A stretch of 40,771 bases of DNA from Escherichia phage BUCT789: the sequence record PQ999132.1; one strand, given 5' to 3'. Shown piece by piece: positions 1 through 40,771 of the stretch (positions within the stretch are counted from its first letter, which is position 1; the number at the start of each line of letters is the position of its first letter). The position numbers and the translations under genes were made by a program. The notes below the pieces were generated by a model, which worked only from the letters and a program-made list of their open reading frames with translations, ran no database searches and was not told the DNA's origin.

Positions 1-239
1 TTCTCTTCTTCTGCCGGTTTAGTGTCAACTAGGTCTTCACCTTCGACCGTGATTTCTTTCGTTACTTCTTTTACAACAGTAGGCGTGATTGTTGCAGTTT
101 CTGCTACACCACTGTCGACGTCTTTACCATATGGCGCCGTGATAGCCTTCGGCAGTTCAGTACGGCGTGCACTGTTCGCAGCAATCAGTTCATGTGCAAC
201 TACGAAACGTTCCAGTAATACTAAGAATTTCTCTAACAT
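1..239 (-). CDS. acidic hypothetical protein, 5' part; gene wraps the window junction and continues at 40366-40644
   Basis: ATG at 239-237 preceded by GAGGAG; frame stays open through position 1 and resumes at window end; D/E-rich product (MLEKFLVLLERF...KYFEEE). The + strand ORF 22..312 is its antisense shadow. Confidence 0.6.
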   Translation of the reverse strand, partial: MLEKFLVLLERFVVAHELIAANSARRTELPKAITAPYGKDVDSGVAETATITPTVVKEVTKEITVEGEDLVDTKPAEEE

Positions 240-270
240 TATTTATTCTCCTCTCGTTTGGTATGGGCTA

Positions 271-299
271 ACTATAATAGCGAACTATTCACTTGTCAA
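271..299 (-). promoter_or_regulatory. sigma70-like promoter, TTGACA-N17-TATAGT (read on minus strand), for the leftward replication operon
   Basis: + strand tgtcaa at 294-299 and actata at 271-276 with a 17-nt spacer; same architecture at 34824-34852 and 38480-38508. Confidence 0.5.
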
Positions 300-303
300 T
301 GGG

Positions 304-332
304 CTTTTCTAAAATAATTAATATGGTACTAT
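304..332 (+). promoter_or_regulatory. weak promoter-like element, TACTAT -10 with poor -35, upstream of the HTH gene
   Basis: TACTATTCACAT at 327-338 matches the -10 and leader of the TTGCAC-N17-TACTAT family; the -35 (cttttc) is weak. Confidence 0.3.
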
Positions 333-363
333 TCACATATCAACTGACTAAGGAGTAATTGAC

Positions 364-579
364 ATGCAACCATCTGAACTAGGCATCCGTGTAGAACAGC
401 GCCGTAAAGAACTCGGTATTTCTCAGCGCCGTCTGGCTGTCCTGACCGGCGTTTCCCAGGGTGCAATTAACCAGCTTGCACTCGGGGTAACGCGGGACGT
501 CCGCCCAGCAACGCTGTTTAAACTGGCGGAAGTGCTAGAGGTAGACGCCAAGTGGCTGGCGTTCGGTGAAGGGGCTTAA
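364..579 (+). CDS. XRE-family helix-turn-helix transcriptional regulator (Cro/CI-like)
   Basis: 71 aa; RBS AAGGAG; HTH signature LGISQRRLAVLTGVSQGAINQL; divergent from the leftward operon. Confidence 0.8.
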   Translation: MQPSELGIRVEQRRKELGISQRRLAVLTGVSQGAINQLALGVTRDVRPATLFKLAEVLEVDAKWLAFGEGA

Positions 580-594
580 CGCCCCTTTCTTTTT
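571..594 (+). terminator. rho-independent terminator at the end of the HTH gene
   Basis: ggggc-ttaac-gcccc hairpin followed by tttcttttt; the stop codon sits in the loop. Confidence 0.55.
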
Positions 595-596
595 GC

Positions 597-2855
597 CTAT
601 TCCAAATCTTCCTCGGTCGCTATCAGCATCTCATTCGGTTCGTATATCGTCTTCGGTCTTAATCTGTCCCCCATCTTTTCAGGTATCCGGTATGTGCCTG
701 GTATAACTTCACCGTTAACATCGCACCCGAGCATCAACTCACCGTCTTTCAGCATCTTCTCAAGATGGTGGTTGGTGATGGCGTGGTCCCCCGAGTTCGC
801 CACTATCTGCCGTTGGGTGAAACCTCGTCCGGTGTCGTCTGACTGTTGCAGGTCTTCCAACGCGGCAAGTATTGATTCCTTACGCCCTTCATCCTTCCCA
901 CGTTTTACCGCGTTCTTTACGTTTTCTTTACCTTCTTTCGTCAGCCCTTCTTCCCGCTCTTTCTCCTCGTCAGTCTTGAACGGCTCGAAGCCCCACGGCA
1001 TCAGTACAAGCGCCTTGTGTGGTTCTGGCAGGTCGAGGTTTACGATTGTGCCATATTCCTCTGTGCTACCGAGGAACTCAACCGCGCGGTACTCTTTCGG
1101 CGGCGGCGCTTCACGGAACTGTACCGACTCCAGCACCATGCCAACCGTCTTCTGTTGAGGCCCATGCTTAAATTTCGAGTGGTATACGTTTATCTGGCGG
1201 TCGGTAGCGCGCTCAATTGTCAGCTCCACATCAACACCGGCATACAGCGCCCCGCTACCACGGGCTTTCTTTCCACCCTTAGGCGTATGGTGGACGACAC
1301 CCACAGCGGCTTTAGTTGCGTCGCGTACTTTTTTAAGGATGGCGATAACTTTACCCATGCCAATTGCAGTTGATGAACTGTTCTCGTCGAACTTGTCAAT
1401 TGTCAGGGCCAGCGTCTGGTTGAGGGTATCGAACGCGACCATACCAATAGGCTCGTCCCCTGCAGCTTCACGCATCCTGCGGATTAGCGCGGGGATTTTT
1501 TTATCACCATGCGCGGCGAGCACCTCACCCATATCAATGACATGTACGTAATCTTTACCTTCCTCGCCATATTTAGCCGCGAGTGCATCTATACGTGTGC
1601 GGGTAGCTGCGCCGCCCTCACCGTCGATATAAAAATGGTGGCAACGCTGCGTATCAGCTCCCGCAAACCGGTATCCGGCGGCGCTCAGGTACATCATCCC
1701 CAGCGTATAGAACGATTTGTACGTGCCGGATTCCCCAACAATATCCCAGATGCAATCTGACGGCATGTACCCCTCAACGACGAAATCAGCCTTTACCGGT
1801 TCAGGTAGCTCGTCCTCTTCTGAGTCATCATCGTCTTCCAGGTCGTCGAGGCTGCATGAAACAGATTCACGCACACCCCATCCGATAGCCTCGGCGACTT
1901 CACTGAACGGCAGCCCGGTCGCATCACACGCGTATTTCCACACTTCTTTCGGGGGCATTCCTTCGGTCGCGGCAATGTCGGTGTCGTGAATCATGGTTAC
2001 GTTCGGCGCTTCGTATCCCTCGCGCGGGAAACATAACAGGAAGTCGTCCGGGCGTGGTGTCGGGTCGCTGTAGTTTTCTGCGTGTTCTGGCGTAGCTGGC
2101 ATCTTAAGGCCACGCGGCGTCATGATGCCGCCGTACTCGAATGCCAGTGCTTCAAACGCATCTGTAAACGCGGTGCGCAGTTCTTCCGGTATCTGGTAAT
2201 CAGATGCGCTGCTGATGTCAACGGCTGGGACGCCTTCCAGTAACTCATCAGGGTCAATCAGGTCGTTGCGGCGCGACCAGATAACGGTAGCGCCGACAGG
2301 AGGCAAGTACATCGGCTGCGAAAGAGTGAACCCGCTGCGGTCGGCGCCCATGCCTTTGAAGAAGTGTTCCAGTAACCCATGACGAACGCGGATGATGTCA
2401 CCGCCTTCAACCGGGCTGGCCAGCGGCATGACGACACGAAAGCGCGGTGACTCATCTGTATGTGACGCCGTGGTATACAGGCACATCGCCCGGCGGCTAC
2501 GCTTAACCAGGCGCACCGCTTCTTGATACTCTTCCGGTGTTGCACTGTCGAAGTCCAGATACGCCAGCGACGATTTGCTTACAGACGCGTCACAGCGATA
2601 GAAGAAGCCTTTACGCGCTTGCTTAAAGTCACCGGTTTCCGGGTCTTTTACGGTGCTGTGCGTAGAGTCGCACGCGGCTGTGATATAGCCGGGGGCGGTC
2701 TTCGGGTTAATCCCGTCGCGAACGGCATCGAGCGGCTGAATTAACTCTTTCAGGTCGTCCAGTGTTGCCGTGTGTGTGGTTCTGACGTTTATATCCTTTT
2801 TCTCTGCCCGCGCGTTGCGACGTGACCACGAGTAGGATAAAATTACATCGGACAT
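597..2855 (-). CDS. DNA primase/helicase (RepA-like RecA-fold ATPase with N-terminal primase-like domain)
   Basis: 752 aa; Walker A GESGTYKS in the C-terminal half; large N-terminal domain; ends in EEDLE. Confidence 0.75.
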   Translation of the reverse strand: MSDVILSYSWSRRNARAEKKDINVRTTHTATLDDLKELIQPLDAVRDGINPKTAPGYITAACDSTHSTVKDPETGDFKQARKGFFYRCDASVSKSSLAYLDFDSATPEEYQEAVRLVKRSRRAMCLYTTASHTDESPRFRVVMPLASPVEGGDIIRVRHGLLEHFFKGMGADRSGFTLSQPMYLPPVGATVIWSRRNDLIDPDELLEGVPAVDISSASDYQIPEELRTAFTDAFEALAFEYGGIMTPRGLKMPATPEHAENYSDPTPRPDDFLLCFPREGYEAPNVTMIHDTDIAATEGMPPKEVWKYACDATGLPFSEVAEAIGWGVRESVSCSLDDLEDDDDSEEDELPEPVKADFVVEGYMPSDCIWDIVGESGTYKSFYTLGMMYLSAAGYRFAGADTQRCHHFYIDGEGGAATRTRIDALAAKYGEEGKDYVHVIDMGEVLAAHGDKKIPALIRRMREAAGDEPIGMVAFDTLNQTLALTIDKFDENSSSTAIGMGKVIAILKKVRDATKAAVGVVHHTPKGGKKARGSGALYAGVDVELTIERATDRQINVYHSKFKHGPQQKTVGMVLESVQFREAPPPKEYRAVEFLGSTEEYGTIVNLDLPEPHKALVLMPWGFEPFKTDEEKEREEGLTKEGKENVKNAVKRGKDEGRKESILAALEDLQQSDDTGRGFTQRQIVANSGDHAITNHHLEKMLKDGELMLGCDVNGEVIPGTYRIPEKMGDRLRPKTIYEPNEMLIATEEDLE

Positions 2856-2913
2856 GTTGTATTTCCTTCAGCAAGTAATTTGGCCTCGGCGTTCACCGCG
2901 TCGGGGCTTTCTT

Positions 2914-3147
2914 TTATTCCAGGTCTTCTAAAGTAGCGGTCATTCCGCGAACTTCAGCAACAGCACTATATTTCCCGCCAACATTCTTCACGACACCGGA
3001 TTTAACCAGTACCTTCAACGACCCTTCAATAATGGCGGAACTATAGTACCTAAAATAACTACGGCGCAAGTCCATAACGCTGCACGACCCTTTTTTACGG
3101 GTTAATGAAACGACTGCCGTAAATACGCGGGACTGGAACTCGGTCAT
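2914..3147 (-). CDS. hypothetical protein (77 aa)
   Basis: ORF overlaps the upstream gene stop by 4 nt (coupled); C-terminus LEDLE. Confidence 0.55.
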   Translation of the reverse strand: MTEFQSRVFTAVVSLTRKKGSCSVMDLRRSYFRYYSSAIIEGSLKVLVKSGVVKNVGGKYSAVAEVRGMTATLEDLE

Positions 3148-3347
3148 TTTACATTCTCCTTAATCCACGCTTCCACTTTCTCCGGGTCGAAAGTACCCGG
3201 CTGCCGGCGGCCCATAATACGGATACAACAATCCGGGAACTTCCCACTCTTTAACCAGTTATTCAGCGTGCGACGGGTAACCCCGATACGCTCGGCTACT
3301 TCATTCTGTGTCATTCTCAAATCCCCATTATCAGTTAACGAAAACAA
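3144..3347 (-). CDS. AlpA/excisionase-like HTH DNA-binding protein
   Basis: Motif MTQNEVAERIGVTRRTLNNWLKSGKFP; start may instead be the internal ATG at 3314, which has a GGGGA RBS. Confidence 0.65.
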   Translation of the reverse strand: MFSLTDNGDLRMTQNEVAERIGVTRRTLNNWLKSGKFPDCCIRIMGRRQPGTFDPEKVEAWIKENVK

Positions 3348-3748
3348 GTATACATTGCGAATAATGGGAAATCAAACATAATCGCACCTATTGACATTAT
3401 GAAAATCTTCGTTTAAGGTGCTTCTGTATCTTAGTTACTTTGATTCTTGTTCACCTTGTAAAACCCGCCGAAAACGAGCGCCCAACGCGAAGTGTTAGGC
3501 GGCAGTTTACTGAACATTCGAATTATCGTAACTTTCCTTCCTAAGTATCTCCGGTTGCCCTGGGCAAGCTCTATTCTCATCGACGGCATATCTCTTAAGT
3601 ATCTGATTTTCTTAATGTGCCGTAGATTCGCAACCGTAAAAATGTAACGATTAGTGGGCAGGCTTAAGGCCTGCCCTTTAGTTACCAAGTAATAAGAATA
3701 AAGGCACAACCCTCACTAAAGAACCACAACGGCAACGTAACTTTTCTC

Positions 3749-3777
3749 TTGCACACCCCAACATAATAGGATACTAT
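3749..3777 (+). promoter_or_regulatory. promoter, TTGCAC-N17-TACTAT with conserved spacer ATAATAGG
   Basis: TTGCAC 3749-3754, TACTAT 3772-3777; conserved leader TTATCGAAACGAG then RBS GAGGAG; near-identical copies at 5188-5216 and 22864-22892. Confidence 0.55.
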
Positions 3778-3811
3778 TCACTTATCGAAACGAGACAGAG
3801 GAGTGAGGGTT

Positions 3812-4003
3812 ATGTTTAAACGTGGTCAGTTGGCTAAAACGAAGCGAGGCGAACAGTACGTAATAGTGTTGCAGGACGAGAACGAGTATGACGAGGATAA
3901 GCTGGTTGACGTATGGGGTCTGGTAAGAAAGAAACCCGGGTTCGCCTTACGCGATAATCTGAAACTCATCGGCAACAATTTTAAATTCAAAGGGGTGAAG
4001 TGA
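3812..4003 (+). CDS. hypothetical protein
   Basis: ATG 3812 with GAGGAG RBS; track ORF 3803..4003 uses an upstream GTG. Confidence 0.6.
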   Translation: MFKRGQLAKTKRGEQYVIVLQDENEYDEDKLVDVWGLVRKKPGFALRDNLKLIGNNFKFKGVK

Positions 4004-4257
4004 TGGAAGAATTAATTTGTATTGAATCCAGCCAGGATGTGCAGGATTGGTTTGTTAAAGGTAACAGATATTCGTCCGGAGTATATTCCGACGGCCGTCG
4101 ATATGTTTTAGACGAAGACGGTGATGAATGGGATTTAAATGACGATGTAAGAGAAACTTTAACCGTTAGCAGGGTCAATGCTGTTTCTGCCTCATTCACA
4201 ACGGCATCGAATCATGATGCTCGTGCCGACGACTCTGAGGGAGGTTGCCGTGAATAA
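4003..4257 (+). CDS. acidic hypothetical protein
   Basis: ATG overlaps the upstream stop (TGATG); D/E-rich product. Confidence 0.6.
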   Translation: MEELICIESSQDVQDWFVKGNRYSSGVYSDGRRYVLDEDGDEWDLNDDVRETLTVSRVNAVSASFTTASNHDARADDSEGGCRE

Positions 4258-4305
4258 TTACCCGTTTATTTTAATAGTCAGCGCCGTTTATGTGGTGCAT
4301 GCGTT

Positions 4306-4539
4306 ATGGGGGCCGGTATGAGAAAACACATAATAAAGGTAGACCATCTGGACGGAGTTAAATTGCCGACGAATAAAGTAGAAACGTGGTGTGGGGCCAC
4401 TCCATCGTACGGTGAATGGCTGTTCCAGGATGCTCAACACGCCTTAATTGCTGTAGAAAACGGATTCAGGCAAGAGCCTTGCGCACAGTGTTTATCCGCT
4501 ATCGCCCAGATCGCAACTCAGGCGTTAAGTGAGGACTAA
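4306..4539 (+). CDS. hypothetical protein
   Basis: 77-aa ORF; alternative ATG at 4318. Confidence 0.55.
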   Translation: MGAGMRKHIIKVDHLDGVKLPTNKVETWCGATPSYGEWLFQDAQHALIAVENGFRQEPCAQCLSAIAQIATQALSED

Positions 4540-4542
4540 GTT

Positions 4543-4686
4543 ATGAGAGAAGCATTCGAACGGTGGGCCGTCGTCGAGGGTCTGCCGGTTAACAAGGGTT
4601 CGAAGAAAGAGTACCTGAACGTTAAGACGCGTCTCGCGTGGCGGGCGTGGAAAGCTGGTGTGTTGTTTATCGCGAATCGGAGGTGA
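4543..4686 (+). CDS. small hypothetical protein (47 aa)
   Basis: ATG 4543 with GAGGA RBS; fills the gap between flanking genes; stop 3 nt before the next ATG. Confidence 0.4.
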   Translation: MREAFERWAVVEGLPVNKGSKKEYLNVKTRLAWRAWKAGVLFIANRR

Positions 4687-4689
4687 TTT

Positions 4690-4875
4690 ATGGGTGAGTG
4701 GATTAAGTGTAGTGAGCGGATGCCTGAGCCTTATGAATACGTTCTTGTAACTGATTGTTTTGTTGGCTGTGAGGTTATGCGTGTTAATTCAGATGGCTAC
4801 TGGGGGCCTGCAAAGAGTTTATATCACGGTGATATAACGCACTGGATGCCGTTACCTGAGCCGCCGGAGGTGTGA
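4690..4875 (+). CDS. DUF551-like small phage protein
   Basis: 61 aa with EW...PE...VLV...HWMPLPEPPE pattern recalled for DUF551; not verified by search. Confidence 0.55.
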   Translation: MGEWIKCSERMPEPYEYVLVTDCFVGCEVMRVNSDGYWGPAKSLYHGDITHWMPLPEPPEV

Positions 4876-5009
4876 TGTTCAATAGTTTGGGATTTTACTG
4901 AGTGACTTACGCTGCTACACAGCAGCGTACAACTTTAGATTAGTGTCGTCAAAAAGCGACACTTTCACCAAACGCAACAATAGAAGCGACTATTGCAGGA
5001 GATGCAACA

Positions 5010-5180
5010 ATGAAACTGAATGACATCGTAACCTGGACTGGTAGAAACGGAGAAAAGCGATTCGGGCTTATTGTTGCGTCAGACGGCAACAAGTACCGTG
5101 TTATGCGATGGCGTCAGTGGGCACGACGCCCGAGGTACTACTGGATTCGTGGCGAACGATTATCTTTAAAACACCAATAA
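5010..5180 (+). CDS. small hypothetical protein (56 aa)
   Basis: ATG 5010 preceded by AGGAG; lies upstream of the 5188 promoter copy. Confidence 0.45.
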   Translation: MKLNDIVTWTGRNGEKRFGLIVASDGNKYRVMRWRQWARRPRYYWIRGERLSLKHQ

Positions 5181-5187
5181 AATTTAC

Positions 5188-5216
5188 TTGCACACACAGA
5201 TATAATAGACTACTAT
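5188..5216 (+). promoter_or_regulatory. promoter, TTGCAC-N17-TACTAT (second copy)
   Basis: TTGCAC 5188-5193, TACTAT 5211-5216; same spacer core and TTATCGAAACGAG leader as 3749-3777. Confidence 0.55.
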
Positions 5217-5245
5217 TCAGTTATCGAAACGAGAGGAGAGAGAAG

Positions 5246-5383
5246 ATGGGCTGGTACGGTAGCTGGGCATTAGGTGAACTGGTAGACGCTTACGAAATAA
5301 TGGGTAGCACTTCGGTATGCGACGGTGACACTAAATCGCTGCTAGTCGGGGTCGATGAGAAAAGGGGTGAAGACGATGAATAA
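5246..5383 (+). CDS. small hypothetical protein (45 aa)
   Basis: ATG 5246 after RBS GAGAGGAGAG; the upstream part of track ORF 5108..5383 is promoter sequence. Confidence 0.45.
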   Translation: MGWYGSWALGELVDAYEIMGSTSVCDGDTKSLLVGVDEKRGEDDE

Positions 5384-5531
5384 TTTCGTGGTGCAAGCAA
5401 TGTACGCTGAGGAAATGGCAAAAAGTATGTTAGAGCAAACATTACATTTCGCTAAGCTGCAAGGGTTCGACGTACAGACAGTAGGCGACGAAATAGTATT
5501 GACCGAGAAGTCGGAGAACGGCGATGAGTAA
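5376..5531 (+). CDS. small hypothetical protein (51 aa)
   Basis: ATG 5376 with AAGGGG RBS; overlaps neighbours at both ends. Confidence 0.4.
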   Translation: MNNFVVQAMYAEEMAKSMLEQTLHFAKLQGFDVQTVGDEIVLTEKSENGDE

Positions 5532-5883
5532 CAATGACGCAGTAATCGAGTTCCTGTTTAACCAACTACAGCAGCAGCTAACGAACAACCCATACAAGCA
5601 ACAGTGTGAAGACCTGGCGCATGAGGTGCAGTCACTTAAGAATCAGTTACGCGATATGTCGGAGCTGGTGGATGCGCTACCGGGGACGATAACGTTAATG
5701 AACGGGAAATCTAGTTGCCGTAAAGAAGACGCGCAGGAATGCGAGCATGATTGGTTGCATAGTAAACACAAAAGCGGCTTCGTTTGCTTTAAGTGTGGGG
5801 CGCGCGAAGAGTGTGAACACGATTGGTACTTTTACGATAAAGGCGCGTCGATGATGTGCAAGAAATGCGGGCTGAAGAAATGA
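5524..5883 (+). CDS. zinc-ribbon protein with two CEHDW...CxKCG units
   Basis: 119 aa; ECEHDW...CFKCG and ECEHDW...CKKCG repeats; paralogous unit in 8369..8608. Confidence 0.65.
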   Translation: MSNNDAVIEFLFNQLQQQLTNNPYKQQCEDLAHEVQSLKNQLRDMSELVDALPGTITLMNGKSSCRKEDAQECEHDWLHSKHKSGFVCFKCGAREECEHDWYFYDKGASMMCKKCGLKK

Positions 5884-6083
5884 CCAGCATCCTCTTTATC
5901 TGGGTACTGTCCGCAGGCCAGATGCAACTGGCGGCAGCAGAAACGTTTTATTCGATGGAGGCGTGCCAGTCAGCGGCACGCGCCGCAGAGAACGCGCACT
6001 TCCTGTTTCAGGGCGACAAGCCCAACGATTCAGAGGTACGCGCTATCTGCTCACCTAAGCGACTTGGTAAACAGGAGAGATAA
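5880..6083 (+). CDS. small protein with N-terminal hydrophobic segment
   Basis: ATG 5880 overlaps upstream stop (ATGA); N-terminus MTSILFIWVLSAG. Confidence 0.5.
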   Translation: MTSILFIWVLSAGQMQLAAAETFYSMEACQSAARAAENAHFLFQGDKPNDSEVRAICSPKRLGKQER

Positions 6084-6376
6084 TGTCTCTTGCAACTGAC
6101 ATCCTGAAACGAAGCGGCCTTGCGCCGCTGTCACCGAGAGCGAAGACACGTATACACAAGCGTCGCCGTAACGTGCTGTACCCAGAGATACAAGAACGGC
6201 GTAAAGCTATCCGCGCCTGTGGATTCCAGAACGGAAAGGCCGTGAATCTCGGTGAGTTTAAAACACAGGAACGCGCAGCTATCGCTAATCGGCTATTTAA
6301 TTACTGGAAATCGCTGGGGTACGATGATATTCCGACGAAACCGCAGAGACGGCAATACATCTGGAGACACAAATAA
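6083..6376 (+). CDS. basic hypothetical protein (97 aa)
   Basis: ORF directly after the previous stop; K/R-rich. Confidence 0.55.
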   Translation: MSLATDILKRSGLAPLSPRAKTRIHKRRRNVLYPEIQERRKAIRACGFQNGKAVNLGEFKTQERAAIANRLFNYWKSLGYDDIPTKPQRRQYIWRHK

Positions 6377-6385
6377 ACCGTTATT

Positions 6386-6446
6386 AGGATAATTCCTACC
6401 CGTGGTATCCTCCAGTTACTGCATACTTAATACGCACCTGGAGGAT
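6386..6446 (+). promoter_or_regulatory. alternative RNA hairpins over the holin ribosome-binding site
   Basis: Perfect 9-bp inverted repeat atcctccag (6407-6415) / ctggaggat (6438-6446), the latter containing the holin SD; competing aggata (6386-6391) / tatcct (6406-6411) pairing. Confidence 0.45.
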
Positions 6447-6451
6447 TCATC

Positions 6452-6760
6452 TTGGATAAATTTACTGAAACAGTGACGGGCTGGCTTCTCGCTGCCGCAC
6501 TCGCCGGAGGGGTCATCGGACTACGACAACATAAGTCCGTTATTTCTGGCCCTATCGACGGCTTCTGCTTCATCGCTACTGGTTTCGCCTGCGCCGTATT
6601 TGGCGCCCCTCTTGCAGCTCAATGGTTCGGTATCACGGGCGACCGTGAAATCGCTGGCCTGGGCTTTATCATCGCTATTCTCTGGATGCCTATTTATTCC
6701 CGTCTCTCCGGTATTGTTGCCGGAGAATACATCTCACGTCGAGGAGGCCCGGATGAATGA
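6452..6760 (+). CDS. holin (class I-like, three predicted TMDs)
   Basis: TTG start 7 nt after GGAGGA; three hydrophobic segments; directly upstream of the endolysin. Confidence 0.65.
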   Translation: MDKFTETVTGWLLAAALAGGVIGLRQHKSVISGPIDGFCFIATGFACAVFGAPLAAQWFGITGDREIAGLGFIIAILWMPIYSRLSGIVAGEYISRRGGPDE

Positions 6761-7025
6761 GTTATTCTGGTTCGGCGGTATGCTGGCAATAGGGGGTACA
6801 TCGCTGTTTAATGTGTATCACCCCAGCGTTGACGATGGGCTATTTGGTCGTGTGCTCTATATCCTGACAGCTATCGTCTGCGCCGCCGGGTGTATCCACC
6901 TGTTACAGGGCAGCATGTCGCCCACGTTGCCTGAGACATTAATCACATTAGTTGCACTGCGCCAGATTCGCCAGGCGTGGCTGTCATATGGAGGACATAA
7001 GCGTGTCTCGAAACATTTCAGATAA
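6753..7025 (+). CDS. small membrane protein (second holin or antiholin candidate)
   Basis: ATG 6753 overlaps the holin stop (ATGAATGA); two hydrophobic segments; part of track ORF 6600..7025. Confidence 0.5.
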   Translation: MNELFWFGGMLAIGGTSLFNVYHPSVDDGLFGRVLYILTAIVCAAGCIHLLQGSMSPTLPETLITLVALRQIRQAWLSYGGHKRVSKHFR

Positions 7026-7488
7026 TGGATTGCATTTTACCGCTGCGTTCGAGGGATTCCGCGGAACTGCGTATCGTGCTACGCCTAACGAGAAGTACCT
7101 TACTATAGGCTACGGGCACTATGGGCCTGACGTAACCCCGGGTAAGACCATCACACCGGGACAGGGCTTGCTGTTACTGAATCGCGATATGGCTAAGGCT
7201 GTAGCTGCTGTTGACGCAGCAGCACACCATTCACTGACACAGGCACAGTTCGATGCAGTGTGCGACCTGGTATATAACGCAGGTGCTGGTGTGATTGGGG
7301 TTACTACCGGAACCGGTAAGGCGCTACATAGCGGTGATATTTCGACGCTGCGGGCTAAACTGGCGCTGTTCATCAACCAGAACGGCAAACCGTTACTCGG
7401 CCTGCGTCGCCGTACCGCAGGCCGCCTGGCGCTGTTCGATGGCAAGCCGTGGCAAGAGGCTGAGGCTATCGGGAGGGCTGTTAAATGA
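6988..7488 (+). CDS. endolysin, GH24 lysozyme-like muramidase
   Basis: FEGFRGTAYR...LTIGYGH matches the T4/lambda lysozyme catalytic region; no N-terminal signal-anchor. Confidence 0.8.
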   Translation: MEDISVSRNISDNGLHFTAAFEGFRGTAYRATPNEKYLTIGYGHYGPDVTPGKTITPGQGLLLLNRDMAKAVAAVDAAAHHSLTQAQFDAVCDLVYNAGAGVIGVTTGTGKALHSGDISTLRAKLALFINQNGKPLLGLRRRTAGRLALFDGKPWQEAEAIGRAVK

Positions 7489-7615
7489 TGGACGAATATG
7501 AAGGCGTTTAGTAAACTTATCCCTACGCTGTTTGTGCTTGCATACTAAGCCCCGGTAAACCCGAAGCAGCAGCCCAAGCGGTGGAGACTGCGTAGGGTTC
7601 AGGGGCTTATGACCG

Positions 7616-7645
7616 AAACCCGGACCGCGAATCCGGGTTTTATTT
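7616..7645 (+). terminator. rho-independent terminator
   Basis: cccgg/ccggg stem followed by ttttatttt. Confidence 0.6.
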
Positions 7646-7651
7646 TACCAA

Positions 7652-7680
7652 TTGACACCTAAGACTAATCCGACGATACT
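7652..7680 (+). promoter_or_regulatory. sigma70-like promoter, TTGACA-N17-GATACT
   Basis: TTGACA 7652-7657, 17-nt spacer, GATACT 7675-7680; only about 45 nt upstream of a terminator. Confidence 0.4.
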
Positions 7681-7686
7681 TAAATC

Positions 7687-7750
7687 ACCTCCTGTTCCAT
7701 CCCTCTGCTCTCCAGTTTTATCCCGGCCCTGACCCAGCCGGGATTTTTTT
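7687..7750 (+). ncRNA. candidate small RNA (about 60-65 nt) between promoter and terminator
   Basis: No ORF; contains AUCACCUCCU resembling the 16S rRNA 3' end, then terminator hairpin. Confidence 0.3.
7720..7750 (+). terminator. rho-independent terminator
   Basis: atcccggc/gccgggat stem followed by a 7-T tract. Confidence 0.65.
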
Positions 7751-7772
7751 ATCTGTTTTCCACAATGACTAG

Positions 7773-7801
7773 TTGACTATTACCATCGACCCTATTATAT
7801 T
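7773..7801 (+). promoter_or_regulatory. sigma70-like promoter, TTGACT-N17-TATATT
   Basis: TTGACT 7773-7778, exact 17-nt spacer, TATATT 7796-7801; drives the 7835-9589 small-gene block. Confidence 0.55.
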
Positions 7802-7834
7802 TACTCCATCGACAACGAGAACGGAGTATAGAAG

Positions 7835-7984
7835 ATGAAAATCACAGATATCGAAGCATTCAAAGACGCACAACTGATGGCACGTATCGCCGTTAGTAAC
7901 CTTAGTAGCAGTATCCCCGCTGACGCGTTCTGGTTCGCAGCGATGCAGACCCTGAAAGCAGCTTATGCAGGAGAGAAGAAATGA
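7835..7984 (+). CDS. small hypothetical protein (49 aa)
   Basis: ATG 7835 after GGAG; ends GEKK with GGAGAGAAGAAATGA junction into the next gene. Confidence 0.45.
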   Translation: MKITDIEAFKDAQLMARIAVSNLSSSIPADAFWFAAMQTLKAAYAGEKK

Positions 7985-8133
7985 GCGAACAAGGTCAGGT
8001 AAGCCAACCGTTACGAGTAGGCCGTAAAGTCAGTCACACCCCGTTCCCTACACGCGAGGAACTGATGAAACGTAACAGTTTCCCTGGGCCGGACAAGAAC
8101 AAGTATCTCAATCGCATGTGGGGAGAGAAGAAA
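7981..8133 (+). CDS. small hypothetical protein (50 aa)
   Basis: ATGA-coupled to neighbours; the same GGAGAGAAGAAATGA junction recurs at its 3' end. Confidence 0.45.
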
Positions 8134-8369
8134 TGACTGACCGTGAATACGAAAAGATGATGGTAGAGGCTGTTAACGGCGGCATAGACATCAGCCACGT
8201 GATGCACGTCCTGAATACTAAAATCGCTGTAGCGGAGCAAATGGTTGAGTCGCTTTATGAGACGCGCCGTGAACTGATTAACCGCTTCAACCTGAACAAA
8301 CCTGCTCCTACTAACGACGATTTTGATGGCGATTACAGAAATGGTGATTTTTATGAGGGAGCAGAATAA
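8130..8369 (+). CDS. acidic hypothetical protein
   Basis: ATG 8130; track ORF 8118..8369 starts at an upstream non-ATG codon. Confidence 0.55.
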   Translation, partial: EMTDREYEKMMVEAVNGGIDISHVMHVLNTKIAVAEQMVESLYETRRELINRFNLNKPAPTNDDFDGDYRNGDFYEGAE

Positions 8370-8608
8370 TGCCTAAAATCACAATCGCATCACTCGAGCG
8401 TCGTATTCTGGTGCTTGAGTCAGAGAAACAGACGTTAGGCGGGCAACTGTCAATTAATGGTGAGTTTCAACTGGAGGCGTTTAAGTTGTTGCTTGATAAG
8501 TTGAAAGCGGACGAAAAGCCTTGCGAGCACGATTACTACCTACATGTGGTTGGTGGATTACATCGGGCCACGTGCATCAAATGCGGTAAAGCGTATGGAG
8601 TCGCCTAA
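8369..8608 (+). CDS. zinc-ribbon protein (CEHDY...CIKCG), paralog of 5524..5883
   Basis: 79 aa; N-terminal coiled-coil-like region then PCEHDYY...CIKCGK. Confidence 0.6.
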   Translation: MPKITIASLERRILVLESEKQTLGGQLSINGEFQLEAFKLLLDKLKADEKPCEHDYYLHVVGGLHRATCIKCGKAYGVA

Positions 8609-8777
8609 GCCGGTAGTTATTGAGGGCGTCCTGTGGAAACCTTACTCGGTTAACCACATCGACGCCGACGGGAAGAAGTTCAGCTTCTACATTTTTGCAA
8701 TTAGCCGGGAGCACGCCGCTTGTGTGGTAGACGATATACGAGAAACGGCGTGGCTTGGTGATGAGATAGTGGGGTGA
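8595..8777 (+). CDS. hypothetical protein
   Basis: Likely ATG at 8595 inside track ORF 8544..8777; overlaps the upstream stop. Confidence 0.45.
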   Translation: MESPKPVVIEGVLWKPYSVNHIDADGKKFSFYIFAISREHAACVVDDIRETAWLGDEIVG

Positions 8778-8781
8778 GGGT

Positions 8782-9063
8782 ATGGCGCGTACTGTTTCCG
8801 CGAGATTCACTGATATTGAATCTGCGATAGAAGAAGCCGTTTACAGTAGATTCTGTAACCCATCTGCGGTGCATAACTACGGGGTTATCATTAAATACGG
8901 CAAGTTTGAAATCAGGAGAGTGCGCGCCGGTCGTCCGCACGAGTTTTTATGGACTACAGAAAGCCTCATCCCTCGATGTCACGTTTACACAAGCGGTGCA
9001 CATACTATTTTTGTAGGCCTGGACAAGAAAGATATTACTGTCACTAAAGGAGAGACAAATTGA
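8782..9063 (+). CDS. hypothetical protein (93 aa)
   Basis: ORF with GGTGAGGG RBS-like sequence upstream. Confidence 0.55.
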   Translation: MARTVSARFTDIESAIEEAVYSRFCNPSAVHNYGVIIKYGKFEIRRVRAGRPHEFLWTTESLIPRCHVYTSGAHTIFVGLDKKDITVTKGETN

Positions 9064-9296
9064 TTACCAGCATCCCTAAACTGATCGAAGAGTACGGCAA
9101 TATGTCTGAGACATGCCGACAAACCGGCATCAGCGAAATGACGATTGCGAAGTACCGCAACGACGTGAACTGCGAGCGACATGTAATTTATAACAACCGT
9201 CTGATGACACACGTTAAGACAAGCCCGGTGTTATTCACGCGCCGTGGTATCACTAAAACAGAGCAACGTATTGCTAAAGAGGAGAGTGGGGAATGA
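9060..9296 (+). CDS. small HTH-like protein (possible regulator)
   Basis: HTH-like stretch SETCRQTGISEMTIAKYRN; TTG start at 9060 or internal ATG at 9102. Confidence 0.45.
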   Translation: MITSIPKLIEEYGNMSETCRQTGISEMTIAKYRNDVNCERHVIYNNRLMTHVKTSPVLFTRRGITKTEQRIAKEESGE

Positions 9297-9589
9297 GTGA
9301 GATGAAACCTTGCAGATGTTGTGGCATTAAACAAAGCCCGGTTGATGAAAAGAACGCTGAATACGAAACACTCGTCAGCTTAGTGCTTCAATGTGGTGAT
9401 GAGAAGCAATTATTGACTCTTATCGACATTATGCGGTCCAAGATAACAACCTGTGTATCGTCGTCTGACCCTAACAAACTGCCGTACCCTGATAAAGAGT
9501 TGTGGCACGTACGAATCATGGTTGATGCTGTTATGATTTTGCAGGATAAGTTATTAACCCGTAGTATGCGAAAGGAGGGCGGGGAATGA
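9293..9589 (+). CDS. hypothetical protein (98 aa)
   Basis: ATGA-coupled to upstream gene; Cys-rich N-terminus (CRCCG). Confidence 0.55.
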   Translation: MSEMKPCRCCGIKQSPVDEKNAEYETLVSLVLQCGDEKQLLTLIDIMRSKITTCVSSSDPNKLPYPDKELWHVRIMVDAVMILQDKLLTRSMRKEGGE

Positions 9590-9691
9590 GACTACTAATC
9601 ATCCCCAACGCATGGGCTATCGCCGTAGCTAACGACCATTACGGCGGCGATGGTAAAAGAGCACCACGACACGGCCTATATAACTGATACA

Positions 9692-9714
9692 AGCCCTCTA
9701 CGGAGGGCTTTTCT
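9692..9714 (+). terminator. rho-independent terminator separating early and morphogenesis blocks
   Basis: agccctc-tacg-gagggct hairpin followed by tttt. Confidence 0.6.
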
Positions 9715-9808
9715 GTACATCCCGCCCAATCCCCTTATATAATCCCTTTAGACGCGTAGGGCGCGTCTGGTGCGCTCTGATGGTCAGACGCATATGCAAG
9801 GGGATTTT

Positions 9809-10354
9809 ATGAAGCTGAAACTCAAGCAGCCATCGCCAGAGGTGGTGCAAGCTGCACATGAAGAAGCTGTTAGCGCAAACCGTCGACGTAATCGACCGCG
9901 TGGCAAACAGAGCCTTTATCAATCATCCCGTAATTCCGCCGCGTTGTGGGACCCGGACTATTGTGACGCGCTAATCGAGTTCTTCGATCGCACGTCATGG
10001 GAACTCGTCCCTACATCTAAGGGTGACGAACGCCCGCTGATTCAGGATAAACCCCCATCACTGGCCCGCTTCGCCTTACATATCGGCGTTACTATCCCGA
10101 TTATTAAGCTGTGGCTGCGTGAGATTCCCGCATTTGCAGAAGCCTGGGAGACCGCACAGGCACTTGAAGAGGCTTATTTCACTGAGACAGGGGCCGCAGG
10201 TATCTCTGCTACGTTCGCTGCGGCTAAGCTGGGCCTCGGCAAAGAGAAACCGGTTGAACCCACCGAAGAAACGGCACCGACTGAGATTATTTTCAGTGTT
10301 GCGGAGCCTGTAGGTAAAATTGTAACAACGAATATGGGCGAGGTAGAGGAATGA
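9809..10354 (+). CDS. terminase small subunit (putative)
   Basis: ATG 9809 with AAGGGG RBS; basic N-terminus; stop overlaps the large-subunit ATG. Confidence 0.6.
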   Translation: MKLKLKQPSPEVVQAAHEEAVSANRRRNRPRGKQSLYQSSRNSAALWDPDYCDALIEFFDRTSWELVPTSKGDERPLIQDKPPSLARFALHIGVTIPIIKLWLREIPAFAEAWETAQALEEAYFTETGAAGISATFAAAKLGLGKEKPVEPTEETAPTEIIFSVAEPVGKIVTTNMGEVEE

Positions 10355-11601
10355 GTATTCAGCTATCCGCACCGCAGGCACTGTTCCTGAATTGTGACAA
10401 TAAATATAAGGCCTATGTCGGCGGCTTCGGCAGTGGCAAGACGTTTGTCGGCTGCCTTGACCTGCTTACGTTTATGCTCAAGCACCCCGGTACGCGCCTT
10501 GGCTACTTCGGCCCGACCTATCCCGCCATCCGTGACATCTTCTACCCGACATTCGAGGAAGCGGCTAACCTGCTCGGCCTTGATGTGCTGGTTAAATCCG
10601 GAGACAAAGAGGTTGTGGTTACTCGCGGTAAGACGGTACTAGGAACTGTTATCTGCCGCTCGATGGATAACCCTGGTTCGATTGTGGGTTTCAAAATCGC
10701 CGCCGCGGTCGTGGATGAGTTGGACGTATTGAGCCGCGAGAAAGCCGAGCTGGCGTGGAACAAAATTGTGGCCCGTATGCGTCTTGTTATCCCCGGCGTA
10801 ATTAACCACATCTCCGTAACCACGACGCCAGAAGGGTTCAAGTTCGTCTACGCCAAGTTCAAAGAGAATCCGACACCGAGTTACTCGATGGTGCAGGCTT
10901 CCACACACGAGAATGCGCGTTTCCTGCCGCCGGATTACATTAGCTCGCTCACCGAGACTTACCCGGCGCAGTTGATTAACGCGTATCTGAACGGTGAGTT
11001 CGTCAACCTTACCTCCGGCAGCGTGTATTACGCATACGACCGCCGTAAGCACCGCAGCAAAGAGACAATTCAACCTGGCGACACGCTGTACATCGGGCAG
11101 GACTTCAACGTTACGAAGAACGCAAGCGCCGTGTATGTGCAGCGTAAAGACGGCTGGCACGCGGTGGCAGAACTGAAAGGCCTGTTCGATACACCGGACA
11201 CCGTGAGAGTGATTACGGAGAAGTGGAAGTCGCAGGGCCACCGCATTGTCGTTTACCCCGACGCCAGCGGCAAGAACCGCAAGACCAACTCGGCATCGAT
11301 CTCAGATATTGCATTACTCCAGCAGGCCGGGTTCGATGTTCGCGCTAAATCCGCCAACCCCCCGGTTAAAGACCGTGTTTTAGCAGTGAATACCGCGCTG
11401 GAAAAAGGTAAGCTGTGGGTTAATGACCACTTATGCCCTGAGATAGCGAAGACGCTGGAGCAGCAGGCATATGATGATAACGGAGAGCCCGCTAAAGACG
11501 GCGTCATTGACCATATGGCGGATGCTCTCGGCTATCCTGTAGTTTACGAGATGCCGGTGGTTAAACCAGTAATCAACATCCCGGTGACTTTCGCACTTTA
11601 A
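10351..11601 (+). CDS. terminase large subunit
   Basis: 416 aa; Walker A GGFGSGKTF near N-terminus; Walker B-like VVDELD; position upstream of portal. Confidence 0.85.
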   Translation: MSIQLSAPQALFLNCDNKYKAYVGGFGSGKTFVGCLDLLTFMLKHPGTRLGYFGPTYPAIRDIFYPTFEEAANLLGLDVLVKSGDKEVVVTRGKTVLGTVICRSMDNPGSIVGFKIAAAVVDELDVLSREKAELAWNKIVARMRLVIPGVINHISVTTTPEGFKFVYAKFKENPTPSYSMVQASTHENARFLPPDYISSLTETYPAQLINAYLNGEFVNLTSGSVYYAYDRRKHRSKETIQPGDTLYIGQDFNVTKNASAVYVQRKDGWHAVAELKGLFDTPDTVRVITEKWKSQGHRIVVYPDASGKNRKTNSASISDIALLQQAGFDVRAKSANPPVKDRVLAVNTALEKGKLWVNDHLCPEIAKTLEQQAYDDNGEPAKDGVIDHMADALGYPVVYEMPVVKPVINIPVTFAL

Positions 11602-11612
11602 GAGGACAACAA

Positions 11613-13106
11613 ATGGTTTCCGCAAACATTAACGCAGGGCAAGGGCAGAACGTTAAAACCCGCCACCGCCAGTACGAAGAGTATTTCCCTAAGTGGCAGA
11701 AGGTGCGACATGCGCTTTCTGGCGACCTGACATCGTATCTACGTGACGTCGGTAAGAATGAGCCGGACCCGGTTTACGGTCGCCAGCGTCAGGCTGAATA
11801 CGAAGCGGGGGCAATTTGCTACAACTTCACCAAGCGAACGCTTTCCGGCATGGTAGGCAGCGTAATGCGCAAAGACCCTGAGATGAATATTCCGTCTCAG
11901 ATGGAATACCTGACAACTAACTGCGATGGGTCTGGTGTCGGCCTGTGGCAGCACGCACAAGATACCCTGTATGAGATTGATGCCGTTGGTCGCGGTGGTT
12001 TGCTGGTGGACGCTCCCGCGGTAGAAGTCGCCACTATGGCGGAGCAAAACGAGGGCTTACTTAACCCGACAATCGCTTTCTACACCGCGGAGAACATCAT
12101 CAACTGGCGTCTTCAGCGCGTCGGTTCGGTCAATCGTGTGGTTATGGTCGTATTGCGCGAAGAATACGAGTACACCGACGGGACTGATGAGTTCAGCCCC
12201 AACTACGGCGAGCAATACCGCGTCCTTGATATTTTCGAAGGCCAGTATCGCCAGCGTCTGTACCGCTTTAACCAGAAAGGCGCACTGGTGGAAGGTGGCT
12301 ATATCGAAATATTCCCGAAACTCGGTAATATTCCGGTCGGGGTGATTCCGTTCACGTTCATCGGCGCGGGAAATAACGACTCAACCCCTGACGATGCCCC
12401 TTTGTTGCCGTTGGCTGAACTTAATATAGGGCACTTCCGTAACAGCGCAGACAATGAGGAGTCCAGCTTCGTTGTAGGCCAGCCAACTCTGTTCATCGCC
12501 CCTGGTGAGAACATGAGCATGGAGCAATGGAAAGAAGCTAACCCCCACGGCGTGCGCATGGGGTCGCGTTCGGGTCATAACATCGGCTACGGCGGCAATG
12601 CGTTTCTGGTCCAGGCAGGAGAGAACAACCTCGCCAAACAGAACATGCTGGATAAAGAGAACCAGGCAATCCAGATTGGTGCACAGCTTATTACCCCGAC
12701 GCAGCAAATCACCGCGGAATCGGCACGCCTGCAACGCGGCGCTGATACGTCTGTTATGGCAACAATCGCACGTAACGTAAGCATGGCGTATACCGATGCG
12801 CTGAAATGGGTTGCGGGGATGCTCGGACTTAGTGACGGTACTGAAATTGAGTTCAAACTGAATATGGAGTTCTTCCTGCAACCTATGACCGCCCAGGACC
12901 GCGCTCAGTGGATGGCGGATATTAACGCGGGCCTGTTACCGGCTACCGCTTACTATGCTGCGTTGCGTAAGGCGGGGGTAACTGACTGGACCGACGAGGA
13001 TATTCAGAATGCTATCGAAGATGCACCTCTGCCGTTAGGTGCTGCTTCTCAGGTAGCAGGAGAGATTCCGCAGTCGGCGCAGCAAAAAGACCCCACCCAG
13101 CAGTAA
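11613..13106 (+). CDS. portal protein
   Basis: 497 aa ORF directly after terminase and before the head morphogenesis gene. Confidence 0.8.
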   Translation: MVSANINAGQGQNVKTRHRQYEEYFPKWQKVRHALSGDLTSYLRDVGKNEPDPVYGRQRQAEYEAGAICYNFTKRTLSGMVGSVMRKDPEMNIPSQMEYLTTNCDGSGVGLWQHAQDTLYEIDAVGRGGLLVDAPAVEVATMAEQNEGLLNPTIAFYTAENIINWRLQRVGSVNRVVMVVLREEYEYTDGTDEFSPNYGEQYRVLDIFEGQYRQRLYRFNQKGALVEGGYIEIFPKLGNIPVGVIPFTFIGAGNNDSTPDDAPLLPLAELNIGHFRNSADNEESSFVVGQPTLFIAPGENMSMEQWKEANPHGVRMGSRSGHNIGYGGNAFLVQAGENNLAKQNMLDKENQAIQIGAQLITPTQQITAESARLQRGADTSVMATIARNVSMAYTDALKWVAGMLGLSDGTEIEFKLNMEFFLQPMTAQDRAQWMADINAGLLPATAYYAALRKAGVTDWTDEDIQNAIEDAPLPLGAASQVAGEIPQSAQQKDPTQQ

Positions 13107-13116
13107 GTTCACATAT

Positions 13117-13136
13117 AGCCCCGAAAGGGGCTTTCT
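13117..13136 (+). terminator. intra-operon hairpin (attenuator-like) after the portal gene
   Basis: gcccc-gaaa-ggggc followed by tttctt. Confidence 0.4.
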
Positions 13137-13142
13137 TATAGT

Positions 13143-14219
13143 ATGCTATTAACTTTAGCGCCACAGGGTTTATCTATGAGCTTACTTACATCACTAATCA
13201 GCCACCAGATATGGCTGCAACGCACCGCTTCCGGTGAGGTGAAAGACCTCGCGCCGTTCATTCAGGAAATGCGGGACGAAATCAAACGGCAGGTTCTGCT
13301 ATTCGGCGACGACGGGCGAAGCACTGCGCGACTGAATAGACTGTTACGCGACCTCGAAGAAGCACTGGCAGGACTTACAGGCGACTGGCAAACAAAGCTG
13401 ACAGAAGACCTTAAGGCGCTGGCGGCGTATGAGGCTGAGTGGAACGTAAAAACGCTGACGGCTAACGTTAACGCTGAATTTGTTACACCTACCGCCGAGC
13501 AGGTGTGGTCCGCTGCCGAGTTTCAGCCATTATCATTAAGTGATAAGCCGGTTGACTTCACTAAGCTGATGGATGGCTGGGGTGAAACAGAAGTATCGCG
13601 CCTGGTAACCGGCGTTAAGATGGGCTTTGTACAAGGCCAGACAACACGGCAGATTGTTAAGAATGTCGTTGGCGCTGGTGGGCTGGCGGACATCTCTGAG
13701 CGTAACGCGGCTACGGTAATCCGCACTGCGCTGTCTCACGTATCCAACGAAGCCCGTAACGAGACGTACCGCCAGAACGACGACATCATCGAGAAGTACG
13801 AGTGGGTGTCGACGCTGGACAGCCGTACCAGTACGATTTGCAGGGCCAGAGACGGAATGACGTGGGAAATCGGTAAAGGGCCAATGCCCCCCGCCCATCC
13901 GAACTGCCGGTCGTGTACGGCTCCGGTAATAAGTTCCGAGTTCGACTTCCTCGATAAAGGAGCGAAACGCGCGGCTAAGGGTGCAGAAGGAGGAACTCAG
14001 GTAAGCGCGGACACAACCTATTACGAGTTCCTCAGACAACAACCGGCGTGGTTTCAGGACCAGGCGCTCGGCCCTGTTCGCGGTAAGATTTTCCGTAACA
14101 GCGGTATATCGCCGGAAGAGTTTCGCGTAATATCTGTAGATGGTTTCGGGAATCCGCTCACGCTTAAGCAGATGGCGGAACTCGATAAACGTGTTGCTGA
14201 TTATCTGAAAGGGGATTAA
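13143..14219 (+). CDS. head morphogenesis protein (Mu F / SPP1 gp7-like minor head protein)
   Basis: 358 aa; conserved-looking region CRARDGMTWEIGKGPMPPAHPNCRSC; position after portal. Confidence 0.75.
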   Translation: MLLTLAPQGLSMSLLTSLISHQIWLQRTASGEVKDLAPFIQEMRDEIKRQVLLFGDDGRSTARLNRLLRDLEEALAGLTGDWQTKLTEDLKALAAYEAEWNVKTLTANVNAEFVTPTAEQVWSAAEFQPLSLSDKPVDFTKLMDGWGETEVSRLVTGVKMGFVQGQTTRQIVKNVVGAGGLADISERNAATVIRTALSHVSNEARNETYRQNDDIIEKYEWVSTLDSRTSTICRARDGMTWEIGKGPMPPAHPNCRSCTAPVISSEFDFLDKGAKRAAKGAEGGTQVSADTTYYEFLRQQPAWFQDQALGPVRGKIFRNSGISPEEFRVISVDGFGNPLTLKQMAELDKRVADYLKGD

Positions 14220-14680
14220 TGATGGGCTTTTTCAAAGTAACTGATGTACCTTCACGTCGCGTAGTCCAGTACGCCCGCGTGTCTGGCTCTGGTGAGAACG
14301 TGGTGTTTATTGATGATGAAAGTGTACTCGGTACACCCGTAGACGATATGCCGTTTGCAGATAAAACCGGTATTGCGTTACCCGCGGCGGGCATGCTTTA
14401 TGAAATTCCGTATCTGGCTGATGCTGGCGATGTGTATTTCTCGGTGCAACCGCAGGACGCTGAACTGGCAGACGGCAGCGCCACTATCACTGTCGAGGTT
14501 AAGGCGGGCAAAGCACCATACGCGCTGACCTGGTACAAAGACGGTAAGGAAGTGGTAAACGCCCCAGAAGAGGCTTTGTCTCTGACTGTTAATGCGGTGG
14601 GTGAATACTTCGTTAAAGTTACCGATGCCGATGGTGTAGAGGCGGTAAGCAAAGCGGCGAAGGTTAATAAGCCAGAATAA
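14219..14680 (+). CDS. hypothetical protein with Ig-like C-terminal region (possible capsid decoration)
   Basis: 153 aa; C-terminal TITVEVKAGKAPYALTWYKDGKEV...YFVKVTDADG; TAATG overlap with upstream gene. Confidence 0.55.
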   Translation: MMGFFKVTDVPSRRVVQYARVSGSGENVVFIDDESVLGTPVDDMPFADKTGIALPAAGMLYEIPYLADAGDVYFSVQPQDAELADGSATITVEVKAGKAPYALTWYKDGKEVVNAPEEALSLTVNAVGEYFVKVTDADGVEAVSKAAKVNKPE

Positions 14681-14686
14681 ACTGAA

Positions 14687-14705
14687 GCCCCGAAAGGGGC
14701 TTTTT
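14687..14705 (+). terminator. rho-independent terminator
   Basis: gcccc-gaaa-ggggc followed by ttttt. Confidence 0.65.
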
Positions 14706-14755
14706 AGCGCCTGCGATTATTCCAGTTATTCCACCGAATTGTAAATGTTGGAATA

Positions 14756-14771
14756 AACTATTCGAATAGTT
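14756..14771. promoter_or_regulatory. perfect 16-bp palindrome AACTATTCGAATAGTT overlapping a -35 element (operator candidate)
   Basis: Exact inverted repeat; shares the ACTATTC core found at the TACTAT promoters. Confidence 0.45.
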
Positions 14772-14798
14772 GACTTTTCACTGAAAATGTGCTAAGCT
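14770..14798 (+). promoter_or_regulatory. sigma70-like promoter, TTGACT-N17-TAAGCT
   Basis: TTGACT 14770-14775, 17-nt spacer, TAAGCT 14793-14798. Confidence 0.45.
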
Positions 14799-14804
14799 CC
14801 ACCT

Positions 14805-15005
14805 GAGCTTGTGAAGTATGAACAAGCGACCGCGGCGCGGGCAGGTAACGGAGCGGGACGTAAGTCCTGAGTGTAGTTACGCTGACGCGTTCGGAAGGGC
14901 CATACTCTATTGCTTGTGTAAAAAGTAACTGGTTTACTGAGATTACGCCGTTTCTATGTTTAAATGATAAGGACTAGCGCCCCGCTTTATGGCGGGGCTT
15001 TACTT
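14805..15005 (+). ncRNA. candidate non-coding RNA (about 200 nt) between promoter and terminator
   Basis: Only a 36-codon ORF without convincing RBS; GC-rich self-complementary stretches; ends in terminator hairpin 14979-15005. Confidence 0.3.
14979..15005 (+). terminator. terminator-like hairpin
   Basis: gccccgc-tttatg-gcggggc followed by tttactt. Confidence 0.45.
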
Positions 15006-15022
15006 ATCGAGAAAGGAGAAAC

Positions 15023-15409
15023 ATGAATCTTAAAGCAACTGTCGTAGCAGGAGCATGTTTCATCATCCTGTTATACACGCACGGCTACTATCAATACCGC
15101 AGCGGCTGGAACGGAGGCAGGGCTAATCTAGTTTCGCAGCAACAGCAGAAAGCACAGGCTGAGTTAGCGAAGAAAACACAACGGCAGCAGCAGGACGAAT
15201 CAAAGGCCGCCGCCGCTGACAGCGAAGGCAAGACGAAATCAGAGGTGATTACCCGTGAAGTCGTTAAGTACATTAAAACGCCTGGCCGCAGCGTGTGCAC
15301 TTTCGACGATGCTCGCGTCCTGCTCAAGTCCCGCGCCGTCGCAAACGCCAATTCCATCCCCGGATACGACGATGATGCAGCCGCCATGCAAACTGGCCGC
15401 GCCAAGTAG
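15023..15409 (+). CDS. Rz: Rz-like i-spanin
   Basis: 128 aa; AAGGAG RBS; N-terminal TMD then Q/A/K-rich coiled-coil region; contains the Rz1 gene in the +1 frame. Confidence 0.75.
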   Translation: MNLKATVVAGACFIILLYTHGYYQYRSGWNGGRANLVSQQQQKAQAELAKKTQRQQQDESKAAAADSEGKTKSEVITREVVKYIKTPGRSVCTFDDARVLLKSRAVANANSIPGYDDDAAAMQTGRAK

Positions 15410-15518
15410 CGATGCCGATGAGGATTTAGCCATTGACGTTCAGAACACAGAATGTGTACGGCAACTGCGTCTGAAAGTGTTCATGTTGCAGGATTACGTG
15501 AGGAATATTCTGGAATAG
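15255..15518 (+). CDS. Rz1: Rz1-like o-spanin (outer-membrane lipoprotein)
   Basis: GTG start with GAGGTGA RBS; signal peptide with lipobox LASC; Pro-rich mature part; begins inside Rz and extends past its stop. Confidence 0.7.
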   Translation: MKSLSTLKRLAAACALSTMLASCSSPAPSQTPIPSPDTTMMQPPCKLAAPSSDADEDLAIDVQNTECVRQLRLKVFMLQDYVRNILE

Positions 15519-15597
15519 TTGCCTTGTATGTTGGAATAATTTATTCTTGACATGTAAATCCGGGTGGCCCGGATTCCAACGTCCAGGGGACATACTG

Positions 15598-16224
15598 ATG
15601 AGCGAAGAAGTGAAAGACGAAACTATCGAACAACAAGAGACTAAGACCACGTTTACCAAAGAAGAAGTTGACGCGCTGGTATCCGGTCTTAAAGCTAACA
15701 ACGAGAAACTCTTGTCTGAAAAGAAAGCTGCTGCCGCTGCCGCTAAAGAAGCCGCAGATGCGAAGCTGAAAGCCGAACAGGAACGCGCAAAACAGAACGG
15801 CGAACTTGAGGCATTCGAGAAAACGTTGCGCAGTCAGTATGAGCCAGTACTCGCCGAGAAAGACGGTAAGATTAGCAAAATGGCTGAGCGTATCCTCGGC
15901 GCAGAACGTAAATCAGTTATCAGCCAGTTGTCTGGCATGTTGATTGATGAGAGCGCAGCGGATATCATCGCTATGATGGTCAAGACCGAATTTGACGGCG
16001 ATGACGTTGTGACCAAGTTCACAGGTGCAGACGGTAATGTCATCACCACCGACGCAGAGCAATTTAAAAAGTATCTGCGTGAGCACAAAGCATTTTCGCA
16101 TCTGATTAAAGCAGATGCAGCAACCGGCGGCGGGGCTTCCGGTAACAAAAATTCTACTGGCGGGGCCGGTGGTGCGGACGTAATCCAGCAAAAACTTAAC
16201 GCCAAATACGGCAAACGAGGGTAA
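15598..16224 (+). CDS. scaffolding protein (putative)
   Basis: ATG 15598; A/K/E-rich coiled-coil sequence; directly upstream of the major capsid gene. Confidence 0.6.
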   Translation: MSEEVKDETIEQQETKTTFTKEEVDALVSGLKANNEKLLSEKKAAAAAAKEAADAKLKAEQERAKQNGELEAFEKTLRSQYEPVLAEKDGKISKMAERILGAERKSVISQLSGMLIDESAADIIAMMVKTEFDGDDVVTKFTGADGNVITTDAEQFKKYLREHKAFSHLIKADAATGGGASGNKNSTGGAGGADVIQQKLNAKYGKRG

Positions 16225-16230
16225 CAGAAT

Positions 16231-17199
16231 ATGTCTCTGTCAGATATGAAGGTTTATAACGACGACATCGTCGGTACCACTATTGAACTGCTTGGCCAGA
16301 AAACTGACCAGTTTAACGCAGCCTCCGGTGGTGCAATTGTACTGTCTACCGCTTCATGGCGCGGTGACTTCTCCCGTGAGTCTTTCTTTAACCAGATTGC
16401 CTCCGCTAAACGCCGCGTTGACCGTTACGCCGCTATCGCGTCTCAGGCAGCTACCGCGCTGACTCAGGGCGAGCATGTAGGCGTTAAAGTCGCTGGCGGC
16501 TTCGGACCGGTACTGTTCGAGCCTGCGCAAATGACCTGGCTTAACGAAGACCCGGCAAGCGCGATTCGTGCTATTTCCGAAGGCTTCTCTGACGCACTGT
16601 TAGCGGACCAGCTCAACACCGCTGTTGGCGCAGCTGTTGCGGCGGTATCTGGTCAGGCCGCGCTGGTTAACGACGTATCTGCAACCGTGGGTCTGTCCCT
16701 GAACGTGCTGAACAACAGCCACGCTAAATTCGGCGACCAGTCTCAGCTGCTGATTGCCGACATCATGACTGGTGCTGCTTATCACACGCTGGTAGATAAA
16801 GCGCTGACTAACGCAAACCAGCTGTTCGTTGCTGGTAACGTTATGGTTGTCGATGTTCTCGGCAAGCGTTACGTAATCTCTGACATTCCTGCGCTGTACG
16901 AGGCCGGTACTCCGAACAAGACTAAGGTCCTATCCGTAGTTGCAAACGGCATCATCGTTGACAATGCTTCTGACATTATCAGCAACATTGACACCAGCAA
17001 CGGTAACACCCGCATTCAGACCACTTGGCAAGCGGATTACAGCTTCGGCCTGAAACTGAAAGGCTATAGCTGGGATGTTGCCAACGGCGGTAAATCTCCA
17101 CTGGACGCAGAACTGTTCACCGCGACCAACTGGGACAAAGCTGTTGCTGAGAACAAACACACCCTCGGTACTCTGGCAATCGCCGACGCGGACAAGTAA
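16231..17199 (+). CDS. major capsid protein
   Basis: 322 aa; follows scaffold; followed by a strong terminator hairpin. Confidence 0.8.
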   Translation: MSLSDMKVYNDDIVGTTIELLGQKTDQFNAASGGAIVLSTASWRGDFSRESFFNQIASAKRRVDRYAAIASQAATALTQGEHVGVKVAGGFGPVLFEPAQMTWLNEDPASAIRAISEGFSDALLADQLNTAVGAAVAAVSGQAALVNDVSATVGLSLNVLNNSHAKFGDQSQLLIADIMTGAAYHTLVDKALTNANQLFVAGNVMVVDVLGKRYVISDIPALYEAGTPNKTKVLSVVANGIIVDNASDIISNIDTSNGNTRIQTTWQADYSFGLKLKGYSWDVANGGKSPLDAELFTATNWDKAVAENKHTLGTLAIADADK

Positions 17200-17220
17200 T
17201 ACGGTTGGAGTAAAAACAAA

Positions 17221-17240
17221 GGGGCTACGGCCCCTTTTTA
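17221..17240 (+). terminator. rho-independent terminator after the major capsid gene
   Basis: ggggc-tacg-gcccc followed by ttttt. Confidence 0.65.
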
Positions 17241-17256
17241 CTAGGAGAAATTAAAG

Positions 17257-17423
17257 TGGAAATTAAATACGTACCAATGCCGATTACCGTCGAGCAGAAG
17301 CGCGAGTATAACCGTCAGGGGTTTCGTGTGGTAGATGCTCGTTTCGCACCAGAAGGCACCGTGGTAGAATCGACTAAAGAAGAGACACCACGCCGCCAGC
17401 GCCGGGCGAAATCAGAGGAATAA
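17257..17423 (+). CDS. small hypothetical protein (55 aa, GTG start; absent from the ORF track)
   Basis: AGGAG 8 nt upstream of GTG; stop 3 nt before the next ATG. Confidence 0.4.
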
Positions 17424-17426
17424 TTT

Positions 17427-17939
17427 ATGCCGCTAATCGTGGAAGATGGGTCAATAGTACCTGATGCCGACAGTTACGTTAGTCTGGCTGACGCCCGCGC
17501 GTTAGCGGCTAATTATGGTCTGGAGTTGCCCGCGGACGATACCGCCGCAGAGGTGGCCCTGCGCAACGGTGCTACTTATGTCGGGCTTGCTGAACCGCAG
17601 ATGTGTGGCCGTCGCGTATCCGCTGAACAGTCTCTGGCGTACCCCCGCACTGGTGTAACGTTGAATGGTTTCCATGTATCGAACAATGTTATTCCGTCGC
17701 AGTTAATCCGGGCGCAGGTAATCGCCGCGGCTACGTATGGCACAGGTACGGATGTTCGTGCTAACTCTGACGGGCGTTCAGTACAGACGGAGCGTGTCGA
17801 GGGCGCCGTAACAGTGACCTACTTCAACAACGGCAGCAGTGGCGCTACAACCACGATTACCGCTGCGGACGACGCTTTACGCCCGTTGCTGTGTGGCGGT
17901 CTTAACAATGGCTTCTCATTTAATGTGTACCGGGGTTAA
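17427..17939 (+). CDS. head-tail adaptor/connector protein (putative)
   Basis: 170 aa; position between capsid and neck genes. Confidence 0.5.
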   Translation: MPLIVEDGSIVPDADSYVSLADARALAANYGLELPADDTAAEVALRNGATYVGLAEPQMCGRRVSAEQSLAYPRTGVTLNGFHVSNNVIPSQLIRAQVIAAATYGTGTDVRANSDGRSVQTERVEGAVTVTYFNNGSSGATTTITAADDALRPLLCGGLNNGFSFNVYRG

Positions 17940-17941
17940 AA

Positions 17942-18559
17942 ATGGCGAAGACTAAAACAGAGATGTTTACCCTTATCGGTGCAAATCTTCCCGATAACAC
18001 TACTGGTCTTATCACCCCAGCAGCAGCATTGCGCGAGGTAATGACGCAGATGGCTGACTCACCTATTTACGCCACTCCGGGGGTGAAAGAGGTTGAAGTT
18101 CTCCGTGCCGCGTCTACCGTAATACAAGCACCAACAGCGACGAACACGGCGTTGCAGTTAACTTTTGGCTCTGCTCAGGGTAGTGCATCTGACCCGGTAA
18201 TGATTAATGCCGCGGGGCTGGTTACATTCAACACCGCTGGTAACTACGCCGTTCGCATCAAGTTACAGGCAGGGCGCACAGGGGCTAGCGGAACGTCCAT
18301 TCTGTTATCACGCATTCTTCTGAACGGCACTCAGTACGGCTCGCCAGCCGCCACGAAACTGGTAAGCGCGGATACCACAATCCCAATTGAATCGCGCGTC
18401 GTTATTAACCCAACAGCAGGACAGACGTTTGCCGTTCAGATTATGCGAGATGGCGCAGGAAGCAACTTCGGCGGCGTATATCCGCAAGCGGCTACCGTAG
18501 CCGCATGGGGTACTGCACCGTCCGCGCTACTGGTTATTTCGAGACTGGAGGCCGCCTGA
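17942..18559 (+). CDS. hypothetical virion structural protein
   Basis: 205 aa ORF tightly packed in the morphogenesis operon. Confidence 0.55.
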   Translation: MAKTKTEMFTLIGANLPDNTTGLITPAAALREVMTQMADSPIYATPGVKEVEVLRAASTVIQAPTATNTALQLTFGSAQGSASDPVMINAAGLVTFNTAGNYAVRIKLQAGRTGASGTSILLSRILLNGTQYGSPAATKLVSADTTIPIESRVVINPTAGQTFAVQIMRDGAGSNFGGVYPQAATVAAWGTAPSALLVISRLEAA

Positions 18560-18918
18560 TGAGCACCGCTTTCAGTAGACGTATGCAAGGCGTGGGCACA
18601 CGCCTGCTAACCAAATTCGGTAGTACGGTATCTCTTGTTCGCGCCGGATCAAAAGTGTGGGATGAAATCCTCGGCGAGTACGTCTGGTCTGACGATGAAG
18701 AGCTGCCGTTGAAGGCTGTTCCGGTTCCGGTAAACGCGGGACTGGTTAACGGTACGACGATTCAGGCTGGCGACATGATTGTTAAAGCGGATTGCAGTGT
18801 CGTCCCGAAAATGGAAGACAAGGTGCAATTCGGCGGCGAGCAATGGTCTGTCGTAGCCATCGAGAAGAAGATGGTTAACGATGATGTCGTGGCCTACTTT
18901 ATTCAGGTGAGAAAATGA
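18559..18918 (+). CDS. head closure / head-tail joining protein (putative)
   Basis: ATG 18559 overlaps upstream stop (TGATG); track ORF 18505..18918 uses an upstream start. Confidence 0.5.
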   Translation: MSTAFSRRMQGVGTRLLTKFGSTVSLVRAGSKVWDEILGEYVWSDDEELPLKAVPVPVNAGLVNGTTIQAGDMIVKADCSVVPKMEDKVQFGGEQWSVVAIEKKMVNDDVVAYFIQVRK

Positions 18919-19310
18919 GTTTCGCGCTTGATGTCTCTAAGTTCGTGGAAAAGGCGAAGAAGAACCCTGAGAAGGTGATGCGTCAGGTGTCTATCAAACT
19001 GTTTTCCGCTATCATAAAGGCAACGCCAGTTGATACCGGTCGTGCGAGAAATAACTGGTTTGCGTCTGGTGGTACCCCGTCACAGGAAACTACCACCTAC
19101 GGCGCACCGCAAGGAACAGCAACAATCCAGCGTGTTACTGCGGTTATAAACACCGCTACAGACTGGAGCGAGTTCACACTTACCAATAACCTGCCGTATA
19201 TACAGCGTCTGGAGTATGGCTGGTCGCAACAGGCGCCGCAAGGATTTGTCCGGGTGAATATAACGCGTTTCCAGCAACTCATTAACGAAGAAGCCAACAA
19301 GGTGAAATGA
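18915..19310 (+). CDS. tail completion/neck protein, HK97 gp10-like
   Basis: 131 aa; VDTGRARNNW resembles the DTGxLRxS motif of the HK97 gp10 family. Confidence 0.6.
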   Translation: MSFALDVSKFVEKAKKNPEKVMRQVSIKLFSAIIKATPVDTGRARNNWFASGGTPSQETTTYGAPQGTATIQRVTAVINTATDWSEFTLTNNLPYIQRLEYGWSQQAPQGFVRVNITRFQQLINEEANKVK

Positions 19311-19723
19311 TGGGCTACTTTGAGGACTTAACAAAAGCGTTCGACGTGCCGCTGGTAGCCTTCGGAACCGCCAACGGCATCAAGGTTGCGCTTGAAAATA
19401 TCGACGCGCCGACGTCAACAGATACGCCGTATCTGGCGAGCTACATGTTACTGGCTGATACGGAACAGGCTGACTTATTCTTCACCGAGCAACGCTCTGG
19501 TATTTATCAGGTCGACATTAACTACGCATCGGTGAAAGGTAGCGCGCCAATCAATAAAATGGCAGACTTACTTAACACGGCGTTTAAAGCAGGTAAGTCA
19601 TTTTCGCGTAACGACATCTGCGCCGAGGTTCAATCGGTTAGCCTGGGGCCGCTGATTGTAGAAAACGGATGGGCCAAACGGCCATTGTCAATTAACTTTA
19701 TTGCATTCACCAAGAGGCTGTGA
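19307..19723 (+). CDS. tail terminator protein (putative)
   Basis: 138 aa; directly upstream of the major tail protein; ATGA-coupled. Confidence 0.5.
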   Translation: MMGYFEDLTKAFDVPLVAFGTANGIKVALENIDAPTSTDTPYLASYMLLADTEQADLFFTEQRSGIYQVDINYASVKGSAPINKMADLLNTAFKAGKSFSRNDICAEVQSVSLGPLIVENGWAKRPLSINFIAFTKRL

Positions 19724-19725
19724 AT

Positions 19726-20892
19726 ATGGCTACAACTCCTTTTAAGGGCGCGAATACCGCGCAATTCTATGTGGCGGAAGTGACCCCGGGCGTAACACCG
19801 GCTAACCCGGTATGGTCGCCGTTGCGCAACACGGGCGGCGTTCCTGCCATTACCCGCGACACGCTGACCTCCAACGAACTTGACGGCAGCCGAGAAACCA
19901 CATCCATCCGCACCGGTAACAAGCAGGTTAGCGGAGAATACGCTATTGAGCTTAGCTCTAAAAGTCAGGACGACTGGTTAGCCGGGGCTTTAGGCTCTAC
20001 GTGGCAACCCGGCGTTTCCCTGCCAGGACTATCGATTACCGTCGCACCCGCGGGCAAGACGTTCACACGCGCTACCGGCAGTTTTATCACTGACGGAGTT
20101 GGGGTAGGCGACCTGATTGCGTTTACCGATTTAACAGGCGATAACGCAAAACCATTTATTGTTACTGCAGTAACGGCTACGGTTGTTACTGGTGCGGGCA
20201 TCCAACACACCCTGACCACCGAGACAAAAACTAGTAAGGCTAAAACTGGCGACACGTTGGAAACTGGTAACGCGTGTAAGACGTTCTCTATCCTTACCTG
20301 GTACAAAGGCCAGTGCGGCGGTACTGACGCGTACACGTTAACCAAAGGCGTGGAAGTTTCTGGTTTTACCATCGAACAGGCTGTTAACGCGATGGTAACT
20401 GGCAGCTTTCCATTCATCGGTCGCAGTCAGGAGATTCTCACTACGCCGCCGACCGGTTCCAACTTCTCATCTGTTACTTTTGGTGATGAGCCGTTCTCTT
20501 CGGTTGACGTTTCCGTGTTCGACGGCTCTACGCCGTTGCGTTGTGACAGTCTGACTATCACCAACGATAACAGCGCGTCCGCGCAGTTCGAACTTGGTAA
20601 CACTAACGTAGCGTTTGTGGAGCGTAGCCGTGCAGCTAACACCTTCTCCATCTCCGGCAAGCTGTATGACATGGCGATGATCCAGAAGTTTATCAATGAG
20701 CAACAGGTAGAGATTAACTCTATTCTGGCGGGGGTAAACGGGGCTATGTCTTTCAGTTTGAAACGAGCGGAACTTACGGCGGTCACGCCAGAAATATCTG
20801 GCCCGGAATCAATCACTCAGAGCATAGAAGGACAGTCCACAGGCAATCAATATCAATCTTCTATTGTTATCCAGCGTATCACCTACGCATAA
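19726..20892 (+). CDS. major tail protein
   Basis: ATG 19726 with AAGAGG RBS; T/G/V-rich beta-type sequence; strong terminator downstream. Confidence 0.7.
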   Translation: MATTPFKGANTAQFYVAEVTPGVTPANPVWSPLRNTGGVPAITRDTLTSNELDGSRETTSIRTGNKQVSGEYAIELSSKSQDDWLAGALGSTWQPGVSLPGLSITVAPAGKTFTRATGSFITDGVGVGDLIAFTDLTGDNAKPFIVTAVTATVVTGAGIQHTLTTETKTSKAKTGDTLETGNACKTFSILTWYKGQCGGTDAYTLTKGVEVSGFTIEQAVNAMVTGSFPFIGRSQEILTTPPTGSNFSSVTFGDEPFSSVDVSVFDGSTPLRCDSLTITNDNSASAQFELGNTNVAFVERSRAANTFSISGKLYDMAMIQKFINEQQVEINSILAGVNGAMSFSLKRAELTAVTPEISGPESITQSIEGQSTGNQYQSSIVIQRITYA

Positions 20893-20898
20893 AACTAA

Positions 20899-20918
20899 GG
20901 CCCCGAAAGGGGCCTTTT
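20899..20918. terminator. bidirectional rho-independent terminator
   Basis: ggcccc-gaaa-ggggcc with T-runs on both strands; identical 29-nt copy at 32709-32737. Confidence 0.7.
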
Positions 20919-20919
20919 A

Positions 20920-21093
20920 TTATTCTTTCAATTGCATAGGGTAGAAGTTAACGTGTTCCCCTTTATTCTGACGCAGTAAACATTCATCTAACGCATCTTC
21001 CCGACTACTTACAGCATAGATATCATTCCACTCATCCCATTCTTCGTCGAATACTCGGATTACATATATTGTTTTCATTACGGTCTCACTCAT
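20920..21093 (-). CDS. small hypothetical protein (accessory cassette)
   Basis: Minus-strand ORF; likely start at ATG 21093 overlapping the upstream stop. Confidence 0.45.
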   Translation of the reverse strand: MSETVMKTIYVIRVFDEEWDEWNDIYAVSSREDALDECLLRQNKGEHVNFYPMQLKE

Positions 21094-21316
21094 CAATGTT
21101 ACTCCGGTACTCCCGTAACTTCTCCAGGCTTTCAATTGCTTCCGCTAAGTCGGTTCCGGTGTCCTTATGCCCGCGAAGACCCATGCACAATAACTTCTTC
21201 AATGCGTGCTGTAGTGCGGGGTCACGGATGTCGAAGGCACGGAGAACATCGTAAACGTCTACGGTCATAGTGCTGCCGTGAGTGTTTGTCATTGTTCGGT
21301 TGTATTTTGAAGTCAT
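21086..21316 (-). CDS. hypothetical protein (76 aa, accessory cassette)
   Basis: ATGA-coupled to the phosphoesterase gene stop. Confidence 0.5.
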   Translation of the reverse strand: MTSKYNRTMTNTHGSTMTVDVYDVLRAFDIRDPALQHALKKLLCMGLRGHKDTGTDLAEAIESLEKLREYRSNIDE

Positions 21317-22443
21317 CCCAGCATCTCCGGTGAAATAGTTAAACGTGCGACCTCGCCATATTCGGCGCTATAAGTAATTACATTTGCACTACGGCCTGAC
21401 ATCCACCCGCCGCGGGAGGCATAGGCGTCTTTAGCCGCTAAGGTGCGGTGTTGCTCAACAATCATGTTACGGCTTTCTACAATCTTCTGGTGGTGCAGGT
21501 GGCCTACGTGGGCGTAGCTATAGACACTCTCACCGAACGCTTTGCGGAATTTGGCAATCATAACCGGTTCGATAGCATCGAATCGCGCCTTATGCCCGTG
21601 GTGAAAGAACAACGTCGTTTTTCCGTGTTGCACCATCTTGTAAACATCCGGCGACGTATCGACGAACACACGCGGCTCATTATCGTATAGCGTGCTGAAC
21701 ATCTCAGCCAACCAAATCATGCCACTCTCGTCGTGGTTCCCTTGCACAATAAGCAAGCGAACATTTTTATGCTTAACCAGCGCCATATCGACAACACGGC
21801 GGACCATGCGAATCATGTAGCGGACAAGTTTCTGGTAACGGGTGTCGGCGTCAAGGGCGTGACCGCTTGCAGGTGTAACGGCAACCAGACTATCAAAGTG
21901 TGCAAGGTCGCCCAGCAGGTTAATAACCCCTGTTCCAGCATCTGGCGCTTTCTGGAACGCAGCGTCGAACCATCGAGAGAACAGGTCTTCTGCAATCTTC
22001 ATGTCCCAGTCGTCGCCGCTCTCGTCAGCCCATGCCAGCATACCGAGATGGAAATCAGATACCGTGTAAAGATTGAGTAGTTTATCGTCCCGTTTGGCCC
22101 GGATCGCTTTAACAGGCGCGACCGGGGTAATCTCCAACTTCATGCCTTCGATTATGGCTTTCATTAACTCGACCTGACGTTCTGCGTCTGTGTCGGTCTT
22201 AACCCATTGCAACTTGGTGTTGCCAAACTCGTCCACCAGCGACGATGTGCCTTTAATCTTGTAGCCATCTGGTACAAGGTGGCTAACGTCACGCCCGTGG
22301 CCTACACCTTTCTTAGCCAGCTTCGCTTTACGGATACGAATAACTCGGTCTGAGATGCCGTATTTACGGGCGATGTCTACATTCTTCATCCCGGCGTTCA
22401 ATTCTTCCTGTAACTGTTCGTCGGTTATTTTCTTCTGGGCCAT
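21313..22443 (-). CDS. calcineurin-like metallophosphoesterase with N-terminal HTH domain
   Basis: 376 aa; HTH-like DIARKYGISDRVIRI; phosphoesterase motifs DFH, GDLAHFD, GNHDE, HHGH in order. Confidence 0.75.
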   Translation of the reverse strand: MAQKKITDEQLQEELNAGMKNVDIARKYGISDRVIRIRKAKLAKKGVGHGRDVSHLVPDGYKIKGTSSLVDEFGNTKLQWVKTDTDAERQVELMKAIIEGMKLEITPVAPVKAIRAKRDDKLLNLYTVSDFHLGMLAWADESGDDWDMKIAEDLFSRWFDAAFQKAPDAGTGVINLLGDLAHFDSLVAVTPASGHALDADTRYQKLVRYMIRMVRRVVDMALVKHKNVRLLIVQGNHDESGMIWLAEMFSTLYDNEPRVFVDTSPDVYKMVQHGKTTLFFHHGHKARFDAIEPVMIAKFRKAFGESVYSYAHVGHLHHQKIVESRNMIVEQHRTLAAKDAYASRGGWMSGRSANVITYSAEYGEVARLTISPEMLG

Positions 22444-22508
22444 GCTTACTTCCTCGTGTTTAGGATTTGTCCTATTTAACCACAGTGGATTCCTTTAAAT
22501 AAAGGCAA

Positions 22509-22835
22509 CTATTTACTTTCTGCGCCTATCGCCCACCCTGTCATTACCATTTGCAGACGGGTGGCTGTCAGTAGGCTATAGAAAGCATCTCCGTTTTTCT
22601 CTACCGAACGTATCACTGTGTAGGTTACGGCCTGCGGGGGTAGGCCCGATTTACCAACCTCCACGGCGGCCTCACACTCGCGAACTGTAGAGTCCTTGAA
22701 CGCCTTTACAATAGTAGGGTCGGCTTTCTCGAGCACACCAGAAGTCATAAGAACAGATTCACTAAATACCTGTTCGCACGGAGACCCAAAAGTAGCAAAA
22801 GACATAAAACCCAGAGCTAGTACTAATTTACGCAT
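22509..22835 (-). CDS. secreted/periplasmic small protein (signal peptide)
   Basis: 108 aa; N-terminal MRKLVLALGFMSFATFG; has its own conserved promoter. Confidence 0.6.
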   Translation of the reverse strand: MRKLVLALGFMSFATFGSPCEQVFSESVLMTSGVLEKADPTIVKAFKDSTVRECEAAVEVGKSGLPPQAVTYTVIRSVEKNGDAFYSLLTATRLQMVMTGWAIGAESK

Positions 22836-22863
22836 AATTATTTCCTCAGTAAGTTACATGTGA

Positions 22864-22892
22864 ATAGTACCCTATTATATTGGGGTGTGCAA
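22864..22892 (-). promoter_or_regulatory. promoter, TTGCAC-N17-TACTAT (minus strand), for the accessory cassette
   Basis: Reverse complement reads cTTGCACaccccaatataatagggTACTATtcacatg, near-identical to 3749-3777. Confidence 0.55.
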
Positions 22893-22999
22893 GTAGTGTG
22901 CTAGAATAAGTTTGCGCCTAGTGTCGCACACGAAAAGCGGGTGGTTCCCGCCTGGCGCATTAACCATAACCAGTAACCTCTTAACCAAAGGACTAAAGA

Positions 23000-23416
23000 A
23001 TGAAACTTTCTGATTTCTATTTTGCCGACCGCCACGCCGCCGGTACTAAAATGCCTATCCTTCTGCCCAGTGGTAAAGATTCCGGTGAATGGTTGCAGGT
23101 CATCGGCCCCGATTGTGACGCTGGTGTTCGTGCGGGCCGTGCCTACACAACGGCAATTCGACGCCTTACGGAAGAACTTGCGCCATTAGATAAAGAGTGC
23201 GAGGCGCTGAATAACTGGGCGCGCTATAATGATGAGAAGGGCTGGCGGGTGATGGACCTGAACAAGCAGCTTGCCGTGGAAATCGTCACCGGTTGGTCAT
23301 TCGACGAACCATTCAGCAAAGAGGCGCTTGCTAACCTGTTCGACCAGTACAGTGGGTTGGCAGAGGCCGTAGTTAAGCATCACACCGATAGCCGTGAGAA
23401 ACTCTCGGAAAAGTAA
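23000..23416 (+). CDS. tail assembly chaperone (lambda G-like)
   Basis: 138 aa acidic protein directly upstream of the tape-measure gene. Confidence 0.6.
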   Translation: MKLSDFYFADRHAAGTKMPILLPSGKDSGEWLQVIGPDCDAGVRAGRAYTTAIRRLTEELAPLDKECEALNNWARYNDEKGWRVMDLNKQLAVEIVTGWSFDEPFSKEALANLFDQYSGLAEAVVKHHTDSREKLSEK

Positions 23417-23778
23417 AAGCGCTGTATGAATTTGCGCAATGGTGCTTTGTCGACCGCCACAAACGTAAGCAATTCGACGACATCGCGGCGGGCCACCAGG
23501 CGGCTTTGATTGCAATGGGCGTGATTAAAGAACCGCAGATGAAAGAAGCGACGGGGCCGGAATGCCCCGTTTCTCTTATCGACGTGTTCGAGAAATACCG
23601 TGCCATTAAATTCCTACAGCGCGAAACAGATGATACTATCGTTATAATCCCGCGCGATGCGCTCAAATGGCAAGATTTGGTAGCGTTTCGTGATGTCGCC
23701 GGTTACGGCATAAGTTTGTTCGAAGCCGAGGTTATCATGGGCTTAGACGGAATATTTGAGGGCAGAGAAGATGGCTGA
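23000..23778 (+). CDS. tail assembly chaperone long form via putative -1 frameshift (lambda GT-like)
   Basis: The -1 frame is open from 23398 and runs to 23778, overlapping the last 6 codons; candidate slip site G GAA AAG at 23407-23413; the extension overlaps the tape-measure start. Confidence 0.4.
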
Positions 23779-26080
23779 TACGGCTTCCCTAATTGCCAGA
23801 GTAAAAACAGAAGGCGCTGATGTAGCCGCTAAACAGCTTGACGCTATGGCGGCATCCGCAGACCGTGCGGACACATCCGTAAACAAACTAACGCCGGATG
23901 TTAATAAAGTAAACTCCGCTACGTCTAAAGCGGCTTCTGACGGTTTCGCTAAATTCCGTAACGCCGCCGGGCAGGTAGGCTTCCAGGTGCAGGACATGGT
24001 CGTCCAGTTGCAGTCCGGCACGTCTGCATTCGTAGCAATCGGGCAACAAGGCTCTCAGCTTGCGGGTGCTTTCGGCCCTGGTGGCGCGGTGCTTGGGGCT
24101 GTAATTGCTCTCGCATCAGCAATTGGCGGTGTCCTGTATAAATCACTAACGGAGGCCGAAGGTAGCTCAAAAGACCTCGAGGCCGCGCAAAAGCAGTTAA
24201 AAGACACCTTCCAACAAACGGCATCCGGCTCTCTCGAACTGACAGACGGCCTTATCCAGCTTACCCAAATAAGCCGAGAAGCGGCGGAGACTCAACTTGC
24301 TTTGGCTAAGGCTAACGCAGACCTTATCGCGCAGCAAACAGCTAAAGCCGTTCGTGAGGACGCAGAGTCGTGGGAGACGTGGAAAGCCTCCACGGCATCA
24401 GCTATCAGCCAGTACGATGCATTGGTCTCTAAAGGTGCGGATGTAGGCGACACGTTAGAAAAACTCGGTGGCACTTACGAGGGTAACATCGTAGGCGTCA
24501 ACATGCTGGCGCAGAATATCGCAGAGCTTAGCAGTAAGTTTGGGGTTAACCGTGACCAGGCGCTGGAGATGATAGCGGCGCAGAGTGCGTTTAACAAAGA
24601 GCCAACCGCCGAGAATGCCCGTCGCATCGCCGATGTGTTTACCGACTGGCTCGGTAATACAAAACAGTTGAACCCGGAACTTATCCGCCTGACCGACAAT
24701 GCCAACAAGAACGCCACGGCACTGGAGAACGCGGAGAAGTCCGCAAACGCGGCGGCGGAGGCCCAAAAGAATCTTGGTCGTAACGTCAACTCAACAACGC
24801 AGAGATTCCAGGAACAGAACGAAGCTATCGTCAAAAACCAGCAAATCGCTATCTTAAGTGACCGCGAGCGTATCCGTGCGCAAGCTGAACTGGATAAGCA
24901 GGCGTTCGCTAAACGTGAAGCTGTCACCAAAGAACAGATCGCCGCGTATAATGCTGCGCGTGACACGGAAGCACAACAAGACATCGCTCGCATCGACGCT
25001 ACCGAAAAAGCGAAGGCCGACCGCGAGGCCAAATCGAACGAGAAACGGCTGGCGGCACAAGCCAAACGCGAAGAAACGGCGGCTGAACGACAGAAAAAAG
25101 CGGCGGAAGATTTCCTGGCTACTGTCGACCGCACAACCGGAGATGAGATTTCGCGCATTACCGCTGCGGAAGAGCAGAAACTGGCAAAACTGGAAGAGTT
25201 TAACAGAGCTGGGACTATAAGCCAGCAGCAATACGAAAACGCCAGGACGCAGATTATGCTCTCGGCCGAACAGGCCCGCCAGGAAGAACTCGCCAAGCGA
25301 GAGAAAGAACGACAGGAGAAGAACCAGAAAGGCGAAGACTTCATGGCTCAGATTATGGGCCAAAACGCCGCTGAGCTTGAGCTTCTGGAGATTCAGGAGC
25401 AACAAAAACTGGACGTTGCTGACAGGTATCGCGAACAGAATCTGATTAACGAAGAACAGTACCAGGCCGCGGTTAATGCTATAAATGACCAGTACGCGTT
25501 AAAACGTGCTAACGCAACGGGTAACGCTTTTGGCATGATGGCGGATAATATTAAATCGTCGCTTGGCGAAGCGTCTACTGCGTACAAAGCTTTCGCTATT
25601 GCGCAGGCCACTATTGCCACATACACCTCCGCTATAGAGGCTTATAAATCTGCATCGGCTATCCCTATTGTTGGATGGGTGCTCGGGCCTGTAGCCGCCG
25701 CCGCCGCCGTAGCCGCGGGGCTCGCAAACATTGGCAAAATTCGTTCGGCCCGTGAGCAGGGCGGTAACTTAGCTGCAGGTCAGTTATCTACTATCGCGGA
25801 ACGTAACAAGCCAGAAGTTATTATGCCTGCAGGGGCGTCACGCGTCCGTACCGCAGAACAGATGCGCCAGATTATGGGCGAGAACGGCAACAAGTCAGGC
25901 GGTGACAGCGTTACAATCGTCAACAACACCACCGGACGTGTTGATTCCGCCGTTACAGAGCGTGACGACGAAGGGCGGTTACGTGTTATCATCAGCGAAA
26001 CAGTATCGGCGGCGTTACAAGACAGCAACAGTGCAATCTCTAAGTCACGCCGTGCTACACGAAACCAGCCGGGGTATTAA
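23756..26080 (+). CDS. tail tape-measure protein
   Basis: 774 aa; long A/E/K/Q-rich coiled-coil; Gly/Ala-rich hydrophobic segment near C-terminus. Confidence 0.85.
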   Translation: MRAEKMADTASLIARVKTEGADVAAKQLDAMAASADRADTSVNKLTPDVNKVNSATSKAASDGFAKFRNAAGQVGFQVQDMVVQLQSGTSAFVAIGQQGSQLAGAFGPGGAVLGAVIALASAIGGVLYKSLTEAEGSSKDLEAAQKQLKDTFQQTASGSLELTDGLIQLTQISREAAETQLALAKANADLIAQQTAKAVREDAESWETWKASTASAISQYDALVSKGADVGDTLEKLGGTYEGNIVGVNMLAQNIAELSSKFGVNRDQALEMIAAQSAFNKEPTAENARRIADVFTDWLGNTKQLNPELIRLTDNANKNATALENAEKSANAAAEAQKNLGRNVNSTTQRFQEQNEAIVKNQQIAILSDRERIRAQAELDKQAFAKREAVTKEQIAAYNAARDTEAQQDIARIDATEKAKADREAKSNEKRLAAQAKREETAAERQKKAAEDFLATVDRTTGDEISRITAAEEQKLAKLEEFNRAGTISQQQYENARTQIMLSAEQARQEELAKREKERQEKNQKGEDFMAQIMGQNAAELELLEIQEQQKLDVADRYREQNLINEEQYQAAVNAINDQYALKRANATGNAFGMMADNIKSSLGEASTAYKAFAIAQATIATYTSAIEAYKSASAIPIVGWVLGPVAAAAAVAAGLANIGKIRSAREQGGNLAAGQLSTIAERNKPEVIMPAGASRVRTAEQMRQIMGENGNKSGGDSVTIVNNTTGRVDSAVTERDDEGRLRVIISETVSAALQDSNSAISKSRRATRNQPGY

Positions 26081-26083
26081 CCA

Positions 26084-27475
26084 ATGAGTGATTTGAGATT
26101 CCCTATGTCCCTTCGACCTATAGTGTCGAAGGGGTACTCCCAGACCAGGGGGAGTAATATCTGGCGCACCGAGGTTCAGGGTGGCTTACCCCGCCAGGGG
26201 CGAGACACGTACTTCGAACCGGTGCCGATTAGCGTGACGCTCGTCGTATCGTCTCTCGGTCGTCAGGCGTTTTATAGCTTCCTGAACAACATCGACGGCG
26301 GGGCGTCCTCGTTTATCATGCCCCATGATACGGGTATGGGCATCGAGGACCACCAGGTGCTCATCACCTCTACGATTAGTGACAGCACCGACGACGGTAA
26401 GAACTGGGTAATCTCGTTCACAGCAACAGCAGAACGCACAGCGATTCAGGAAGACACATGTCTTACGAAGAATCTGCCAGATTTGTTCGGTTGCTACGGC
26501 GATTATTTAGGTAGTTTTCTGAAAATATACGCGAACTACGAGACGACGTTCCCGCGCATCTGGAGCAATGAAGGGCCCGCAGGGTACCCGCCGATTAACC
26601 TTCTGGCGTCAACTCTCGATAGCCGCATTGTGTACGACGGACCGCAGGTTTATTACATCAACCGCAATGGCAATCTTGTGCAGTCCGCCGCGGGTGAATG
26701 GCCTCTTACGTTTATTGATGGGGTTGCTGTCGGGCGTGTTCCGCCGGAGTTGATGGGGGCGAATAGTGTTCTCTATTCTAGCGATATCATATCTTCTCTT
26801 TGGGTAAAAGTACGGACTGGCATAACGCTTGCTCCGGGTTACCTGACGTCTGACAATACCTTCAAATTAACACCAACCATCGTAAACGGGGCGCATTACA
26901 TACAACAAAGTATAGAGGGAGAGTTTGGTGAAGATGAATTTTACACGTTCAGTTGTTTTGCCAAATCTGACGGTTACAAATACGCAAGACTACGCGCGGC
27001 TGATGGCGCCGGTTTCATATCTGACGTCGTAGTTAATTTGGAAACTGGAGACATCTATTCCGGGCAACAGAATAGCCTAGTAACATATATCGGTGGTGGG
27101 TGGTTCAGATTTACGGAACTGATTGTCGTGCGTGGAAACGGGGCAAATAAGCTAGATATCACCATTGGGGTTAATGATAATTCAACCCAACTAACGTATC
27201 CCGGCGACGGTTCAAGTGGGATACTCGTATCATCACCTCAAATAGAAAAATCAGAATTTGCCACTTCGCCAATAGTAACCGATGCGTCACCGGTAACCAG
27301 GCACTCGGCATCGGCAAAAGTAACCATGAACGGCGCGACAAGCATCGACATTACCTATTCCGACGGCACTGTAGTAAACGTTCCATCTGTAGATGATTAC
27401 GCGACTATCCCCCAAGCGGATTCTGCGTGGGGTAGTAAATATATCACCCGTATTGATTTTAATGTGGACGGTTAA
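26084..27475 (+). CDS. minor/distal tail protein
   Basis: 463 aa ORF directly after tape measure. Confidence 0.6.
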   Translation: MSDLRFPMSLRPIVSKGYSQTRGSNIWRTEVQGGLPRQGRDTYFEPVPISVTLVVSSLGRQAFYSFLNNIDGGASSFIMPHDTGMGIEDHQVLITSTISDSTDDGKNWVISFTATAERTAIQEDTCLTKNLPDLFGCYGDYLGSFLKIYANYETTFPRIWSNEGPAGYPPINLLASTLDSRIVYDGPQVYYINRNGNLVQSAAGEWPLTFIDGVAVGRVPPELMGANSVLYSSDIISSLWVKVRTGITLAPGYLTSDNTFKLTPTIVNGAHYIQQSIEGEFGEDEFYTFSCFAKSDGYKYARLRAADGAGFISDVVVNLETGDIYSGQQNSLVTYIGGGWFRFTELIVVRGNGANKLDITIGVNDNSTQLTYPGDGSSGILVSSPQIEKSEFATSPIVTDASPVTRHSASAKVTMNGATSIDITYSDGTVVNVPSVDDYATIPQADSAWGSKYITRIDFNVDG

Positions 27476-27478
27476 CTT

Positions 27479-27994
27479 ATGAGTCAGGAATCAGTAGAAG
27501 CAGCCTATCGCCGTAAGCTGGCCTCAAATCCCGACGGCGAGATGGACTACATCACGTTGCAAATCAGCCACCCGTCGCTGTCAAAGACGTACTATCTTGT
27601 GCGTGGGACTTCCGACCTGACGGCAACGCTAGAGACAGGAGAAGTCGTAACGTTTGAGGCTACACCTATGGAGGCTAAAGGGGCCGCCAACAATAACGAC
27701 ATGGACCAGCGGGCGTCGTTCGCATTGCCTGACATTGGTAACCAGTTAGACGACGAGATGGACAGGATACCGCCTGATAATACCGTGCTACCTAAATTTA
27801 TATTCCGCCGTTTTGTTAGTACTGATTTGTCTTATCCGGCTGATGGGCCAGTTGTATACGAGTTGCAGTCGATAAACCAGGAAAAGGGGATATTCACAGC
27901 TGACGTCGGCGTCCCTATGTTGAACCAAAGAGCCACCGGTGAACTAATGACCCCTTCGGTAATCCCATTGTTGCGTGGTGTTTTGTCTACATGA
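27479..27994 (+). CDS. minor tail protein (lambda L-like position)
   Basis: 171 aa; position in the tail-tip gene series. Confidence 0.5.
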   Translation: MSQESVEAAYRRKLASNPDGEMDYITLQISHPSLSKTYYLVRGTSDLTATLETGEVVTFEATPMEAKGAANNNDMDQRASFALPDIGNQLDDEMDRIPPDNTVLPKFIFRRFVSTDLSYPADGPVVYELQSINQEKGIFTADVGVPMLNQRATGELMTPSVIPLLRGVLST

Positions 27995-28356
27995 ATATTA
28001 ATTCTTATACTGGGTTGCCGTACGATTTTCGCCGTCGTAATTGCTGGCACCACGTGCGTAACGTTCGTACCGACGCTGGTCTTTTTACGCCAGAGTTTAA
28101 CGTCGCTTCACCAACACAGATTAACGACGCCTTCGAAGAAGGCCATAAAGACACTAAAGGCCTCGTACGCGTAGAAACTCCGCAAAACTTCGATGCCGTG
28201 TTGATGGCGACACGGCACAGAAACCGTGTAATCTGGCACGCTGGAGTATACTATGACGGTATGGTAAGCCATTGCGAGCTGGCGAGTCGCCAGGTACGGT
28301 TAGACCGACTGGAAGACTTGCGCGAAACTTATGCGGAGATAGAATTTTGGCGCTGA
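27991..28356 (+). CDS. tail assembly protein (lambda K-like position, possible NlpC/P60-type)
   Basis: 121 aa; Cys/His-containing NCWHH segment; ATGA-coupled. Confidence 0.45.
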   Translation: MNINSYTGLPYDFRRRNCWHHVRNVRTDAGLFTPEFNVASPTQINDAFEEGHKDTKGLVRVETPQNFDAVLMATRHRNRVIWHAGVYYDGMVSHCELASRQVRLDRLEDLRETYAEIEFWR

Positions 28357-30899
28357 TATTACATTACACCCGTAACGAAGACGGTACTTTTGACCGCAAA
28401 CGGTATAACGTACCTCCGATGGAATACGTCGTTGCTAACATCCCAGACGGGGTACCTGTGCGTATTTACCGCGGCGAGATTGGTGATGATACAGACGTAA
28501 CGGAAAACTTCGAAGCGCTGAAAGAAGATGACGTTTTCCATATCATCGAGGGCGCTGGCGGCGGCGGTGGTTTTCTGGGTAAACTCCTGGACCCTTTGGG
28601 TGTGCTTAAATTTGTTACCAAGTTGATTTCTCCGTCGCAGAAAACGCCTAAAACGAGTTTAGCGAACCAGCAGGCGGAGTCCCCCAACAACAGCCTGACG
28701 GACCGAAACAATAAACCGCGTCCGTATGAACGGTCGTATGATATTTGCGGCAGGGTCCAGACTATCCCTAATGACCTCATGACTACGTATAAGGTCTTCA
28801 ATGACGCAGGTGCGGTAGTTGAATACGGTTACTATGACGCCGGTCGCGGGCATCTTGATATTAAGGCGGAGGACATCACAGACGGCGATACTAAAGTGCA
28901 GGAGATTACAGGAACTTCTGTAGCGGTATACGCCCCATTTACATCCCCTAACAATACAAATACGCCTCAGCTTCTGGTGGGGGACCCTATCAATCAGAAT
29001 CTGTACATAACTATCGCCTCAAACGAGGTAGACGGCGCTGTTCTGAAAGCGCAGAACGACATCAGGGTTAATCCCAGTGATACCGGGGAGATTTCATTGC
29101 AGGGGGCAACTGGTGTCGTCCGCGATAACACTGGCGACTCTGCTTTCTCTGAGATTTTATCAGTTGGGGACATAGCTGTTTTTAACCTTATTCTGGTAAA
29201 AGACGTGGCTAACGTCAGTGGTAGCTATACTGTTACATACGTAGATGACTTTGAGGTAAGAGTAGCCGCCGGAGGGATGTTGTCAGAATGGCAAAAATTG
29301 CCATCAGGATTCACTCCTTTAACGCAAGGTACCGAAGCATGGATTTCACCGTCGAACACTTACGATAAGTCGTTAACGGACTGGACTACTTTAAACCGCC
29401 TGGAAGTTGAACGCGTAGTAGCCAACATCGCGGCCGCGAATGGTATGTATAAAGACAACGGCAGTAAATTGCGCACGTCGGTAACTGTCGAGCTTCAGTA
29501 TCAACTCCTTGATGAAACTGGCGTGCCGTACGGGGATGTTTACTCAAAACAGGCCGTTATATCAGGTCGTTCTGCGGATTACACAGGTGTTACTATTTAC
29601 GCCGACTTGCCCGTGCGGTCTAAAGTTAGAGTGCGCGCCCGCCGTGTTACTAACCTTGACCTTAGTTTCGAGGGGACCGTGGTAGACGAGGTTTCCTACA
29701 TCAACCTTTATGGGCAGATCCGCGACACTACGCCGCATTATGGCAATCGTACCACAGTACACTCTGCGCGTAAGCAGACGCCGCGGGCCGCGGAGATTAA
29801 GCAGCCGCAACTACGTATGATTGCCACAGAGATGGTGTACAAATACCTCGGCAACGGCGCATTCGACCCTGTTATGACGCCGAATACTCAGGCGATTCAG
29901 TCCTTAATCCGTCTTGCCCGCGACCCGGCAGTAGGTAATCTCAACCTAACAACATCCAATATGGACAAGTTGTTAGCGACTCAGACCGAGATAGAAAACT
30001 ATTTCGGTAACGCAGAGGCCGGCCAATTCTGCTACACTTTTGACGATTATAAAATGACCATGCAGGATATCATCAGCACAATAGCTGATGCTATTTTCTG
30101 CACTCCATATCGTAAAGGGCAGGACATATTACTGGATTTCGAGCGCCCTCGTATGGGGCCGGAGATGGTATTCACCCACCGCAGTAAGACAACGGCTTCG
30201 GAAAAGTGGACGCGCACATTCAACGACGCTCAGGTATACGATAGTCTTAAGTTCTCCTATATTGACCCCGACACCAACGTAAAAGAGACTATTAGCATCC
30301 CCGCCGAAGGTGGTGTCAATACTGAAACGTATGACTCCAAAGGTATACGTAATTATCGTCAGGCGTACTGGGCGGCGTACCGTCGGTACCAGAAGAACCT
30401 GTTGAAGAAAGTCACGGTGTCCTTTACGGCGACAGAAGAAGGAGTTTTTGTGCTGCCGGGTCGCGCAATAAGCGTCGTTAAAGGTTCACGCGTAGCGCCT
30501 CAAGACGGCTATGTTGTTGCCGTTAATGGTCTTACTCTGACTTTATCACAGCCTGTCACATTTACTCCGGGTGACGACCACTCTTTAATCCTTAAGAAGC
30601 GCGACGGTGGTGTCCAGAGCGTCGCTGTAGTTCCTGGAAGTCATGACCGTGAAGTGATTATGTTATCCGCGCCTCAGGAGGCAATTTACACAGGGAATAG
30701 TGCACTAAAAACTGAGTTTTCATTCGGCAACGAAGCAAGGCATAATGCTCAGATGATTCTTGTTTCTACAGTTGACCCGGGAGACGACAGAACAGTTAAG
30801 ATTACCGGTATTAACTACGAAGCGGATTTCTACAAATACGACGGCGTCGCGCCTTTCGGTAGCGGTTTCTCCGACGGATTCAGCAATGGTTTTAATTAA
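28347..30899 (+). CDS. tail tip / central fibre protein (lambda J-like host-specificity protein)
   Basis: Very long ORF; start uncertain: TTG 28347 with GGAG 8 nt upstream, or ATG 28419 without RBS; track lists 28272. Confidence 0.7.
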   Translation: MALILHYTRNEDGTFDRKRYNVPPMEYVVANIPDGVPVRIYRGEIGDDTDVTENFEALKEDDVFHIIEGAGGGGGFLGKLLDPLGVLKFVTKLISPSQKTPKTSLANQQAESPNNSLTDRNNKPRPYERSYDICGRVQTIPNDLMTTYKVFNDAGAVVEYGYYDAGRGHLDIKAEDITDGDTKVQEITGTSVAVYAPFTSPNNTNTPQLLVGDPINQNLYITIASNEVDGAVLKAQNDIRVNPSDTGEISLQGATGVVRDNTGDSAFSEILSVGDIAVFNLILVKDVANVSGSYTVTYVDDFEVRVAAGGMLSEWQKLPSGFTPLTQGTEAWISPSNTYDKSLTDWTTLNRLEVERVVANIAAANGMYKDNGSKLRTSVTVELQYQLLDETGVPYGDVYSKQAVISGRSADYTGVTIYADLPVRSKVRVRARRVTNLDLSFEGTVVDEVSYINLYGQIRDTTPHYGNRTTVHSARKQTPRAAEIKQPQLRMIATEMVYKYLGNGAFDPVMTPNTQAIQSLIRLARDPAVGNLNLTTSNMDKLLATQTEIENYFGNAEAGQFCYTFDDYKMTMQDIISTIADAIFCTPYRKGQDILLDFERPRMGPEMVFTHRSKTTASEKWTRTFNDAQVYDSLKFSYIDPDTNVKETISIPAEGGVNTETYDSKGIRNYRQAYWAAYRRYQKNLLKKVTVSFTATEEGVFVLPGRAISVVKGSRVAPQDGYVVAVNGLTLTLSQPVTFTPGDDHSLILKKRDGGVQSVAVVPGSHDREVIMLSAPQEAIYTGNSALKTEFSFGNEARHNAQMILVSTVDPGDDRTVKITGINYEADFYKYDGVAPFGSGFSDGFSNGFN

Positions 30900-30911
30900 A
30901 GAGGACTCTAT

Positions 30912-32711
30912 ATGTCAAGCGGATGCGGTGACGTTTTAAGCCTGGTGGATTTACAAACCGCCAAGAAACACCAGATTTTCGAAGCTGAGGTAATTACCGG
31001 GAAACAAGGTGGTGTCGCTGGTGGTGCTGATATTGATTACGCGACCAATCAGGTAACCGGGCAGACGCAGAAGACGCTCCCAGCCGTGTTGCGTGACGCG
31101 GGCTTTTCTCCTGTGTCGTGGGATTTCTCCACGGGCGGCACGTTAACTGTTGACGACCGCGACAAAGTTGTCTATGACCCTGTAAGTAAAACGTGGTATT
31201 CGTACGCGGGTACGTTGCCTGTTGTGGTTCCTGCATCCTTTAACCCGGTTGGTAACGCTAACTGGAAACCGCAGACAGACCCGGACTTACGTAGCGATTT
31301 AGAAACAATGTGGGCAGACGGCAGTTTCCCGGAAGCCGTTAGATATAAATACGGGCTGCCAACTGTAGTTGACGGCGCTGTATATAGAACTGTTCAAGAT
31401 AAGCTGGATGATTTTGTATGTCTAGAGGATTTTGGCGGAAAAGACGATGAGGGCGTTACCGACAATTCTTTAGCATTCCAGAAAGCATTCGCGGCGGGCG
31501 CTAAGAAAATTTATCTTAAAGGTTCTGGTGTTTATGGAATGGCAACCAGAGACATTGAGCTTCCCGCAAAATATGAAATTATTGGTAACGCAAAAAATCC
31601 AGAGATTAAGTATTTGGGGTCGGACACGTCATTCACAATGTTTACACTTACCGGAACCGGGCCAGAATCTGGCAATTGGAAACAGGGAGGCACATTCCGA
31701 GATGTAGTAATATCATCTGACGTGCAGATTAACTGGATTCTTTGCCGTCATGTTCAAAACTTAGAATTTGATAGGGTTTTCTTCTATAACGCGCAAACTG
31801 TTATGAACAACTACCACTACGTTAACTTCTTCCGGTGTGAACGTTGGGGAAGTCCATTCATTGGGCGTGCGGATTTAAATACCGTACAGTTTATAAGTGA
31901 ATCACCTAAGTTTCTTATGTGTTTCAGCTCTAACTCTCCGATTGACGTGTGGGATACCGCCGATTTATATATCAGCCAGTGTACGATGTTTGCGGGAGAA
32001 TACGCGGTAAGAACACGCACAACACTTGGTGGAATGGGTGGGACAGACCAATTTGCTGGCTACCCTGTTTTAATTTCGAATAGCGTTTTTGATGCCATCA
32101 ACGGCTCAGCTTTCGATATGGAGGACCTCGCATATTCCTCAATAAACGGCAACATTATTAGCGCAGGGAGGGTGAACAATGTCCGTGGAATTAATATTAA
32201 AGGTGCCAGAAACCTGGCGTTTACCGGAAACACTATCACTTACTGTGGTGATTTTGGCATGGTATTAGAAAATGCTGAACAATGTTCTTTGTCAAATAAT
32301 ATATTCAACGGAAATAAGACTGGGGGCCTCTCATTGGTAAACTGCAAGGAGATATCTGTCATTGGCGGAGCTATGGGTACGTCTTACATCAAAGGTGGGT
32401 ACTACGTGCAACCACTTGGCATAACAGACCCCGCCGATAACTGTAACGGCATAACCATCAATGGCGTTTCTTTCGATAGCGATATGACGAACAAGATTAT
32501 CCTCAACACTTCTGAGGCGCGTAAAAACCGTATTATAGCCTGCCTTGGCGTCAACGATACTCAGACGACTTATCAGAACAGGGGGTCTACAGCGCAACGC
32601 CCTTCAGCACCTGTAAGTGGTCAGCAGTATTACGATGCGTCCCTGGGGATTCCTATCTGGTGGAACTCAGTTAGTGGTACATGGAAAAACGCAGCAGGTG
32701 CTAACGTATAA
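30912..32711 (+). CDS. tailspike / receptor-binding protein with predicted right-handed beta-helix (depolymerase-type)
   Basis: 599 aa; repeated beta-helix-like units (NGNIISAG..., GNTITYCGDFG..., NNIFNGNKTGG...); last structural gene. Confidence 0.7.
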   Translation: MSSGCGDVLSLVDLQTAKKHQIFEAEVITGKQGGVAGGADIDYATNQVTGQTQKTLPAVLRDAGFSPVSWDFSTGGTLTVDDRDKVVYDPVSKTWYSYAGTLPVVVPASFNPVGNANWKPQTDPDLRSDLETMWADGSFPEAVRYKYGLPTVVDGAVYRTVQDKLDDFVCLEDFGGKDDEGVTDNSLAFQKAFAAGAKKIYLKGSGVYGMATRDIELPAKYEIIGNAKNPEIKYLGSDTSFTMFTLTGTGPESGNWKQGGTFRDVVISSDVQINWILCRHVQNLEFDRVFFYNAQTVMNNYHYVNFFRCERWGSPFIGRADLNTVQFISESPKFLMCFSSNSPIDVWDTADLYISQCTMFAGEYAVRTRTTLGGMGGTDQFAGYPVLISNSVFDAINGSAFDMEDLAYSSINGNIISAGRVNNVRGINIKGARNLAFTGNTITYCGDFGMVLENAEQCSLSNNIFNGNKTGGLSLVNCKEISVIGGAMGTSYIKGGYYVQPLGITDPADNCNGITINGVSFDSDMTNKIILNTSEARKNRIIACLGVNDTQTTYQNRGSTAQRPSAPVSGQQYYDASLGIPIWWNSVSGTWKNAAGANV

Positions 32712-32717
32712 AACTAA

Positions 32718-32737
32718 GGCCCCGAAAGGGGCCTTTT
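32718..32737. terminator. bidirectional rho-independent terminator
   Basis: ggcccc-gaaa-ggggcc with T-runs on both strands; ends both convergent operons. Confidence 0.7.
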
Positions 32738-32739
32738 CT

Positions 32740-32877
32740 CTACTCGTCTGATAACTTCTCCAGTACAAACGCCAGTTGCGCATTAGCGGCGTCTCTCTGT
32801 TGCCGTAGTCTTAGGACTTCCTCTTCGAGTTCCTTGATACGTTTTTGCAATGCCGGAATTGGGGCTATGATGTTCAT
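32740..32877 (-). CDS. small coiled-coil protein (45 aa; absent from the ORF track)
   Basis: Minus ATG 32877 overlaps the helicase stop (ATGA); product MNIIAPIPALQKRIKELEEEVLRLRQQRDAANAQLAFVLEKLSDE. Confidence 0.4.
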   Translation of the reverse strand: MNIIAPIPALQKRIKELEEEVLRLRQQRDAANAQLAFVLEKLSDE

Positions 32878-34304
32878 TTCTTACCTCGTCTCTTCATGTA
32901 ATTAAGCAACTCTTCCTGTACAGATTTCTTCTCGTCCGTACGCGCGGCAACAACCTCATCCAGCGTGTCTTTGGCAACGATATGATAGAGGAACACTGGG
33001 CGCTCGTGGCCTGCCTGTTTCTGGCGGACCGGGCCTATACGCTCGACAACCTGCAAATAGTGCTCAAGGTTCCAGCCTTGCGAGATGAATGCCAGATGAT
33101 GTCCGCCGTCCTGTAAATTCAAACCATGACCGGCTGACGCAGGGTGGACACATAAGATTTCGATTTCCCCGCGGTTCCACGCTTCCATCTGCTTATTACC
33201 CTTGGCGCCTTTTGCAAACGCCTGTGCCTGCGGGAATCGCTTAAGGATGCGCTCCAGTTCATGCTTAAACTGATAAGCCACAAGCAACGGTGCGCCCTGT
33301 AACTCCTCAACGATAGACTCCAGCGCATCCAGTTTCGTGTCGTGCACTTTCTCCCAGTCTTTGGTTGCCTCACCGTCTGGCCCCGACACATATACGGCAC
33401 CGGAGGCAATCTGCAAACACTTTGACGTCTTCGCCGCCGCGTTAGCCGCTTCAACTTCTCCGCTCTCCAGTTCCGCGAATAACTTCTCCTCCATATCGAT
33501 GTACGCCTGACGCGCCTTCTTCGGCAGGTCGATTTCAACCGGAACAATAATCGGCGCTTCGCAACCGAACCACTCTGCGGCGTCAATAGTGAGACTGATG
33601 TCCTTCATCTTCTGGTGAATTTCATTATCCGCGCCAGGGCGCGCATGATACTCACGCGCCATCGCGGATTTGCCTTTCTGTACCGAGTTAAACCAGCGGT
33701 CGGTGAATGCGGTGTATGAAGAACCGAGCCGCTCGCCCGCGTCGATAAACCAGTTCTGACCCCACAGGTCCTTGAGTCCGTTTGGCGACGGTGTGCCCGT
33801 CAGGTTAATGAAACGCTTAACTTTACCGAACGCAACCTTGCTGAGGGCCTTAGCCCTTTTGCTACCACCTGAACGGCTGCGGAACGATTTCAGCTTCGTG
33901 CTCTCATCAGCAACAATAACCGTAAAAGGCCAGTCGTCTTTGCCGTAGTAGTCAATAAGCCATTCGATAACTTCGTAGTTCGTGCAAACCACGTTAGCAT
34001 CCGACTCCAGCGCCGCGATGCGGCGCTTCTCTGAACCAGTCGCATCGACGACACGCAGACAAGGGAAGTTCCAACGTGCCTGTTCCGCGGGCCACGTACC
34101 TGACGCAACACGTAAAGGGGCAAGAATTAACACTCGGTCGTCGTCATTAAGTTGCCCATTACGGAACAGTCGATTGAGAACCCACAACGTTGACCCCGAC
34201 TTGCCGCTGCCCATCGAAGCCCAAATATTACAGCGAGGGTGCCGCAGCATGAACGAAGTCATGAGCTTTTGGTACTCTCGACGGATAAATTTAGACATAA
34301 TCAA
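32874..34304 (-). CDS. SNF2-family (DEAD-like) helicase/ATPase
   Basis: 476 aa; Walker A GSGKSG, DExx-type VIVADEST, LTGTPSPN (SNF2 motif III), HGLNLQ. Confidence 0.8.
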   Translation of the reverse strand: MIMSKFIRREYQKLMTSFMLRHPRCNIWASMGSGKSGSTLWVLNRLFRNGQLNDDDRVLILAPLRVASGTWPAEQARWNFPCLRVVDATGSEKRRIAALESDANVVCTNYEVIEWLIDYYGKDDWPFTVIVADESTKLKSFRSRSGGSKRAKALSKVAFGKVKRFINLTGTPSPNGLKDLWGQNWFIDAGERLGSSYTAFTDRWFNSVQKGKSAMAREYHARPGADNEIHQKMKDISLTIDAAEWFGCEAPIIVPVEIDLPKKARQAYIDMEEKLFAELESGEVEAANAAAKTSKCLQIASGAVYVSGPDGEATKDWEKVHDTKLDALESIVEELQGAPLLVAYQFKHELERILKRFPQAQAFAKGAKGNKQMEAWNRGEIEILCVHPASAGHGLNLQDGGHHLAFISQGWNLEHYLQVVERIGPVRQKQAGHERPVFLYHIVAKDTLDEVVAARTDEKKSVQEELLNYMKRRGKK

Positions 34305-34495
34305 CCCTTAACGTAGAGCACCAGCTCTTTACGCCCGAACGCCGTAACGTTACCCGTTACATCTTCGATAACCAGTTTACCGTTCGACTCGACGAACACC
34401 GTATCAACGGCAACCGGACGTCGGGTCTTAACGTTGAAAATCATGTCGCCCGGTACGATGTCACGTGCGGGTTTGCGGTCATATTCGTGTTTCAT
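34301..34495 (-). CDS. hypothetical protein (64 aa)
   Basis: Stop overlaps the helicase ATG (ATGA). Confidence 0.5.
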   Translation of the reverse strand: MKHEYDRKPARDIVPGDMIFNVKTRRPVAVDTVFVESNGKLVIEDVTGNVTAFGRKELVLYVKG

Positions 34496-34516
34496 TTCTC
34501 AATTCCTTATAGTTAA

Positions 34517-34530
34517 GGCCCCGAAGGGCC
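34517..34530 (-). terminator. intra-operon hairpin (attenuator-like)
   Basis: ggccc-cgaa-gggcc; moderately T-rich downstream on the minus strand. Confidence 0.35.
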
Positions 34531-34534
34531 TGTA

Positions 34535-34789
34535 TTAGTTAGATAATTCGCCTTGAACTTGCTTAATAAGTTCTCTGGCCGTTGTGAAGTCTACGGACAG
34601 CCCTTTAGCGACGTCTTCCGCAAGCACCTTGTGGCCAACTGACCCGAAGCCCAGGATACGGTTTACTTCCGAAACCTTCATATACCATGAGTAATTAACT
34701 GACGCCCCTGTGTATTTACCGATACGAACAGATGAATCGATTGAACCAATAATCATGGTGTTTACTGACAGTTGAAGTTCGATAGCCAT
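34535..34789 (-). CDS. hypothetical protein (84 aa)
   Basis: ATG 34789 immediately follows the VRR-NUC stop. Confidence 0.5.
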   Translation of the reverse strand: MAIELQLSVNTMIIGSIDSSVRIGKYTGASVNYSWYMKVSEVNRILGFGSVGHKVLAEDVAKGLSVDFTTARELIKQVQGELSN

Positions 34790-34790
34790 T

Positions 34791-35105
34791 TTATAATTCC
34801 TTATATTGTTGGGGTATGTGCTTACTATAATAGTCTGCTATTAGGGTGTCAATCTGTTTTATCGAACCAACGACAAAAACATTTGCGCCACGTTTGCGCA
34901 TCCGCTCATGCTCACGTAGCTGGTGGGGGTCAGGCTTCGTGTTTTCGTCTTTCTTAACCTCGACGAACCAGACGACGCCGCCGGGGAGAATTGCCAGCAG
35001 GTCGGGGGCGCCGGAACGCCCCTCGTAGGAAAGTTTACGAACGAGGCCACCAAGGGCCTCGAATCGCTCCTTTGCATATTTCTGTATTTTGCCTTCCGGG
35101 GTCAT
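34791..35105 (-). CDS. VRR-NUC domain nuclease
   Basis: Motif GAPDLLAILPGGVVWFVEVK; start taken as ATG 35105 overlapping the upstream small ORF stop; track lists TTG 35120. Confidence 0.7.
   Translation of the reverse strand: MTPEGKIQKYAKERFEALGGLVRKLSYEGRSGAPDLLAILPGGVVWFVEVKKDENTKPDPHQLREHERMRKRGANVFVVGSIKQIDTLIADYYSKHIPQQYKEL
34824..34852 (-). promoter_or_regulatory. sigma70-like promoter, TTGACA-N17-TATAGT (minus strand), inside the 3' end of the VRR-NUC gene
   Basis: + strand tgtcaa 34847-34852 and actata 34824-34829, 17-nt spacer. Confidence 0.45.
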
Positions 35106-35254
35106 GAGCGCAGAACCCAAGTAAGGAAAGCCCCGCCCAGAACGGCAACACCGACAAAATTAAAGAACAGGCCATAGCAGAACATCGCGGCTATTCCCGC
35201 ACCGAGTAGAAGTGCGAGCATGGTTACTATCGTCCAAAATACAAACATTGTCAT
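35102..35254 (-). CDS. small hydrophobic membrane protein (50 aa; absent from the ORF track)
   Basis: GAGGGG RBS; product MTMFVFWTIVTMLALLLGAGIAAMFCYGLFFNFVGVAVLGGAFLTWVLRS; stop overlaps the VRR-NUC ATG. Confidence 0.45.
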   Translation of the reverse strand: MTMFVFWTIVTMLALLLGAGIAAMFCYGLFFNFVGVAVLGGAFLTWVLRS

Positions 35255-35336
35255 AATACGCACCCCTCACGTTTCGTGTGCTCAATCCCGCAGCGCGGAC
35301 AGATTCGACAGTCTTCTTCATAGAACCAGTAGATTT

Positions 35337-35468
35337 TCATTCCAGCACCCACAGATAAATTGCGATGAACATACCTAATACGGCTACAATCATGCCGTAT
35401 TGGCCCTCGTGACAGTAGACACCGGCGGCAAATCCCGCCAGTACTGCGATAATCAGTTTACTTAGCAT
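35337..35468 (-). CDS. small hydrophobic membrane peptide (43 aa; absent from the ORF track)
   Basis: ATG 35468 overlaps the 3' end of the polymerase gene; product MLSKLIIAVLAGFAAGVYCHEGQYGMIVAVLGMFIAIYLWVLE. Confidence 0.4.
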   Translation of the reverse strand: MLSKLIIAVLAGFAAGVYCHEGQYGMIVAVLGMFIAIYLWVLE

Positions 35469-37731
35469 AACGGTACACCTCTTCCCCAGCCCATGTTAAC
35501 GGGAACCCTTCGGCCCACTCAGGTAATGAGCATAGCAGGTCACCCATCTCTTTAACCGTGTACTCTGGCGTGTCTGGCGTTTCGGCAACACATTCGTCAT
35601 GTACGTGGAGTACAATTGGGTAGCCCGCCGCCTCGACCGTCAGGAGTCCGTTAACCAGTAAATCACGGCACAACGCCTGGATGATGTTTTCACACAATTT
35701 TCCGCCGTGGGTGTACAAAGTTGTCCACTGGCGGGTGGTCTGATTTTCACCCTGATACTTAATGCGGACGTTAGTAGTAACGCGCCCATCCTCGTCAGTC
35801 TCTTTAGTGACGCTTAAGCCTATGCCAGGGTAGGACATGATGCGCCCAGACGGCAGTTCCACGCACAACCACCAACCCGGAACCGGATTACCGTGGTTGT
35901 CTTTTTCTTTGGTACGCCAGATGCGGATGGCTCTGTCGCCGTTAAGGCGTACTCGGGCCCCCGCCCAAAACTCTCGTCCCGGATTTCTGATGGCGGCTAT
36001 CACCGAATCCTTAAGGTCATTCCAGAATTTCACTGTTTCCGGATGGGCTTCCCGCCACATGCGCTTAATGGCGTCACAGGTGCGCCAGACTTCTTTAGGC
36101 AGCACATAAGAGGCCCGTTCATCTTTTTTACCAGGCTTTGGCGGGCGTTTAGCCTCCTGAATTCTGGCCCATTCGTAGCCACGGGCGGTAGCCGCCCAAA
36201 TGTGGTCGGGGAACGTGCCCCGCATTGTCTCTGTCATTTTAAAGAGGTCCAGCCCGTAAGTTTTAGCCATAGTCATAAAAGCCCCTACGCCCCCCTCGTA
36301 GCCGAGGCCGAGTTCGCAACATTTCCCGACCTGACGTAGGTCCTTACGGGTGGCTTTTAGTTCTACGGGGTCCATGCCAAACATCTTGCCCGCGGTGGCG
36401 CAATAAATATCAATCCCTGCGCGGAAGGTCTCAAGCGCGGATGTCTCCCCCGCGGTCCAGGCCAACCCGCGCCCTTCTACGTTTGAGTAGTCGGCAACGA
36501 GCAACTTATTACCCTTTTCAGGGATGATGCAACTGCGAACAGTCGAGGCTGTCAGCTTGGATACGTCGAAACGACGGTGCGCCCGACCCTTTAGCAGCAG
36601 ATTGATGCCGAACGATAGGGGGTTGAGACGACGGTTCCAGTCTTCGTCGGACTCCCACGGCTGGCGTACAAGTTTCTTCTCCTCGTTAGTCGGGTCATCA
36701 TGATAGTACCCGCGCGACAGGTTCTGCGGCTGGAACCCTTTACCCGCAAATCGTAAAGTGCGCTTTGCCCCACCGTACTGGATGCAACCGCGGCGGCGGC
36801 CGTCTTTGGACCGTCCTAGCAGGAGCGGTTTGTATTTTGTCGACGCCGTGGAGGCCGCGCCGAGGCGCATCTCAATGATTGTGCGCGCATCGTCAGGTAA
36901 GTCGTCGTCCTCTAGCAAACCTTCGAGCGTTGCTTTCTGCGCATTATAGATATTGTAGGCCGGTGCCAGCTCCCGAAGGATTGGCAGGAAGTCTTTACCC
37001 GTTAGCTTCCCGCCAAATTTAGCCCTGGCCTCGTTTTTTAGCTCTTGCTTGTGGCGTTCAACTGCTGCTACCGCCGCCTCAGCAAGAGCCGCATCAACAA
37101 AGAAGCCTCGGTCGTTGATTAACTGGTCAAGTTCAAGTACACGGTCCTCGAAATCGGAGTTACCCCAACGTGGCAGCTTATGGAAGACTTCACGCATCGC
37201 TGTGATGTCGCTCACGGCGTACTTGATGAACAGCGCCCATTCGTCCGGGTGCGTTTCGGCGGTGTAGCGGCGGATTTTATAGTTCTTCGGGGTTGGTTTG
37301 GAGAAACGCTGAATCAGAGCCTTGCCACGTTTATCTTTCGCGTTGTCGGCGGATACGCCCAGCACTTCGCATAATGCGTCAAGTGAACCCGGCAGCGCGT
37401 GGCGAAACGCCCAAATCATAGTGTCAATGGTGTTGCTGACCGGAATATCGAAGCCCCAGCAGTTCTTCATGATGAGCCTATCGAAAAGTCCACCGTTATG
37501 CCACACCATCTTAATGCGACTGTTTGGCTTCACCAGACGGCGTAACGCGCGGTGTAAATCTCCCGGCATGTCGCTGCCGTCAGTGCAGTCCCATACCTGA
37601 ACAGGCTCGTCATCAAAAGCATAGGTGCAGATGAGCACTTCGGTAGTCGGGTGTTCGGCGTAAGCATAGGAGCCGACTTTCTTCAAATCGGCTTCGGAGA
37701 AGGTTTCAAAGTCTAAGAACAGATAACTCAT
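35458..37731 (-). CDS. family A DNA polymerase with N-terminal 3'-5' exonuclease domain
   Basis: 757 aa; exo motif LDFETFSE; motif A DYSNVEGRGLAW, motif B RQVGKCCELGLGYEGG, motif C LHVHDE. Confidence 0.9.
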   Translation of the reverse strand: MSYLFLDFETFSEADLKKVGSYAYAEHPTTEVLICTYAFDDEPVQVWDCTDGSDMPGDLHRALRRLVKPNSRIKMVWHNGGLFDRLIMKNCWGFDIPVSNTIDTMIWAFRHALPGSLDALCEVLGVSADNAKDKRGKALIQRFSKPTPKNYKIRRYTAETHPDEWALFIKYAVSDITAMREVFHKLPRWGNSDFEDRVLELDQLINDRGFFVDAALAEAAVAAVERHKQELKNEARAKFGGKLTGKDFLPILRELAPAYNIYNAQKATLEGLLEDDDLPDDARTIIEMRLGAASTASTKYKPLLLGRSKDGRRRGCIQYGGAKRTLRFAGKGFQPQNLSRGYYHDDPTNEEKKLVRQPWESDEDWNRRLNPLSFGINLLLKGRAHRRFDVSKLTASTVRSCIIPEKGNKLLVADYSNVEGRGLAWTAGETSALETFRAGIDIYCATAGKMFGMDPVELKATRKDLRQVGKCCELGLGYEGGVGAFMTMAKTYGLDLFKMTETMRGTFPDHIWAATARGYEWARIQEAKRPPKPGKKDERASYVLPKEVWRTCDAIKRMWREAHPETVKFWNDLKDSVIAAIRNPGREFWAGARVRLNGDRAIRIWRTKEKDNHGNPVPGWWLCVELPSGRIMSYPGIGLSVTKETDEDGRVTTNVRIKYQGENQTTRQWTTLYTHGGKLCENIIQALCRDLLVNGLLTVEAAGYPIVLHVHDECVAETPDTPEYTVKEMGDLLCSLPEWAEGFPLTWAGEEVYRYAK

Positions 37732-37751
37732 TATTTTGACCCTTAGTAAAA

Positions 37752-37769
37752 AGGCCCAATAAAGGGCCT
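37752..37769 (-). terminator. rho-independent terminator/attenuator between SSB-like and polymerase genes
   Basis: aggccc-aataaa-gggcct; minus strand continues with TTTTTACT. Confidence 0.5.
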
Positions 37770-37789
37770 TAATTAAACAGATTCAGATA

Positions 37790-38422
37790 TTAACCACGGC
37801 GACGACGTTCGCGGCGCGGTGCTTCATCTTCTTCGTCGTCTTCCAGGTCGTCGGTGCTCGCTACTACACTGGAGCCGCCGAAGCGTTTACCTTCGCCCAT
37901 ATACTTGATGCCGAGGATGGTAGCGCACAGGTTTTTCCAATCTTTGTGCCACCATAATTCTACAGATACGTTTGCGATACATCCGCTATATACCTGCTCG
38001 CCTTCTATTTCTTTCCCGTCGATGTTGAAATCAGGCTCGGTTTGTTTTTCACCTTTAGCCGATGTCATAATCACCGGTTGGCGGTTGTTTGTAGCGCGGA
38101 AATACAGACCTTCTTCAAAATCCTCAATCGGATTATCTCGCATTGCCAGGTCACGGACGCAGCATTTGTCTGCGTGGTGGTCTGCACCGTAGTTGGCCTT
38201 CATCCATTTCTCGGCAGCAGCGGCCCCGATTGCATCTGTTACAACTTCCAACGCGGTGTCGTAAAGCGCATCAATTTGAGGATGGTCAGGCTGCATAAGA
38301 ACAGTAACCTGATACTTACCCTTAATCAGTTTACCGGTTTTCTTGTCCTCAGAGTCGGCAGCACGTTCAAATACGTTAACCCATGCAGTGTTTACTTTAC
38401 GCAGATTCAGTTTAATACCCAT
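37790..38422 (-). CDS. single-strand DNA-binding protein candidate (DUF2815-like) with acidic C-terminal tail
   Basis: 210 aa; C-terminus STDDLEDDEEDEAPRRERRRRG; sits next to the Cas4-like nuclease. Confidence 0.5.
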   Translation of the reverse strand: MGIKLNLRKVNTAWVNVFERAADSEDKKTGKLIKGKYQVTVLMQPDHPQIDALYDTALEVVTDAIGAAAAEKWMKANYGADHHADKCCVRDLAMRDNPIEDFEEGLYFRATNNRQPVIMTSAKGEKQTEPDFNIDGKEIEGEQVYSGCIANVSVELWWHKDWKNLCATILGIKYMGEGKRFGGSSVVASTDDLEDDEEDEAPRRERRRRG

Positions 38423-38479
38423 CGTGATTTCTCGCTTTTCAGTTTCGTTTACTCCGGGAGCTGCCCGGCCAGTGATTTA

Positions 38480-38508
38480 ACTATAATAGTTAGCTATTCA
38501 GGAGTCAA
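38480..38508 (-). promoter_or_regulatory. sigma70-like promoter, TTGACT-N17-TATAGT (minus strand)
   Basis: + strand agtcaa 38503-38508 and actata 38480-38485, 17-nt spacer. Confidence 0.5.
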
Positions 38509-38512
38509 CACT

Positions 38513-39754
38513 TTATTCTAAATCTTCTTCACTAACCTGATTCCACCCAGGCCGTTTGTCGTCTGCCGTTGCGACACATGGTGCGCCGGGCTTACGGGTA
38601 ATGAAGTCTTTCAGTTCTTCCTCCGGTATTACTTTAACCGCTTCGGCCGGCGTCATAAGAACTACCTTTTGCAGCATAGTGCCGTACTTCTCAAATACTG
38701 CATCGGTATCTTTCCACGCACGATTACCAGGACGACCTTCAACCAGCTTATACCCCGGCACTTTCTTACCGGAATGCAAAGCGGCTGCCATAGCTTTCTC
38801 AACCTTGTCGATGTGCTGGCGCAACAACGGCAACTTCTCGTACTCAGCTACGAGTTGCTCTGGTGTCAGTTCCAGTGCAAAGTCGCCCTCCAGTTCTTCC
38901 GCCAGTACCGAGTTAACGGTTTTTGTACGCGTGGCGCACTGTTCCGAGAACCGACACCACTGACATCCATCGACCGACGGCCTGAAGTCCGACGCTTTCA
39001 GGTTCTTTTTACCACGGAAATACGCATCAAGCGCCAACAGAGCTCGTTTCTGCGCGAACTTAGCGAACAGTTCCAGACCCTCGACCGAGATGTCCCATTC
39101 CGAAGCACCCCCGGCGTACGGCTGGAAAATAACCAGACGAACAACTGTGATGTTATAACGTCTCTTGAGTCGTCGATAAACACCGAGAGCGTAAAGCATA
39201 AGCTGCTTGTTTTCTTTCGCTTCAACACGATGTCGTCCTGTTTTAAGGTCGCCGATAATGAGCATGTGCTCGTCGGTGTTAACCAGTTCCTGTACGGCAA
39301 CAAGGTCGGCGGTTCCGAACGTCTCGACACCTTCATAACCTGGATGCAATACCTCAGTAAGATTGACGCGCATTTCCAGCTTGGCGTAAGTAGCTACGTC
39401 GATAATCGGTTTGCTGTAGTCGGTGTACTTGCGCACCTGCTCAATCATGTCGGCCGTAATCAGTACCGCCCCTTTCATCGGGCTGATTAGCGCCTTAATC
39501 TGGCCTTTACCCTCATCCAGCACATAAGCACCGACTTCGCGCTCTAACGGCAACGCAGTTCCGCGAATATAAGCGTTGAGATGTACCTCAGCTATGGTGT
39601 GGCACGCAGTACCTGTAACAGCCGCTTTACCTGACGTGTTAGGAATATCTTTTTCACAGGCCAGTGACGCCGCGCAGCTTAGCCACTTTTTAGCTCCCGA
39701 CGGTGACAGTAAGGCGTGTACATCGTTATTTCCGCCGCGTTCTTTTAGTTTCAT
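38513..39754 (-). CDS. Cas4/RecB-like PD-(D/E)XK exonuclease with Fe-S cysteines (DUF2800-like)
   Basis: N-terminal Cys plus C-terminal CQWCRFSEQC; IGDLKTGR...EAK nuclease core; ends SEEDLE; start ATG 39754 (track lists 39775). Confidence 0.7.
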   Translation of the reverse strand: MKLKERGGNNDVHALLSPSGAKKWLSCAASLACEKDIPNTSGKAAVTGTACHTIAEVHLNAYIRGTALPLEREVGAYVLDEGKGQIKALISPMKGAVLITADMIEQVRKYTDYSKPIIDVATYAKLEMRVNLTEVLHPGYEGVETFGTADLVAVQELVNTDEHMLIIGDLKTGRHRVEAKENKQLMLYALGVYRRLKRRYNITVVRLVIFQPYAGGASEWDISVEGLELFAKFAQKRALLALDAYFRGKKNLKASDFRPSVDGCQWCRFSEQCATRTKTVNSVLAEELEGDFALELTPEQLVAEYEKLPLLRQHIDKVEKAMAAALHSGKKVPGYKLVEGRPGNRAWKDTDAVFEKYGTMLQKVVLMTPAEAVKVIPEEELKDFITRKPGAPCVATADDKRPGWNQVSEEDLE

Positions 39755-39909
39755 GCTCTTAAACTCCCGCCCCATTTAACTTTACGCGTTTTGCGTTTAT
39801 AGGCGCACGTGTCGCCGCTACGGTTGAAGATGATCAGCCAAGTCGAGTTGCTTACTCGAAAAGGCTGGTGACGTTTAATAAAGATAAGTCGCGCTTTACG
39901 GTTCGTCAT
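39751..39909 (-). CDS. small basic hypothetical protein (about 52 aa; absent from the ORF track)
   Basis: ATGA-coupled at both ends within the leftward operon. Confidence 0.35.
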   Translation of the reverse strand: MTNRKARLIFIKRHQPFRVSNSTWLIIFNRSGDTCAYKRKTRKVKWGGSLRA

Positions 39910-40052
39910 TCTTCTACCCTCTCCACCCAAGCATCGTCAAAAGTATCAAAATCAAGATTATCGTATGCTGCGTATGCGGCAGGTACATCCAGGTATCGGC
40001 TGTGCTCTGTAGCCACGCCGTTAGTGTAAGTAAATATCGCCCAGTAAATCAT
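39907..40052 (-). CDS. small acidic hypothetical protein (about 48 aa; absent from the ORF track)
   Basis: ATG 40052 overlaps the upstream stop; own stop overlaps the next ATG. Confidence 0.35.
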
Positions 40053-40321
40053 GCTCTGCTCTCCCACTGGTCAATTAAATGTCTTGTCTTATAGTCACAG
40101 TGCATGGCCCAGCTGTACATCGACTCAAAGACATAAAAGTCAGGTTTGGCGAATGTCGTGCGCTTAATCTGTGACACGTGTCGGCCTATATCTTTAGGCC
40201 GAGGTACTTTGCCTAAGTACGCCATCTCTTCCATCTGGTGCGCACCTGACGGCGCACGTAGCAGCCATAGCGCCTCTGTGCCATCCCGTCTGTCTACGGC
40301 GCGGTAGAGTTGGTAAATCAT
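40049..40321 (-). CDS. hypothetical protein (90 aa)
   Basis: RBS GAGGGT upstream on the minus strand. Confidence 0.55.
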   Translation of the reverse strand: MIYQLYRAVDRRDGTEALWLLRAPSGAHQMEEMAYLGKVPRPKDIGRHVSQIKRTTFAKPDFYVFESMYSWAMHCDYKTRHLIDQWESRA

Positions 40322-40365
40322 AATTCCGACCCTCAGTTAAAGCGGCCAGAAGGCCGCGAGATAGT

Positions 40366-40771
40366 TATTCTTCTTCGAAGTACTTGTTCTTGATTGCCGT
40401 CAGGCGTTTCAGGTATTCGGCCAGGTCTTCGTCTTTAATCGCGGCAATCTTCATCTTCTTACCGGTGAACTCTTCCAGCAGTTCATCGGAATCATCACAC
40501 GCGGCATCGCTCGGACCTTCGTTAATCGCATCGTCGATAGCCTGAATCTGGTCACGCAGAGACTGGTAGTCGACTTCTTGTTTCTCTTCTTCCGGTTCTG
40601 GCGTATGTTCCTCTACTTTAGCTTTACGAGGTTTGCGTTTCGGCTTCTCTTCTTCTGCCGGTTTAGTGTCAACTAGGTCTTCACCTTCGACCGTGATTTC
40701 TTTCGTTACTTCTTTTACAACAGTAGGCGTGATTGTTGCAGTTTCTGCTACACCACTGTCGACGTCTTTAC
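40366..40771 (-). CDS. acidic hypothetical protein, 3' part (same gene as 1..239)
   Basis: Stop TAA at 40366-40368; frame continuous with 1..239 once the 127-bp duplicated end is collapsed. Confidence 0.6.
40645..40771. repeat. 127-bp terminal duplication of positions 1-127
   Basis: Exact identity by direct comparison; it lies inside a coding sequence, so most simply an assembly overlap of a circular or circularly permuted genome. Confidence 0.9.

Follow-up and report, generated by a model that had tools for sequence, protein, structure and literature searches.

Small RNAs (sRNAs) encoded by bacteriophages form a known class whose members include lambda OOP, P22 sar, P1/P7 c4, DicF, IpeX, and AgvB/AsxR (PMC12197685). 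Almost all of those characterized come from prophages, and sRNAs of virulent phages are barely known (PMC12197685). Recently, a lambda sRNA that acts on host replication was also reported (bioRxiv 10.1101/2024.10.31.621285). Known phage sRNAs are short and terminator-ended and act by pairing, often at ribosome-binding sites; nearly all belong to temperate phages or prophages and either lie antisense to an adjacent gene or act on defined targets. The locus described here, a promoter-to-terminator unit designated P1-T2, is a new candidate for this class. It was analysed within a 40,771-nt stretch of DNA from Escherichia phage BUCT789, referred to below as the window, and its features lie on the plus strand unless stated otherwise. 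The predicted P1-T2 RNA is likewise short and terminator-ended, but it belongs to a strictly virulent siphovirus group and has no cis-antisense partner. A literature search turned up neither sRNA studies nor transcript maps for the subfamily Guernseyvirinae, and nothing for MB78; the only Kagunavirus transcriptome paper found has gene-level resolution, and public records either leave the locus unannotated, place a spurious ORF there, or give just a predicted promoter and terminator.

In its build, the predicted RNA resembles the Hfq-type sRNAs with a 5′ seed (RybB, OmrA/B, MicC), with which it shares a sigma-70 promoter of its own, a length in the range of 60–70 nt, a conserved single-stranded 5′ end, and a U-rich stretch ahead of a GC-rich terminator hairpin that is followed by 7 or more U. 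The Hfq-binding 3′ module of enterobacterial sRNAs is said to have been described by Otaka in 2011 and Ishikawa in 2012. The phage RNA differs from these sRNAs in that it comes from a virulent phage and is without homology to host sRNAs or E. coli genomes. Another described arrangement is that of MicL (PMC4102768), a 3′-UTR-derived sRNA that is transcribed from a separate promoter where the upstream gene ends and uses the terminator of that gene. Similar to sRNAs of the MicL and DapZ type, P1 of most relatives overlaps or adjoins the endolysin stop codon, and T2 is shared with the lysis mRNA; in the source phage, by contrast, a 160-bp insert and a further terminator (T1) uncouple the RNA from the lysis mRNA.

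Covariance models gave no assignment to a known family. When the whole window was searched with Rfam at the gathering score and with ARAGORN, the locus had no match, and a permissive Rfam search yielded sub-threshold matches only, driven by the terminator. Models of RyhB, AgvB, sar, and GcvB scored 12–15 bits against thresholds of 42–56; the matches to sar, AgvB, and RyhB are at chance level (13–15 against 43–56). The best permissive match was to RF02278 (23.4 bits, where the gathering score is 50, with 23 model positions skipped), the Betaproteobacteria toxic small RNA, whose members, 57–92 nt long and terminator-ended, show toxicity upon cloning in E. coli (PMC4603805). The likeness consists of a UCUCC-type motif followed by a CCCGGCC...GGCCGGG hairpin and a U-tail, and both are small C/U-rich RNAs that could mask Shine-Dalgarno (SD) sequences. 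A pyrimidine-rich anti-SD-like motif was reportedly described in this toxic sRNA by Kimelman in 2012. However, the phage RNA is not a member of the family, and the hosts are unrelated.

Across 361 bases around P1-T2, the source phage shares 99.7% identity with Kagunavirus LM08P1/LM08P2 and with Escherichia phage Henuyfy11N, and 95–97% with K1G/K1ind phages. On sequence identity, it is therefore a Kagunavirus, that is, a virulent, K1G-like siphovirus in the subfamily Guernseyvirinae. P1-T2 lies between the endolysin gene (end at 7488) and a run of small genes ahead of the terminase and structural genes. Behind it, and part of the same conserved block, is P2 (TTGACT-N17-TATATT, 7773–7801), the promoter of the downstream small-gene operon, followed by a leader with a ribosome-binding site (GGAG; 7802–7834). 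Pairwise differences per site were 0.000 in the P2 hexamers and 0.257 in the P2 spacer, and the diversity of the leader was 0.097. The small genes 3′ of P2 encode a protein of a PHROG without assigned function, a DUF2737 protein, and a NinH-like protein; the first gene behind the common leader varies by phage (MKITD.., MSNV.., MNLQS.., MKRYQ.., or MAKQ..). A sharp mosaic boundary was observed at the ATG, with P2, leader, and ribosome-binding site kept up to the start codon (7773–7840; loci L002–L031). Also, the leader UACUCC (7802–7807) can pair with the first gene's ribosome-binding site, GGAGUA (7822–7827; −8.5 kcal/mol, z −2.6). The P2 transcript probably starts at about 7808 and would be without the UACUCC arm, so that the ribosome-binding site would be masked in upstream read-through transcripts only; this leader pairing is weaker in Jerseyvirus (UAGUUC).

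The initial annotation had described the promoter as TTGACA-N17-GATACT at 7652–7680, and this was borne out: the −35 hexamer (7652–7657), a 17-bp spacer (7658–7674), and the −10 hexamer (7675–7680) give a 10/12 match to the sigma-70 consensus. Such a match has little weight by itself, given that the window holds 9 matches of at least 10/12, compared with 5.5 ± 2.4 in simulated sequence of the same length; the weight rests on conservation. From GenBank and IMG/VR, 55 distinct versions of the block were collected by using patterns anchored on P1 or P2. TTGACA was invariant in 54 of the 55 versions (one has TTGACG) and GATACT in 54 (one has CATACT), counts that overstate statistical power in that they represent effectively only 3–5 independent lineages. 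The spacer served as an internal neutral control, and 16 of its 17 columns vary. Mean pairwise differences per site were 0.006 in each hexamer but rose to 0.264 across the spacer and 0.351 across the six positions of the discriminator. Moreover, lineage L047 retains TTGACA-17-CATACT, although its 17-bp spacer is unrelated and its discriminator is longer. The hexamers are thus kept while spacer and discriminator drift, as one would expect of a working sigma-70 promoter rather than of a chance match. A coding constraint on the hexamers was ruled out, since they lie 3′ of the endolysin stop codon in Jerseyvirus and 160 bp beyond it here. P1 thus appears to be under selection as a promoter, an independent one such as Hfq-type sRNAs have.

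From a 7-nt spacing rule and the position of the U-tract, we infer that a transcript from P1 would run from A7687 (ACCUCCUG...) to 7750, which would yield a small non-coding RNA of about 64 nt (7687–7750); the predicted lengths across versions are 62–71 nt. Conservation resumes at this predicted +1, beyond the hypervariable discriminator. In both the MFE and the centroid fold of the RNA, an unpaired 5′ arm of 33 nt leads into an 8-bp hairpin that is followed by a U tail, and the RNAs of five relatives adopt the same fold. In all lineages, the fold consists of an unpaired pyrimidine-rich arm, a U-rich stretch, a single hairpin, and U7–U14. The arm carries two conserved motifs. Motif 1, CUCCU (7689–7693, RNA positions +3 to +7), is the candidate seed and also the anti-SD-like core; it is present in 55/55 distinct Kagunavirus/Jerseyvirus modules, where it begins at RNA position +2 or +3 and is spaced 8–9 nt from the −10 hexamer (13 nt in one version). 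Motif 2, CAUCCCUCU (7698–7706), is the most conserved single-stranded stretch. It is exact in 50 of the 55 versions, the remaining 5 having single substitutions, and its diversity is 0.024, compared with 0.30–0.35 in the flanking linkers. Conserved and unpaired in both folds, as a seed would be, the two motifs are both lost in Cornellvirus.

The transcript would end at T2, an intrinsic terminator at 7720–7750, where the initial annotation had also located a strong terminator. T2 has the stem AUCCCGGC/GCCGGGAU (7720–7727/7737–7744), a 9-nt loop (CCUGACCCA), and a T7 run (7744–7750); its free energy is −13.8 kcal/mol (z −3.5), and 0 of 200 shuffles fold as well. A simple pattern scanner missed it, as its loop limit was 8 nt. 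The sequence UUUUA (7716–7720) lies ahead of T2, its last A being the first base of the stem. All 36 distinct RNAs have a GC-rich stem of 8–10 bp and U7–U14, preceded by UUUUA, UUUA, or UUUC. Across lineages, at least 4 compensatory pair changes were found in the stem: C-G to U-A in Jerseyvirus, which also has extra A-U pairs, and A-U/U-A to G-C/C-G as well as G-C to A-U in Cornellvirus.

No start codon lies within the predicted transcript (7687–7750), in agreement with the initial annotation, which had seen no ORF between promoter and terminator. The sole listed ORF (7652–7732; TTG start, 26 aa) begins at the −35 hexamer, and a small protein as the product of the locus was rejected, there being no conserved ORF across versions. 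Annotated ORFs of relatives are probably spurious as well: AG11_59A (L004 610–729) rests on an ATG unique to AG11, and Bas76_0074/0075 (L002 2666–2902) are minus-strand ORFs within the conserved non-coding block that are not themselves conserved. Antisense transcription was also rejected; the only minus-strand promoter-like site (7854–7825; 9/12) has its −35 within the variable first gene and a −10 that is degraded in relatives, and T2 in reverse is no terminator. Taken together, the hexamer conservation, the compensated terminator, and the lack of a conserved ORF suggest that the locus is, as the initial annotation had proposed, very probably a unit from promoter to terminator that encodes a small non-coding RNA where two operons meet, and that this unit is autonomous. 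That the unit is real and selected, and that it yields a discrete small RNA, likewise appears likely.

When the distribution of the unit was examined by blastn, about 444 phage records proved to contain the conserved block, among them 325 of Salmonella phages and about 110 of Escherichia/Kagunavirus phages. For most of them, the homologous region opens precisely at the first −35 base and ends at the start codon of the next gene; about 400 Kagunavirus/Jerseyvirus genomes have this −35 start, regardless of the endolysin upstream or the first gene downstream. Between the genera, at ~77% identity, the block is as well conserved as coding DNA (68–85%). Cornellvirus (FSL SP-031, TS6, sp9) and Enterobacter phage phiEap-2 have a homologous, diverged module at the same place, with a weak −35 in coding sequence, TATACT, AUUCCACCCAGCCAGC(C)UUU, a different hairpin, U8–10, and AUCU; CUCC is absent from these versions. 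What the whole subfamily has in common is thus a short unpaired arm, poor in G and rich in C, with a terminator at its end. Given that CUCCU is lost and the P1 −35 is weak in Cornellvirus and phiEap-2, the ancestral common feature may be just a C-rich 3′ UTR and a terminator. No comparable unit of promoter, C-rich arm, terminator, and promoter was found in 52 loci around terminase relatives (40–63% identity), and 5,426 E. coli genomes yielded neither a host homologue nor a prophage copy. Among 185,579 species genomes, true matches were confined to Jerseyvirus contaminant scaffolds. Three of these (22, 47, and 45; L070, L071, and L073) belong to Taishania pollutisoli CZZ-1 (Bacteroidota) and carry the Jerseyvirus module; two of the three are shorter than 1 kb, and phage contamination of the assembly is the most likely explanation.

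The second terminator that the initial annotation had noted just upstream was found at 7615–7646 (T1; stem GAAACCCGGA/UCCGGGUUUU, loop CCGCGAA, then AUUUU). Its hairpin (7615–7641) folds at −14.4 kcal/mol (z −3.2), and 0 of 200 shuffles fold as well. In the source phage, T1 closes the lysis operon. It lies inside a non-coding insert of ~160 bp (7489–7651) that reaches from the endolysin stop codon to P1; most relatives are without this insert, which is present only in a subset of Kagunavirus (K1G, Schulenburg, Bas76, and the source phage). The insert also contains a long imperfect hairpin (~7546–7609) and folds as a whole at −54.9 kcal/mol (z −2.0), and its T-run forms an AT-rich, UP-element-like flank upstream of P1. 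In most relatives, the endolysin stop codon lies inside the −35 hexamer of P1 or 2 nt before it, and T2 is the sole terminator behind the lysis genes. P1 and T2 are nevertheless intact in the source phage and some relatives, although T1 already terminates the lysis operon there. The late genes have a junction of their own at 9691–9743, in which a terminator (9691–9713) is directly followed by TGTACA-18-TATAAT before the small terminase gene, and P1 is therefore not needed for them. Given both the persistence of P1 and T2 behind T1 and this separate late junction, P1-T2 appears to be a self-contained mini-unit. TGTACA-18-TATAAT, with a perfect −10 and a weak −35, is likely a late promoter, and it possibly requires an activator. 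In this region (9691–9769), the terminator is the hairpin AGCCCTC-TACG-GAGGGCT with TTTTCTG, and another hairpin, AGACGCG-TAGGG-CGCGTCT, adjoins the GTG start of the small terminase gene.

The initial annotation had further pointed to a likeness between the start of the transcript and the anti-SD end of 16S rRNA. The sequence ATCACCTCCT (7684–7693) indeed matches, over all ten bases, the 3′ end of E. coli 16S rRNA, CACCUCCU plus AU; an exact 10-mer is expected by chance about 0.08 times per window. However, a start at A7687 drops AUC, leaving the RNA with only 7 nt of the 16S-like string, and the exact 10-mer occurs in Kagunavirus only. The Jerseyvirus RNA starts with GCUCCUGCUU (GCUCCUG), two Kagunavirus lineages (L027/L056) start with ACUCCUUG, and Cornellvirus and phiEap-2 relatives have AUUCCACCCAGCC, i.e., AUUCCA(C/U)(C/G)CAGCC, at the corresponding place. 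A conserved mimic of the 16S rRNA 3′ end was rejected, in that the CACCUCCU/CCUCC core is not kept among homologues.

The initial annotation had suggested that such an RNA could pair with SD sequences; target prediction within the phage genome gave no candidate. When both phage strands were scanned with duplexfold, the best duplex reached −33.9 kcal/mol, compared with −29.1 to −37.4 for 14 shuffled RNAs. This duplex, a 15-bp match in the helicase gene (33442–33481), was rejected as a target, being no better than those of the shuffled RNAs, and no orthologous site was found when the AG11 RNA was compared with the AG11 genome. Sites complementary to the 5′ 8-mer (CAGGAGGT) were not enriched in the phage genome (29, compared with 23 ± 5), and the P2 leader can form only 4–5 bp with the RNA.

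Our preferred reading, in which we place a little less than even confidence, is that P1-T2 would be an autonomous gene for a ~64-nt small non-coding RNA, conserved in Guernseyvirinae, with an Hfq-sRNA-like build and pairing with purine-rich sites. As near-consensus P1 should need no phage factor, host sigma-70 RNA polymerase would start at about A7687, and expression should therefore begin at the onset of infection; transcription would then stop at T2. The RNA would present a single-stranded, G-poor, C/U-rich 5′ arm, with CUCCU at its extreme 5′ end and CAUCCCUCU in mid-arm. Its U-rich stretch, single GC-rich hairpin, and run of at least 7 U have the architecture known for Hfq binding, and the RNA may depend on Hfq. 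Its motifs could pair with AGGAG or AGAGGGAUG-type purine-rich sequences, i.e., ribosome-binding regions; base pairing of this kind with SD-like sequences is the leading mechanism, though we put it forward as possible rather than probable. The targets would most probably be host mRNAs, whose translation or stability would be lowered during takeover.

Kagunavirus and Jerseyvirus are among the E. coli and Salmonella phages isolated most often, with uses in biocontrol and therapy, and a pyrimidine-rich RNA that is conserved and probably both early and abundant would make a candidate factor in host takeover or in timing. The interest of the locus is moderate, because virulent-phage sRNAs are rare and the unit is present in hundreds of applied phages. 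Should the RNA have no function, the locus would still be useful for annotation and engineering as a precisely defined terminator-promoter junction.

The main rival to an autonomous sRNA gene takes the short RNA to be a by-product of just such a conserved terminator-promoter junction, in which T2 would act as the lysis-operon terminator and a shield for P2, and P1 would be accessory. The value of the junction would then lie at the level of DNA or transcription: RNA polymerase held near P2, read-through that adds to P2 output, or a site for module recombination. We consider this possible but doubtful. The arrangement in most relatives, with the endolysin stop codon at the −35 hexamer and T2 alone behind the lysis genes, fits it, as does the nature of the block as a mosaic junction whose flanking genes differ on both sides. 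It is also in line with Cornellvirus, which retains the terminator and a C-rich stretch while P1 is only weak, and with the fruitless target search in the phage genome. On the other hand, a promoter placed before a strong terminator is a poor feed for an operon that has its own invariant promoter, and the P1 hexamers are retained even where the spacer has been replaced (L047). Neither the conserved islands in the unpaired arm, set between variable linkers, nor the persistence of P1 and T2 where T1 already ends the lysis operon is accounted for by a boundary function.

Two further explanations keep a role for the C/U-rich arm, and we regard each of them as unlikely. According to the first, the YC-rich arm would serve as a decoy or loading site for a protein, binding Rho in a rut-like manner or ribosomal protein S1. 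The sole feature common to all four lineages, Cornellvirus and phiEap-2 included, is indeed a composition (C-rich, G-poor, and unpaired) rather than a fixed sequence, and the phage genome offers no pairing target. However, the arm is short, at 20–33 nt, compared with roughly 70 nt for typical rut sites, and specific motifs beyond composition are invariant in Kagunavirus and Jerseyvirus. According to the second, the RNA could be a multi-site UCC/CUCC mask or sponge for GGA/GGAG elements, abundant from the first minute of infection, that would act on host ribosome-binding sites or on GGA-motif regulatory RNAs. If true, this would amount to RNA-only shut-off or redirection of host translation, tuned to the host genus by CCUCCUG in coliphages and GCUCCUG in Salmonella phages.

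Lower still in probability is an antitermination leader, either of the Q type, as in lambda PR′-6S RNA-tR′, or of the N/nut type, by which P1 transcripts would extend downstream later in infection. P1-T2 shares with the lambda unit a constitutive promoter, a nearby terminator, a short RNA, and a position next to the lysis genes, and such a pair ahead of a long rightward gene array recalls PR′/tR′. It differs in lying downstream, not upstream, of the lysis genes, in having neither a Q gene nor a sigma-dependent pause element, and in being followed by a second promoter directly after the terminator. A Q-type unit was rejected: no Q- or N-family protein was found in Pfam, PHROGs, or the annotations of relatives, no −10-like pause element (TANNNT) occurs in +1 to +30, and both P2, directly behind T2, and the 9691–9743 junction of the structural genes intervene. 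In the N/nut version, a boxA-like string (UGCUCUCC) and the T2 hairpin (loop CUGACCC) would recruit a phage protein. Although their stems differ, Kagunavirus, Jerseyvirus, and phage SP-031 do have the loop CU(G/A)ACCC in common, and the 97-aa protein encoded upstream has the basic stretch AKTRIHKRRRN. Nevertheless, the boxA-like string is weak, the hairpin is a terminator in its own right, TS6/sp9 (CGUGAC) and phiEap-2 (UCUCCAG) have other loops, and the basic stretch is not conserved in Jerseyvirus; an N/nut site was rejected as well. Finally, a chance constellation, with an inactive promoter-like sequence beside an ordinary terminator, would draw on the ~5.5 matches of at least 10/12 expected per window and is hardly credible in view of hexamer-specific conservation in 55 versions from two genera, with spacer and discriminator free to vary.

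Two other features of the window were recorded. The 97-aa protein (6083–6376) is conserved in 480 Guernseyvirinae records and belongs to PHROG 9632, without a Pfam match. It has an invariant N-terminus (MSLATDILK) and a C-terminal LGEFxTxxxAAxA reminiscent of AP2-type DNA-binding domains. Its stretch AKTRIHKRRRN resembles the arginine-rich motif of P22 N, and Jerseyvirus has an unrelated basic linker instead; the protein is a candidate regulator. In addition, a 20-bp palindromic terminator, AAGGCCCCGAAAGGGGCCTT, occurs twice (20897–20916 and 32716–32735), both times at a junction of convergent gene blocks. It reads as a terminator on both strands, and both copies match a single AG11 site (12688–12722).

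Follow-up and report, generated by a model that had tools for sequence, protein, structure and literature searches.

A structured leader RNA ahead of the spanin genes of Escherichia phage BUCT789 and its possible part in terminator read-through

Escherichia phage BUCT789 carries an intergenic interval between a Hoc-like/Ig gene (14219-14680) and its spanin genes, and this interval raises the question of what is transcribed there ahead of the first spanin start codon, and to what end. The stretch of DNA that we analyzed, called the window below, is the 40,771-nucleotide sequence record PQ999132.1, which belongs to Kagunavirus (Guernseyvirinae). An earlier note, made from the letters alone, had placed in the interval a promoter overlapped by a palindrome, followed by a candidate non-coding RNA of about 200 nt that ran up to a terminator-like hairpin. 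Guernseyvirinae (Kagunavirus, Jerseyvirus, Cornellvirus) are among the commonest isolates for therapy and biocontrol directed at E. coli K1 and Salmonella, and their transcription programme is essentially unstudied. Searching the literature on Guernseyvirinae, Jerseyvirinae, Kagunavirus and RNA, we found no description of the element analyzed here. One Kagunavirus transcriptome paper reports data at the level of genes only.

The leader RNA and its folded parts

Comparison with related phages indicates that the + strand segment 14805-15005 (about 201 nt) is a real structured non-coding RNA that forms the 5' leader of the spanin transcription unit. The segment scores 259 bits with model R1 and combines covariation with low nucleotide diversity. 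The covariance analysis, which the earlier note had proposed, was run for the full-length RNA on 35 distinct sequences and 50 base pairs. In this set 98.7% of cells pair, and two-sided changes occur in 18 of the 50 pairs; shuffles gave 9.3 ± 1.6, and none of 500 reached 18. The corresponding covariation score was 0.205, compared with at most 0.028 when the pairing partners were slid. The 5' domain taken by itself, with early-operon copies among the sequences, has 97.7% of cells paired and two-sided changes in 16 of 28 pairs; its score is 0.408, compared with at most 0.056 in controls. RNAalifold, applied to a MAFFT alignment that had not been fitted to the structure, recovered P2, P3, P4b and P6, and the + strand was identified as the transcribed one from G-U pairs and a folding-energy difference of 20 kcal/mol. 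The RNA is the least variable stretch in its 5.4 kb neighbourhood, with a nucleotide diversity of 0.028-0.043; the spanin genes reach 0.06-0.11, the Hoc-like gene 0.10-0.145, and the genes for scaffold and capsid 0.13-0.27. It is 98% identical in loci whose spanin proteins share just 64-70% identity.

The 5' domain comprises the first ~108 nt, in which two stem-loops (P1 and P2-P3) begin 2 nt from the predicted transcript start. Hairpin P1 (14807-14827, +; RNA positions 3-8 with 18-23) has two-sided changes in 4 of its 6 pairs, and the long irregular stem-loop P2-P3 (14830-14894, +; RNA 26-45 with 72-90), which RNAalifold also reports, has them in 12 of 22. A GUAA loop closes P3 (RNA 51-55 with 60-64); this loop differs between types (GUAA, UCACAA, AUUA, UCC) and is of the GNRA form in several lineages. 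The K, J and M types and most early copies all carry an unchanged CGGAAGG (14892-14898, +); at this position the early copy of phage Shashou reads UGGGAGG. Hairpin P1 may be shorter in the J and M types, whose predicted transcript start lies within its 5' arm or immediately ahead of it.

Further downstream on the same strand, covariation points to three more hairpins. P4 (14913-14941; RNA 109-111 with 135-137 and 120-124 with 130-134; helices 5-6) is the more weakly supported, its changes being mostly one-sided, and P5 (14950-14974; helices 7-8) presents the conserved loop GUUUAAAUG. P6 (14979-15005; helix 9) is the terminator-like hairpin that the earlier note had located ahead of the Rz ribosome-binding site, and both the sequence and the terminator listing place it there. 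Its arms GCCCCGC/GCGGGGC (14979-14998) form 8 pairs, 7 of them G-C, and are followed by TTTACTT; the hairpin stands 17 nt upstream of the i-spanin start, and its compensatory changes turn CG into GC, AU or UA. The U tract reads UUUACUU in the K type, and its counterpart is poor elsewhere, with UUAGCGU in the J type and UGUUACG in the M and N types.

Two further pairings were considered and rejected. A long-range helix proposed by RNAalifold (RNA 1-16 with 99-113) is broken by variation at 98-104 and is nonexistent in the J type, and a CGCC (142-145)/GGCG (30-33) pairing from the single-sequence fold is broken by the variants L003, L010 and L027. A pseudoknot between GRAGC and GCUU is possible, the nucleotides concerned never varying. 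Inspection of the K and J types revealed no alternative (antiterminator) pairing that is conserved between them, including one in which the 5' domain and P6 would be mutually exclusive. Rfam gave no match at gathering thresholds over the whole window and only chance-level matches (E≥1.3) for 14650-15650 at E up to 10, and a tRNA/tmRNA scan found none.

The only + strand open reading frame of at least 25 amino acids within the interval has 36 codons (14818-14928), and several GenBank records, those of Shashou and fKuEco01 among them, list it as a hypothetical protein. These annotations, and the fact that the frame is intact in most near-identical K-type sequences, would suit a real small protein gene, but other observations make such a gene scarcely credible. 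One-nucleotide indels frameshift or truncate the frame in six relatives (L003, L013, L014, L016, L020 and L005). L027 has lost the start codon, L010 and L034 have lost the stop, and the J type has a homologous RNA without the frame. In the intact copies every substitution seen alters an amino acid, and indels and substitutions follow the base pairing while ignoring the reading frame. The sequence also offers no credible ribosome-binding site. The earlier note's doubts about this frame were thus well placed, and the comparison argues that it is not a conserved gene. In annotations it should give way to a non-coding RNA or leader feature; as matters stand, the best-conserved stretch of the neighbourhood, an element without an Rfam family, is often mis-annotated as a hypothetical protein.

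Promoters and operator-like DNA around the unit

Upstream, a bidirectional intrinsic terminator (14685-14702), present in the terminator listing and in the sequence and annotated as a terminator in phage Shashou, ends the Hoc-like/Ig gene and shields the leader-spanin unit from upstream transcription. The predicted sigma-70 promoter P1 (14770-14798, +) that follows was read directly from the sequence at the position given in the earlier note, with -35 TTGACT at 14770-14775, a 17-nt spacer and -10 TAAGCT at 14793-14798. A TG at 14790-14791, absent from that note, extends the -10 (TGc), and TTGACT-N17-TGcTAAGCT predicts a start near 14805. The order of GGAATA-N3/4-TATTC, -35, 17-nt spacer, TG and TA[ACG][CG]CT is kept in all 65 distinct promoter variants collected.

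A perfect 16-bp palindrome, AACTATTCGAATAGTT, does overlap the -35 at 14756-14771, as had been pointed out earlier, but it is statistically unremarkable and confined to one lineage. It is the only perfect palindrome of this length in the window. First-order Markov random sequences with the composition of the window contain 0.755 of them on average, and 52% contain at least one, so that its presence is not significant alone. Among K-type relatives, most have an intact copy of this K-type-specific palindrome and several (L006, L007, L016, L027, L217, L231 and L235) a broken one; the J and M types lack it. Judging from what the lineages retain, the conserved operator-like element is instead the overlapping GGAATA-N3-TATTC palindrome (14750-14763; GGAATA-AAC-TATTC, centred at about -48), whose half-site pair is kept in every lineage, together with TTATTCC repeats. 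Two of these direct repeats, 9 bp apart (14717-14723 and 14726-14732, +) and kept in the K, J and M types, would form the distal part of the operator-like array.

The motif GAATA-N3-TATTC with at most one mismatch occurs 7 times in the window against 1.12 expected, and 0 of 100 shuffles reached 7. Arrays of GGAATA/TTATTCC half-sites are found only at the late copy of the leader and at the adjoining scaffold promoter, and flank the RNA-spanin unit on both sides. They may be operators of a phage DNA-binding protein that times both promoters. We know of no convincing counterpart among the ArgR, RcsB, Lrp and CpxR boxes, for which either the spacing or the match is poor. T1-like contigs carry the same TTATTCC arrays, and no small regulator common to BUCT789 and these contigs, whose loci are only fragments, was found.

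The i-spanin ribosome-binding site and ATG lie at 15012-15025, and the i-spanin gene (15023-15409, +) overlaps that of the o-spanin (15255-15518, +), as assigned from the ORF list and the annotation of relatives. Spanin genes are always directly downstream of the leader RNA. At the far end of the unit, the right-hand array (15502-15546), identified by motif scan and conservation, has GGAATA at 15502 and again at 15512, followed by the palindrome GGAATAATTTATTC at 15533-15546; GAATAATTTATTC occupies 15534-15546 and TTGACA 15547-15552. The earlier note had described a palindrome abutting a -35-like TTGACA at 15533-15551, before the scaffold gene. The palindrome stands, but TTGACA is not conserved (TTGTTA in the Jerseyvirus type) and has no usable -10 16-18 nt downstream, and it was rejected as a -35. 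The conserved pair is TTGCCT (15519-15524)-N17-TATTCT (15542-15547), which makes up the predicted promoter P2 of the scaffold and capsid genes (15519-15547, +), with the palindrome lying over its spacer and -10. This promoter is kept in the K type, the J type and Shemara. Shemara has a terminator and a convergent gene upstream of it, which makes a promoter at this position necessary.

The predicted transcript from promoter P2 carries at its 5' end a conserved hairpin, AATCCGGG/CCCGGATT (15557-15575, +), with a nucleotide diversity of 0.042 and a compensatory change to CACCGGG/CCCGGTG in the J type. Behind the major capsid gene the terminator listing gives a strong intrinsic terminator (17218-17237, plus TTTTT). 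The next gene starts 19 nt later, at 17256, and RNA polymerase must pass this terminator to express the downstream head and tail genes.

Distribution and second copies

The element is present in about 450 deposited genomes, namely 180 K-type and 269 J-type (Jerseyvirus type) records plus the M type, from relatives that infect E. coli and Salmonella. The 180 K-type records contain it in 234 places. In ~54 of them (~30%) a second copy, consisting of the core promoter and the ~108-nt 5' domain, heads the early rightward operon. Such copies in Shashou (37537-37706), L068, L093 and L244 each have a TTGACT-N17-TGnTAAGCT promoter. The early copies have only the 5' domain in common and run on into long leaders; the domain lies 110-300 nt from the nearest start codon, and a terminator-like hairpin also follows the early-operon copy. 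On this comparative evidence, the core promoter and 5' domain constitute a portable module. The model R1 search found a single copy in the BUCT789 window and no 5' domain in the phage's own early leader, from which it follows that the module is not indispensable at early operons.

Outside these phages, a blastn search with 14740-15022 matched none of 5,426 E. coli genomes, and nhmmer and model R1 did not find the RNA in more distant, capsid-related phages. A scan for the pattern AGATT(N)CGCCGT...ATGTTTA returned known phages and chance matches in coding regions from viral contigs, and mostly further K-type copies from metagenomes. Since model R1 misses the M and N types, their kinship rests only on position, promoter architecture and motifs. 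RNA type and spanin type are reassorted in L035, L036, L037 and L049, and insertions cluster at both borders of the RNA-spanin unit.

Possible functions of the leader

The ~200-nt non-coding RNA anticipated between promoter and hairpin is borne out by covariation, strand-specific G-U pairs and a conservation exceeding that of the flanking genes. It is probably more than a simple free-standing small RNA, because in the J, M and N types, with their poor U tract, it would remain the 5' leader of the spanin mRNA, and because its 5' domain also recurs at the start of a different operon. We consider that the leader most likely controls whether transcription continues into the lysis and head genes. 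Specifically, with a probability of roughly 0.4, it would gate terminator read-through from a promoter-proximal position, in cis on RNA polymerase. The nascent 5' domain would act on the polymerase transcribing it, either alone (as the HK022 put RNA) or with a phage or host factor (as nut or qut). Polymerases from promoter P1 would then pass the leader terminator P6 and strong ones downstream, including the post-capsid terminator at 17218-17237, while unmodified polymerases would stop at P6 and leave an RNA of ~200 nt. Candidate terminators to be passed are these two and, in Shashou, those at 37716-37732 and 38617-38638. PHROGs scans of 20 small ORFs found holins, the endolysin and two HTH proteins (364-579, +, and 3144-3347, -), and no N- or Q-like protein among them. 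No antiterminator is annotated in Shashou, and many small proteins are without an assigned function. We infer the transcript start, the 3' end and terminator read-through alike.

Some observations speak against read-through control. In the J, M and N types transcription may not end at the last hairpin, in which case antitermination would have no target there, and the predicted promoter P2 could supply scaffold and capsid transcripts directly. The early leader of BUCT789 without a 5' domain, the possibly shortened hairpin P1 of the J and M types and the missing alternative pairing count on this side as well.

If the RNA acted in trans instead, as a free-standing small RNA whose 3' end is made at P6 or through processing within the A/U-rich linker, it would pair with host or phage mRNAs or sequester a protein (for example a host defence or RNA-binding protein), and the spanins would be expressed by leakage only. 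The K-type promoter with its G+C-rich hairpin and UUUACUU does resemble a small-RNA gene, the very high conservation includes loops and linkers (CGGAAGG, AGAUUACGCC and the P5 loop GUUUA), and in Stx phages short PR'-tR' transcripts act as the regulatory small RNA StxS. We nevertheless regard this as unlikely: given the poor U tracts of the J, M and N types, the types do not all share a release by termination, the early copies have the 5' domain only and continue into long leaders, and neither a target nor similarity to E. coli genomes was found. Unlike in Hfq-type small RNAs, the U-rich 3' tail is not conserved across homologues (K versus J, M and N types). Quite unlikely, too, is a riboswitch-like or protein-sensing attenuator, whose 5' domain would bind a metabolite, a second messenger or a phage or host protein and so set termination in the leader or translation of the spanins. 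The order of promoter, covarying folded domain, terminator-like hairpin and ribosome-binding site is that of such attenuators, many nucleotides in the internal loops and linkers between covarying stems are invariant, and P3 has its GNRA loop in several lineages. Against this stand the lack of any Rfam family even at E up to 10, of a ligand and of a conserved pairing by which the domain and P6 would exclude each other, the U tract that is poor in most lineages, the distance of 110-300 nt from the domain to the nearest start codon, and downstream genes (spanins and early genes of unassigned function) that are not of a metabolic class.

That the leader only stabilises or processes the mRNA, its hairpins blocking RNase E or 5'-end-dependent decay or providing RNase III sites with transcription unaffected, is decidedly improbable. 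The predicted transcripts of promoters P1 and P2 both begin with a hairpin within ~3 nt of the start, and P6 could protect the 3' end once cleavage has taken place; for protection, however, one simple hairpin at the 5' end would suffice, leaving a ~88-nt two-stem domain with invariant loops unexplained, and the domain is better conserved than the neighbouring genes and is reused with its promoter at another operon. A function at the DNA level only, or recent recombination at a mosaic joint or hot spot between modules without any RNA function, would agree with the reassorted RNA and spanin types and with the insertions at both borders of the unit. It is very improbable all the same, as 18 compensatory pairs out of 50 and strand-specific G-U pairs would be unexpected for a DNA element or for hitch-hiking.

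Control of terminator read-through by the leader has a model in phage HK022, where two ~70-nt, two-stem-loop put RNAs just downstream of two promoters act without any protein (PMC9378689). Like putL (PMC9378689), the BUCT789 element begins 2-3 nt from the (here predicted) transcript start, and its two covariation-backed stem-loops (P1, RNA 3-23; P2-P3, RNA 26-90) are 1-2 unpaired nt apart. Paralogues lie downstream of two promoters in one genome in ~54 of 180 relatives, the window itself having a single copy; terminators follow downstream, and the phage has no recognisable N or Q protein. The likeness is one of functional analogy and not of homology, because an unfiltered run of model R1 over HK022 24000-32000, where the immunity region with putL and putR lies (the put sites being unannotated in the record), gave at most 3.6 bits (E>1). 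The BUCT789 domain is longer (~88-108 nt versus ~70 nt) and has a much longer second stem, and BUCT789 is a virulent siphophage whereas HK022 is lambdoid. The action of put depends on the zinc-binding domain of the RNA polymerase beta' subunit, while antitermination in BUCT789 is a candidate by analogy.

It is a tentative and rather doubtful proposal that the 5' domain represents a class of processive antiterminators not recognised before, made of RNA only or of RNA with a host factor, in virulent enterobacterial siphophages, portable with its promoter as a cassette and placed at operons that cross several terminators; this would be a second, independently evolved put-type solution. To our knowledge, very few systems so far show RNA-mediated processive antitermination. 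Should this RNA modify RNA polymerase, an E. coli phage would provide a new and easily testable example, and synthetic biology would gain a compact promoter-plus-leader part.

The lambda nut sites resemble the element in being promoter-proximal RNA signals at two operons, and the short P3 hairpin has a GNRA-type loop in several lineages. The element differs from them in that no boxA-like sequence was seen by eye, the P3 loop varies between types, and no N-like protein was identified. The late leader of lambda consists of the sigma-70 promoter PR', a ~200-nt transcript and the intrinsic terminator tR', followed by the lysis genes at the head of the late operon. This PR'-6S-tR' order is matched in BUCT789 by the promoter at 14770-14798, the RNA at 14805-15005, P6 with its U tract and the spanins at 15023, and operator-like DNA repeats accompany the promoter. 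In contrast to lambda, no Q homologue was found in the small ORFs scanned, nor did the first 25 nt reveal a -10-like pause element that is conserved; AAGTAT (RNA 10-15) fits NANNAT in the K type, but neither L027 nor the early copies nor the J type retain it. Unlike the lambda 6S RNA, which is not known for this, the BUCT789 RNA carries strong covariation, which suggests that the RNA itself is under selection. Finally, the spanins alone lie downstream in BUCT789: holin and endolysin are encoded elsewhere in the window (6452-7488).

A structured leader RNA ahead of the spanin genes

The studied region matched 180 deposited phage genomes, all Guernseyvirinae, at 95-99% identity; these comprise Escherichia Kagunavirus phages (K1G, K1ind1-3, Shashou and others) and 65 Salmonella phages. 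In the window, genes for the portal (11613-13106), a MuF-like head morphogenesis protein (13143-14219) and a Hoc-like/Ig protein (14219-14680) run up to the studied interval, which is directly followed by the i-spanin (15023-15409) and overlapping o-spanin (15255-15518), the scaffold gene (ending at 16224) and the major capsid gene (16231-17199). Relatives were retrieved by searching with the spanin and capsid proteins and with DNA patterns, and from annotated records. Among them the interval falls into five lineages: the K type of the window, a variant of 83% identity (loci L027 and L231), the J type (Jerseyvirus, 269 records), the M type (Cornellvirus SP-031, phiEap-2 and others) and the N type (Shemara, SE1, TS6). 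The window's capsid allele is not the one found in most Kagunaviruses: with 13143-17199 as blastn query, coverage ended at query position 3007 in most relatives. The capsid protein's nearest relatives include environmental contigs (55-93% identity), so that a mosaic joint lies near the boundary between the scaffold and capsid genes.

The K and J types share the blocks ACCGCGGYGCGG, GRAGCGGG, AGYGUA, CGCRUUCGGAAGGGCC, AUUGCUU, AGAUU(A)CGCCGU and AUGUUUA, while the stems between them differ through compensatory changes. From the proposed structure (helices P1, P2a-d, P3, P4a/b, P5 and P6) we built a covariance model, R1. An earlier note had suggested a non-coding RNA of about 200 nt here and covariance analysis against related phages as a check. 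In the R1 alignment of 35 distinct sequences (K, L027-type and J), which was fitted to the model and hence favours the proposed structure, standard pairs filled 98.7% of cells, both sides had changed in 18 of 50 pairs, as against 9.3 ± 1.6 in shuffles (none of 500 reached 18), and the covariation score was 0.205, compared with 0.010-0.028 when the 3' partners were slid by 1-3 columns. P2, P3, P4b and P6 were also recovered independently by RNAalifold from K-type sequences aligned with plain MAFFT. Many G-U pairs on the plus strand and its lower folding energy (-68.6 kcal/mol, versus -48.5 kcal/mol for the minus strand) indicate that the plus strand is transcribed; the single-sequence folding z-score was a modest -1.9.

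Among 33 K-type loci, the leader RNA (14805-15005) showed the lowest variability in 5.4 kb, with a nucleotide diversity of 0.028-0.043 versus 0.06-0.11 in the spanins, 0.10-0.145 in the Hoc-like gene and 0.13-0.27 in the scaffold and capsid genes. It is still 98% identical where the spanin protein of the locus is only 64-70% identical. The doubt previously raised about a 36-codon ORF in the interval was justified, as the ORF is not kept as a gene across relatives: in six lineages it carries a frameshift or is down to 9-17 codons, and it lacks its start in L027, has lost its stop in two lineages and is absent from the J type, which rules it out as a protein gene. In intact copies, every substitution alters an amino acid. 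Covariation, strand-specific G-U pairs, low diversity and ORF decay thus all support the non-coding RNA. We found no matching Rfam family, nothing similar in E. coli genomes and no description in the literature searched. The leader represents a new family within a known general class of RNA, the promoter-proximal leaders. It is common among phages used therapeutically, its locus is mis-annotated as protein, and it is directly testable in E. coli.

Numbered from window position 14805, the RNA starts with the 5'-end hairpin P1 (3-8 with 18-23) and an unpaired 2-nt linker (24-25), followed by the long irregular stem P2 (26-45 with 72-90), which is capped by P3 (51-55 with 60-64) with a GUAA loop. 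An invariant CGGAAGG (88-94), a variable linker that is not conserved (about 95-104) and a conserved AUUG (105-108) lead to hairpin P4 (109-137), the unpaired, conserved AUUACGCC (138-145), P5 (146-170; loop GUUUAAAUG) and P6 (175-194), which covaries (CG to GC, AU and UA). The spanin Shine-Dalgarno lies 13 nt beyond P6 and the UUUACUU that follows it. Since this U tract is good in the K type only (UUAGCGU in J, UGUUACG in M and N), the leader RNA is at least partly the 5' leader of the spanin mRNA and not an obligatorily released small RNA. The RNA also contains a direct repeat (positions 3-9, 14807-14813, and 108-114, 14912-14918) whose copies change together between lineages (GCUUGUG twice in K, GCUUUCAG twice in J). 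Either copy would be able to pair with P1's 3' arm, a hint at alternative folds.

A second copy at the early operon and a possible role at terminators

R1 also detected, at 55-78 bits, a diverged second copy in Shashou (37537-37706) and in three further relatives' loci, L068 (11757-11917, minus strand), L093 (12189-12349, minus strand) and L244 (699-859). These early copies stand first in the early rightward operon, divergent from an HTH gene. Their promoter is identical in form to that of the late copy before the spanins (TTGACT-N17-TGnTAAGCT), and the P1-P2-P3 domain is retained as far as AUUG, after which the 3' continuation is unrelated. They add compensatory changes (P3 as GUGCC/GGCAC; pair 32:85 as A-U); with them included, 97.7% of the 5' domain's cells paired, 16 of its 28 pairs had changes on both sides, and it scored 0.408, whereas slid controls did not exceed 0.056. 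Promoter and RNA 5' domain are a portable module. With an early copy as query, blastn hit 234 places across 180 records, which puts the number of genomes with both copies at about 54. On the opposite strand of the Shashou copy, ORF CPT_Shashou_056 (37530-37637, minus strand) overlaps it.

By R1, the window carries the late copy only. Its early leader (3391-3800), some 400 non-coding nucleotides that precede the first early gene (3803), has the promoter TTGACA-N17-TAAGGT, a different 5' part and a terminator-like hairpin (3656-3676) ahead of that gene; it shares the distal ~80 nt with Shashou's early leader and nothing else, and may be another leader RNA type.

Terminator-like hairpins lie 3' of both module copies; Shashou has one (37716-37732) between the early copy and the first gene, and a further terminator inside the operon. 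The rightward gene train of the window contains strong terminators at 13117-13132 and 14685-14702, and a strong intrinsic terminator, AAAGGGGCTACGGCCCCTTTTT (17218-17237, then TTTTT), directly follows the major capsid gene. The next gene starts 19 nt later, at 17256, so that the downstream head-completion and tail genes all depend on read-through. No recognisable N or Q protein was found among 20 small ORFs scanned.

In this folded, selected, non-coding RNA, the 5' domain begins at the 5' end of the predicted transcript. We give a probability of about 0.4 to a mechanism in which the nascent 5' domain would make RNA polymerase resistant to downstream terminators, either alone, like HK022 put RNA, or together with an additional factor. 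Transcripts from the second, predicted scaffold promoter, having no 5' domain, would then stop after the capsid gene and might, speculatively, provide the high capsid-to-tail ratio that these phages require. In HK022, put is a pair of ~70-nt RNAs, each with two stem-loops, that lie just downstream of PL and PR; putL begins at transcript position 2-3 (PMC9378689). Although the proposed RNA-alone action resembles that of put, R1 had no match in the HK022 immunity region, so the leader is not a put homologue. The same RNA might instead work in trans or as a decoy, which we consider unlikely; an attenuator sensing a ligand or a protein seems more doubtful still, and a purely stabilizing element improbable.

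Promoters and flanking half-site arrays

The sequence features listed in the earlier note were all found where it had placed them. The predicted late promoter (14770-14798, plus strand) has an extended -10, with TGc before TAAGCT; not one of the 65 distinct promoter variants collected deviates in this TG. While the RNA proved better founded than the note had assumed, the 16-bp palindrome overlapping the -35 needs correction. It is the only perfect one in the window, against 0.755 expected per window in random sequence of the same composition (at least one in 52% of random windows), and is thus at chance level; it is perfect in the K lineage only, and several K members have it broken. The overlapping GGAATA-N3-TATTC (14750-14763) is kept in every lineage at a constant distance to the -35, and two TTATTCC direct repeats (14717-14732) are also conserved. 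A minus-strand promoter-like site (14745-14716; TTTACA, 18 nt, AATAAT, TG in front; 10/12 matches) is directed into the bidirectional terminator at 14685-14702.

The RNA-spanin unit is flanked on either side by clusters of GGAATA/TATTCC half-sites, at 14717, 14726, 14750 and the 16-bp palindrome on the left and at 15502, 15512 and 15533-15546 on the right. The second palindrome noted before the scaffold gene is present, but the TTGACA beside it is not a conserved element (TTGTTA in J). The promoter-like pair kept in K, J and Shemara is TTGCCT (15519-15524), N17, TATTCT (15542-15547), its spacer and -10 covered by the GGAATAATTTATTC palindrome. Because a terminator and a convergent gene sit directly upstream in Shemara, a promoter is needed exactly there for the scaffold and capsid genes. 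The predicted transcript starts with a conserved covarying hairpin (15557-15575; AATCCGGG/CCCGGATT in K, CACCGGG/CCCGGTG in J). With a diversity of 0.042, as low as in the leader RNA, 15519-15575 is the second minimum and a second conserved non-coding island, ahead of the scaffold gene.

The arrays are missing from the early copies, and hence are what sets the late promoters apart. They resemble operators for a phage regulator. The more distant phages L117 and L118 have other repeats, ACTCGCAA, in the same slot, consistent with phage-specific regulators. Outside Guernseyvirinae, TTATTCC/GGAATA arrays occur in 48-53 kb contigs (L194, L196, L200, L201, L206, L208) and in L189 and L199. In contigs of T1-like appearance, one form of the arrays is a double inverted pair, TTATTCCTGTTATTCC-N8-GGAATAGATGGAATAA, ahead of a small gene; another form lies beside three DnaA-box-like TGTGGATAA repeats and an AT-rich stretch. 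Comparison of fragments of these loci revealed no common regulator gene.

Both borders of the RNA-spanin unit (14703 and 15518-15530) are insertion hot spots. In many relatives, additional genes separate the upstream terminator from the TTATTCC repeats, and Shemara carries minus-strand genes at both borders (5670-6803 and 7914-8231), with one GGAATA array beside each insertion. In phages with related capsids, the slot upstream of the spanins holds unrelated long non-coding regions (L112 and L114, about 2000-2260; L108, L186-L188; L117, L118), namely a GGGAG/CUCCC-rich type, the N type, whose nested hairpin is capped by GUAA, and a type that has the ACTCGCAA operator repeats.

Follow-up and report, generated by a model that had tools for sequence, protein, structure and literature searches.

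An overlapped Rz/Rz1-type spanin pair between the head genes of Escherichia phage BUCT789, distant from holin and endolysin

Described spanin pairs and the locus of BUCT789

The closest described system is the 'Jersey' family of i-spanins and o-spanins, which comprises 27 members, is placed in the overlapped class and includes the pairs of K1G, K1H, K1ind1-3, Jersey, SETP3 and HK578 (Kongari et al., 2018; PMC6139136). The family is characterized by a 155-bp overlap of the two genes and by constant o-spanin cysteines, Cys45 and Cys67. Three 'separated' members with an 8-bp overlap are discussed in the same paper, in which the overlapped class of spanin genes was also defined (PMC6139136). In a genome note from 2019, the holin and endolysin of such a phage were described as genetically separate from the spanins (PMC6763661), and in the paper on phage Golestan the holins and endolysin are ORF66-68 and the spanins ORF7-8. 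The T4 spanin genes PseT.3/PseT.2 are also located away from the holin (t) and endolysin (e) genes, and a C-terminal helix is predicted in their o-spanin (PMC6139136). Split lysis genes thus have published precedents in T4 and in Guernseyvirinae. No published experiment on the function of the Jersey spanin family was found, and the assignment as spanin rests on signals, homology and genomic context.

The window, i.e. the whole stretch of 40,771 nucleotides that was analysed (PQ999132.1), is a complete siphophage genome in which bases 1-127 recur at 40645-40771. Sequence comparison places it in the genus Kagunavirus, subfamily Guernseyvirinae, as a K1H-like E. coli phage. The 3-kb stretch around Rz and Rz1 is matched by 305 phage records and is 95-96% identical to that of Escherichia phages K1H, UTI-CM001, phiSD1 and others. 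The i-spanin (Rz-like) gene occupies positions 15023..15409 of the plus strand, starts with ATG and encodes 128 aa, and the o-spanin (Rz1-like) gene occupies positions 15255..15518 of the same strand, starts with GTG and encodes 87 aa. With its start 232 nt into Rz, Rz1 is read in the +1 frame; it overlaps Rz over 155 nt and continues for another 109 nt after the stop of Rz. Upstream of the pair are a head morphogenesis gene (13143-14219) and the gene of a Hoc-like decoration protein (14219-14680), and downstream are the scaffold gene (15598-16224) and the gene of the major capsid protein (16231-17199). The overlapping frames are found exactly at the coordinates given in an earlier note on this DNA, and so is the position between head-morphogenesis and scaffold genes that it described.

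Both genes carry plausible translation signals on the plus strand, read directly from the sequence. The Shine-Dalgarno motif AAGGAG (15013..15018) precedes the Rz ATG, in front of which AAAGG.GA is invariant among relatives, and GAGGTG (15242..15247) lies 7 nt before the Rz1 GTG. According to hydropathy, the sole hydrophobic segment of Rz is N-terminal (aa 1-22), with a transmembrane helix at about aa 3-22, which suggests a single N-terminal transmembrane domain and a periplasmic remainder; Cys92 is found in this predicted periplasmic part. Rz1 has a 22-aa signal peptide (MKSLSTLKR / LAAACALSTML / LASC) with a basic n-region and an 11-aa h-region. Its lipobox, LASC (aa 20-23, nt 15312-15323), fits the signal peptidase II pattern [LVI][ASTVI][GAS]C, and Cys23 is the predicted lipidated residue. 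The mature N-terminus would be Cys-Ser-Ser, with no Asp at position +2, as expected for sorting to the outer membrane. Between Cys23 and Cys45 a Pro-rich linker holds 7 prolines among 23 residues, so that both the lipobox and the richness in proline pointed out earlier are present. Two further cysteines of Rz1, Cys45 and Cys67, are conserved among relatives and, together with Cys92 of Rz, are periplasmic residues available for intermolecular disulfides. The o-spanin gene is also placed as in known pairs, in which it is embedded in the i-spanin gene, overlaps it or follows it immediately.

The family searches point in the same direction. Rz matches phrog_2536 'Rz-like spanin' (E=1.8e-55), and Rz1 matches phrog_5672 (E=3.6e-30) and phrog_1267 (E=8e-18), PHROG families that are also annotated 'Rz-like spanin'. 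Identity to the K1H proteins annotated as spanins is 93% for Rz and 90% for Rz1, and identity to Jersey-type loci is 63-66%. The K1H pair (4838-5224 and 5070-5333), flanked by the Hoc-like gene and the scaffold gene, carries the spanin annotation in RefSeq, the same annotated layout is found in phage Jersey, and in Dhillonvirus KarlBarth the i- and o-spanin genes directly follow a minor capsid gene. Homologues of Rz were found by tblastn in 625 phage records. The spanin identity proposed for the two proteins is thus upheld by the PHROG families, by the K1H annotation and by the Jersey family (PMC6139136). In Pfam, neither Rz nor Rz1 had a match above the cut-offs, and sub-threshold hits were noise (e.g. 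DUF2514 with 15.4 bits against a cut-off of 26); in NCBIfam nothing relevant was found for either protein. Since no match to the lambda Rz/Rz1 models was obtained in either database, the pair should be regarded as a functional analogue of the lambda proteins and not as their sequence relative.

With a probability of about 0.9, the pair is a Kagunavirus two-component spanin that belongs to the published 'Jersey' family and has its overlapped architecture. BUCT789 is the same as this family in the proteins, in the 155-bp overlap, in Cys45/Cys67 and in the position between Hoc-like and scaffold genes. Compared with K1H, nothing of substance differs except the lipobox, which is LASC in BUCT789 and LSAC in K1H, with the cysteine shifted by one residue. 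The likeness to lambda Rz/Rz1 consists in an N-terminal anchor in the inner membrane and a small outer-membrane lipoprotein that is rich in proline and encoded by the +1 frame, and the mechanism is presumed to be the same. However, there is no detectable sequence relation with the lambda pair, the BUCT789 Rz1 is overlapped instead of embedded and has a confident C-terminal helix, and the pair is not adjacent to the holin and endolysin genes. The P2 genes LysB/LysC are overlapped as well; their o-spanin begins within the i-spanin gene, in its +1 frame, and continues beyond its stop codon. The architecture is shared with P2, but the sequence family is different and the P2 pair is located inside the lysis cassette. 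T4 PseT.3/PseT.2 resemble the BUCT789 pair in being unlinked to holin and endolysin and in the predicted C-terminal helix of the o-spanin, but differ in their separated genes, unrelated sequence family and genomic context.

By analogy with the lambda Rz/Rz1 model (summarised in PMC6139136), Rz would be anchored in the inner membrane via its N-terminal helix, and Rz1, after export and lipidation at Cys23, would be directed to the outer membrane, into its inner leaflet. Binding of the two proteins through their periplasmic C-terminal regions, with the conserved helix on the Rz1 side, would bridge the periplasm in a complex probably stabilised by disulfides between the conserved cysteines. Once soluble lysozyme set free by the holin has degraded the cell wall, the spanin complex would fuse both membranes and thereby complete lysis.

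The location of the pair between structural genes, away from holin and endolysin, and the unmatched Pfam models of lambda Rz/Rz1 could also indicate envelope proteins that serve a different purpose, for instance in superinfection exclusion or as a head- or assembly-associated lipoprotein. Such a role is very unlikely. The locus has the full spanin signals, in that the gene of a type II membrane protein is overlapped at its end by that of an outer-membrane lipoprotein which has cysteines in the periplasm. Around the endolysin gene no second spanin candidate was noticed, and unlinked spanins have a published precedent in T4 (PMC6139136). Moreover, Klebsiella phage Kp4882-1 has an Rz of 38% identity, overlapped by a +1 Rz1, before HNH and terminase genes; immediately upstream of this pair are a membrane ORF of holin size and an ORF resembling lysozyme, as judged from the translations of an unannotated record. 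The Kp4882-1 arrangement reads as a canonical lysis cassette, and this context supports a lysis role of the spanin pair.

Because the pair is annotated in K1H and Jersey and has been published (PMC6139136, PMC6763661), the finding is already known in all its parts, and neither the spanin pair nor its separation from the other lysis genes is new. The value of the spanin pair lies in correct annotation only; in many relatives the o-spanin is annotated as a truncated 48-aa ORF without a signal peptide, or both genes are annotated as hypothetical.

Conservation of the second reading frame

An open +1 run of at least 89 codons was obtained in 363 of 2000 synonymous-codon shuffles in which the Rz protein was kept (18%). 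The open +1 frame alone is therefore not beyond chance, and the case for a real Rz1 gene rests on the comparison with relatives and not on the length of the ORF. The sequences compared were 50 in number, i.e. the window, 47 IMG/VR loci, K1H and phiSD1, with Rz identities from 94% down to 63%. A second frame not conserved in related phages had been named in the earlier note as the result that would speak against the pair; on the contrary, the +1 frame is open in 49 of the 50 sequences, over the whole range of Rz identity, and ends 106-112 nt past the Rz stop. All 49 keep the lipobox cysteine (in LASC, LSAC, LSGC or LNGC), the motif QPPCK and the second cysteine, and the GTG start of Rz1 in the window aligns with ATG in several Jersey-type loci. 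The exception, L037, carries a recombinant Cornellvirus-type module in which the homologous o-spanin is an almost separate gene, with the lipobox ITGC and a 14-nt overlap with Rz; the situation in Salmonella virus VSiP is similar, with an overlap of 8 nt.

The codon pattern of the variation was also considered. In the 109-nt tail that belongs only to Rz1, nucleotide diversity at Rz1 codon positions 1, 2 and 3 is 0.095, 0.039 and 0.274, respectively. This distribution is the signature of a translated frame, and the Rz1 tail therefore appears to be translated. Within the overlap, the variation in the part coding for the signal peptide is patterned by the Rz frame, and in the part coding for mature Rz1 all three codon positions are under constraint. 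That the +1 ORF is only a chance open frame inside and beyond Rz, and no gene, might be argued from the 18% of shuffles with an alternative frame of similar length, but such a frame would not be expected to keep its reading, the lipobox cysteine and two further cysteines down to 63% Rz identity, nor to be seven times more variable at codon position 3 than at position 2 in the non-overlapping tail, nor to have a homologue that is a separate gene in Cornellvirus-type modules. On this comparative evidence from the relatives, the codon pattern and the separate-gene homologues, the chance-frame interpretation is already refuted and its probability is negligible.

The secondary structures modelled by AF2 for Rz and Rz1 agree with the proposed spanin pair. 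The AF2 models were made from single sequences and are of low overall confidence, with a mean pLDDT of 61 for Rz and 58 for Rz1, yet they are informative. In the Rz model, a helix at 3-62 (pLDDT 70-90) is followed by low-confidence helices at 73-84 and 94-107 and by a disordered C-terminus. The Rz1 model consists of disorder over most of residues 1-51 and of a helix at 54-86 (pLDDT 80-95), which is encoded mostly beyond the Rz stop. With the predicted disorder at 1-51 and the helix at 54-86, the Rz1 residues encoded within the overlap would belong to the signal peptide and the Pro-rich linker only. As modelled, the overlap is confined to those parts of Rz1 that tolerate it, and the structured and best conserved portion is encoded downstream of the Rz stop codon.

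Distance from the holin-endolysin block and transcription units

The other lysis genes of BUCT789 are all on the plus strand, with start sites read from the sequence, and comprise a holin with 3 hydrophobic segments (6452-6760), a second holin-family protein (6753-7025) and an endolysin of the soluble lysozyme type without an N-terminal membrane segment (7003-7488; PF00959, E=4.7e-26). The family matches of the block 6452..7488 are phrog_2359, phrog_2508 and PF00959. The holin, membrane protein and endolysin were thus confirmed at the place given for them earlier and at a distance from the pair, with a gap of 7.5 kb: from the endolysin stop (7488) to the Rz start (15023) there are 7,535 nt and at least 17 ORFs. 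A canonical contiguous holin-endolysin-spanin cassette is not found in BUCT789.

The holin-endolysin unit and Rz/Rz1 are on the same strand, and five terminator-like hairpins are located between the endolysin stop and Rz (7616-7646, 7722-7750, 13117-13132, 14686-14705 and 14979-14998). The first of them, AAACCCGGA-N7-TCCGGGTTT followed by TATTTT (7616..7646, plus strand), was read from the sequence as a perfect 9-bp hairpin and is absent from the list of the terminator scan; it closes the holin-endolysin unit. Past the endolysin gene there are promoter-like sites at 7652-7680 and 7773-7801, between which lies the hairpin with T7 at 7722-7750. The hairpin after the Hoc-like gene (14686..14705; terminator scan, repeat families D2 and D4) is a bidirectional terminator hairpin, and its sequence recurs after the portal gene at 13117. 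A further terminator-like hairpin follows the capsid gene (17218). Several of the terminator-like hairpins lie only 10-20 nt before the ribosome-binding site of the next gene, and read-through must therefore be common in the BUCT789 genome. The lysis cassette and the spanin genes are plausibly separate transcription units, as the hairpins and promoters between them suggest.

The ORFs that flank the holin and endolysin genes have no known function. When 20 small ORFs were compared with PHROG in search of a late regulator or an antiterminator, one HTH protein (3144-3347, minus strand) was found; two of the remaining ORFs had no family match, the others belonged to families of unknown function, and no Q-like or N-like protein was identified among the 20. 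The only temporal RNA-seq of a Kagunavirus is that of K1B4, in which the lysozyme, the MuF-like head protein and the capsid were all assigned to the 'middle' class, at coarse time points and with the spanins unannotated (PMC12645636).

The earlier note had called the holin-endolysin block early and had concluded that the lysis functions are divided between two differently timed transcription units. Separate units are plausible from the hairpins and promoters. The label 'early' is not supported, given flanking ORFs without known function and a 'middle' lysozyme in K1B4, and the difference in timing is not supported either, with both loci on one strand. The transcription interpretation is therefore only partly supported, because the sequence holds no timing evidence and K1B4 classes the genes together (PMC12645636). 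An early holin and endolysin and late spanins would be consistent with the position of the lysis cassette among small ORFs without known function in the block 3803-9589, with the repeated promoter/operator elements that precede this block (3748-3795 and 5187-5234) and belong to the type present at the divergent control region, with the terminator-like hairpin that closes the lysis block, and with a promoter of Rz/Rz1's own that adjoins the capsid genes. However, holin-controlled lysis needs no early transcription, and, set beside the common class of the K1B4 genes, a lysis programme split in time is conceivable but rather unlikely.

Promoter, structured leader and hairpins around the pair

The gap between the Hoc-like gene and Rz is 342 nt in the window and at least 317 nt in all 51 loci in which both genes were found. 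In the aligned loci about 320 nt adjoining Rz are conserved, and the extra DNA of longer gaps is located upstream of that block; in the cases inspected (phiSD1, S103, L037 and VSiP) it carries reverse-strand genes. The conserved block includes a promoter, a leader and a hairpin, which are always found next to Rz. The promoter, read from the sequence, is sigma-70-like and consists of TTGACT, a 17-nt spacer and an extended -10, TGcTAAGCT (14770..14798, plus strand). It is the nearest one upstream of Rz, it is conserved between Kagunavirus and Jerseyvirus, and its -35 is adjoined by the palindrome CTATTCGAATAG (14758-14769). It is not listed by the promoter scan, because it falls below the scan's -10 threshold.

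The promoter is followed by a structured leader RNA, 'Module A' (14805..14906, plus strand), which gives a covariance model hit of 126 bits. It is composed of a hairpin on the 5' side and a long stem-loop with interruptions, behind which comes an invariant single-stranded AAGGGCC; in the stem, 14830-14838 is paired with 14887-14895. The covariance model has one match in the window and one or two in every Kagunavirus or Jerseyvirus locus searched, and it was unmatched in the Dhillonvirus, Klebsiella-phage and Cornellvirus loci searched. In an alignment that was itself fitted to the model, 93.6% of cells are paired and compensatory changes affect 13 of 29 pairs, compared with 1-3 in slid controls. 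Independent minimum-free-energy folds gave the Module A shape in 6 of 8 divergent variants. In some relatives Module A occurs a second time, with the same promoter, upstream of the first rightward gene in the divergent early control region.

Module A is unannotated in nearly all records. A search of the whole window against Rfam at gathering thresholds gave no hit and thus no family for Module A, the Rfam matches within 14650-15650 at E<=10 were at chance level only (E>1), and ARAGORN found no tRNA or tmRNA for the leader. In blastn searches against phages, the leader was found only in Escherichia, Salmonella, Shigella and Raoultella phages and in records named Kagunavirus, and it was unmatched in E. 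coli genomes. The other matches of a 15-mer scan of viral contigs share with the leader nothing beyond the 15-mer, and among the matches listed by a gapped-pattern scan of bacterial genomes there were only GC-rich chance ones, with covariance-model E>0.1. Three coding interpretations of the region were rejected. A 36-aa ORF at 14818-14928 is not conserved, its ATG being removed by an 11-nt deletion in Jersey-type loci; the 'gp08' annotated over the leader region in Jersey is frameshifted in 4 of 11 Jersey-type loci; and a mini-ORF after the SD-like GGAAGGG loses its UUG in L127.

An A/U-rich linker connects Module A with the terminator-like hairpin before Rz, GCCCCGC-TTTA-TGGCGGGGC followed by TTTACTTA (14979..15006, plus strand; terminator scan). 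This hairpin is G+C-rich, has compensatory changes in its stem and ends 17 nt before the Rz ATG; in Jersey-type loci the tail after it is only UUAGCGUAU. Its U-tract is imperfect, and the hairpin is therefore probably leaky. If it were an efficient terminator, Rz/Rz1 would depend on read-through or antitermination. Most likely, Rz/Rz1 would be transcribed from their own promoter at 14770-14798, through the leader of ~217 nt and the leaky hairpin, and the transcript would run on into the scaffold and capsid genes, barring an undetected stop.

A similar order of elements is known from other phages. In lambda, the promoter PR' is followed by a structured transcript of 100-200 nt (6S RNA) and the terminator tR', behind which S, R, Rz and Rz1 are the first genes. 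The put RNA of HK022 comprises two stem-loops, and each early operon has one put. The BUCT789 leader resembles lambda PR'-6S-tR' and HK022 put in layout only. The likeness to put consists in the two stem-loop elements of Module A and in the second copy that heads the early rightward operon of some relatives; no sequence similarity to lambda 6S or HK022 put is expected, and the Q-like or N-like partner is lacking among the proteins identified. The position and the covarying stem-loops of Module A fit a put-like cis-acting antiterminator, for which it may be a candidate. A broader proposal, that Module A is a new cis-acting regulatory RNA, acting either as a put-like antiterminator or as a riboswitch-like or attenuator leader and setting the expression of the spanin and capsid genes, is tentative and has less than even odds. 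If transcription through the hairpin toward the spanins and capsid is controlled by the leader, the latter would represent a new phage regulatory RNA, in phages whose group has found wide use in therapy and biocontrol. At this locus, the leader alone could matter beyond annotation.

The comparison of relatives also revealed a conserved element between Rz1 and the scaffold gene (15529..15575, plus strand), composed of TGTTGGAATAA, a palindrome, TTGACA and a hairpin. The palindrome is GAATAAtTTATTC (15534-15546), TTGACA directly follows it (15547-15552), and the hairpin is AATCCGGGtggCCCGGATT (15557-15575). The core of this element is invariant between Kagunavirus and Jerseyvirus, and the flanks of its hairpin covary.

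Leader upstream of the spanin genes and its second copy

Three features lie directly 5' of the i-spanin gene Rz, within 14770-15006. A promoter, TTGACT-17-TGcTAAGCT, is conserved; it is followed by an RNA domain of ~100 nt (14805-14906) that is structured and shows covariation, and a terminator-like hairpin (14979-15006) stands immediately before the gene. The RNA domain, which was present in all Kagunavirus and Jerseyvirus loci searched, is left without annotation in nearly all related records, and no Rfam family was matched by it. In some Kagunavirus genomes, both the promoter and the RNA domain occur a second time. In the relative L127 (8470-8720), and likewise in L072, L076, L078, L119, L120, and L132, this second copy is part of the divergent early control region and precedes the first early gene read rightwards; the 3' part of its RNA differs from that of the copy upstream of Rz. 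A second copy of the domain is absent from the window. The divergent early control region of the window contains the promoter-like sequence TTGACA-17-TAAGGT (within 3392-3685), followed by about 270 nt in which no convincing ORF was found; this stretch closes with the hairpin GGGCAGGCttaaGCCTGCCC and then TTT. Portions of 3392-3685 are similar to the second-copy RNA of L127, namely to its 3' part.

Operator-like repeats and the intervals flanking the spanin genes

Two families of repeated promoter-like elements were observed at 269-313, 3748-3795, 5187-5234, 34822-34866, and 38478-38522, and the palindrome AATAG-N4-CTATT is common to all elements of both. A related half-site, CTATTC/GAATAG, makes a 12-bp palindrome at 14758-14769, adjoining the -35 of the conserved promoter at 14770-14798. 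A single regulator might act both on the early promoters and on the spanin/capsid promoter.

The spacer between the Hoc-like gene and Rz also includes, within 14706-14769, an invariant ATTATTCCAGTTATTCC...TGTAAAT, which on the minus strand can be read as a promoter, TTTACA-18-TGgAATAAT (14745 to 14716), directed towards the terminator of the Hoc-like gene. Among relatives, the gap between these two genes ranges from 317 to 1117 nt, and in phiSD1, S103, L037, and VSiP it houses reverse-strand genes, one of which, in S103, encodes an adenine methyltransferase. On the other side of the spanin genes, the interval between Rz1 (the o-spanin gene) and the scaffold gene contains, within 15529-15575, the sequence TGTTGGAATAA, which recurs at 14746, and GAATAAtTTATTC, a perfect palindrome; a hairpin is also present there, and comparison of Kagunavirus with Jerseyvirus shows covariation in its flanks. 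The interval may thus combine an operator with an mRNA element. The scaffold gene 3' of it occurs as two alleles (identity of ~100% vs ~66%), and their junction falls immediately after this element.

Terminator-like hairpins and genome ends

Within 13117-13143, 14979-15023, and 17218-17256, a G+C-rich terminator hairpin is each time followed, after 10-20 nt, by a late gene's ribosome-binding site. AGCCCCGAAAGGGGCT occurs at two sites, 13117 and 14686, and the near-identical GGCCCCGAAAGGGGCC at 20899 and 32718. The recurrence of such hairpins just before late-gene ribosome-binding sites implies that the late genes would be subject to programmed partial termination or antitermination. The array 3' of the endolysin gene (7616-7801) comprises, in order, a terminator-like hairpin, the promoter-like site TTGACA-17-GATACT, a stretch of ~65 nt, a terminator-like hairpin with T7, and the promoter-like TTGACT-17-TATATT; a tiny RNA could be encoded at ~7687-7750. 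The window is an entire genome of ~40,644 bp whose record overlaps itself at the ends, with an exact 127-bp terminal duplication (1-127 = 40645-40771).

Spanin annotation and spanin modules in relatives

Several public records annotate the o-spanin from an internal Met (residue 40 or 41), as an ORF of 48 aa that leaves out the signal peptide and lipobox (L002, 3944-4090; L054, 2850-2996). The profile phrog_5672 (length 47) covers only residues 41-87 of the window's Rz1. A Cornellvirus-type spanin module is located at 3001-3589 of the Kagunavirus contig L037; the corresponding interval in L053 is 2501-3116. In L037, Rz has 118 aa, Rz1 has 81 aa with the lipobox ITGC, and the two genes overlap by only 14 nt. 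At its very end, this Rz1 reverts to Kagunavirus sequence, an indication of recombination within the spanin genes. In Klebsiella phage Kp4882-1 (L051), which is unannotated, a membrane ORF of holin size and a lysozyme-like ORF are followed, within 3251-4460, by Rz (38% identity to that of the window) and an overlapped +1 Rz1; this reads as a canonical lysis cassette. HNH and terminase genes are located 3' of it.

Follow-up and report, generated by a model that had tools for sequence, protein, structure and literature searches.

A leftward accessory operon between the tail tube and tail assembly chaperone genes of Escherichia phage BUCT789, with a candidate exclusion protein and an HTH-metallophosphoesterase

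The rightward tail operon of Escherichia phage BUCT789 (sequence record PQ999132.1; the whole stretch of 40,771 nucleotides analysed is called the window below) is broken by a block of genes on the opposite strand, which raises the question of what this block is, how it is transcribed and what its products may do. In this study, four leftward genes forming one operon were located at 20897-22892, in the interval that separates the tail tube gene from those of the tail assembly chaperones (Table 1). The initial annotation had described such a leftward block with two small proteins among its products, and all four open reading frames, p76 and p57 included, were found at or near their stated places, with rightward genes on both flanks. 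The block lies on the same strand as the replication genes of the phage, its GC content is slightly lower than that of the flanks (0.48-0.50 against 0.52-0.54), and the GC skew is negative over 20.5-23 kb. The window is approximately 99.9% identical to Escherichia phage Henuyfy11N, a Kagunavirus. Literature searches returned no experiment on any gene of the cassette or on any member of PHROG 704, the family of its enzyme. The explanation favored here, given a probability of roughly one half as a whole, is that the block represents a moron-like accessory operon, presumably expressed early, in a recombination hot spot of Guernseyvirinae phages at the tail tube/chaperone junction, the p108 protein of which would exclude superinfecting phages and the enzyme of which would cut DNA.

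Table 1. Coordinates of the cassette, its predicted signals and the flanking genes.
Feature	Position	Strand	Basis or remark
Tail tube gene	19720-20892	+	PF18906, E 2e-36
Predicted bidirectional intrinsic terminator AAGGCCCC-GAAA-GGGGCCTT	20897-20916	both	Terminator scan on both strands and RNA fold
p57	20920-21093	-	57 aa from ATG 21093; ORF listing, 71 aa from TTG 21135
p76	21086-21316	-	ORF, 76 aa
HTH-metallophosphoesterase	21313-22443	-	ORF, 376 aa
p108, secreted	22509-22835	-	ORF, 108 aa, promoter-proximal gene
Predicted sigma-70-like promoter TTGCAC-17-TACTAT	22864-22892	-	Sequence and conservation in relatives
Predicted divergent extended -10 element TGCTAGAAT	22899-22907	+	37/78 sequences (77 relatives and the window), position nearly fixed
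Hairpin GCGGG-TGGTT-CCCGC	22937-22951		Compensatory changes in relatives; conserved leader of chaperone mRNA
Tail assembly chaperone genes	23000-23416, 23506-23778	+	PF08748, PF23812

The cassette appears to carry its own transcription signals. The predicted leftward promoter, of the host sigma-70 type, has its -35 element at 22892-22887 and its -10 element at 22869-22864 on the minus strand, in exact agreement with the conserved promoter that had been proposed for the block. It is a weak match to the consensus (7/12), and a generic promoter scan did not list it; 45 of the 78 sequences compared (77 relatives and the window) contained the pattern TTGC[AG]N-16..18-TAnnAT, mostly at an approximately constant distance from the chaperone start codon, and 39 of the 40 relatives carrying the enzyme were among them, with a chance expectation of 0.003 per 200 nt. 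A perfect TATAAT is also found inside the spacer of this promoter, at 22879-22874. Transcription is predicted to start at about 22857, which would leave a leader of about 22 nt containing the ribosome-binding site GAGGAAA. The hairpin behind the tail tube gene is GC-rich with 8 bp and T-runs on both strands (-16.3 and -15.9 kcal/mol; z -3.1 and -2.8), and transcripts arriving from either side, rightward from the tail tube gene or leftward through the cassette, are predicted to end there. The initial annotation had placed bidirectional terminators at both ends of the block; this was upheld for the strong terminator on the left and only in part for the hairpin on the right, which is always preceded by GAAAAG, lacks a T-run on the plus strand, shows a weak T-run on the minus strand and gives a weak thermodynamic signal (z -0.07 and -1.3). 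Moreover, the extended -10 element overlaps the leftward promoter region and would restart tail-gene transcription past the cassette. Running from its own promoter to its own terminator, as is expected of a moron, the cassette would thus be independent of rightward tail-gene transcription.

The junction itself is an insertion hot spot, and the block is a real, swappable add-on. Among 77 relatives having both flanking genes, the gap between tube and chaperone ranged from 93 bp to 3.1 kb; it held no gene at all in 8 of them and the enzyme gene in 40, and 206 of the 221 gap ORFs of at least 50 aa were leftward. In relatives with 64-78% identical tube proteins, the two flanking genes were 93-184 bp apart with nothing between them. 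Such presence/absence polymorphism among syntenic relatives is typical of morons, and it bears out the earlier description of the cassette as accessory. In the complete genomes of Cornellvirus FSL SP-031 and Serratia phage Smarc3, a p108-family gene alone occupies the slot and the enzyme is absent genome-wide. Furthermore, the slot alleles assort independently, the SEC and Imm alleles each being seen together with p76, with KIN+HAD and with other genes. Between Kagunavirus and some Jerseyvirus phages, the enzyme reaches 88% identity although their tube proteins are only 67-68% identical, and the Dhillonvirus copies (about 75% identical) adjoin the terminase gene instead of lying in the tail module, which together indicate horizontal exchange. 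The cassette may be viewed as three exchangeable slots, namely, an envelope protein, a core enzyme and a terminator-proximal variable slot filled here by p76 and p57. The Guernseyvirinae relatives considered here are presumably virulent phages; in the whole-genome annotation of the close relative Bas73, no integrase or repressor was found and an excisionase-type regulator is listed. In virulent phages, the benefit that a classical moron confers on a lysogen is not applicable, which counts against the favored explanation.

The promoter-proximal gene product, p108, carries a typical Sec signal peptide at residues 1-17 (MRK, a hydrophobic core and ATFG|SP), and two cysteines, Cys20 and Cys54, are invariant in its family, in keeping with the earlier prediction of a secreted protein. 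The AlphaFold model (pLDDT 86) is all-helical, and p108 may be pictured as a protein that would be Sec-exported to the periplasm and fold there as a small disulfide-bonded helical bundle. The protein matched phrog_14165, a family with no function assigned in PHROG. Its homologues formed only 76 clusters, the longest contigs of which reached approximately 40-48 kb, that is, phage size unless fragmentary. No Pfam, PHROG-function or PADLOC match was obtained, p108 is not a member of PF14373 or PF13974, no fold match was found in the PDB, and a search of BFVD matched only its own family. The argument for its role comes from the slot that it occupies. In relatives, this slot holds the 108-aa secreted family, Imm_superinfect proteins, HK97-gp15/YebO-like proteins or lipoproteins. 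Imm_superinfect (PF14373) takes the slot in about 28 of the 77 relatives, behind the same conserved promoter region, with E values of 1e-12 to 2e-15, above the Pfam cutoff, and with a match of this allele to phrog_1039, 'immunity to superinfection' (E 2e-22). The gp15-like alleles have a transmembrane segment and a TRANEQVE-L motif in common with HK97 gp15, and a lipoprotein with an LAGC lipobox was seen in two relatives. Since the alternative alleles belong to known superinfection-exclusion families, p108 may likewise block the entry of superinfecting phages. The initial annotation had proposed p108 as a candidate superinfection-exclusion factor; it retains that candidacy by position, in that such alleles take its place in sibling phages, and not by descent, as p108 itself belongs to no exclusion family and no sequence or fold similarity to characterized exclusion proteins was found. 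Additionally, the presence of p108 is perfectly linked to one chaperone/tape-measure type among the Kagunavirus loci.

The closest precedent is HK97 gp15, an experimentally demonstrated exclusion moron in a tail operon, which blocks DNA entry in a manner dependent on the tail of the incoming phage (PMC3594210). Like p108, gp15 is a small protein of the envelope, made from an independent transcription unit that has a promoter and a terminator of its own and is inserted among tail genes next to those of the chaperones, and gp15-like genes in the relatives sit exactly at the position of p108. However, the gp15 gene is flanked by the chaperone and tape measure genes and is transcribed along with the tail genes in one direction, whereas p108 is opposite to them; gp15 is an inner-membrane protein of a temperate phage, whereas p108 is predicted to be a soluble secreted protein of a virulent one; and p108, which does not resemble gp15 in sequence, has three further genes behind it. 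The T4 Imm family (PF14373) is comparable in that its members take the slot of p108 in relatives, but where they have two transmembrane helices, p108 shows a signal peptide predicted to be cleaved off and a helical domain predicted to lie in the periplasm.

At the other end of the operon, the start of p76 overlaps the stop of the enzyme gene (ATGA), an arrangement of translational coupling, and the ATG at 21093 that overlaps the p76 stop codon is likely to be the real start of p57. The GenBank record labels p76 as DUF3310. The protein was detected in 773 phage records (tblastn) and matched only the C-terminal 70 residues of the longer families phrog_2452 and phrog_17613 'ATPase'; in Acinetobacter phage AbC62, its homologue is the C-terminus of a 193-aa protein. 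The small acidic protein p57 was found in only 22 phage records at 55-85% identity (tblastn), is absent at this position in Bas73, K1H and AG11, and gave no Pfam, PHROG or PADLOC match. In sibling phages, the terminator-proximal slot holds a Pnkp-type HAD phosphatase with a dNMP kinase, HNH homing endonucleases or a Rha/KilAC protein, and it is the phosphatase and kinase pair that stands in the place of p76 in K1H-type relatives.

The core enzyme consists of a three-helix HTH (residues 1-45), a beta-hairpin and helix (residues 61-103) and a binuclear metallophosphoesterase domain (residues 119-376). It matched phrog_704, 'DNA repair exonuclease', over its full length (E 1.7e-165; residues 3-375 against profile positions 1-389 of 390), a family with 2044 phage records and 4583 clusters at 50% identity. 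The five ordered motifs of the superfamily (DxH, GDxx(D/H), GNH(D/E), H and GHxH) are all present as SDFHLG, GDLAHFD, GNHDE, HHGH and GHLHH, and D130, H132, G178, D179, N236, H237, H282, G314 and H317 are invariant in an alignment of 57 diverse homologues, which indicates that catalysis is under selection. The AlphaFold model (pLDDT 92.4) is an alpha/beta sandwich; Foldseek returned 118 PDB matches with E <= 1e-3, and the best 50 of the 118 were all metallophosphoesterases, including Mre11, PolD DP1, Rv0805 and YfcE among the matches at 11-16% identity. Pfam gathering cutoffs were missed (PF00149, 20.8 against 27 bits; PF12850, 18.9 against 21.5 bits), so that the family appears too divergent for the Pfam models and membership of the superfamily is argued from motifs and fold. 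The assignment of an HTH-metallophosphoesterase in the initial annotation was thus confirmed by model and motif conservation.

Among the possible substrates, DNA is probably the one, and we favor a DNA-directed nuclease. Longer members of PHROG 704 have extra HTH domains, with Sigma70_r4 and HTH_11 above cutoffs; the second-best PHROG for the enzyme is phrog_284, 'exonuclease'; and the metallophosphoesterases among its weak PDB sequence matches are all nucleases (Nuclease MPE, SbcD and Mre11). In such a scheme, the flexibly tethered HTH would dock the enzyme on DNA and the two-metal centre would cut DNA phosphodiester bonds. The fold search does not separate nucleases from phosphodiesterases, which counts against the nuclease reading. 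Mre11/SbcD and archaeal PolD DP1 are the best query-normalized structural matches (TM 0.40-0.43), and motif II, GDLxH, is what we take to be an Mre11-like form. These proteins differ in that the identity is 11-14% and the enzyme carries an N-terminal HTH instead of a capping domain and a Rad50/SbcC partner: it ends 59 residues past GHxH with no extra domain in the model, and no partner of the Rad50/SbcC type was found in the cassette or annotated in the whole genome of the close relative Bas73.

By analogy with two other phage enzymes, the likeliest roles would be host-DNA breakdown for takeover and nucleotide supply, or the processing of DNA ends. In T5, digestion of the host chromosome requires the predicted metallophosphatase A1, which also suffices for it; A2, a DNA-binding protein, and Dmp, a dNMP phosphatase of the HAD type, act together with A1 (bioRxiv 10.64898/2026.04.02.716235). 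Both systems tie a phage metallophosphoesterase, early-expressed in the case of A1, to a DNA-binding function and a HAD nucleotide phosphatase, and the two enzymes have the order of the motifs and a local NHD-x4-S-x-WL stretch in common. A1 differs in being a 556-aa member of phrog_1745, in that the DNA-binding module is here fused to the enzyme, and in that the HAD gene is missing from the cassette of the window; the similarity is limited to that local stretch, and comparison of the enzyme with phrog_1745 showed no overall homology of significance (hhalign probability of 15%, over 19 columns; 1.6 bits in hmmsearch). The mycobacteriophage A10ZJ24 protein gp48, an early metallophosphoesterase with phosphodiesterase activity, damages host DNA and thereby silences defence genes (PMC12287305). 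Along with Bxb1 gp47, it has all five motifs, but both belong to phrog_221, are about 255 aa long and have no HTH, and hhalign detected no similarity between them and the enzyme. The true homologues are T1 ORF16 and its kin in PHROG 704, including Campylobacter, Vibrio and N4-like phage proteins; the enzyme is 47% identical to the Rogue1 copy over its full length. In T1-like phages, by contrast with the window, the gene lies in the early/replication-lysis region, outside the tail operon and with no secreted-protein partner. Across T1, Rogue1, Vibrio, Ruegeria, N4-like and Campylobacter phages, the neighbors of the gene serve replication, nucleotide metabolism or lysis.

Other activities were weighed against DNA cleavage. 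It is unlikely, though not negligible, that the enzyme acts mainly as a DNA-binding regulator or a replication or packaging factor for the phage's own DNA, with p108 as a lysis or envelope-remodelling factor. The model would be Bxb1 gp47, which is presumably a metallophosphoesterase, a recombination directionality factor and a requirement for replication. In its favor, the HTH is LuxR/sigma-70 region 4-like with a weak match to phrog_836, 'late transcriptional activator', the gene adjoins divergent, overlapping predicted promoters and stands beside lysis or packaging genes in several phages, and the enzyme is 97-99% conserved within Kagunavirus; however, the invariant catalytic residues, the whole genomes of the same subfamily that lack the gene and the lack of detectable homology to Bxb1 gp47 argue against it. 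A somewhat lower probability is given to end healing or RNA repair, in which the enzyme would work as a 2',3'-cyclic phosphodiesterase or 3'-phosphatase with a Pnkp-type phosphatase and kinase on RNAs, tRNAs among them, that host anticodon nucleases had cut, in parallel to T4 Pnkp/Rnl1 and bacterial Pnkp, the phosphatase domain of which is a metallophosphoesterase. In K1H-type Kagunavirus cassettes and Yersinia phage PY100, genes for HAD_PNKP (PF25109, E 2e-20; phrog_415 'polynucleotide kinase', E 6e-63) and a P-loop kinase follow directly downstream of the enzyme in the same order, each of the three products being 47-48% identical. This kinase, however, fits the dNMP kinase family phrog_139 (E 2e-45) and not a polynucleotide kinase, no RNA ligase is found in the Kagunavirus genome annotation, both partner genes are missing from the cassette of the window, the DNA-type HTH is conserved family-wide, and the T1 pnk and enzyme genes are far apart and unlinked.

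The initial annotation had further suggested that the enzyme might degrade nucleotide second messengers of host defence or dephosphorylate host proteins, and neither proposal fared well. An anti-defence phosphodiesterase acting on cyclic or linear nucleotides of CBASS, Pycsar, Thoeris or type III CRISPR systems is improbable in our estimation. In its favor, the cassette is accessory, its slot holds host-interaction genes, and Rv0805, a class III cyclic-nucleotide phosphodiesterase, has the best Foldseek E-value (5e-8). With 14% identity and a TM of 0.34-0.42, however, this match is equal to or worse than those to the nucleases (TM 0.34 against 0.43 for Mre11, and no better than DP1), and it probably reflects only the shared superfamily fold. 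No CpdA/Rv0805-type sequence-profile match to the enzyme was obtained, so that this generic fold match is the one link to such an activity, while the HTH, the neighbors and the linkage to a Pnkp-type phosphatase and dNMP kinase point to nucleic-acid and nucleotide metabolism. A small-molecule substrate would leave the family-wide HTH domains unexplained, and the known anti-signalling enzymes Acb1 and Apyc1 have, to our knowledge, other folds. Moreover, the authors of the BASEL collection found Kagunavirus not unusually resistant to the defence systems that they tested. As for a protein phosphatase like lambda PPase acting on host phosphoproteins, the common superfamily and weak Pfam Metallophos matches speak for it, but it is scarcely credible: the PPP signatures GDxHG and GDxVDRG are absent, being replaced by SDFHLG and GDLAHFD, no such PHROG, Pfam or PDB sequence match was found, and no PPP-type enzyme occurs among the fold matches listed.

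A DNA-directed nuclease remains the preferred reading of the enzyme, and its function would matter beyond this phage. PHROG 704 is among the commonest uncharacterized enzyme families of small enterobacterial siphoviruses, being carried by T1-like phages, Dhillonvirus, Kagunavirus, Jerseyvirus and Klebsiella Webervirus; phage therapy and biocontrol make use of many of these phages. Many records label its proteins 'DNA repair exonuclease', a routine designation given without evidence, and the assignment of a real function, be it host-DNA breakdown, end processing or another, would close a recurrent annotation gap. A bolder combination, which we consider doubtful, is that the p108 family is a new soluble periplasmic exclusion class and that PHROG 704 is a widespread host-DNA-degrading takeover nuclease. 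If true, the p108 family, confined to Guernseyvirinae-like phages, and the membrane proteins of the T4 Imm and HK97 gp15 kinds could replace one another in function, and p108 might match the tape-measure or tail type that is excluded; the PHROG 704 enzyme, known from more than 2000 sequenced phages with T1 among them, would represent T5 A1 plus A2 in a compact, self-targeting form. The BASEL phages Bas70-76 make the system experimentally tractable. Furthermore, exclusion-type genes appear to have a natural docking site in the tube/chaperone junction; a survey of this junction could yield new exclusion factors, and the engineering of these compact phages could use it as a safe place for insertions.

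Almost the entire phage genome is contained in the window. The replication module is read leftward, with one part at 597-2855 and the bulk from 32.9 kb to the window end. Between these parts lie the early, lysis, head and tail genes, which are read rightward (compare the annotated relative Bas73). The initial annotation had described a leftward block of four open reading frames inside the rightward tail genes, and the ORF list and the Pfam matches on its flanks confirmed this arrangement. The ORFs that had been read as a secreted protein (p108), an HTH-metallophosphoesterase (the enzyme) and two small proteins (p76 and p57) are present, in agreement with a predicted Sec signal peptide, the motifs and the AlphaFold model. 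These four genes are closely spaced or overlapping, and they are already in GenBank, annotated by similarity. Positions 20000-24000 are approximately 99.9% identical over their full length to Escherichia phage Henuyfy11N (PV696613) and also match 354 other records, mostly of Escherichia Kagunavirus and Salmonella Jerseyvirus (subfamily Guernseyvirinae). The GenBank record of a near-identical phage additionally annotates long antisense ORFs at 19965-20417 (-) in the tube gene and 24475-25344 (-) in the tape measure gene (Gp910 and Gp17), which are without family support and probably spurious. The equivalents of the two chaperone genes are annotated as one joined frameshift product in the K1H and Smarc3 records; lambda G/GT is a comparable frameshift product.

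Features of the cassette and its flanks in the window
Feature	Coordinates	Strand	Remarks
Tail tube gene	19720-20892	+	PF18906, E 2e-36
Left terminator	20897-20916	both	8-bp GC-rich hairpin, T-runs on both strands, -16 kcal/mol, z ~ -3
p57	ATG 21093, end 20920	-	last cassette gene
p76	21086-21316	-	stop overlaps p57 start by 8 nt
Enzyme, 376 aa	21313-22443	-	end overlaps p76 start (ATGA)
p108	22509-22835	-	then 65-nt spacer with GAGGAAG
Leftward promoter TTGCAC-17-TACTAT	22892-22887, 22869-22864	-	weak consensus match, conserved; activity predicted
Divergent extended -10 element TGCTAGAAT	22899-22907	+	candidate restart of tail transcription
Hairpin GCGGG-TGGTT-CCCGC	22937-22951	+	in chaperone mRNA leader; conserved
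Tail assembly chaperone genes	23000-23416, 23506-23778	+	PF08748, PF23812

The tube-to-chaperone interval was mapped in 80 related viral contigs, collected with the tube protein as anchor, and in two complete genomes; interval counts refer to the 77 loci with both flanking genes. The interval ranged from 93 bp to 3.1 kb and held no gene in 8 loci, the enzyme in 40 and other genes in 29, and 206 of its 221 ORFs of at least 50 aa were leftward. No enzyme homologue was found anywhere in the genomes of Cornellvirus FSL SP-031 and Serratia phage Smarc3, where the slot retains one leftward p108-family gene. Moreover, Kagunavirus and some Jerseyvirus genomes share 88% identity in the enzyme, although their tube proteins are only 67-68% identical, and the Dhillonvirus enzyme is about 75% identical, its gene adjoining the terminase there. 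The sub-slot alleles combine freely across relatives. Judged from these comparisons, the cassette behaves as a mobile unit of moron type at a recombination hot spot, and the earlier claim of an inserted accessory cassette is therefore upheld. A structural role in the virion was ruled out by the opposite orientation of the cassette and its absence from relatives. One locus (L040 81-1922, +) carries a 613-aa rightward ORF, which may encode a tail fibre or depolymerase, in this slot together with a p108-family gene.

In relatives, the downstream slot holds a HAD phosphatase with a dNMP kinase, HNH homing endonucleases, or a Rha/KilAC protein. In the window it holds p76 and p57. The former occurs in 773 phage records, with 76-92% identity in most Jerseyvirus copies, and in some phages appears as the C-terminal domain of larger proteins, such as a 193-aa protein of Acinetobacter phage AbC62 (L096 2135-2716) and PHROG families that carry the label ATPase and are 235-246 aa long; by this distribution, p76 is a widespread phage domain. 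In comparison, p57 was found in only 22 records. No protein of the whole cassette matched the PADLOC defence-system models. HNH homing endonuclease genes separate the enzyme gene from p76 in L012, L017, L035, L044 and L046, and an HNH gene directly follows the enzyme gene in T1 and a Vibrio phage, which suggests that homing is directed at the enzyme gene.

The promoter that had been placed at 22864-22892 was recovered as a conserved minus-strand pattern, present with mostly constant register in 45 of 78 sequences (77 relatives and the window) and in 39 of the 40 relatives with the enzyme, the chance expectation being 0.003 per 200 nt. The best-scoring minus-strand prediction, TTCACA-16-AATAAT (22864-22837, -), has a -10 that ends 1 nt before the ATG, and it was rejected because a transcript from it would be without a ribosome-binding site. 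Bidirectional terminators had been proposed for both ends; the left one stands, whereas the hairpin on the right is unconvincing as a terminator, so that the ORF, promoter and hairpin checks confirmed the initial observation with this one correction. Rightward tail transcription would be restarted past the cassette by the divergent element TGCTAGAAT. This element and the leftward promoter lie back to back and overlap within about 45 bp (22864-22907); therefore, RNA polymerase at one may exclude the other, and the pair could serve as an early/late switch. The chaperone mRNA leader (22899-22999, +) is strongly conserved, and its hairpin shows compensatory changes in relatives (GCGGT..ACCGC, CCGGG..CCCGG, GCAGA..ACTGC), always with GAAAAG before it and with AACC repeats and CTCTTAACC, which resembles boxA, after it. 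Possible functions of this leader element are antitermination or RNA-based regulation of the terminator-rich tail operon, or insulation by terminating transcription on the minus strand.

Several alleles stand behind the same conserved promoter region in the relatives. The p108 family occupies this slot in 26 loci, and a two-helix membrane protein of 59-68 aa occupies it in 28, matching Pfam Imm_superinfect above cutoff, with E 1e-12 to 2e-15, and, with E 2e-22, PHROG 1039 ('immunity to superinfection'). In addition, 5-6 loci encode a YebO-like membrane protein that has a transmembrane segment and a TRANEQVE-L motif in common with HK97 gp15 (34-41% identity, 30-bit profile score), and 2 loci encode a lipoprotein with a LAGC lipobox. 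The p108 protein itself has a predicted Sec signal peptide, invariant Cys20, Cys54 and Gly64, and an all-helical AlphaFold model (pLDDT 86). Its family comprises only 76 sequence clusters, whose longest contigs reach about 40-48 kb and, fragments aside, are of phage size. No match to p108 was found in Pfam, NCBIfam or PADLOC, and its model matched no PDB fold and only its own family in BFVD; the GenBank label 'glycoprotein precursor', and 'DUF3718' on one relative, were not reproduced by family searches. The alleles at its position, rather than homology, therefore make superinfection exclusion or another envelope-directed function the best guess for p108.

The window's p108 is 100% identical to that of phage hz69 and 98.1% identical to that of Henuyfy11N, otherwise the closest genome (tblastn; PV696613, ON556632), and this pattern may reflect small-scale mosaicism, or else descent of the window from a sibling phage that has not been deposited. 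A divergent branch of the family (L060-L062, L066; 37-39% identical) has a possible VLGC or VIGC lipobox in the signal peptide, so some members may be lipoproteins. Furthermore, in the Kagunavirus loci L010-L039, compared with window 22509-26080, the choice of first cassette gene goes without exception with one type of downstream tail genes: where p108 is present, identity to the window is 99-100% for the chaperones and 90-100% for the tape measures, and where the Imm-like gene is present, it is 46-53% for the chaperones and 68-89% for the tape measures that were found. This linkage exists despite a conserved intergenic region between the slot gene and the tail genes, and it is broken in Jerseyvirus (L054 versus L076); it may hint at an exclusion factor matched to tape-measure type.

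The enzyme belongs to PHROG 704, which it matches over its full length (E 1.7e-165). Homologues were found in 2044 phage records and fall into 4583 clusters at 50% identity; the enzyme's Pfam scores are under the gathering cutoffs. The 120 homologues listed in the first search were all 96-99% identical, and a diverse set came from a representative search; the enzyme has all five metallophosphoesterase motifs, and they do not vary among 57 homologues at 32-49% identity to it. In the AlphaFold model (pLDDT 92), residues 8-44 form a three-helix HTH joined by a linker of lower confidence; the other parts are a beta-hairpin and helix (61-103) and a catalytic sandwich (119-376). The structural neighbours of the model, Rv0805, PolD DP1, Mre11/SbcD, YfcE, GpdQ and LpxH, are all at 11-16% identity; the modelled fold appears generic, and the substrate cannot be named from it alone. 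Hydrolysis of cyclic nucleotides was considered highly unlikely. Protein dephosphorylation, which had been suggested at the outset, was not borne out, since protein-phosphatase signatures are absent, and it is extremely improbable. Searches against PDB chains gave insignificant matches only, among which nucleases were the only metallophosphoesterases, and an exonuclease family ranks second among the PHROG matches. An HTH is characteristic of the whole family, with extra Sigma70_r4, HTH_11 or HTH_23 domains in longer members, and the gene neighbours in T1, Rogue1, Vibrio, Ruegeria, N4-like Roseovarius and Campylobacter phages are helicase, methylase, ligase, thymidylate synthase, dNMP phosphatase or lysis genes. 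It is unlikely that the role of the enzyme is mainly regulatory or accessory to replication. K1H-type Kagunavirus and Yersinia phage PY100 independently have the identical order of enzyme, Pnkp-type HAD phosphatase (PF25109, E 2e-20, phrog_415) and dNMP kinase (phrog_139, E 2e-45), with 47-48% identity for each protein across the two lineages. RNA end-healing was judged decidedly unlikely.

Two experimentally studied phage metallophosphoesterases, T5 A1 and mycobacteriophage gp48, attack host DNA (bioRxiv 10.64898/2026.04.02.716235; PMC12287305). T5 A1 is both required for digesting the chromosome and sufficient to do so, and it acts alongside the DNA-binding A2 and the HAD phosphatase Dmp (bioRxiv 10.64898/2026.04.02.716235), and gp48 disrupts host DNA (PMC12287305). 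They are functional analogues of the enzyme and not family members: no homology to it was detected beyond catalytic motifs, a single short motif being common to T5 A1. No similarity of the enzyme to Bxb1 gp47 was detected, and the alignment of the HAD phosphatase with T5 Dmp was limited to the DxDGT motif region. Therefore, from the HTH, the exonuclease PHROG, the nuclease PDB matches, the gene neighbours, the absent phosphatase signatures and the phage analogues, a DNA-docked nuclease or phosphodiesterase is favoured. The probability that its substrate is nucleic acid is put at roughly 0.6; that its target is host DNA is a tentative proposal, held at somewhat less than even odds.

No functional study of the cassette genes was found in the literature, including work on Kagunavirus/Drexlerviridae phosphoesterases, T1 host DNA degradation/gene 2.5 and escape mutants, and the Kagunavirus papers that were consulted do not discuss the cassette. 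The cassette-bearing phages are presumably virulent, a further difference from the case of HK97 gp15. That protein, the founding moron, is encoded in a tail operon beside the chaperone genes and was shown experimentally to block DNA entry (PMC3594210). It is the closest anatomical precedent for the cassette, which is moron-like in behaviour; however, the cassette consists of four genes, is read against the tail operon and pairs an envelope protein with a predicted nucleic-acid enzyme. In conclusion, the cassette is an assembly of known kinds with two uncharacterised protein families, p108 and the enzyme, and it matters mainly because the enzyme family is very widespread and the slot appears to gather exclusion genes.

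What the first reader, a model, noticed from the sequence alone, without database searches (positions are those of the whole stretch)
23398..23778. Putative -1 programmed frameshift producing a long tail assembly chaperone
The -1 frame relative to the chaperone ORF (23000..23416) is open from 23398 to 23778 and ends inside the tape-measure gene start, the conserved G/GT arrangement of long-tailed phages. A candidate slip site G GAA AAG (23407-23413) lies 1 nt before the stop. The heptamer is not the canonical X XXY YYZ, so the exact site is uncertain.
Basis: partly seen in the sequence, partly recalled or inferred. Interest (0 to 1): 0.45.

Follow-up and report, generated by a model that had tools for sequence, protein, structure and literature searches.

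The report
Tail chaperone frameshift, already annotated elsewhere
This is the usual two-frame tail assembly chaperone gene of a long-tailed E. coli phage, in which a few ribosomes slip back one base at the last codon to make a longer protein; the identical long protein is already deposited for phage K1H, so the finding is real but ordinary.

Summary
Gene G (23000-23416, Pfam Phage_TAC_4) is followed by a -1 frame open from 23398 to 23778 (Pfam Phage_TAC_18). That frame ends in ATGGCTGA, which overlaps the tape-measure start at 23771.

The window is a Kagunavirus-like phage. The predicted 259-aa fusion (...LSEK|VKALY...) is 100% identical to K1H ORF19B (YP_009168853.1), a joined CDS. Salmonella phage Shemara carries the same kind of joined CDS.

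In 47 related loci, down to about 48% amino-acid identity:
- G always ends NNA_AAG + TAA/TAG.
- The heptamer varies: G_GAA, G_GTA, A_GCA, C_GCA, G_GGA, G_TCA.
- Only A_AAG plus the abutting stop is invariant.

Synonymous variation is lowest for the whole gene at fusion codons 136-142. No conserved RNA structure follows. Four distant relatives reach the same T domain through canonical in-frame heptamers (T_TTT_TTC, A_AAT_TTT).

The likeliest mechanism is a -1 slip of tRNA-Lys from AAG to AAA, helped by the adjacent stop. An independent start at CTG 23422, as several records annotate, is unlikely but not excluded. Nothing here is experimental.

The parts
19726..20892 (+). Tail tube (major tail) gene. 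It lies upstream of the chaperone genes, separated from G by a reverse-strand insert.
   Evidence: Pfam Phage_tube_2 at E=2.1e-36. Annotated at the equivalent place in Bas75.
23000..23416 (+). Gene G: tail assembly chaperone, 138 aa, 15.6 kDa. This is the zero-frame product.
   Evidence: Pfam PF08748 Phage_TAC_4 at 35.9 bits (cut-off 21.1). PHROG 15027 positions 1-138 of 259 at E=1.2e-65. Mass.
23407..23413 (+). Only its last four bases, A_AAG (23410-23413), are invariant in relatives.
   Evidence: Heptamer tally in 47 related loci: GGAAAAG 37, GGTAAAG 3, AGCAAAG 3, GGCAAAG 1, GGGAAAG 1, CGCAAAG 1, GTCAAAG 1. The penultimate codon always ends in A although it encodes E, V, A, G or S.
23414..23416 (+). 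TAA stop of G, directly abutting the slip codon. It is the candidate 'shifty stop' stimulator.
   Evidence: The stop abuts AAG in all 47 loci: TAG 31, TAA 16, TGA 0. In the window's own ORFs the stops are TAA 31, TGA 21, TAG 3. The base after the stop is A in 41 loci and C in 6.
23405..23425 (+). Zone of suppressed synonymous variation, the putative recoding cassette NNA_AAG_TAR_NN_GCG_YTG. It includes GCGCTG at 23419-23424.
   Evidence: Same-codon fraction is 0.96-1.0 in 5-codon windows starting at codons 136-138, against a mean of 0.494 and sd of 0.114 over 255 windows. This is the global maximum. The hexamer is GCGCTG in 45 loci and GCGTTG in 2.
23413..23778 (+). T extension read in the -1 frame after the slip (121 codons plus TGA). 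The GT fusion is join(23000..23413, 23413..23778): 259 aa, 29.3 kDa.
   Evidence: PHROG 15027 positions 138-259 of 259. The fusion is 100% identical to K1H YP_009168853.1. In the -1 frame, third-position entropy is 1.35 against 0.6 at positions 1 and 2.
23506..23760 (+). Phage_TAC_18 domain within the T extension.
   Evidence: Pfam PF23812 at E=9.5e-18, residues 37-121 of the -1 frame translated from 23398.
23771..26080 (+). Tape measure protein gene. Its ATG overlaps the T stop (ATGGCTGA).
   Evidence: PHROG 1538 at E=1.6e-189. Annotated start in Bas75, Henuyfy11N and K1H. The ATGNCTGA overlap is kept in most relatives.

Best explanation
Genes G and T of this Kagunavirus-like siphophage are expressed as two proteins from one start codon.

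**Products.** Most ribosomes terminate at TAA 23414 and make G (138 aa). A minority slip back one base on A_AAG (23410-23413) and go on to make GT (259 aa, junction ...LSEK-VKALY...). In the slip, peptidyl- or aminoacyl-tRNA-Lys un-pairs from AAG and re-pairs with AAA. GTA at 23413-23415 is then read, and translation continues in the -1 frame to TGA 23776.

**What is shown.**
- The anatomy of the two frames.
- The family membership of both halves.
- The conservation pattern across relatives.
- The identity of the predicted fusion to a deposited frameshift product.

**What is inferred.**
- That the slip happens at all, and how often.
- That the abutting UAA/UAG stop is the stimulator, acting as a slow-to-decode A-site codon with tRNA-Lys in the P site.
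- That a structured RNA is not the stimulator.
- By analogy with lambda gpG/gpGT: the G part binds the tape measure protein, and the T part recruits the tail tube protein. Neither protein ends up in the virion.
For: **Family membership.**
- G is Phage_TAC_4 and the -1 frame is Phage_TAC_18.
- One PHROG profile of 259 positions (15027) is covered end to end by G (positions 1-138) and the -1 frame (positions 138-259).

**Deposited fusions.**
- The predicted fusion is found exactly as ADA82316.1/YP_009168853.1, K1H ORF19B, a joined CDS.
- The Shemara 'frameshift product' has the same junction.
- The alternative SGK junction is not in the collection.

**Conservation of the slip site (47 related loci).**
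- All end NNA_AAG_TAR, while the rest of the heptamer and the encoded penultimate residue vary.
- The synonymous-site conservation peak at codons 136-142 is the global maximum of the gene.

**Evidence that the junction region is translated.**
- The first 34 residues after the junction are conserved as protein.
- There is no ATG, GTG or TTG for 31 codons, and none in the first 47-60 codons in L016, L026 and L027.

**Distant relatives.**
- Four relatives with 30-35% identity in G reach the same PF23812 domain in the -1 frame, through in-frame T_TTT_TTC (three cases) or A_AAT_TTT (one case).
- These sites fall at the homologous position of the protein.

**Literature.**
- A_AAG is the most shift-prone tetramer in E. 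coli.
- E. coli has a single tRNA-Lys reading both AAA and AAG.
- NNA_AAG sites are used naturally: IS1222, and B. subtilis cdd (PMC4066793; PMC5009743).
- A slip site immediately before the stop is also predicted for phage KL1 (PMC3483164).
Against: - There is no experimental evidence for any member of this phage group.
- A_AAG without a stimulator is at about background level in reporter assays: 0.147% against 0.112% (PMC4066793).
- No conserved downstream hairpin or pseudoknot exists. The RNAalifold consensus is -0.1 kcal/mol, and the window's own fold has z = +1.08. The stimulator is therefore conjectural.
- One genome announcement for a related phage, Shashou, states that there is no canonical slippery sequence and annotates T as a separate gene.
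- Several records start T at the CTG or TTG 6 nt after the G stop.
Confidence: 0.85

Rival explanations
1. T is a separate protein of about 118 aa. It would be made by weak initiation, or by termination-reinitiation, at CTG 23422, which is TTG in SETP7 and Shashou. GGAAAAG would serve as a weak Shine-Dalgarno sequence. This is how Eta, SETP7, Shashou and Bas75 are annotated.
For: - CDS annotations start at this codon.
- The Leu codon is only ever CTG (45 loci) or TTG (2 loci), the two Leu codons that can initiate.
- Shashou's authors found no canonical slip site.
Against: - Pairing with the anti-Shine-Dalgarno sequence upstream of YTG averages -3.3 kcal/mol. G and tape-measure starts average -4.8 and -5.5, and background is -2.2 +/- 2.5. 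Pairing is essentially absent in L023, L043 and Eta (-0.4 to -1.8).
- The model does not explain the invariant A_AAG, the A-ending penultimate codon, the invariant GCG, or the absence of TGA.
- The aligned Leu is invariant as an internal residue in distant relatives. There it is encoded by CTA, CTT or CTG downstream of canonical heptamers. An initiating CTG would insert Met.
- From established knowledge of lambda: the T part works only when fused to G.
Confidence: 0.08
2. T starts independently at TTG 23506 or ATG 23515, giving 90 or 87 aa. This is how Henuyfy11N is annotated and what many automatic gene callers produce.
For: - The Henuyfy11N CDS begins at the position equivalent to 23515.
- An 87-aa form is seen on hundreds of contigs in the protein collection.
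- The Pfam PF23812 match begins at about this point.
Against: - There is no Shine-Dalgarno sequence upstream (ggcggctttgatt).
- Met35 is Ile in L016, L017, L026 and L027. L026 has no ATG, GTG or TTG in the first 60 codons.
- The 34 upstream residues are conserved with a coding-type substitution pattern.
Confidence: 0.03
3. The fusion is as in the best explanation, but the mechanism is the first reader's: classical simultaneous two-tRNA slippage on the heptamer G_GAA_AAG. AAG would sit in the A site, and tRNA-Glu would re-pair from GAA to GGA in the P site. The stop codon would play no part.
For: - 37 of 47 loci have GGAAAAG and one has lambda's own GGGAAAG.
- GAA to GGA keeps two of three pairs plus a G:U apposition.
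- G_GGA_AAG is highly shift-prone in E. coli (PMC5009743).
Against: - Lineages with G_GTA, A_GCA, C_GCA and G_TCA cannot re-pair the P-site tRNA, yet they keep the arrangement.
- The stop abuts the site in every locus and is never TGA, which suggests that the stop matters.
Confidence: 0.2

Closest known systems
Escherichia phage K1H ORF19A/ORF19B (YP_009168854.1 / YP_009168853.1; Kagunavirus) and Salmonella phage Shemara gp25/gp24
   Same: The gene order and junction are the same. The window's predicted GT protein is 100% identical to K1H ORF19B, which is deposited as a joined CDS. Shemara's record calls the protein 'tail assembly chaperone frameshift product'.
   Different: There is nothing of substance. 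Those annotations are predictions too. The record identical to the window over 22900-24100 (Henuyfy11N) and the near-identical Bas75 instead annotate two separate genes.
Phage lambda gpG/gpGT (Levin 1993; Xu 2004, 2013, 2014, as summarised in PMC5009743)
   Same: - Two overlapping ORFs lie just upstream of the tape measure gene.
- A -1 shift near the end of G makes a minor fusion product.
- The A-site codon is AAG.
- No strong RNA structure is required.
   Different: - Lambda uses the canonical G_GGA_AAG a few codons before the stop. Here only A_AAG is conserved and it abuts the stop.
- The protein families differ from lambda's G and T (Phage_TAC_4 and Phage_TAC_18).
- A reverse-strand gene block separates the tube gene from G.
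NNA_AAG / A_AAG tetranucleotide -1 frameshift sites (IS1222 G_CGA_AAG, B. subtilis cdd A_CGA_AAG, the IS3 A_AAG construct)
   Same: The minimal slip unit is the same. So is the dependence on the single E. coli tRNA-Lys, which prefers AAA over AAG (PMC5009743 and PMC4066793).
   Different: The IS examples rely on a downstream pseudoknot or stem-loop. No conserved structure is found here. The only conserved neighbours are the stop codon and GCGYTG.
Burkholderia phage KL1 gp18/gp19
   Same: The predicted slip site lies immediately upstream of the stop of the short chaperone ORF (PMC3483164).
   Different: KL1 has a canonical heptamer, GGGAAAC, and an intervening tail gene before the tape measure gene.

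Membership tests
G/GT-type tail assembly chaperone pair expressed by programmed -1 frameshift (Levin 1993; Xu et al. 2004) | Two ORFs lie between the major tail (tube) gene and the tape measure gene, directly upstream of the latter. | tested here: met
   Tube gene 19726-20892, G 23000-23416, T to 23778, tape measure gene from 23771. A reverse-strand block (20920-22967) sits between the tube gene and G.
G/GT-type tail assembly chaperone pair expressed by programmed -1 frameshift (Levin 1993; Xu et al. 2004) | The second ORF is in the -1 frame, overlaps the end of the first, and has no credible start of its own. | tested here: met
   - The overlap is 19 nt.
- The first ATG, GTG or TTG is 31 codons in.
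- The Shine-Dalgarno score upstream of CTG 23422 is near background.
- Residues from the junction onward are conserved.
G/GT-type tail assembly chaperone pair expressed by programmed -1 frameshift (Levin 1993; Xu et al. 2004) | A canonical X_XXY_YYZ slippery heptamer lies in the overlap. | tested here: not met
   G_GAA_AAG is not X_XXY_YYZ, and the first three positions vary among relatives. A Z_ZZN tetramer (A_AAG) is present and invariant. Distant relatives do carry canonical heptamers.
G/GT-type tail assembly chaperone pair expressed by programmed -1 frameshift (Levin 1993; Xu et al. 2004) | The two-frame arrangement is conserved in divergent relatives. | tested here: met
   The arrangement is kept in all 47 related loci tallied, down to about 48% identity. 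It is also kept in 4 relatives with 30-35% identity in G.
G/GT-type tail assembly chaperone pair expressed by programmed -1 frameshift (Levin 1993; Xu et al. 2004) | Both halves are homologous to recognised chaperone families. | tested here: met
   PF08748 at 35.9 bits (cut-off 21.1), PF23812 at 64.6 bits (cut-off 27), and PHROG 15027 covered end to end.
G/GT-type tail assembly chaperone pair expressed by programmed -1 frameshift (Levin 1993; Xu et al. 2004) | The fusion protein is made in vivo at a low fixed ratio to G and is required for tail assembly. | not testable with these tools
   This needs a Western blot, mass spectrometry and genetics. No such data were found for Guernseyvirinae in the paper searches.
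Tetranucleotide / NNA_AAG -1 frameshift sites of E. coli-type decoding | A_AAG lies in the zero frame, so that tRNA-Lys can re-pair with AAA. | tested here: met
   The site is at 23410-23413. It is invariant in 47 loci and is the only Z_ZZN tetramer in the 19-nt overlap.
Tetranucleotide / NNA_AAG -1 frameshift sites of E. coli-type decoding | A flanking stimulator, such as a downstream pseudoknot or hairpin, or an upstream Shine-Dalgarno-like element. | tested here: not met
   No conserved structure is found from -20 to +123. The upstream 14 nt are not conserved. The only conserved neighbours are the stop codon and GCGYTG.

The most novel reading that the evidence does not exclude
The Guernseyvirinae chaperone genes may carry a distinct, structure-free recoding cassette of about 17 nt: NNA_AAG_UAR_NN_GCG_YUG. 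In it, a P-site tRNA-Lys would slip because an RF1-readable stop (UAG or UAA, never UGA) with a weak +4 base (A or C) sits in the A site. The invariant GCGYUG would act as a linear 3' element of unknown mode. This would be a natural, conserved 'shifty stop' -1 signal in a phage structural operon. It would also explain why annotators report 'no slippery sequence' in this group.
Probability: 0.3. Interest if true: 0.4.

Novelty: already known. Interest (0 to 1): 0.17.

Why it matters
**Practical value.** The main use is for annotation.
- Most deposited genomes of this phage group, including the records identical or near-identical to the window here, list T as a separate gene with a CTG, TTG or internal ATG start.
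- Those records should carry join(23000..23413, 23413..23778).

**Biological value.** This is modest.
- The family shows that the frameshift is kept while the heptamer decays to a bare A_AAG next to a stop.
- That makes it a clean natural test case for stop-assisted -1 slippage without RNA structure.

Tried and rejected
- **Downstream stimulatory RNA structure.** RNAalifold on 17 diverse sequences gave three trivial pairs at -0.1 kcal/mol. The window's own fold is no better than shuffles, z = +1.08. A G+C hairpin at 23550-23571 lies about 135 nt away, in a poorly conserved linker.
- **Transcriptional slippage.** The A run is only 4 nt, and 3 nt in several relatives. Rejected.
- **Other slip sites in the 19-nt overlap.** There is no other Z_ZZN tetramer.
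- **Upstream Shine-Dalgarno-like stimulator.** The upstream columns are not conserved.
- **Solved structures by sequence.** Nothing below E=0.4.
- **Rfam and tRNA scans of the whole window.** Nothing found.
- **Wider sampling of relatives.** An alignment-based scan of viral contigs returned the same loci. A scan of bacterial genomes found no relative.
- **Literature.** The Jerseyvirinae paper (PMID 25663216) is not held. Two searches failed on term syntax.
- **Structure prediction.** Not run. It would not discriminate between the hypotheses.

Full report
**What is there.**
- The window is a Kagunavirus-like (Guernseyvirinae) E. coli siphophage. Bases 22900-24100 are 100% identical to Escherichia phage Henuyfy11N and 94-99.9% identical to many Kagunavirus genomes.
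- ORF 23000-23416 (138 aa) ends ...TCG GAA AAG TAA.
- The -1 frame carries TGA at 23395-23397 and is then open from 23398 to TGA 23776-23778.
- That TGA overlaps the tape-measure ATG at 23771 as ATGGCTGA.

**Both halves are chaperone families.**
- G matches Pfam Phage_TAC_4 at 35.9 bits (cut-off 21.1).
- The -1 frame matches Phage_TAC_18 at 64.6 bits (cut-off 27).
- A single 259-position PHROG profile (15027, 'tail assembly chaperone') is covered by G at positions 1-138 and by the -1 frame at positions 138-259. Fused proteins of exactly this architecture therefore already exist in databases.
- The tail tube gene (Phage_tube_2) lies upstream at 19726-20892, and the tape measure gene (PHROG 1538) follows.

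**It is already annotated.**
- RefSeq K1H (NC_027994) has a joined CDS, ORF19B, over the homologous interval.
- Salmonella phage Shemara has a joined 'tail assembly chaperone frameshift product'.
- I built the window's fusion with the junction at the last sense codon (...LSEK|VKALY...). It is found exactly in the protein collection as ADA82316.1/YP_009168853.1 of K1H. The Shemara fusion with the same junction is also found. The alternative junction (...LSGK...) is not in the collection.
- Annotation is nonetheless inconsistent. Bas75, Eta, SETP7 and Shashou start a separate T gene at the CTG or TTG 6 nt after the G stop (window 23422). Henuyfy11N starts it at the ATG equivalent to 23515.
- The Shashou announcement states that there is 'no canonical slippery sequence' (PMC6776780).

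**Comparative evidence for the shift and its site.**
- Forty-seven related loci were tallied: IMG/VR contigs plus five phage records, down to about 48% amino-acid identity. All end G with NNA_AAG followed at once by TAA or TAG. The complete ones continue in the -1 frame for 119-121 codons, most ending in ATGNCTGA.
- The heptamers are GGAAAAG (37), GGTAAAG (3), AGCAAAG (3), and GGCAAAG, GGGAAAG, CGCAAAG and GTCAAAG (1 each).
- The penultimate residue is therefore E, V, A, G or S, but its codon always ends in A. The last codon is always AAG, never AAA.
- In several lineages the P-site tRNA could not re-pair. The conserved unit is therefore A_AAG plus the stop, not a heptamer.
- G is the only one of 55 ORFs in the window that ends in A_AAG+stop.
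- In 28 non-identical sequences, synonymous-codon identity in 5-codon windows is 0.96-1.0 for windows starting at fusion codons 136-138. The mean is 0.494 and the sd 0.114 over 255 windows, so this is the global maximum. That pattern is the signature of a nucleotide-level signal overlying the coding sequence.

**Evidence that the stretch after the junction is translated.**
- The first 34 residues (V-x-A-L-Y-x-[FY]-A-x-W...F-D-x-I...G-H-x-A) are conserved across lineages.
- Variation there is concentrated at -1-frame third positions: entropy 1.35 against about 0.6 at positions 1 and 2.
- There is no ATG, GTG or TTG for 31 codons in the window. L026 has none in the first 60 codons. L016 and L027 have none before codons 48 and 58.
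- Met35 is Ile in L016, L017, L026 and L027.

**Distant relatives.**
- Four contigs with 30-35% identity in G have the same Phage_TAC_4 plus -1-frame Phage_TAC_18 pairing.
- They carry canonical in-frame heptamers, T_TTT_TTC in three and A_AAT_TTT in one, 18-48 nt before the G stop.
- In a protein alignment these sites fall within a few residues of the window's junction.
- The Leu encoded by CTG 23422 is one of 17 invariant columns. In those relatives it is encoded by CTA, CTG, CTG and CTT, as an internal residue.
- This argues that the residue is a translated Leu, not an initiator.

**Mechanism.**
- According to PMC5009743 and PMC4066793, Z_ZZN is the minimal -1 site and A_AAG is by far the best tetramer in E. 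coli.
- E. coli reads AAA and AAG with one tRNA-Lys.
- NNA_AAG is used naturally by IS1222 and occurs in B. subtilis cdd.
- Bare tetramers, however, are near background (0.147% against 0.112%) unless stimulated.
- No conserved RNA structure is present here, and nothing conserved lies upstream.
- The conserved neighbours are three. The stop is TAG in 31 loci, TAA in 16 and TGA in none, although TGA would keep Val in the -1 frame and accounts for 21 of 55 stops in the window. The base after the stop is A or C. The hexamer GCGYTG follows.
- I infer a 'shifty stop': tRNA-Lys in the P site slips while a slowly decoded stop occupies the A site.
- In this particular phage G_GAA also allows near-cognate P-site re-pairing, so a tandem slip cannot be excluded.
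- The product is the same in either case.
- The efficiency is unknown. In lambda the G:GT ratio is about 30:1 (PMC5009743).

**Rivals.**
- Initiation or re-initiation at CTG 23422 is weakened on several counts. Shine-Dalgarno pairing is near background: mean -3.3 kcal/mol, against -4.8 and -5.5 for G and tape-measure starts, and background of -2.2 +/- 2.5. It is essentially nil in three lineages. The model does not explain A_AAG, GCG or the choice of stop. The conserved internal Leu in distant relatives also counts against it.
- Initiation at 23506 or 23515 is contradicted by the conserved upstream residues and the loss of those codons in relatives.
- Transcriptional slippage is excluded because the A run is too short.

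**Verdict.**
- The exact site is refined to A_AAG (23410-23413) next to the stop.
- The feature is a textbook G/GT arrangement, and the identical fusion protein is already deposited, so it is already known.
- Two points are of modest interest: the decay of the heptamer to a stop-adjacent tetramer, and the unexplained invariant GCGYTG.

Noticed in passing
window 23419-23424: GCGCTG (Ala-Leu in the -1 frame) is invariant at synonymous sites: GCGCTG in 45 and GCGTTG in 2 of 47 loci. Other conserved Ala and Leu codons nearby vary freely. No pairing partner was found. It could be a linear 3' context for the slip, fast-decoded codons that lock in the new frame, or a weak (re)initiation codon.
   Followed up: partly
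window 23414-23417: The G stop is TAG (31 loci) or TAA (16 loci) and never TGA across relatives, and the next base is A or C. The window's own ORFs use TAA 31, TGA 21 and TAG 3. This suggests selection on the identity of the stop codon.
   Followed up: partly
window 20920-22967 (- strand): A reverse-strand block separates the tail tube gene from the chaperone gene. It holds a 76-aa ORF, a 376-aa protein with a possible N-terminal HTH (weak GerE/LuxR match, E=0.047) and below-cutoff metallophosphoesterase matches, which PHROG 704 names 'DNA repair exonuclease' (E=1.7e-165), and a 108-aa protein with a signal-peptide-like N-terminus (PHROG 14165, function unknown). In SETP7 and Shashou the gene next to G is instead annotated as a superinfection immunity protein (Shashou's note cites similarity to T4 Imm), so this looks like a variable accessory slot.
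   Followed up: partly
window 23550-23571: A G+C-rich hairpin (8 pairs, 6 of them G-C) lies inside the T reading frame, in its poorly conserved linker. It is about 135 nt downstream of the slip site, too far to act as a frameshift stimulator.
   Followed up: no
window 24475-25344 (- strand): A 289-aa antisense ORF inside the tape measure gene is annotated as 'hypothetical protein Gp17' in Henuyfy11N. It is probably an artefact of the Ala/Glu/Lys-rich repetitive coding sequence on the other strand.
   Followed up: no
whole window: Twenty of 55 ORFs have a -1-frame continuation of at least 60 codons past their stop, nearly all through ATGA, GTGA or TTGA start/stop overlaps. A scan for 'open -1 frame after a stop' would give many false frameshift candidates in this genome. 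No tRNA gene and no Rfam family reach threshold.
   Followed up: yes
L047-L050 (IMG/VR contigs; heptamers at about 1833-1860 of each locus): Distant relatives of the same chaperone pair use canonical T_TTT_TTC or A_AAT_TTT sites 18-48 nt before the G stop. Within one protein family the slip signal has therefore moved and changed type, while the junction stays at the homologous place in the protein.
   Followed up: partly

Follow-up and report, generated by a model that had tools for sequence, protein, structure and literature searches.

The region between positions 32740 and 40771 of Escherichia phage BUCT789 (sequence record PQ999132.1) combines a leftward series of replication and recombination genes with two very small hydrophobic reading frames, and raises the questions of what kind of cluster this is and what such peptides are doing between a polymerase and a nuclease. 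Within the window (the whole stretch of DNA analysed, 40,771 nucleotides), the interval is an ordinary, already catalogued DNA replication/recombination cluster of a Kagunavirus-type E. coli/Salmonella phage. Escherichia phage hz69 (ON556632) covers 100% of the interval at 95% nucleotide identity, and 458 phage records match it, nearly all of them Salmonella, Escherichia or Kagunavirus phages (Kagunavirus/Jerseyvirus, Guernseyvirinae). The annotated synteny of related records (hz69, Henuyfy11N) agrees with that of the window cluster. Phage hz69 keeps the window's gene order throughout, from the junction-spanning gene through the three small ORFs between PolA and VRR-NUC to the 45-aa gene at the end, but a 684-bp cytosine methyltransferase gene that the window lacks lies between the SNF2 gene and g64; Henuyfy11N differs by an additional 516-bp gene adjoining the SNF2 gene.

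The contig is a circular assembly, because bases 1-127 repeat identically at 40645-40771; this overlap of 127 nt leaves 40,644 bp as the true length. Joining the contig ends restores a 172-aa gene (ATG at 239, stop at 40365), whose product matches phrog_3127 end to end (E=1.9e-65, residues 1-172). Read leftward from this gene, the cluster consists of the following:

1..239, minus strand: 5' portion of the first gene, which spans the junction (172 aa in all, acidic, lysine-rich)
40365..40771, minus strand: 3' part of the same gene (40645-40771 duplicate 1-127, the assembly overlap)
40049..40321, minus strand: g90, conserved hypothetical (phrog_4965, E=1.9e-43)
39906..40052, minus strand: g48, small hypothetical, ATGA-coupled, annotated in hz69
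39751..39909, minus strand: g52, small hypothetical, ATGA-coupled, annotated in hz69
38513..39754, minus strand: PD-(D/E)XK nuclease of the DUF2800 family (PF10926; RecB/AddB/Cas4-like fold) that carries a four-cysteine motif
37790..38422, minus strand: DUF2815/Enc34-type (T7 gp2.5-like) ssDNA-binding/annealing protein (PF10991, phrog_112)
35458..37731, minus strand: family A DNA polymerase (PF00476, phrog_17), N-terminal domain a 3'-5' exonuclease
35337..35468, minus strand: p43, 43 aa, two hydrophobic segments (phrog_10404, E=9.1e-31; GRAVY 1.53)
35251..35340, minus strand: p29, 29-aa Cys-rich microprotein (MKIYWFYEEDCRICPRCGIEHTKREGCVL; phrog_38225, E=2.5e-22)
35102..35254, minus strand: p50, 50 aa, almost wholly hydrophobic, helical (phrog_14925, E=4.7e-33; GRAVY 1.76)
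34791..35105, minus strand: VRR-NUC Holliday-junction-resolvase-type nuclease (PDB 4QBN)
34535..34789, minus strand: g84, hypothetical (phrog_11050, E=4.4e-19)
34301..34495, minus strand: g64, hypothetical (phrog_4879, E=1.7e-45)
32874..34298, minus strand: SNF2-family ATPase/translocase (PF00176, phrog_62; "DNA helicase" in the annotation of related phages)
32740..32877, minus strand: g45, 45 aa, coiled-coil-like, last gene of the cluster (phrog_5915, E=4.6e-27)

An earlier note on this DNA had described a leftward operon that crosses the window junction, and much of that description stands. Every ORF it named is present on the minus strand exactly where it was placed, the chain of minus-strand genes bears out the leftward orientation and continues across the junction, and profile searches uphold the five protein assignments (DUF2800, DUF2815, DNA_pol_A, VRR-NUC, SNF2). 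Stop-start coupling through ATGA is indeed prevalent, with 4-nt overlaps of this kind at 7 of 13 gene junctions (the others being one 11-nt overlap, two gaps of 1-2 nt and three gaps of 39-90 nt), and the presence of an exonuclease, an annealing-type SSB, a polymerase and a resolvase fits the proposed link between replication and recombination. Some claims went too far. A "self-contained replisome" would include a primase and a replicative helicase, which are absent from the interval and are encoded elsewhere:

597..2855, minus strand: replicative primase-helicase, 752 aa (phrog_3228, E=2.1e-300; AAA_25, E=5.1e-20)

This gene belongs to a separate leftward unit outside 32740-40771, with a rightward HTH gene and a bidirectional terminator in between. 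A single "operon" is likewise overstated, given three strong predicted sigma-70-like promoters and several hairpins:

271..299, minus strand: promoter P1, TTGACA-17-TATAGT, embedded palindrome GAATAG-N4-CTATTA (11/12 consensus matches)
38480..38508, minus strand: promoter P2, TTGACT-17-TATAGT, palindrome GAATAGCTAACTATTA, upstream of the SSB gene
34824..34852, minus strand: promoter P3, TTGACA-17-TATAGT, palindrome TAATAGCAGACTATTA, within the 3'-terminal part of the VRR-NUC gene
40342..40357, minus strand: GC hairpin GCGGCC-TTCT-GGCCGC followed by TTTAAC, just 3' of the first gene, seen in the sequence
37748..37770, minus strand: hairpin AAGGCCC-TTTATT-GGGCCTT followed by a T-run, 3' of the SSB gene
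34516..34531, minus strand: GC hairpin without a T-run, between g84 and g64
32716..32735, minus strand: intrinsic terminator (stem of 8 bp with 6 GC pairs, then a T-rich tail) closing the leftward cluster
364..579, plus strand: divergent Cro/CI-type HTH regulator gene (PF01381, E=6.5e-13)

P1 would drive transcription leftward through the cluster and over the window junction. The sequences of P1 and P2 are identical in hz69 and Henuyfy11N, and P3 is found at an unchanged position in each of the 55 Guernseyvirinae loci examined; its palindrome arms are almost invariant there, and most of the changes fall in the N4 centre or near the -35 hexamer. The TAATAG-N4-CTATTA palindrome is common to the three promoters, covers the spacer and the -10 hexamer, and as a pattern has 20 matches against 1.6 expected; the HTH protein (364..579) is a candidate binder, and in phage vB_Eco_K1B4 the HTH gene belongs to the early class (PMC12645636). 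The promoter model is a prediction from sequence; only one transcriptome has been published for a relative (PMC12645636), and it is coarse and even puts the polymerase in a late class. Amongst the hairpins, that at 40342..40357 is a possible attenuator or RNA-stabilising element, and that at 37748..37770, which is under the T-run threshold of the terminator scanner, is likely to be a partial intrinsic terminator. The hairpin at 34516..34531 is a near-copy of the terminal terminator stem (family D19), and the terminator at 32716..32735 stands opposite the tailspike gene, whose end is at 32711.

The nuclease at the head of the core set matches DUF2800 (PF10926, E=6.7e-66), PDDEXK_1 (PF12705, E=4.7e-9) and the "exonuclease" family phrog_69 (E=1.2e-118), and its profile reaches the AdnAB nuclease domain 6PPU (E=1.2e-4). 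Residues C27, D150, D169, K171, Q184, Y188, C267 and C273 do not vary across 93 homologues (27-54% identity), of which at least 90% keep C264. The label "Cas4-like" is apt at the level of fold and motif, as the protein shares with the iron-sulfur RecB-family domains of Cas4, AddB and AdnB an N-terminal Cys, D, D-x-K and QxxxY motifs and then C-x2-C-x5-C, but it does not extend to function in CRISPR, the context of which is absent. Unlike those domains, the window protein belongs to a Pfam family of its own (PF10926), has an extra conserved C-terminal domain of ~130 aa, and binds an Fe-S cluster only putatively. The SSB matches Enc34_ssDNA-bd (formerly DUF2815, PF10991; E=2.1e-11) and phrog_112 (E=3.8e-32) and ends in an acidic stretch followed by RRERRRRG; a phmmer search with it reached no PDB entry. 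The polymerase (PF00476, E=1.9e-12; phrog_17, E=3.1e-127; PDB matches to Taq and Bst Pol I) carries the motifs DFET, NGGLFD, YAVSD, DYSNVE and HDE, the proofreading motifs included, and for its C-terminal 79 residues there are two alleles, one with about 100% and the other with about 70% identity to the window. The exonuclease domain, VRR_NUC and Helicase_C all score under their Pfam gathering scores. For VRR-NUC the Pfam match reaches only E=0.011, alongside phrog_93 at E=1.9e-32 and saNUC of Salmonella phage SETP3 (4QBN) at E=2e-51, with 80/92 residues identical (87%) and a common PD...EVK catalytic motif. saNUC is a dimeric, Holliday-junction-resolvase-like enzyme that has been crystallised and shows weak junction cleavage in vitro (PMC4103454; 4QBN). 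The window protein differs from it in an 11-residue C-terminal extension, and P3 covers the codons just upstream of that extension. The SNF2 protein (SNF2-rel_dom PF00176, E=4.2e-11; phrog_62, E=2.3e-168; PDB SNF2 and CHD1L, ~1e-10) contains GSGKS (residue 30) and DEST (residue 131). Amongst the hypothetical proteins, g45 gives weak DUF1192 and ZapB-like matches under threshold, and the single-sequence AF2 model of g84 (pLDDT 46.5) is too low for use.

Both the cluster and its core are already known. The duf2800-gp2.5-polA module is in the literature (PMC8093625), as is the replication set of Enc34, with polymerase, VRR-NUC, helicase and the DUF2815 protein ORF6, which has SSB activity (PMC5686142). 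With both of these the window shares the linked trio of a PD-(D/E)XK nuclease, a DUF2815 OB-fold SSB and a family A polymerase, and with Enc34 also the succession of VRR-NUC and helicase and the absence of a separate ssb gene; the differences are low sequence identity and a Guernseyvirinae-specific p29/p43/p50 slot, which is outside the described module. The logic of exonuclease, annealing SSB, family A polymerase, primase-helicase and junction resolvase is also that of T7, where the set consists of gp6 exonuclease, gp2.5 (with known annealing activity), gp5 polymerase, gp4 primase-helicase and gp3 endonuclease I. The SSB fold class is common to T7 gp2.5 and the DUF2815-type protein, for which, in Enc34, only ssDNA binding has been demonstrated (PMC5686142). 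In contrast to T7, the nuclease and resolvase folds here are DUF2800 and VRR-NUC rather than gp6 exonuclease and endonuclease I, an extra SNF2 ATPase is present, the predicted promoters are of the host sigma-70 type rather than served by a phage RNA polymerase, and packaging is headful, whereas T7 has direct terminal repeats.

T7, whose exonuclease serves partly in host DNA breakdown, also sets a precedent for reading the DUF2800 and gp2.5-like proteins as acting chiefly to degrade host DNA, scavenge nucleotides or counter defences, with replication by a simple theta or rolling-circle mode. Recombination in Guernseyvirinae-type phages is itself deduced, and the transcriptome paper (PMC12645636) contains no functional data. 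This reading is nonetheless unlikely, as the linkage of nuclease, SSAP, polymerase and resolvase is kept across very distant phages (PMC8093625, PMC5686142), a junction resolvase and a branch-remodelling ATPase occur in the same cluster, and headful packaging, reported as of pac type for Jerseyvirus K47 (PMC10783031), implies terminally redundant ends that need recombination to circularise.

The small ORFs between polymerase and VRR-NUC pose the second question. The earlier note was exact about the coordinates of the two hydrophobic ORFs, which are under purifying selection (pN/pS 0.24 for p43 and 0.21 for p50), but regarded them as an oddity of a replication operon, where they are instead dispensable cassettes in a hypervariable slot. 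In 56 genomes this slot shows 11 architectures, with an HNH endonuclease, a soluble 64-aa protein or 23-25-aa mini hydrophobic peptides as further contents. The sole invariant gene in it is p29, present in 11/11 architectures and in 444 records (tblastn), with a pN/pS of 0.14; its ORF (35251-35340), like the internal promoters, was overlooked in the first reading. The Cys-rich p29 protein probably binds zinc, although several metagenomic alleles have R or F in place of its first cysteine, which weakens the case for a simple Cys4 site. Both p43 and p50 are genuine genes for what are predicted to be dispensable small inner-membrane proteins, p50 being modelled by AF2 as one 48-residue helix (2-49, pLDDT 92) and not as a hairpin. 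They are accessory, because only 223 phage records (~49% of related ones) have p43 and 120 (~26%) have p50. Neither a homologue outside the subfamily nor a family match was found for either.

It is rather improbable, somewhat more so than the host-DNA reading, that these peptides are parts of the replication machinery, such as an inner-membrane anchor of a polymerase/resolvase complex, with a position reflecting stoichiometric partnership. Such a role would suit their purifying selection and their translational coupling to PolA and VRR-NUC (p43 overlaps the PolA 3' end by 11 nt, and the other overlaps are ATGA), as well as the alternative mini hydrophobic peptides that fill the slot in other genomes and a hydrophobic ORF of 69 aa that, in a distant phage group (L057, VRR-NUC 46% identical), precedes VRR-NUC with ATGA coupling. 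However, about half of the related phages lack p43 and about three quarters lack p50, 7 of the 56 genomes have PolA-p29-VRR with hydrophobic peptides wholly absent, HNH endonucleases and the soluble 64-aa protein occupy the same slot, and VRR-NUC lies directly 3' of PolA in more distant phages (L064, L065). Least credible by far is that 35102-35468 is untranslated, as a non-coding spacer or with a plus-strand ORF (Henuyfy11N Gp27) as the real gene: the p29 stretch has no annotation in many GenBank records, a plus-strand ORF is annotated across the region in Henuyfy11N, and Pfam, NCBIfam and Rfam searches gave no match for the small ORFs, but the substitution pattern already contradicts a non-coding reading, with the minus-strand frames open and constant in length in all 40, 44 and 24 distinct alleles (internal stops being absent from the 40 of p43), pN/pS of 0.14-0.24 in frame against stops or values near or above 1 in other frames (~0.9-3.5 on the opposite strand), p29 substitutions that are almost all synonymous across genera, and a natural deletion between two TGATTAT repeats by which Jerseyviruses lost p43 and kept p29 in frame.

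The whole is therefore best explained, with high confidence, as the early/middle replication-recombination cluster of a lytic Kagunavirus, a siphophage in the subfamily Guernseyvirinae, on a circular assembly, together with the following working model. Host sigma-70 RNA polymerase would initiate at the predicted promoters P1, P2 and P3, where the neighbouring Cro-like HTH protein probably binds the TAATAG-N4-CTATTA palindromes as operators, and translation would proceed largely through ATGA stop-start coupling. The DUF2800 nuclease would resect DNA ends and the gp2.5-type protein would coat and anneal the single strands, annealing that may circularise the terminally redundant, headful-packaged genome and prime recombination-dependent concatemer synthesis. 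The proofreading family A polymerase would partner the primase-helicase, whose gene (597-2855) lies shortly past the junction, the SNF2 ATPase may remodel or migrate branches, and a dimeric VRR-NUC would resolve junctions ahead of packaging. Very small, hydrophobic, non-essential phage proteins also include inner-membrane exclusion proteins such as T4 Imm. Since p43 and p50 are likewise very small and hydrophobic, the analogy offers a lead, not membership, as family searches detected no sequence similarity to these proteins. The peptides p43 and p50 most likely have an accessory, moron-like function in these phages, such as superinfection exclusion or another host interaction, and would not be replisome parts.

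All long open reading frames (ORFs) between positions 32740 and 40771 of the window lie on the minus strand, and their coordinates, strand, and protein families bear out the observation in the earlier note of a leftward replication and recombination gene cluster. With start codons set by the annotation of the closest relatives, the cluster is composed as follows:

239 (ATG) across the window junction to 40365 (stop), minus strand, junction-spanning gene (172 aa, phrog_3127)
40049-40321, minus strand, g90, hypothetical protein
39906-40052, minus strand, g48, hypothetical protein
39751-39909, minus strand, g52, hypothetical protein
38513-39754, minus strand, DUF2800 nuclease
37790-38422, minus strand, DUF2815 SSB (single-stranded DNA-binding protein)
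35458-37731, minus strand, family A DNA polymerase (PolA)
35337-35468, minus strand, p43, small ORF
35251-35340, minus strand, p29, small ORF
35102-35254, minus strand, p50, small ORF
34791-35105, minus strand, VRR-NUC nuclease
34535-34789, minus strand, g84, hypothetical protein
34301-34495, minus strand, g64, hypothetical protein
32874-34298, minus strand, SNF2-family ATPase
32740-32877, minus strand, g45, hypothetical protein

Stop-start chaining, which had been proposed for most of the genes, is found as ATGA overlaps at seven of the 13 gene junctions; at one junction the genes overlap by 11 nt, at two they lie 1-2 nt apart, and at the remaining three the spacing is 39, 58, and 90 nt. The genes g64 and g84 have a near-identical translation-initiation region (TATAAGGAATT...AAATG; 34493-34511 and 34787-34805), and a single-sequence AlphaFold model of the g84 product is unusable (pLDDT 46.5). 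Positions 1-127 of the window are an exact duplicate of 40645-40771, and because the first and last 127 bases are identical, the record is a circular assembly whose ends overlap by 127 nt; its true length is 40,644 bp. The length of the duplication suggests the overlap of a k=127 assembler and a circular or circularly permuted genome. Joining the window ends restores the 172-aa ORF, which matches phrog_3127 over its full length; the cluster thus crosses the junction, and the start of the contig is arbitrary, as had been supposed.

The window is the complete genome of a lytic phage that belongs to the Guernseyvirinae and is Kagunavirus-like. The subfamily consists of lytic, glycan-dependent small siphoviruses and is well sampled (PMC11990801). 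The interval matches 458 phage records, almost all of them Salmonella, Escherichia, or named Kagunavirus phages, and 63 of these cover at least 80% of it; Escherichia phage hz69 is 95.1% identical in nucleotide sequence over 100% of the length. Gene order in annotated relatives is the same as in the window. In phage hz69, the SNF2 gene and g64 are separated by a gene of 684 bp for a DNA cytosine methyltransferase (L001 4552-5235, where L-numbers denote related loci collected for comparison), which is missing from the window at the site between 34298 and 34301, and in further relatives the helicase and polymerase genes harbor inteins or HNH genes (e.g., vB_SenS-Ent2). In published work, duf2800, gp2.5, and polA form a linked module in phages whose hosts are Gram-positive or Gram-negative, and such phages are noted to have no separate ssb gene (PMC8093625); the replication gene set of phage Enc34 comprises a polymerase, a VRR-NUC, a helicase, and the DUF2815 protein ORF6 (PMC5686142). 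At its core, therefore, the finding was known before, as a module of a subfamily that has been heavily sequenced.

Profile searches place the DUF2800, DUF2815, SNF2, and DNA_pol_A assignments of the earlier note above the Pfam cutoffs. The DUF2800 nuclease covers positions 1-368 of the 368-position profile (PF10926; E=6.7e-66, 223.4 bits against a gathering cutoff of 21) and also matches PDDEXK_1 (E=4.7e-9). Alignment of the window protein with 92 homologues at 27-54% identity (93 sequences) demonstrates invariant residues at C27, D150, D169, K171, Q184, Y188, C267, and C273, with C264 kept in at least 90% of homologues. The residues D150, D169, K171, Q184, and Y188 make up the catalytic D...D-x-K and QxxxY motifs of PD-(D/E)XK nucleases, and an Fe-S cluster of the Cas4 or AddB type could be held by the four cysteines, of which one is N-terminal and three form C-x2-C-x5-C. 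While a PDB search with the single sequence returned noise only, the 93-sequence profile reached mycobacterial AdnAB at its nuclease domain, which is RecB-type (6PPU; E=1.2e-4). Because the same motifs are aligned in this match, the description "Cas4-like" is right at the level of fold and motif, but it carries no CRISPR association: there are no cas genes among the ORF and annotation tables of the window and its relatives, and an Rfam scan of the whole window gave no hit. A tRNA scan of the window was also empty. The relatives listed in the DUF2800 homologue search are all at least 93% identical, a set too shallow for structure prediction.

The SSB matches the Enc34_ssDNA-bd family (PF10991, formerly DUF2815; E=2.1e-11, 44.3 bits against a cutoff of 26, residues 5-199) and phrog_112, the PHROG of gp2.5-like SSB and annealing proteins (E=3.8e-32). 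By family match it is predicted to be an SSB or single-strand annealing protein of the T7 gp2.5 type; Enc34 ORF6 is a T7-type SSB that has been crystallized (PMC5686142). The C-terminal tails of the Enc34 and T7 SSBs are described as acidic (PMC5686142), whereas the gene in the window (C-terminus within 37790-37850) encodes an acidic DDLEDDEEDE stretch followed by basic RRERRRRG, with no acidic or aromatic terminus. PDB sequence searches gave no match for the DUF2815 protein or for the primase-helicase encoded elsewhere in the window. The polymerase matches DNA_pol_A (PF00476; E=1.9e-12, 47.3 bits against a cutoff of 34.3), phrog_17 (E=3.1e-127), and the Taq and Bst Pol I structures in the PDB, and contains motif A (DYSNVE at residue 414) and motif C (HDE at residue 711). 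For a putative 3'-5' proofreading exonuclease domain, the PF01612 match reaches 20.8 bits where the cutoff is 23.6, and Exo I-III-like motifs (DFET, NGGLFD, and YAVSD) are present. The VRR-NUC assignment likewise falls below the Pfam cutoff (16.3 bits, E=0.011, against 23.8) and is upheld instead by homology to saNUC of Salmonella phage SETP3 (PDB 4QBN; E=2e-51, 80 of 92 residues identical), with a PD...E-x-K motif (PD at residue 34, EVK at residue 49) and further PDB matches to 4QBO (4.6e-8) and 4QBL (0.12). saNUC is a dimer resembling Holliday junction resolvases, with weak junction cleavage in vitro (PMC4103454). In the SNF2 protein, the N-terminal lobe (SNF2-rel_dom) scores 42.9 bits against a cutoff of 24.9 and the Helicase_C lobe 20 bits, below its cutoff of 23.5; GSGKS (Walker A) and DEST (DExx) motifs are present, and the PDB matches are to SNF2 and CHD1L.

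The replisome is not self-contained within the interval, as the replicative primase-helicase (752 aa, 597-2855; phrog_3228, E=2.1e-300; AAA_25) lies outside it in a separate leftward unit, set apart from the cluster by an HTH gene of the Cro/CI type that runs rightward (364-579) and by a bidirectional terminator (568-588). The description of the cluster as a simple operon also gives way, in this case to three internal or upstream matches to sigma-70-type promoters and a hairpin with a T-run after the SSB gene. The predicted signals are:

271-299, minus strand, predicted promoter P1, upstream of the junction gene
38480-38508, minus strand, predicted promoter P2, in the 90-nt gap before the SSB gene
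34824-34852, minus strand, predicted promoter P3, inside the 3' end of the VRR-NUC gene
40342-40357, hairpin after the junction gene
37748-37770, hairpin with a T-run after the SSB gene
between g84 and g64, hairpin
32716-32735, clean terminator closing the cluster

Each of P1-P3 matches the promoter consensus at 10-11 of 12 positions, in the form TTGAC(A/T)-17-TATAGT, and common to all three is a (G/T)AATAG-N4-CTATTA palindrome that covers the spacer and the first part of the -10 hexamer. The window contains 20 matches to the palindrome pattern versus 1.6 expected, including other copies with promoter-like hexamers at 320-333, 3765-3778, 5204-5217, and 22863-22876. P3 recurs at an unchanged position in each of the 55 related loci collected, where the palindrome arms hardly vary and most changes affect the four central bases or the surroundings of the -35 hexamer. 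The palindrome is a candidate operator for the divergently encoded 71-aa HTH protein (364-579). The sole transcriptome of a relative is too coarse to decide the promoter model (PMC12645636). A repeat search of the window added only the promoter pair and a common hairpin stem; the stems at 32715-32729 and 34514-34528 are near-copies of one another.

Between the PolA and VRR-NUC genes, the small ORFs p43 and p50 had been noticed as hydrophobic peptides, and p29 had been missed. In the loci with the same polymerase and VRR-NUC genes (49 from IMG/VR and six from GenBank), all three ORFs are intact and of constant length wherever they are present, with the following substitution patterns:

p43, 40 distinct alleles, in-frame pN/pS 0.24
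p29, 44 distinct alleles, in-frame pN/pS 0.14
p50, 24 distinct alleles, in-frame pN/pS 0.21

Each of the five alternative frames is either interrupted by stops in most or all alleles or has pN/pS of ~0.8-3.5, except for the antisense frame that shares third codon positions, whose pN/pS is similarly low (0.14-0.31) but which has internal stops in every allele. A plus-strand ORF annotated across this region in Henuyfy11N is rejected because of stop codons and pN/pS. Judging from their conservation and substitution patterns, p43, p29, and p50 are real genes. Pfam and NCBIfam searches of the three at permissive E-values returned sub-threshold noise only (EMC6, PufX, and a ZNF598 zinc finger).

The hydropathy of p43 and p50 is above the threshold used for transmembrane segments (a hydrophobic stretch of at least 19 residues with a mean Kyte-Doolittle value >1.6), with best 19-residue windows of 2.28 and 2.24 and GRAVY values of 1.53 and 1.76, respectively, and both are predicted to be small transmembrane proteins. 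In p43, two hydrophobic segments flank a CHEGQYG loop, while residues 2-46 of p50 are hydrophobic and its AlphaFold model is one continuous helix (pLDDT 92) that does not settle one versus two membrane spans. The p29 product (MKIYWFYEEDCRICPRCGIEHTKREGCVL) has the pattern CRICPRCG...H...C, a CPxCG knuckle with a Cys and a His distal to it, an arrangement suggestive of zinc binding; in several metagenomic alleles R or F takes the place of C11.

A tblastn search for the small ORFs against 50,697 phage records found p29 in 444, p43 in 223, and p50 in 120 of the roughly 458 records that carry the module. Although present in ~97% of related phage records, p29 is left unannotated in many GenBank records. 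When 5.8 billion proteins were searched with p43 and p50, only close relatives at least 67% identical were found, on ~40-45 kb contigs, with no distant homologue; "fusion" matches of 65-79 aa were frameshifted or truncated reads of the same locus. Among 56 genomes there are 11 gene orders from PolA to VRR-NUC, and p29 is the only constant gene. The slot that follows it, equivalent to window 35102-35254, differs between genomes (L010, L029, L020, L040, L055, and L042): it may be empty or contain p50, a soluble 64-aa protein with Cys residues, a homing endonuclease of the HNH type, or mini-peptides of 23-25 aa that are hydrophobic. In most Jerseyviruses (L003, L005, and L006 versus L004 and the window), the body of p43 is deleted between two TGATTAT direct repeats, joining the first seven p43 codons (MLSKLII) in frame to p29; because of this in-frame fusion, p29 does not lose its start and stays translationally coupled to PolA. 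The C-terminal 79 residues of PolA (35458-35700) occur in L007-L055 as two alleles, ~100% or ~70% identical to the window, and the flanking p43 and p29 are 84-100% identical in nearly all loci. Mosaic recombination is indicated at the PolA 3' end. The patchy distribution of p43 and p50 and the variable slot contents together argue that these genes are optional cassettes in a recombination and homing hot spot. The hydrophobic peptides are real genes, "unusual" overstates their position, and the conserved element of the slot region is p29.

Packaging in Jerseyvirus K47 is of the P1-like headful type (PMC10783031), so virion DNA would be terminally redundant. The DNA ends would be resected by the DUF2800 nuclease and annealed by the gp2.5-type protein, circularizing the genome and later seeding recombination-dependent concatemer synthesis, in which the family A polymerase would cooperate with the adjacent primase-helicase; branches would be migrated or remodelled by the SNF2 ATPase, and VRR-NUC would resolve junctions ahead of packaging. 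All of these steps are inferred from knowledge of the families and by analogy with gp6, gp2.5, gp5, gp4, and gp3 of T7.

For p43 and p50, an accessory membrane function (e.g., superinfection exclusion or another host interaction) is favored, since both are dispensable and have a cassette-like distribution. A rival reading makes p43 and p50 membrane tethers of the replisome. That half or more of related phages lack them weakens it, although other hydrophobic mini-peptides recur in the slot after p29 and, in a distant phage group, a hydrophobic ORF is coupled upstream of the VRR-NUC gene. In that group (L057 and relatives L058-L063; VRR-NUC 45-46% identical), the 69-aa ORF is ATGA-coupled directly upstream of the VRR-NUC gene in L057 (2295-2504), and L057 and L059 encode another hydrophobic segment just downstream of it. 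An improbable further reading would make p29 a zinc-binding cofactor coupling the polymerase to VRR-NUC, and p43, p50, and the 23-25-aa peptides swappable superinfection-exclusion or anti-defence cassettes spreading via the HNH hot spot.

The interpretation in the earlier note is largely right, its overstatements being "self-contained", "operon", and "unusual". The discovery value is small, given that hundreds of sequenced Guernseyvirinae carry the module, for the most part annotated, and that structures or family descriptions of its parts have been published. What is added is a corrected gene map from PolA to VRR-NUC with coding evidence for three micro-ORFs, the recognition of p29 as conserved yet absent from many GenBank annotations, and the cassette hot spot. 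Kagunavirus phages, which the BASEL collection now includes, serve as small chassis for synthetic biology, and the candidate promoter/operator palindrome may serve as a guide for Kagunavirus engineering.
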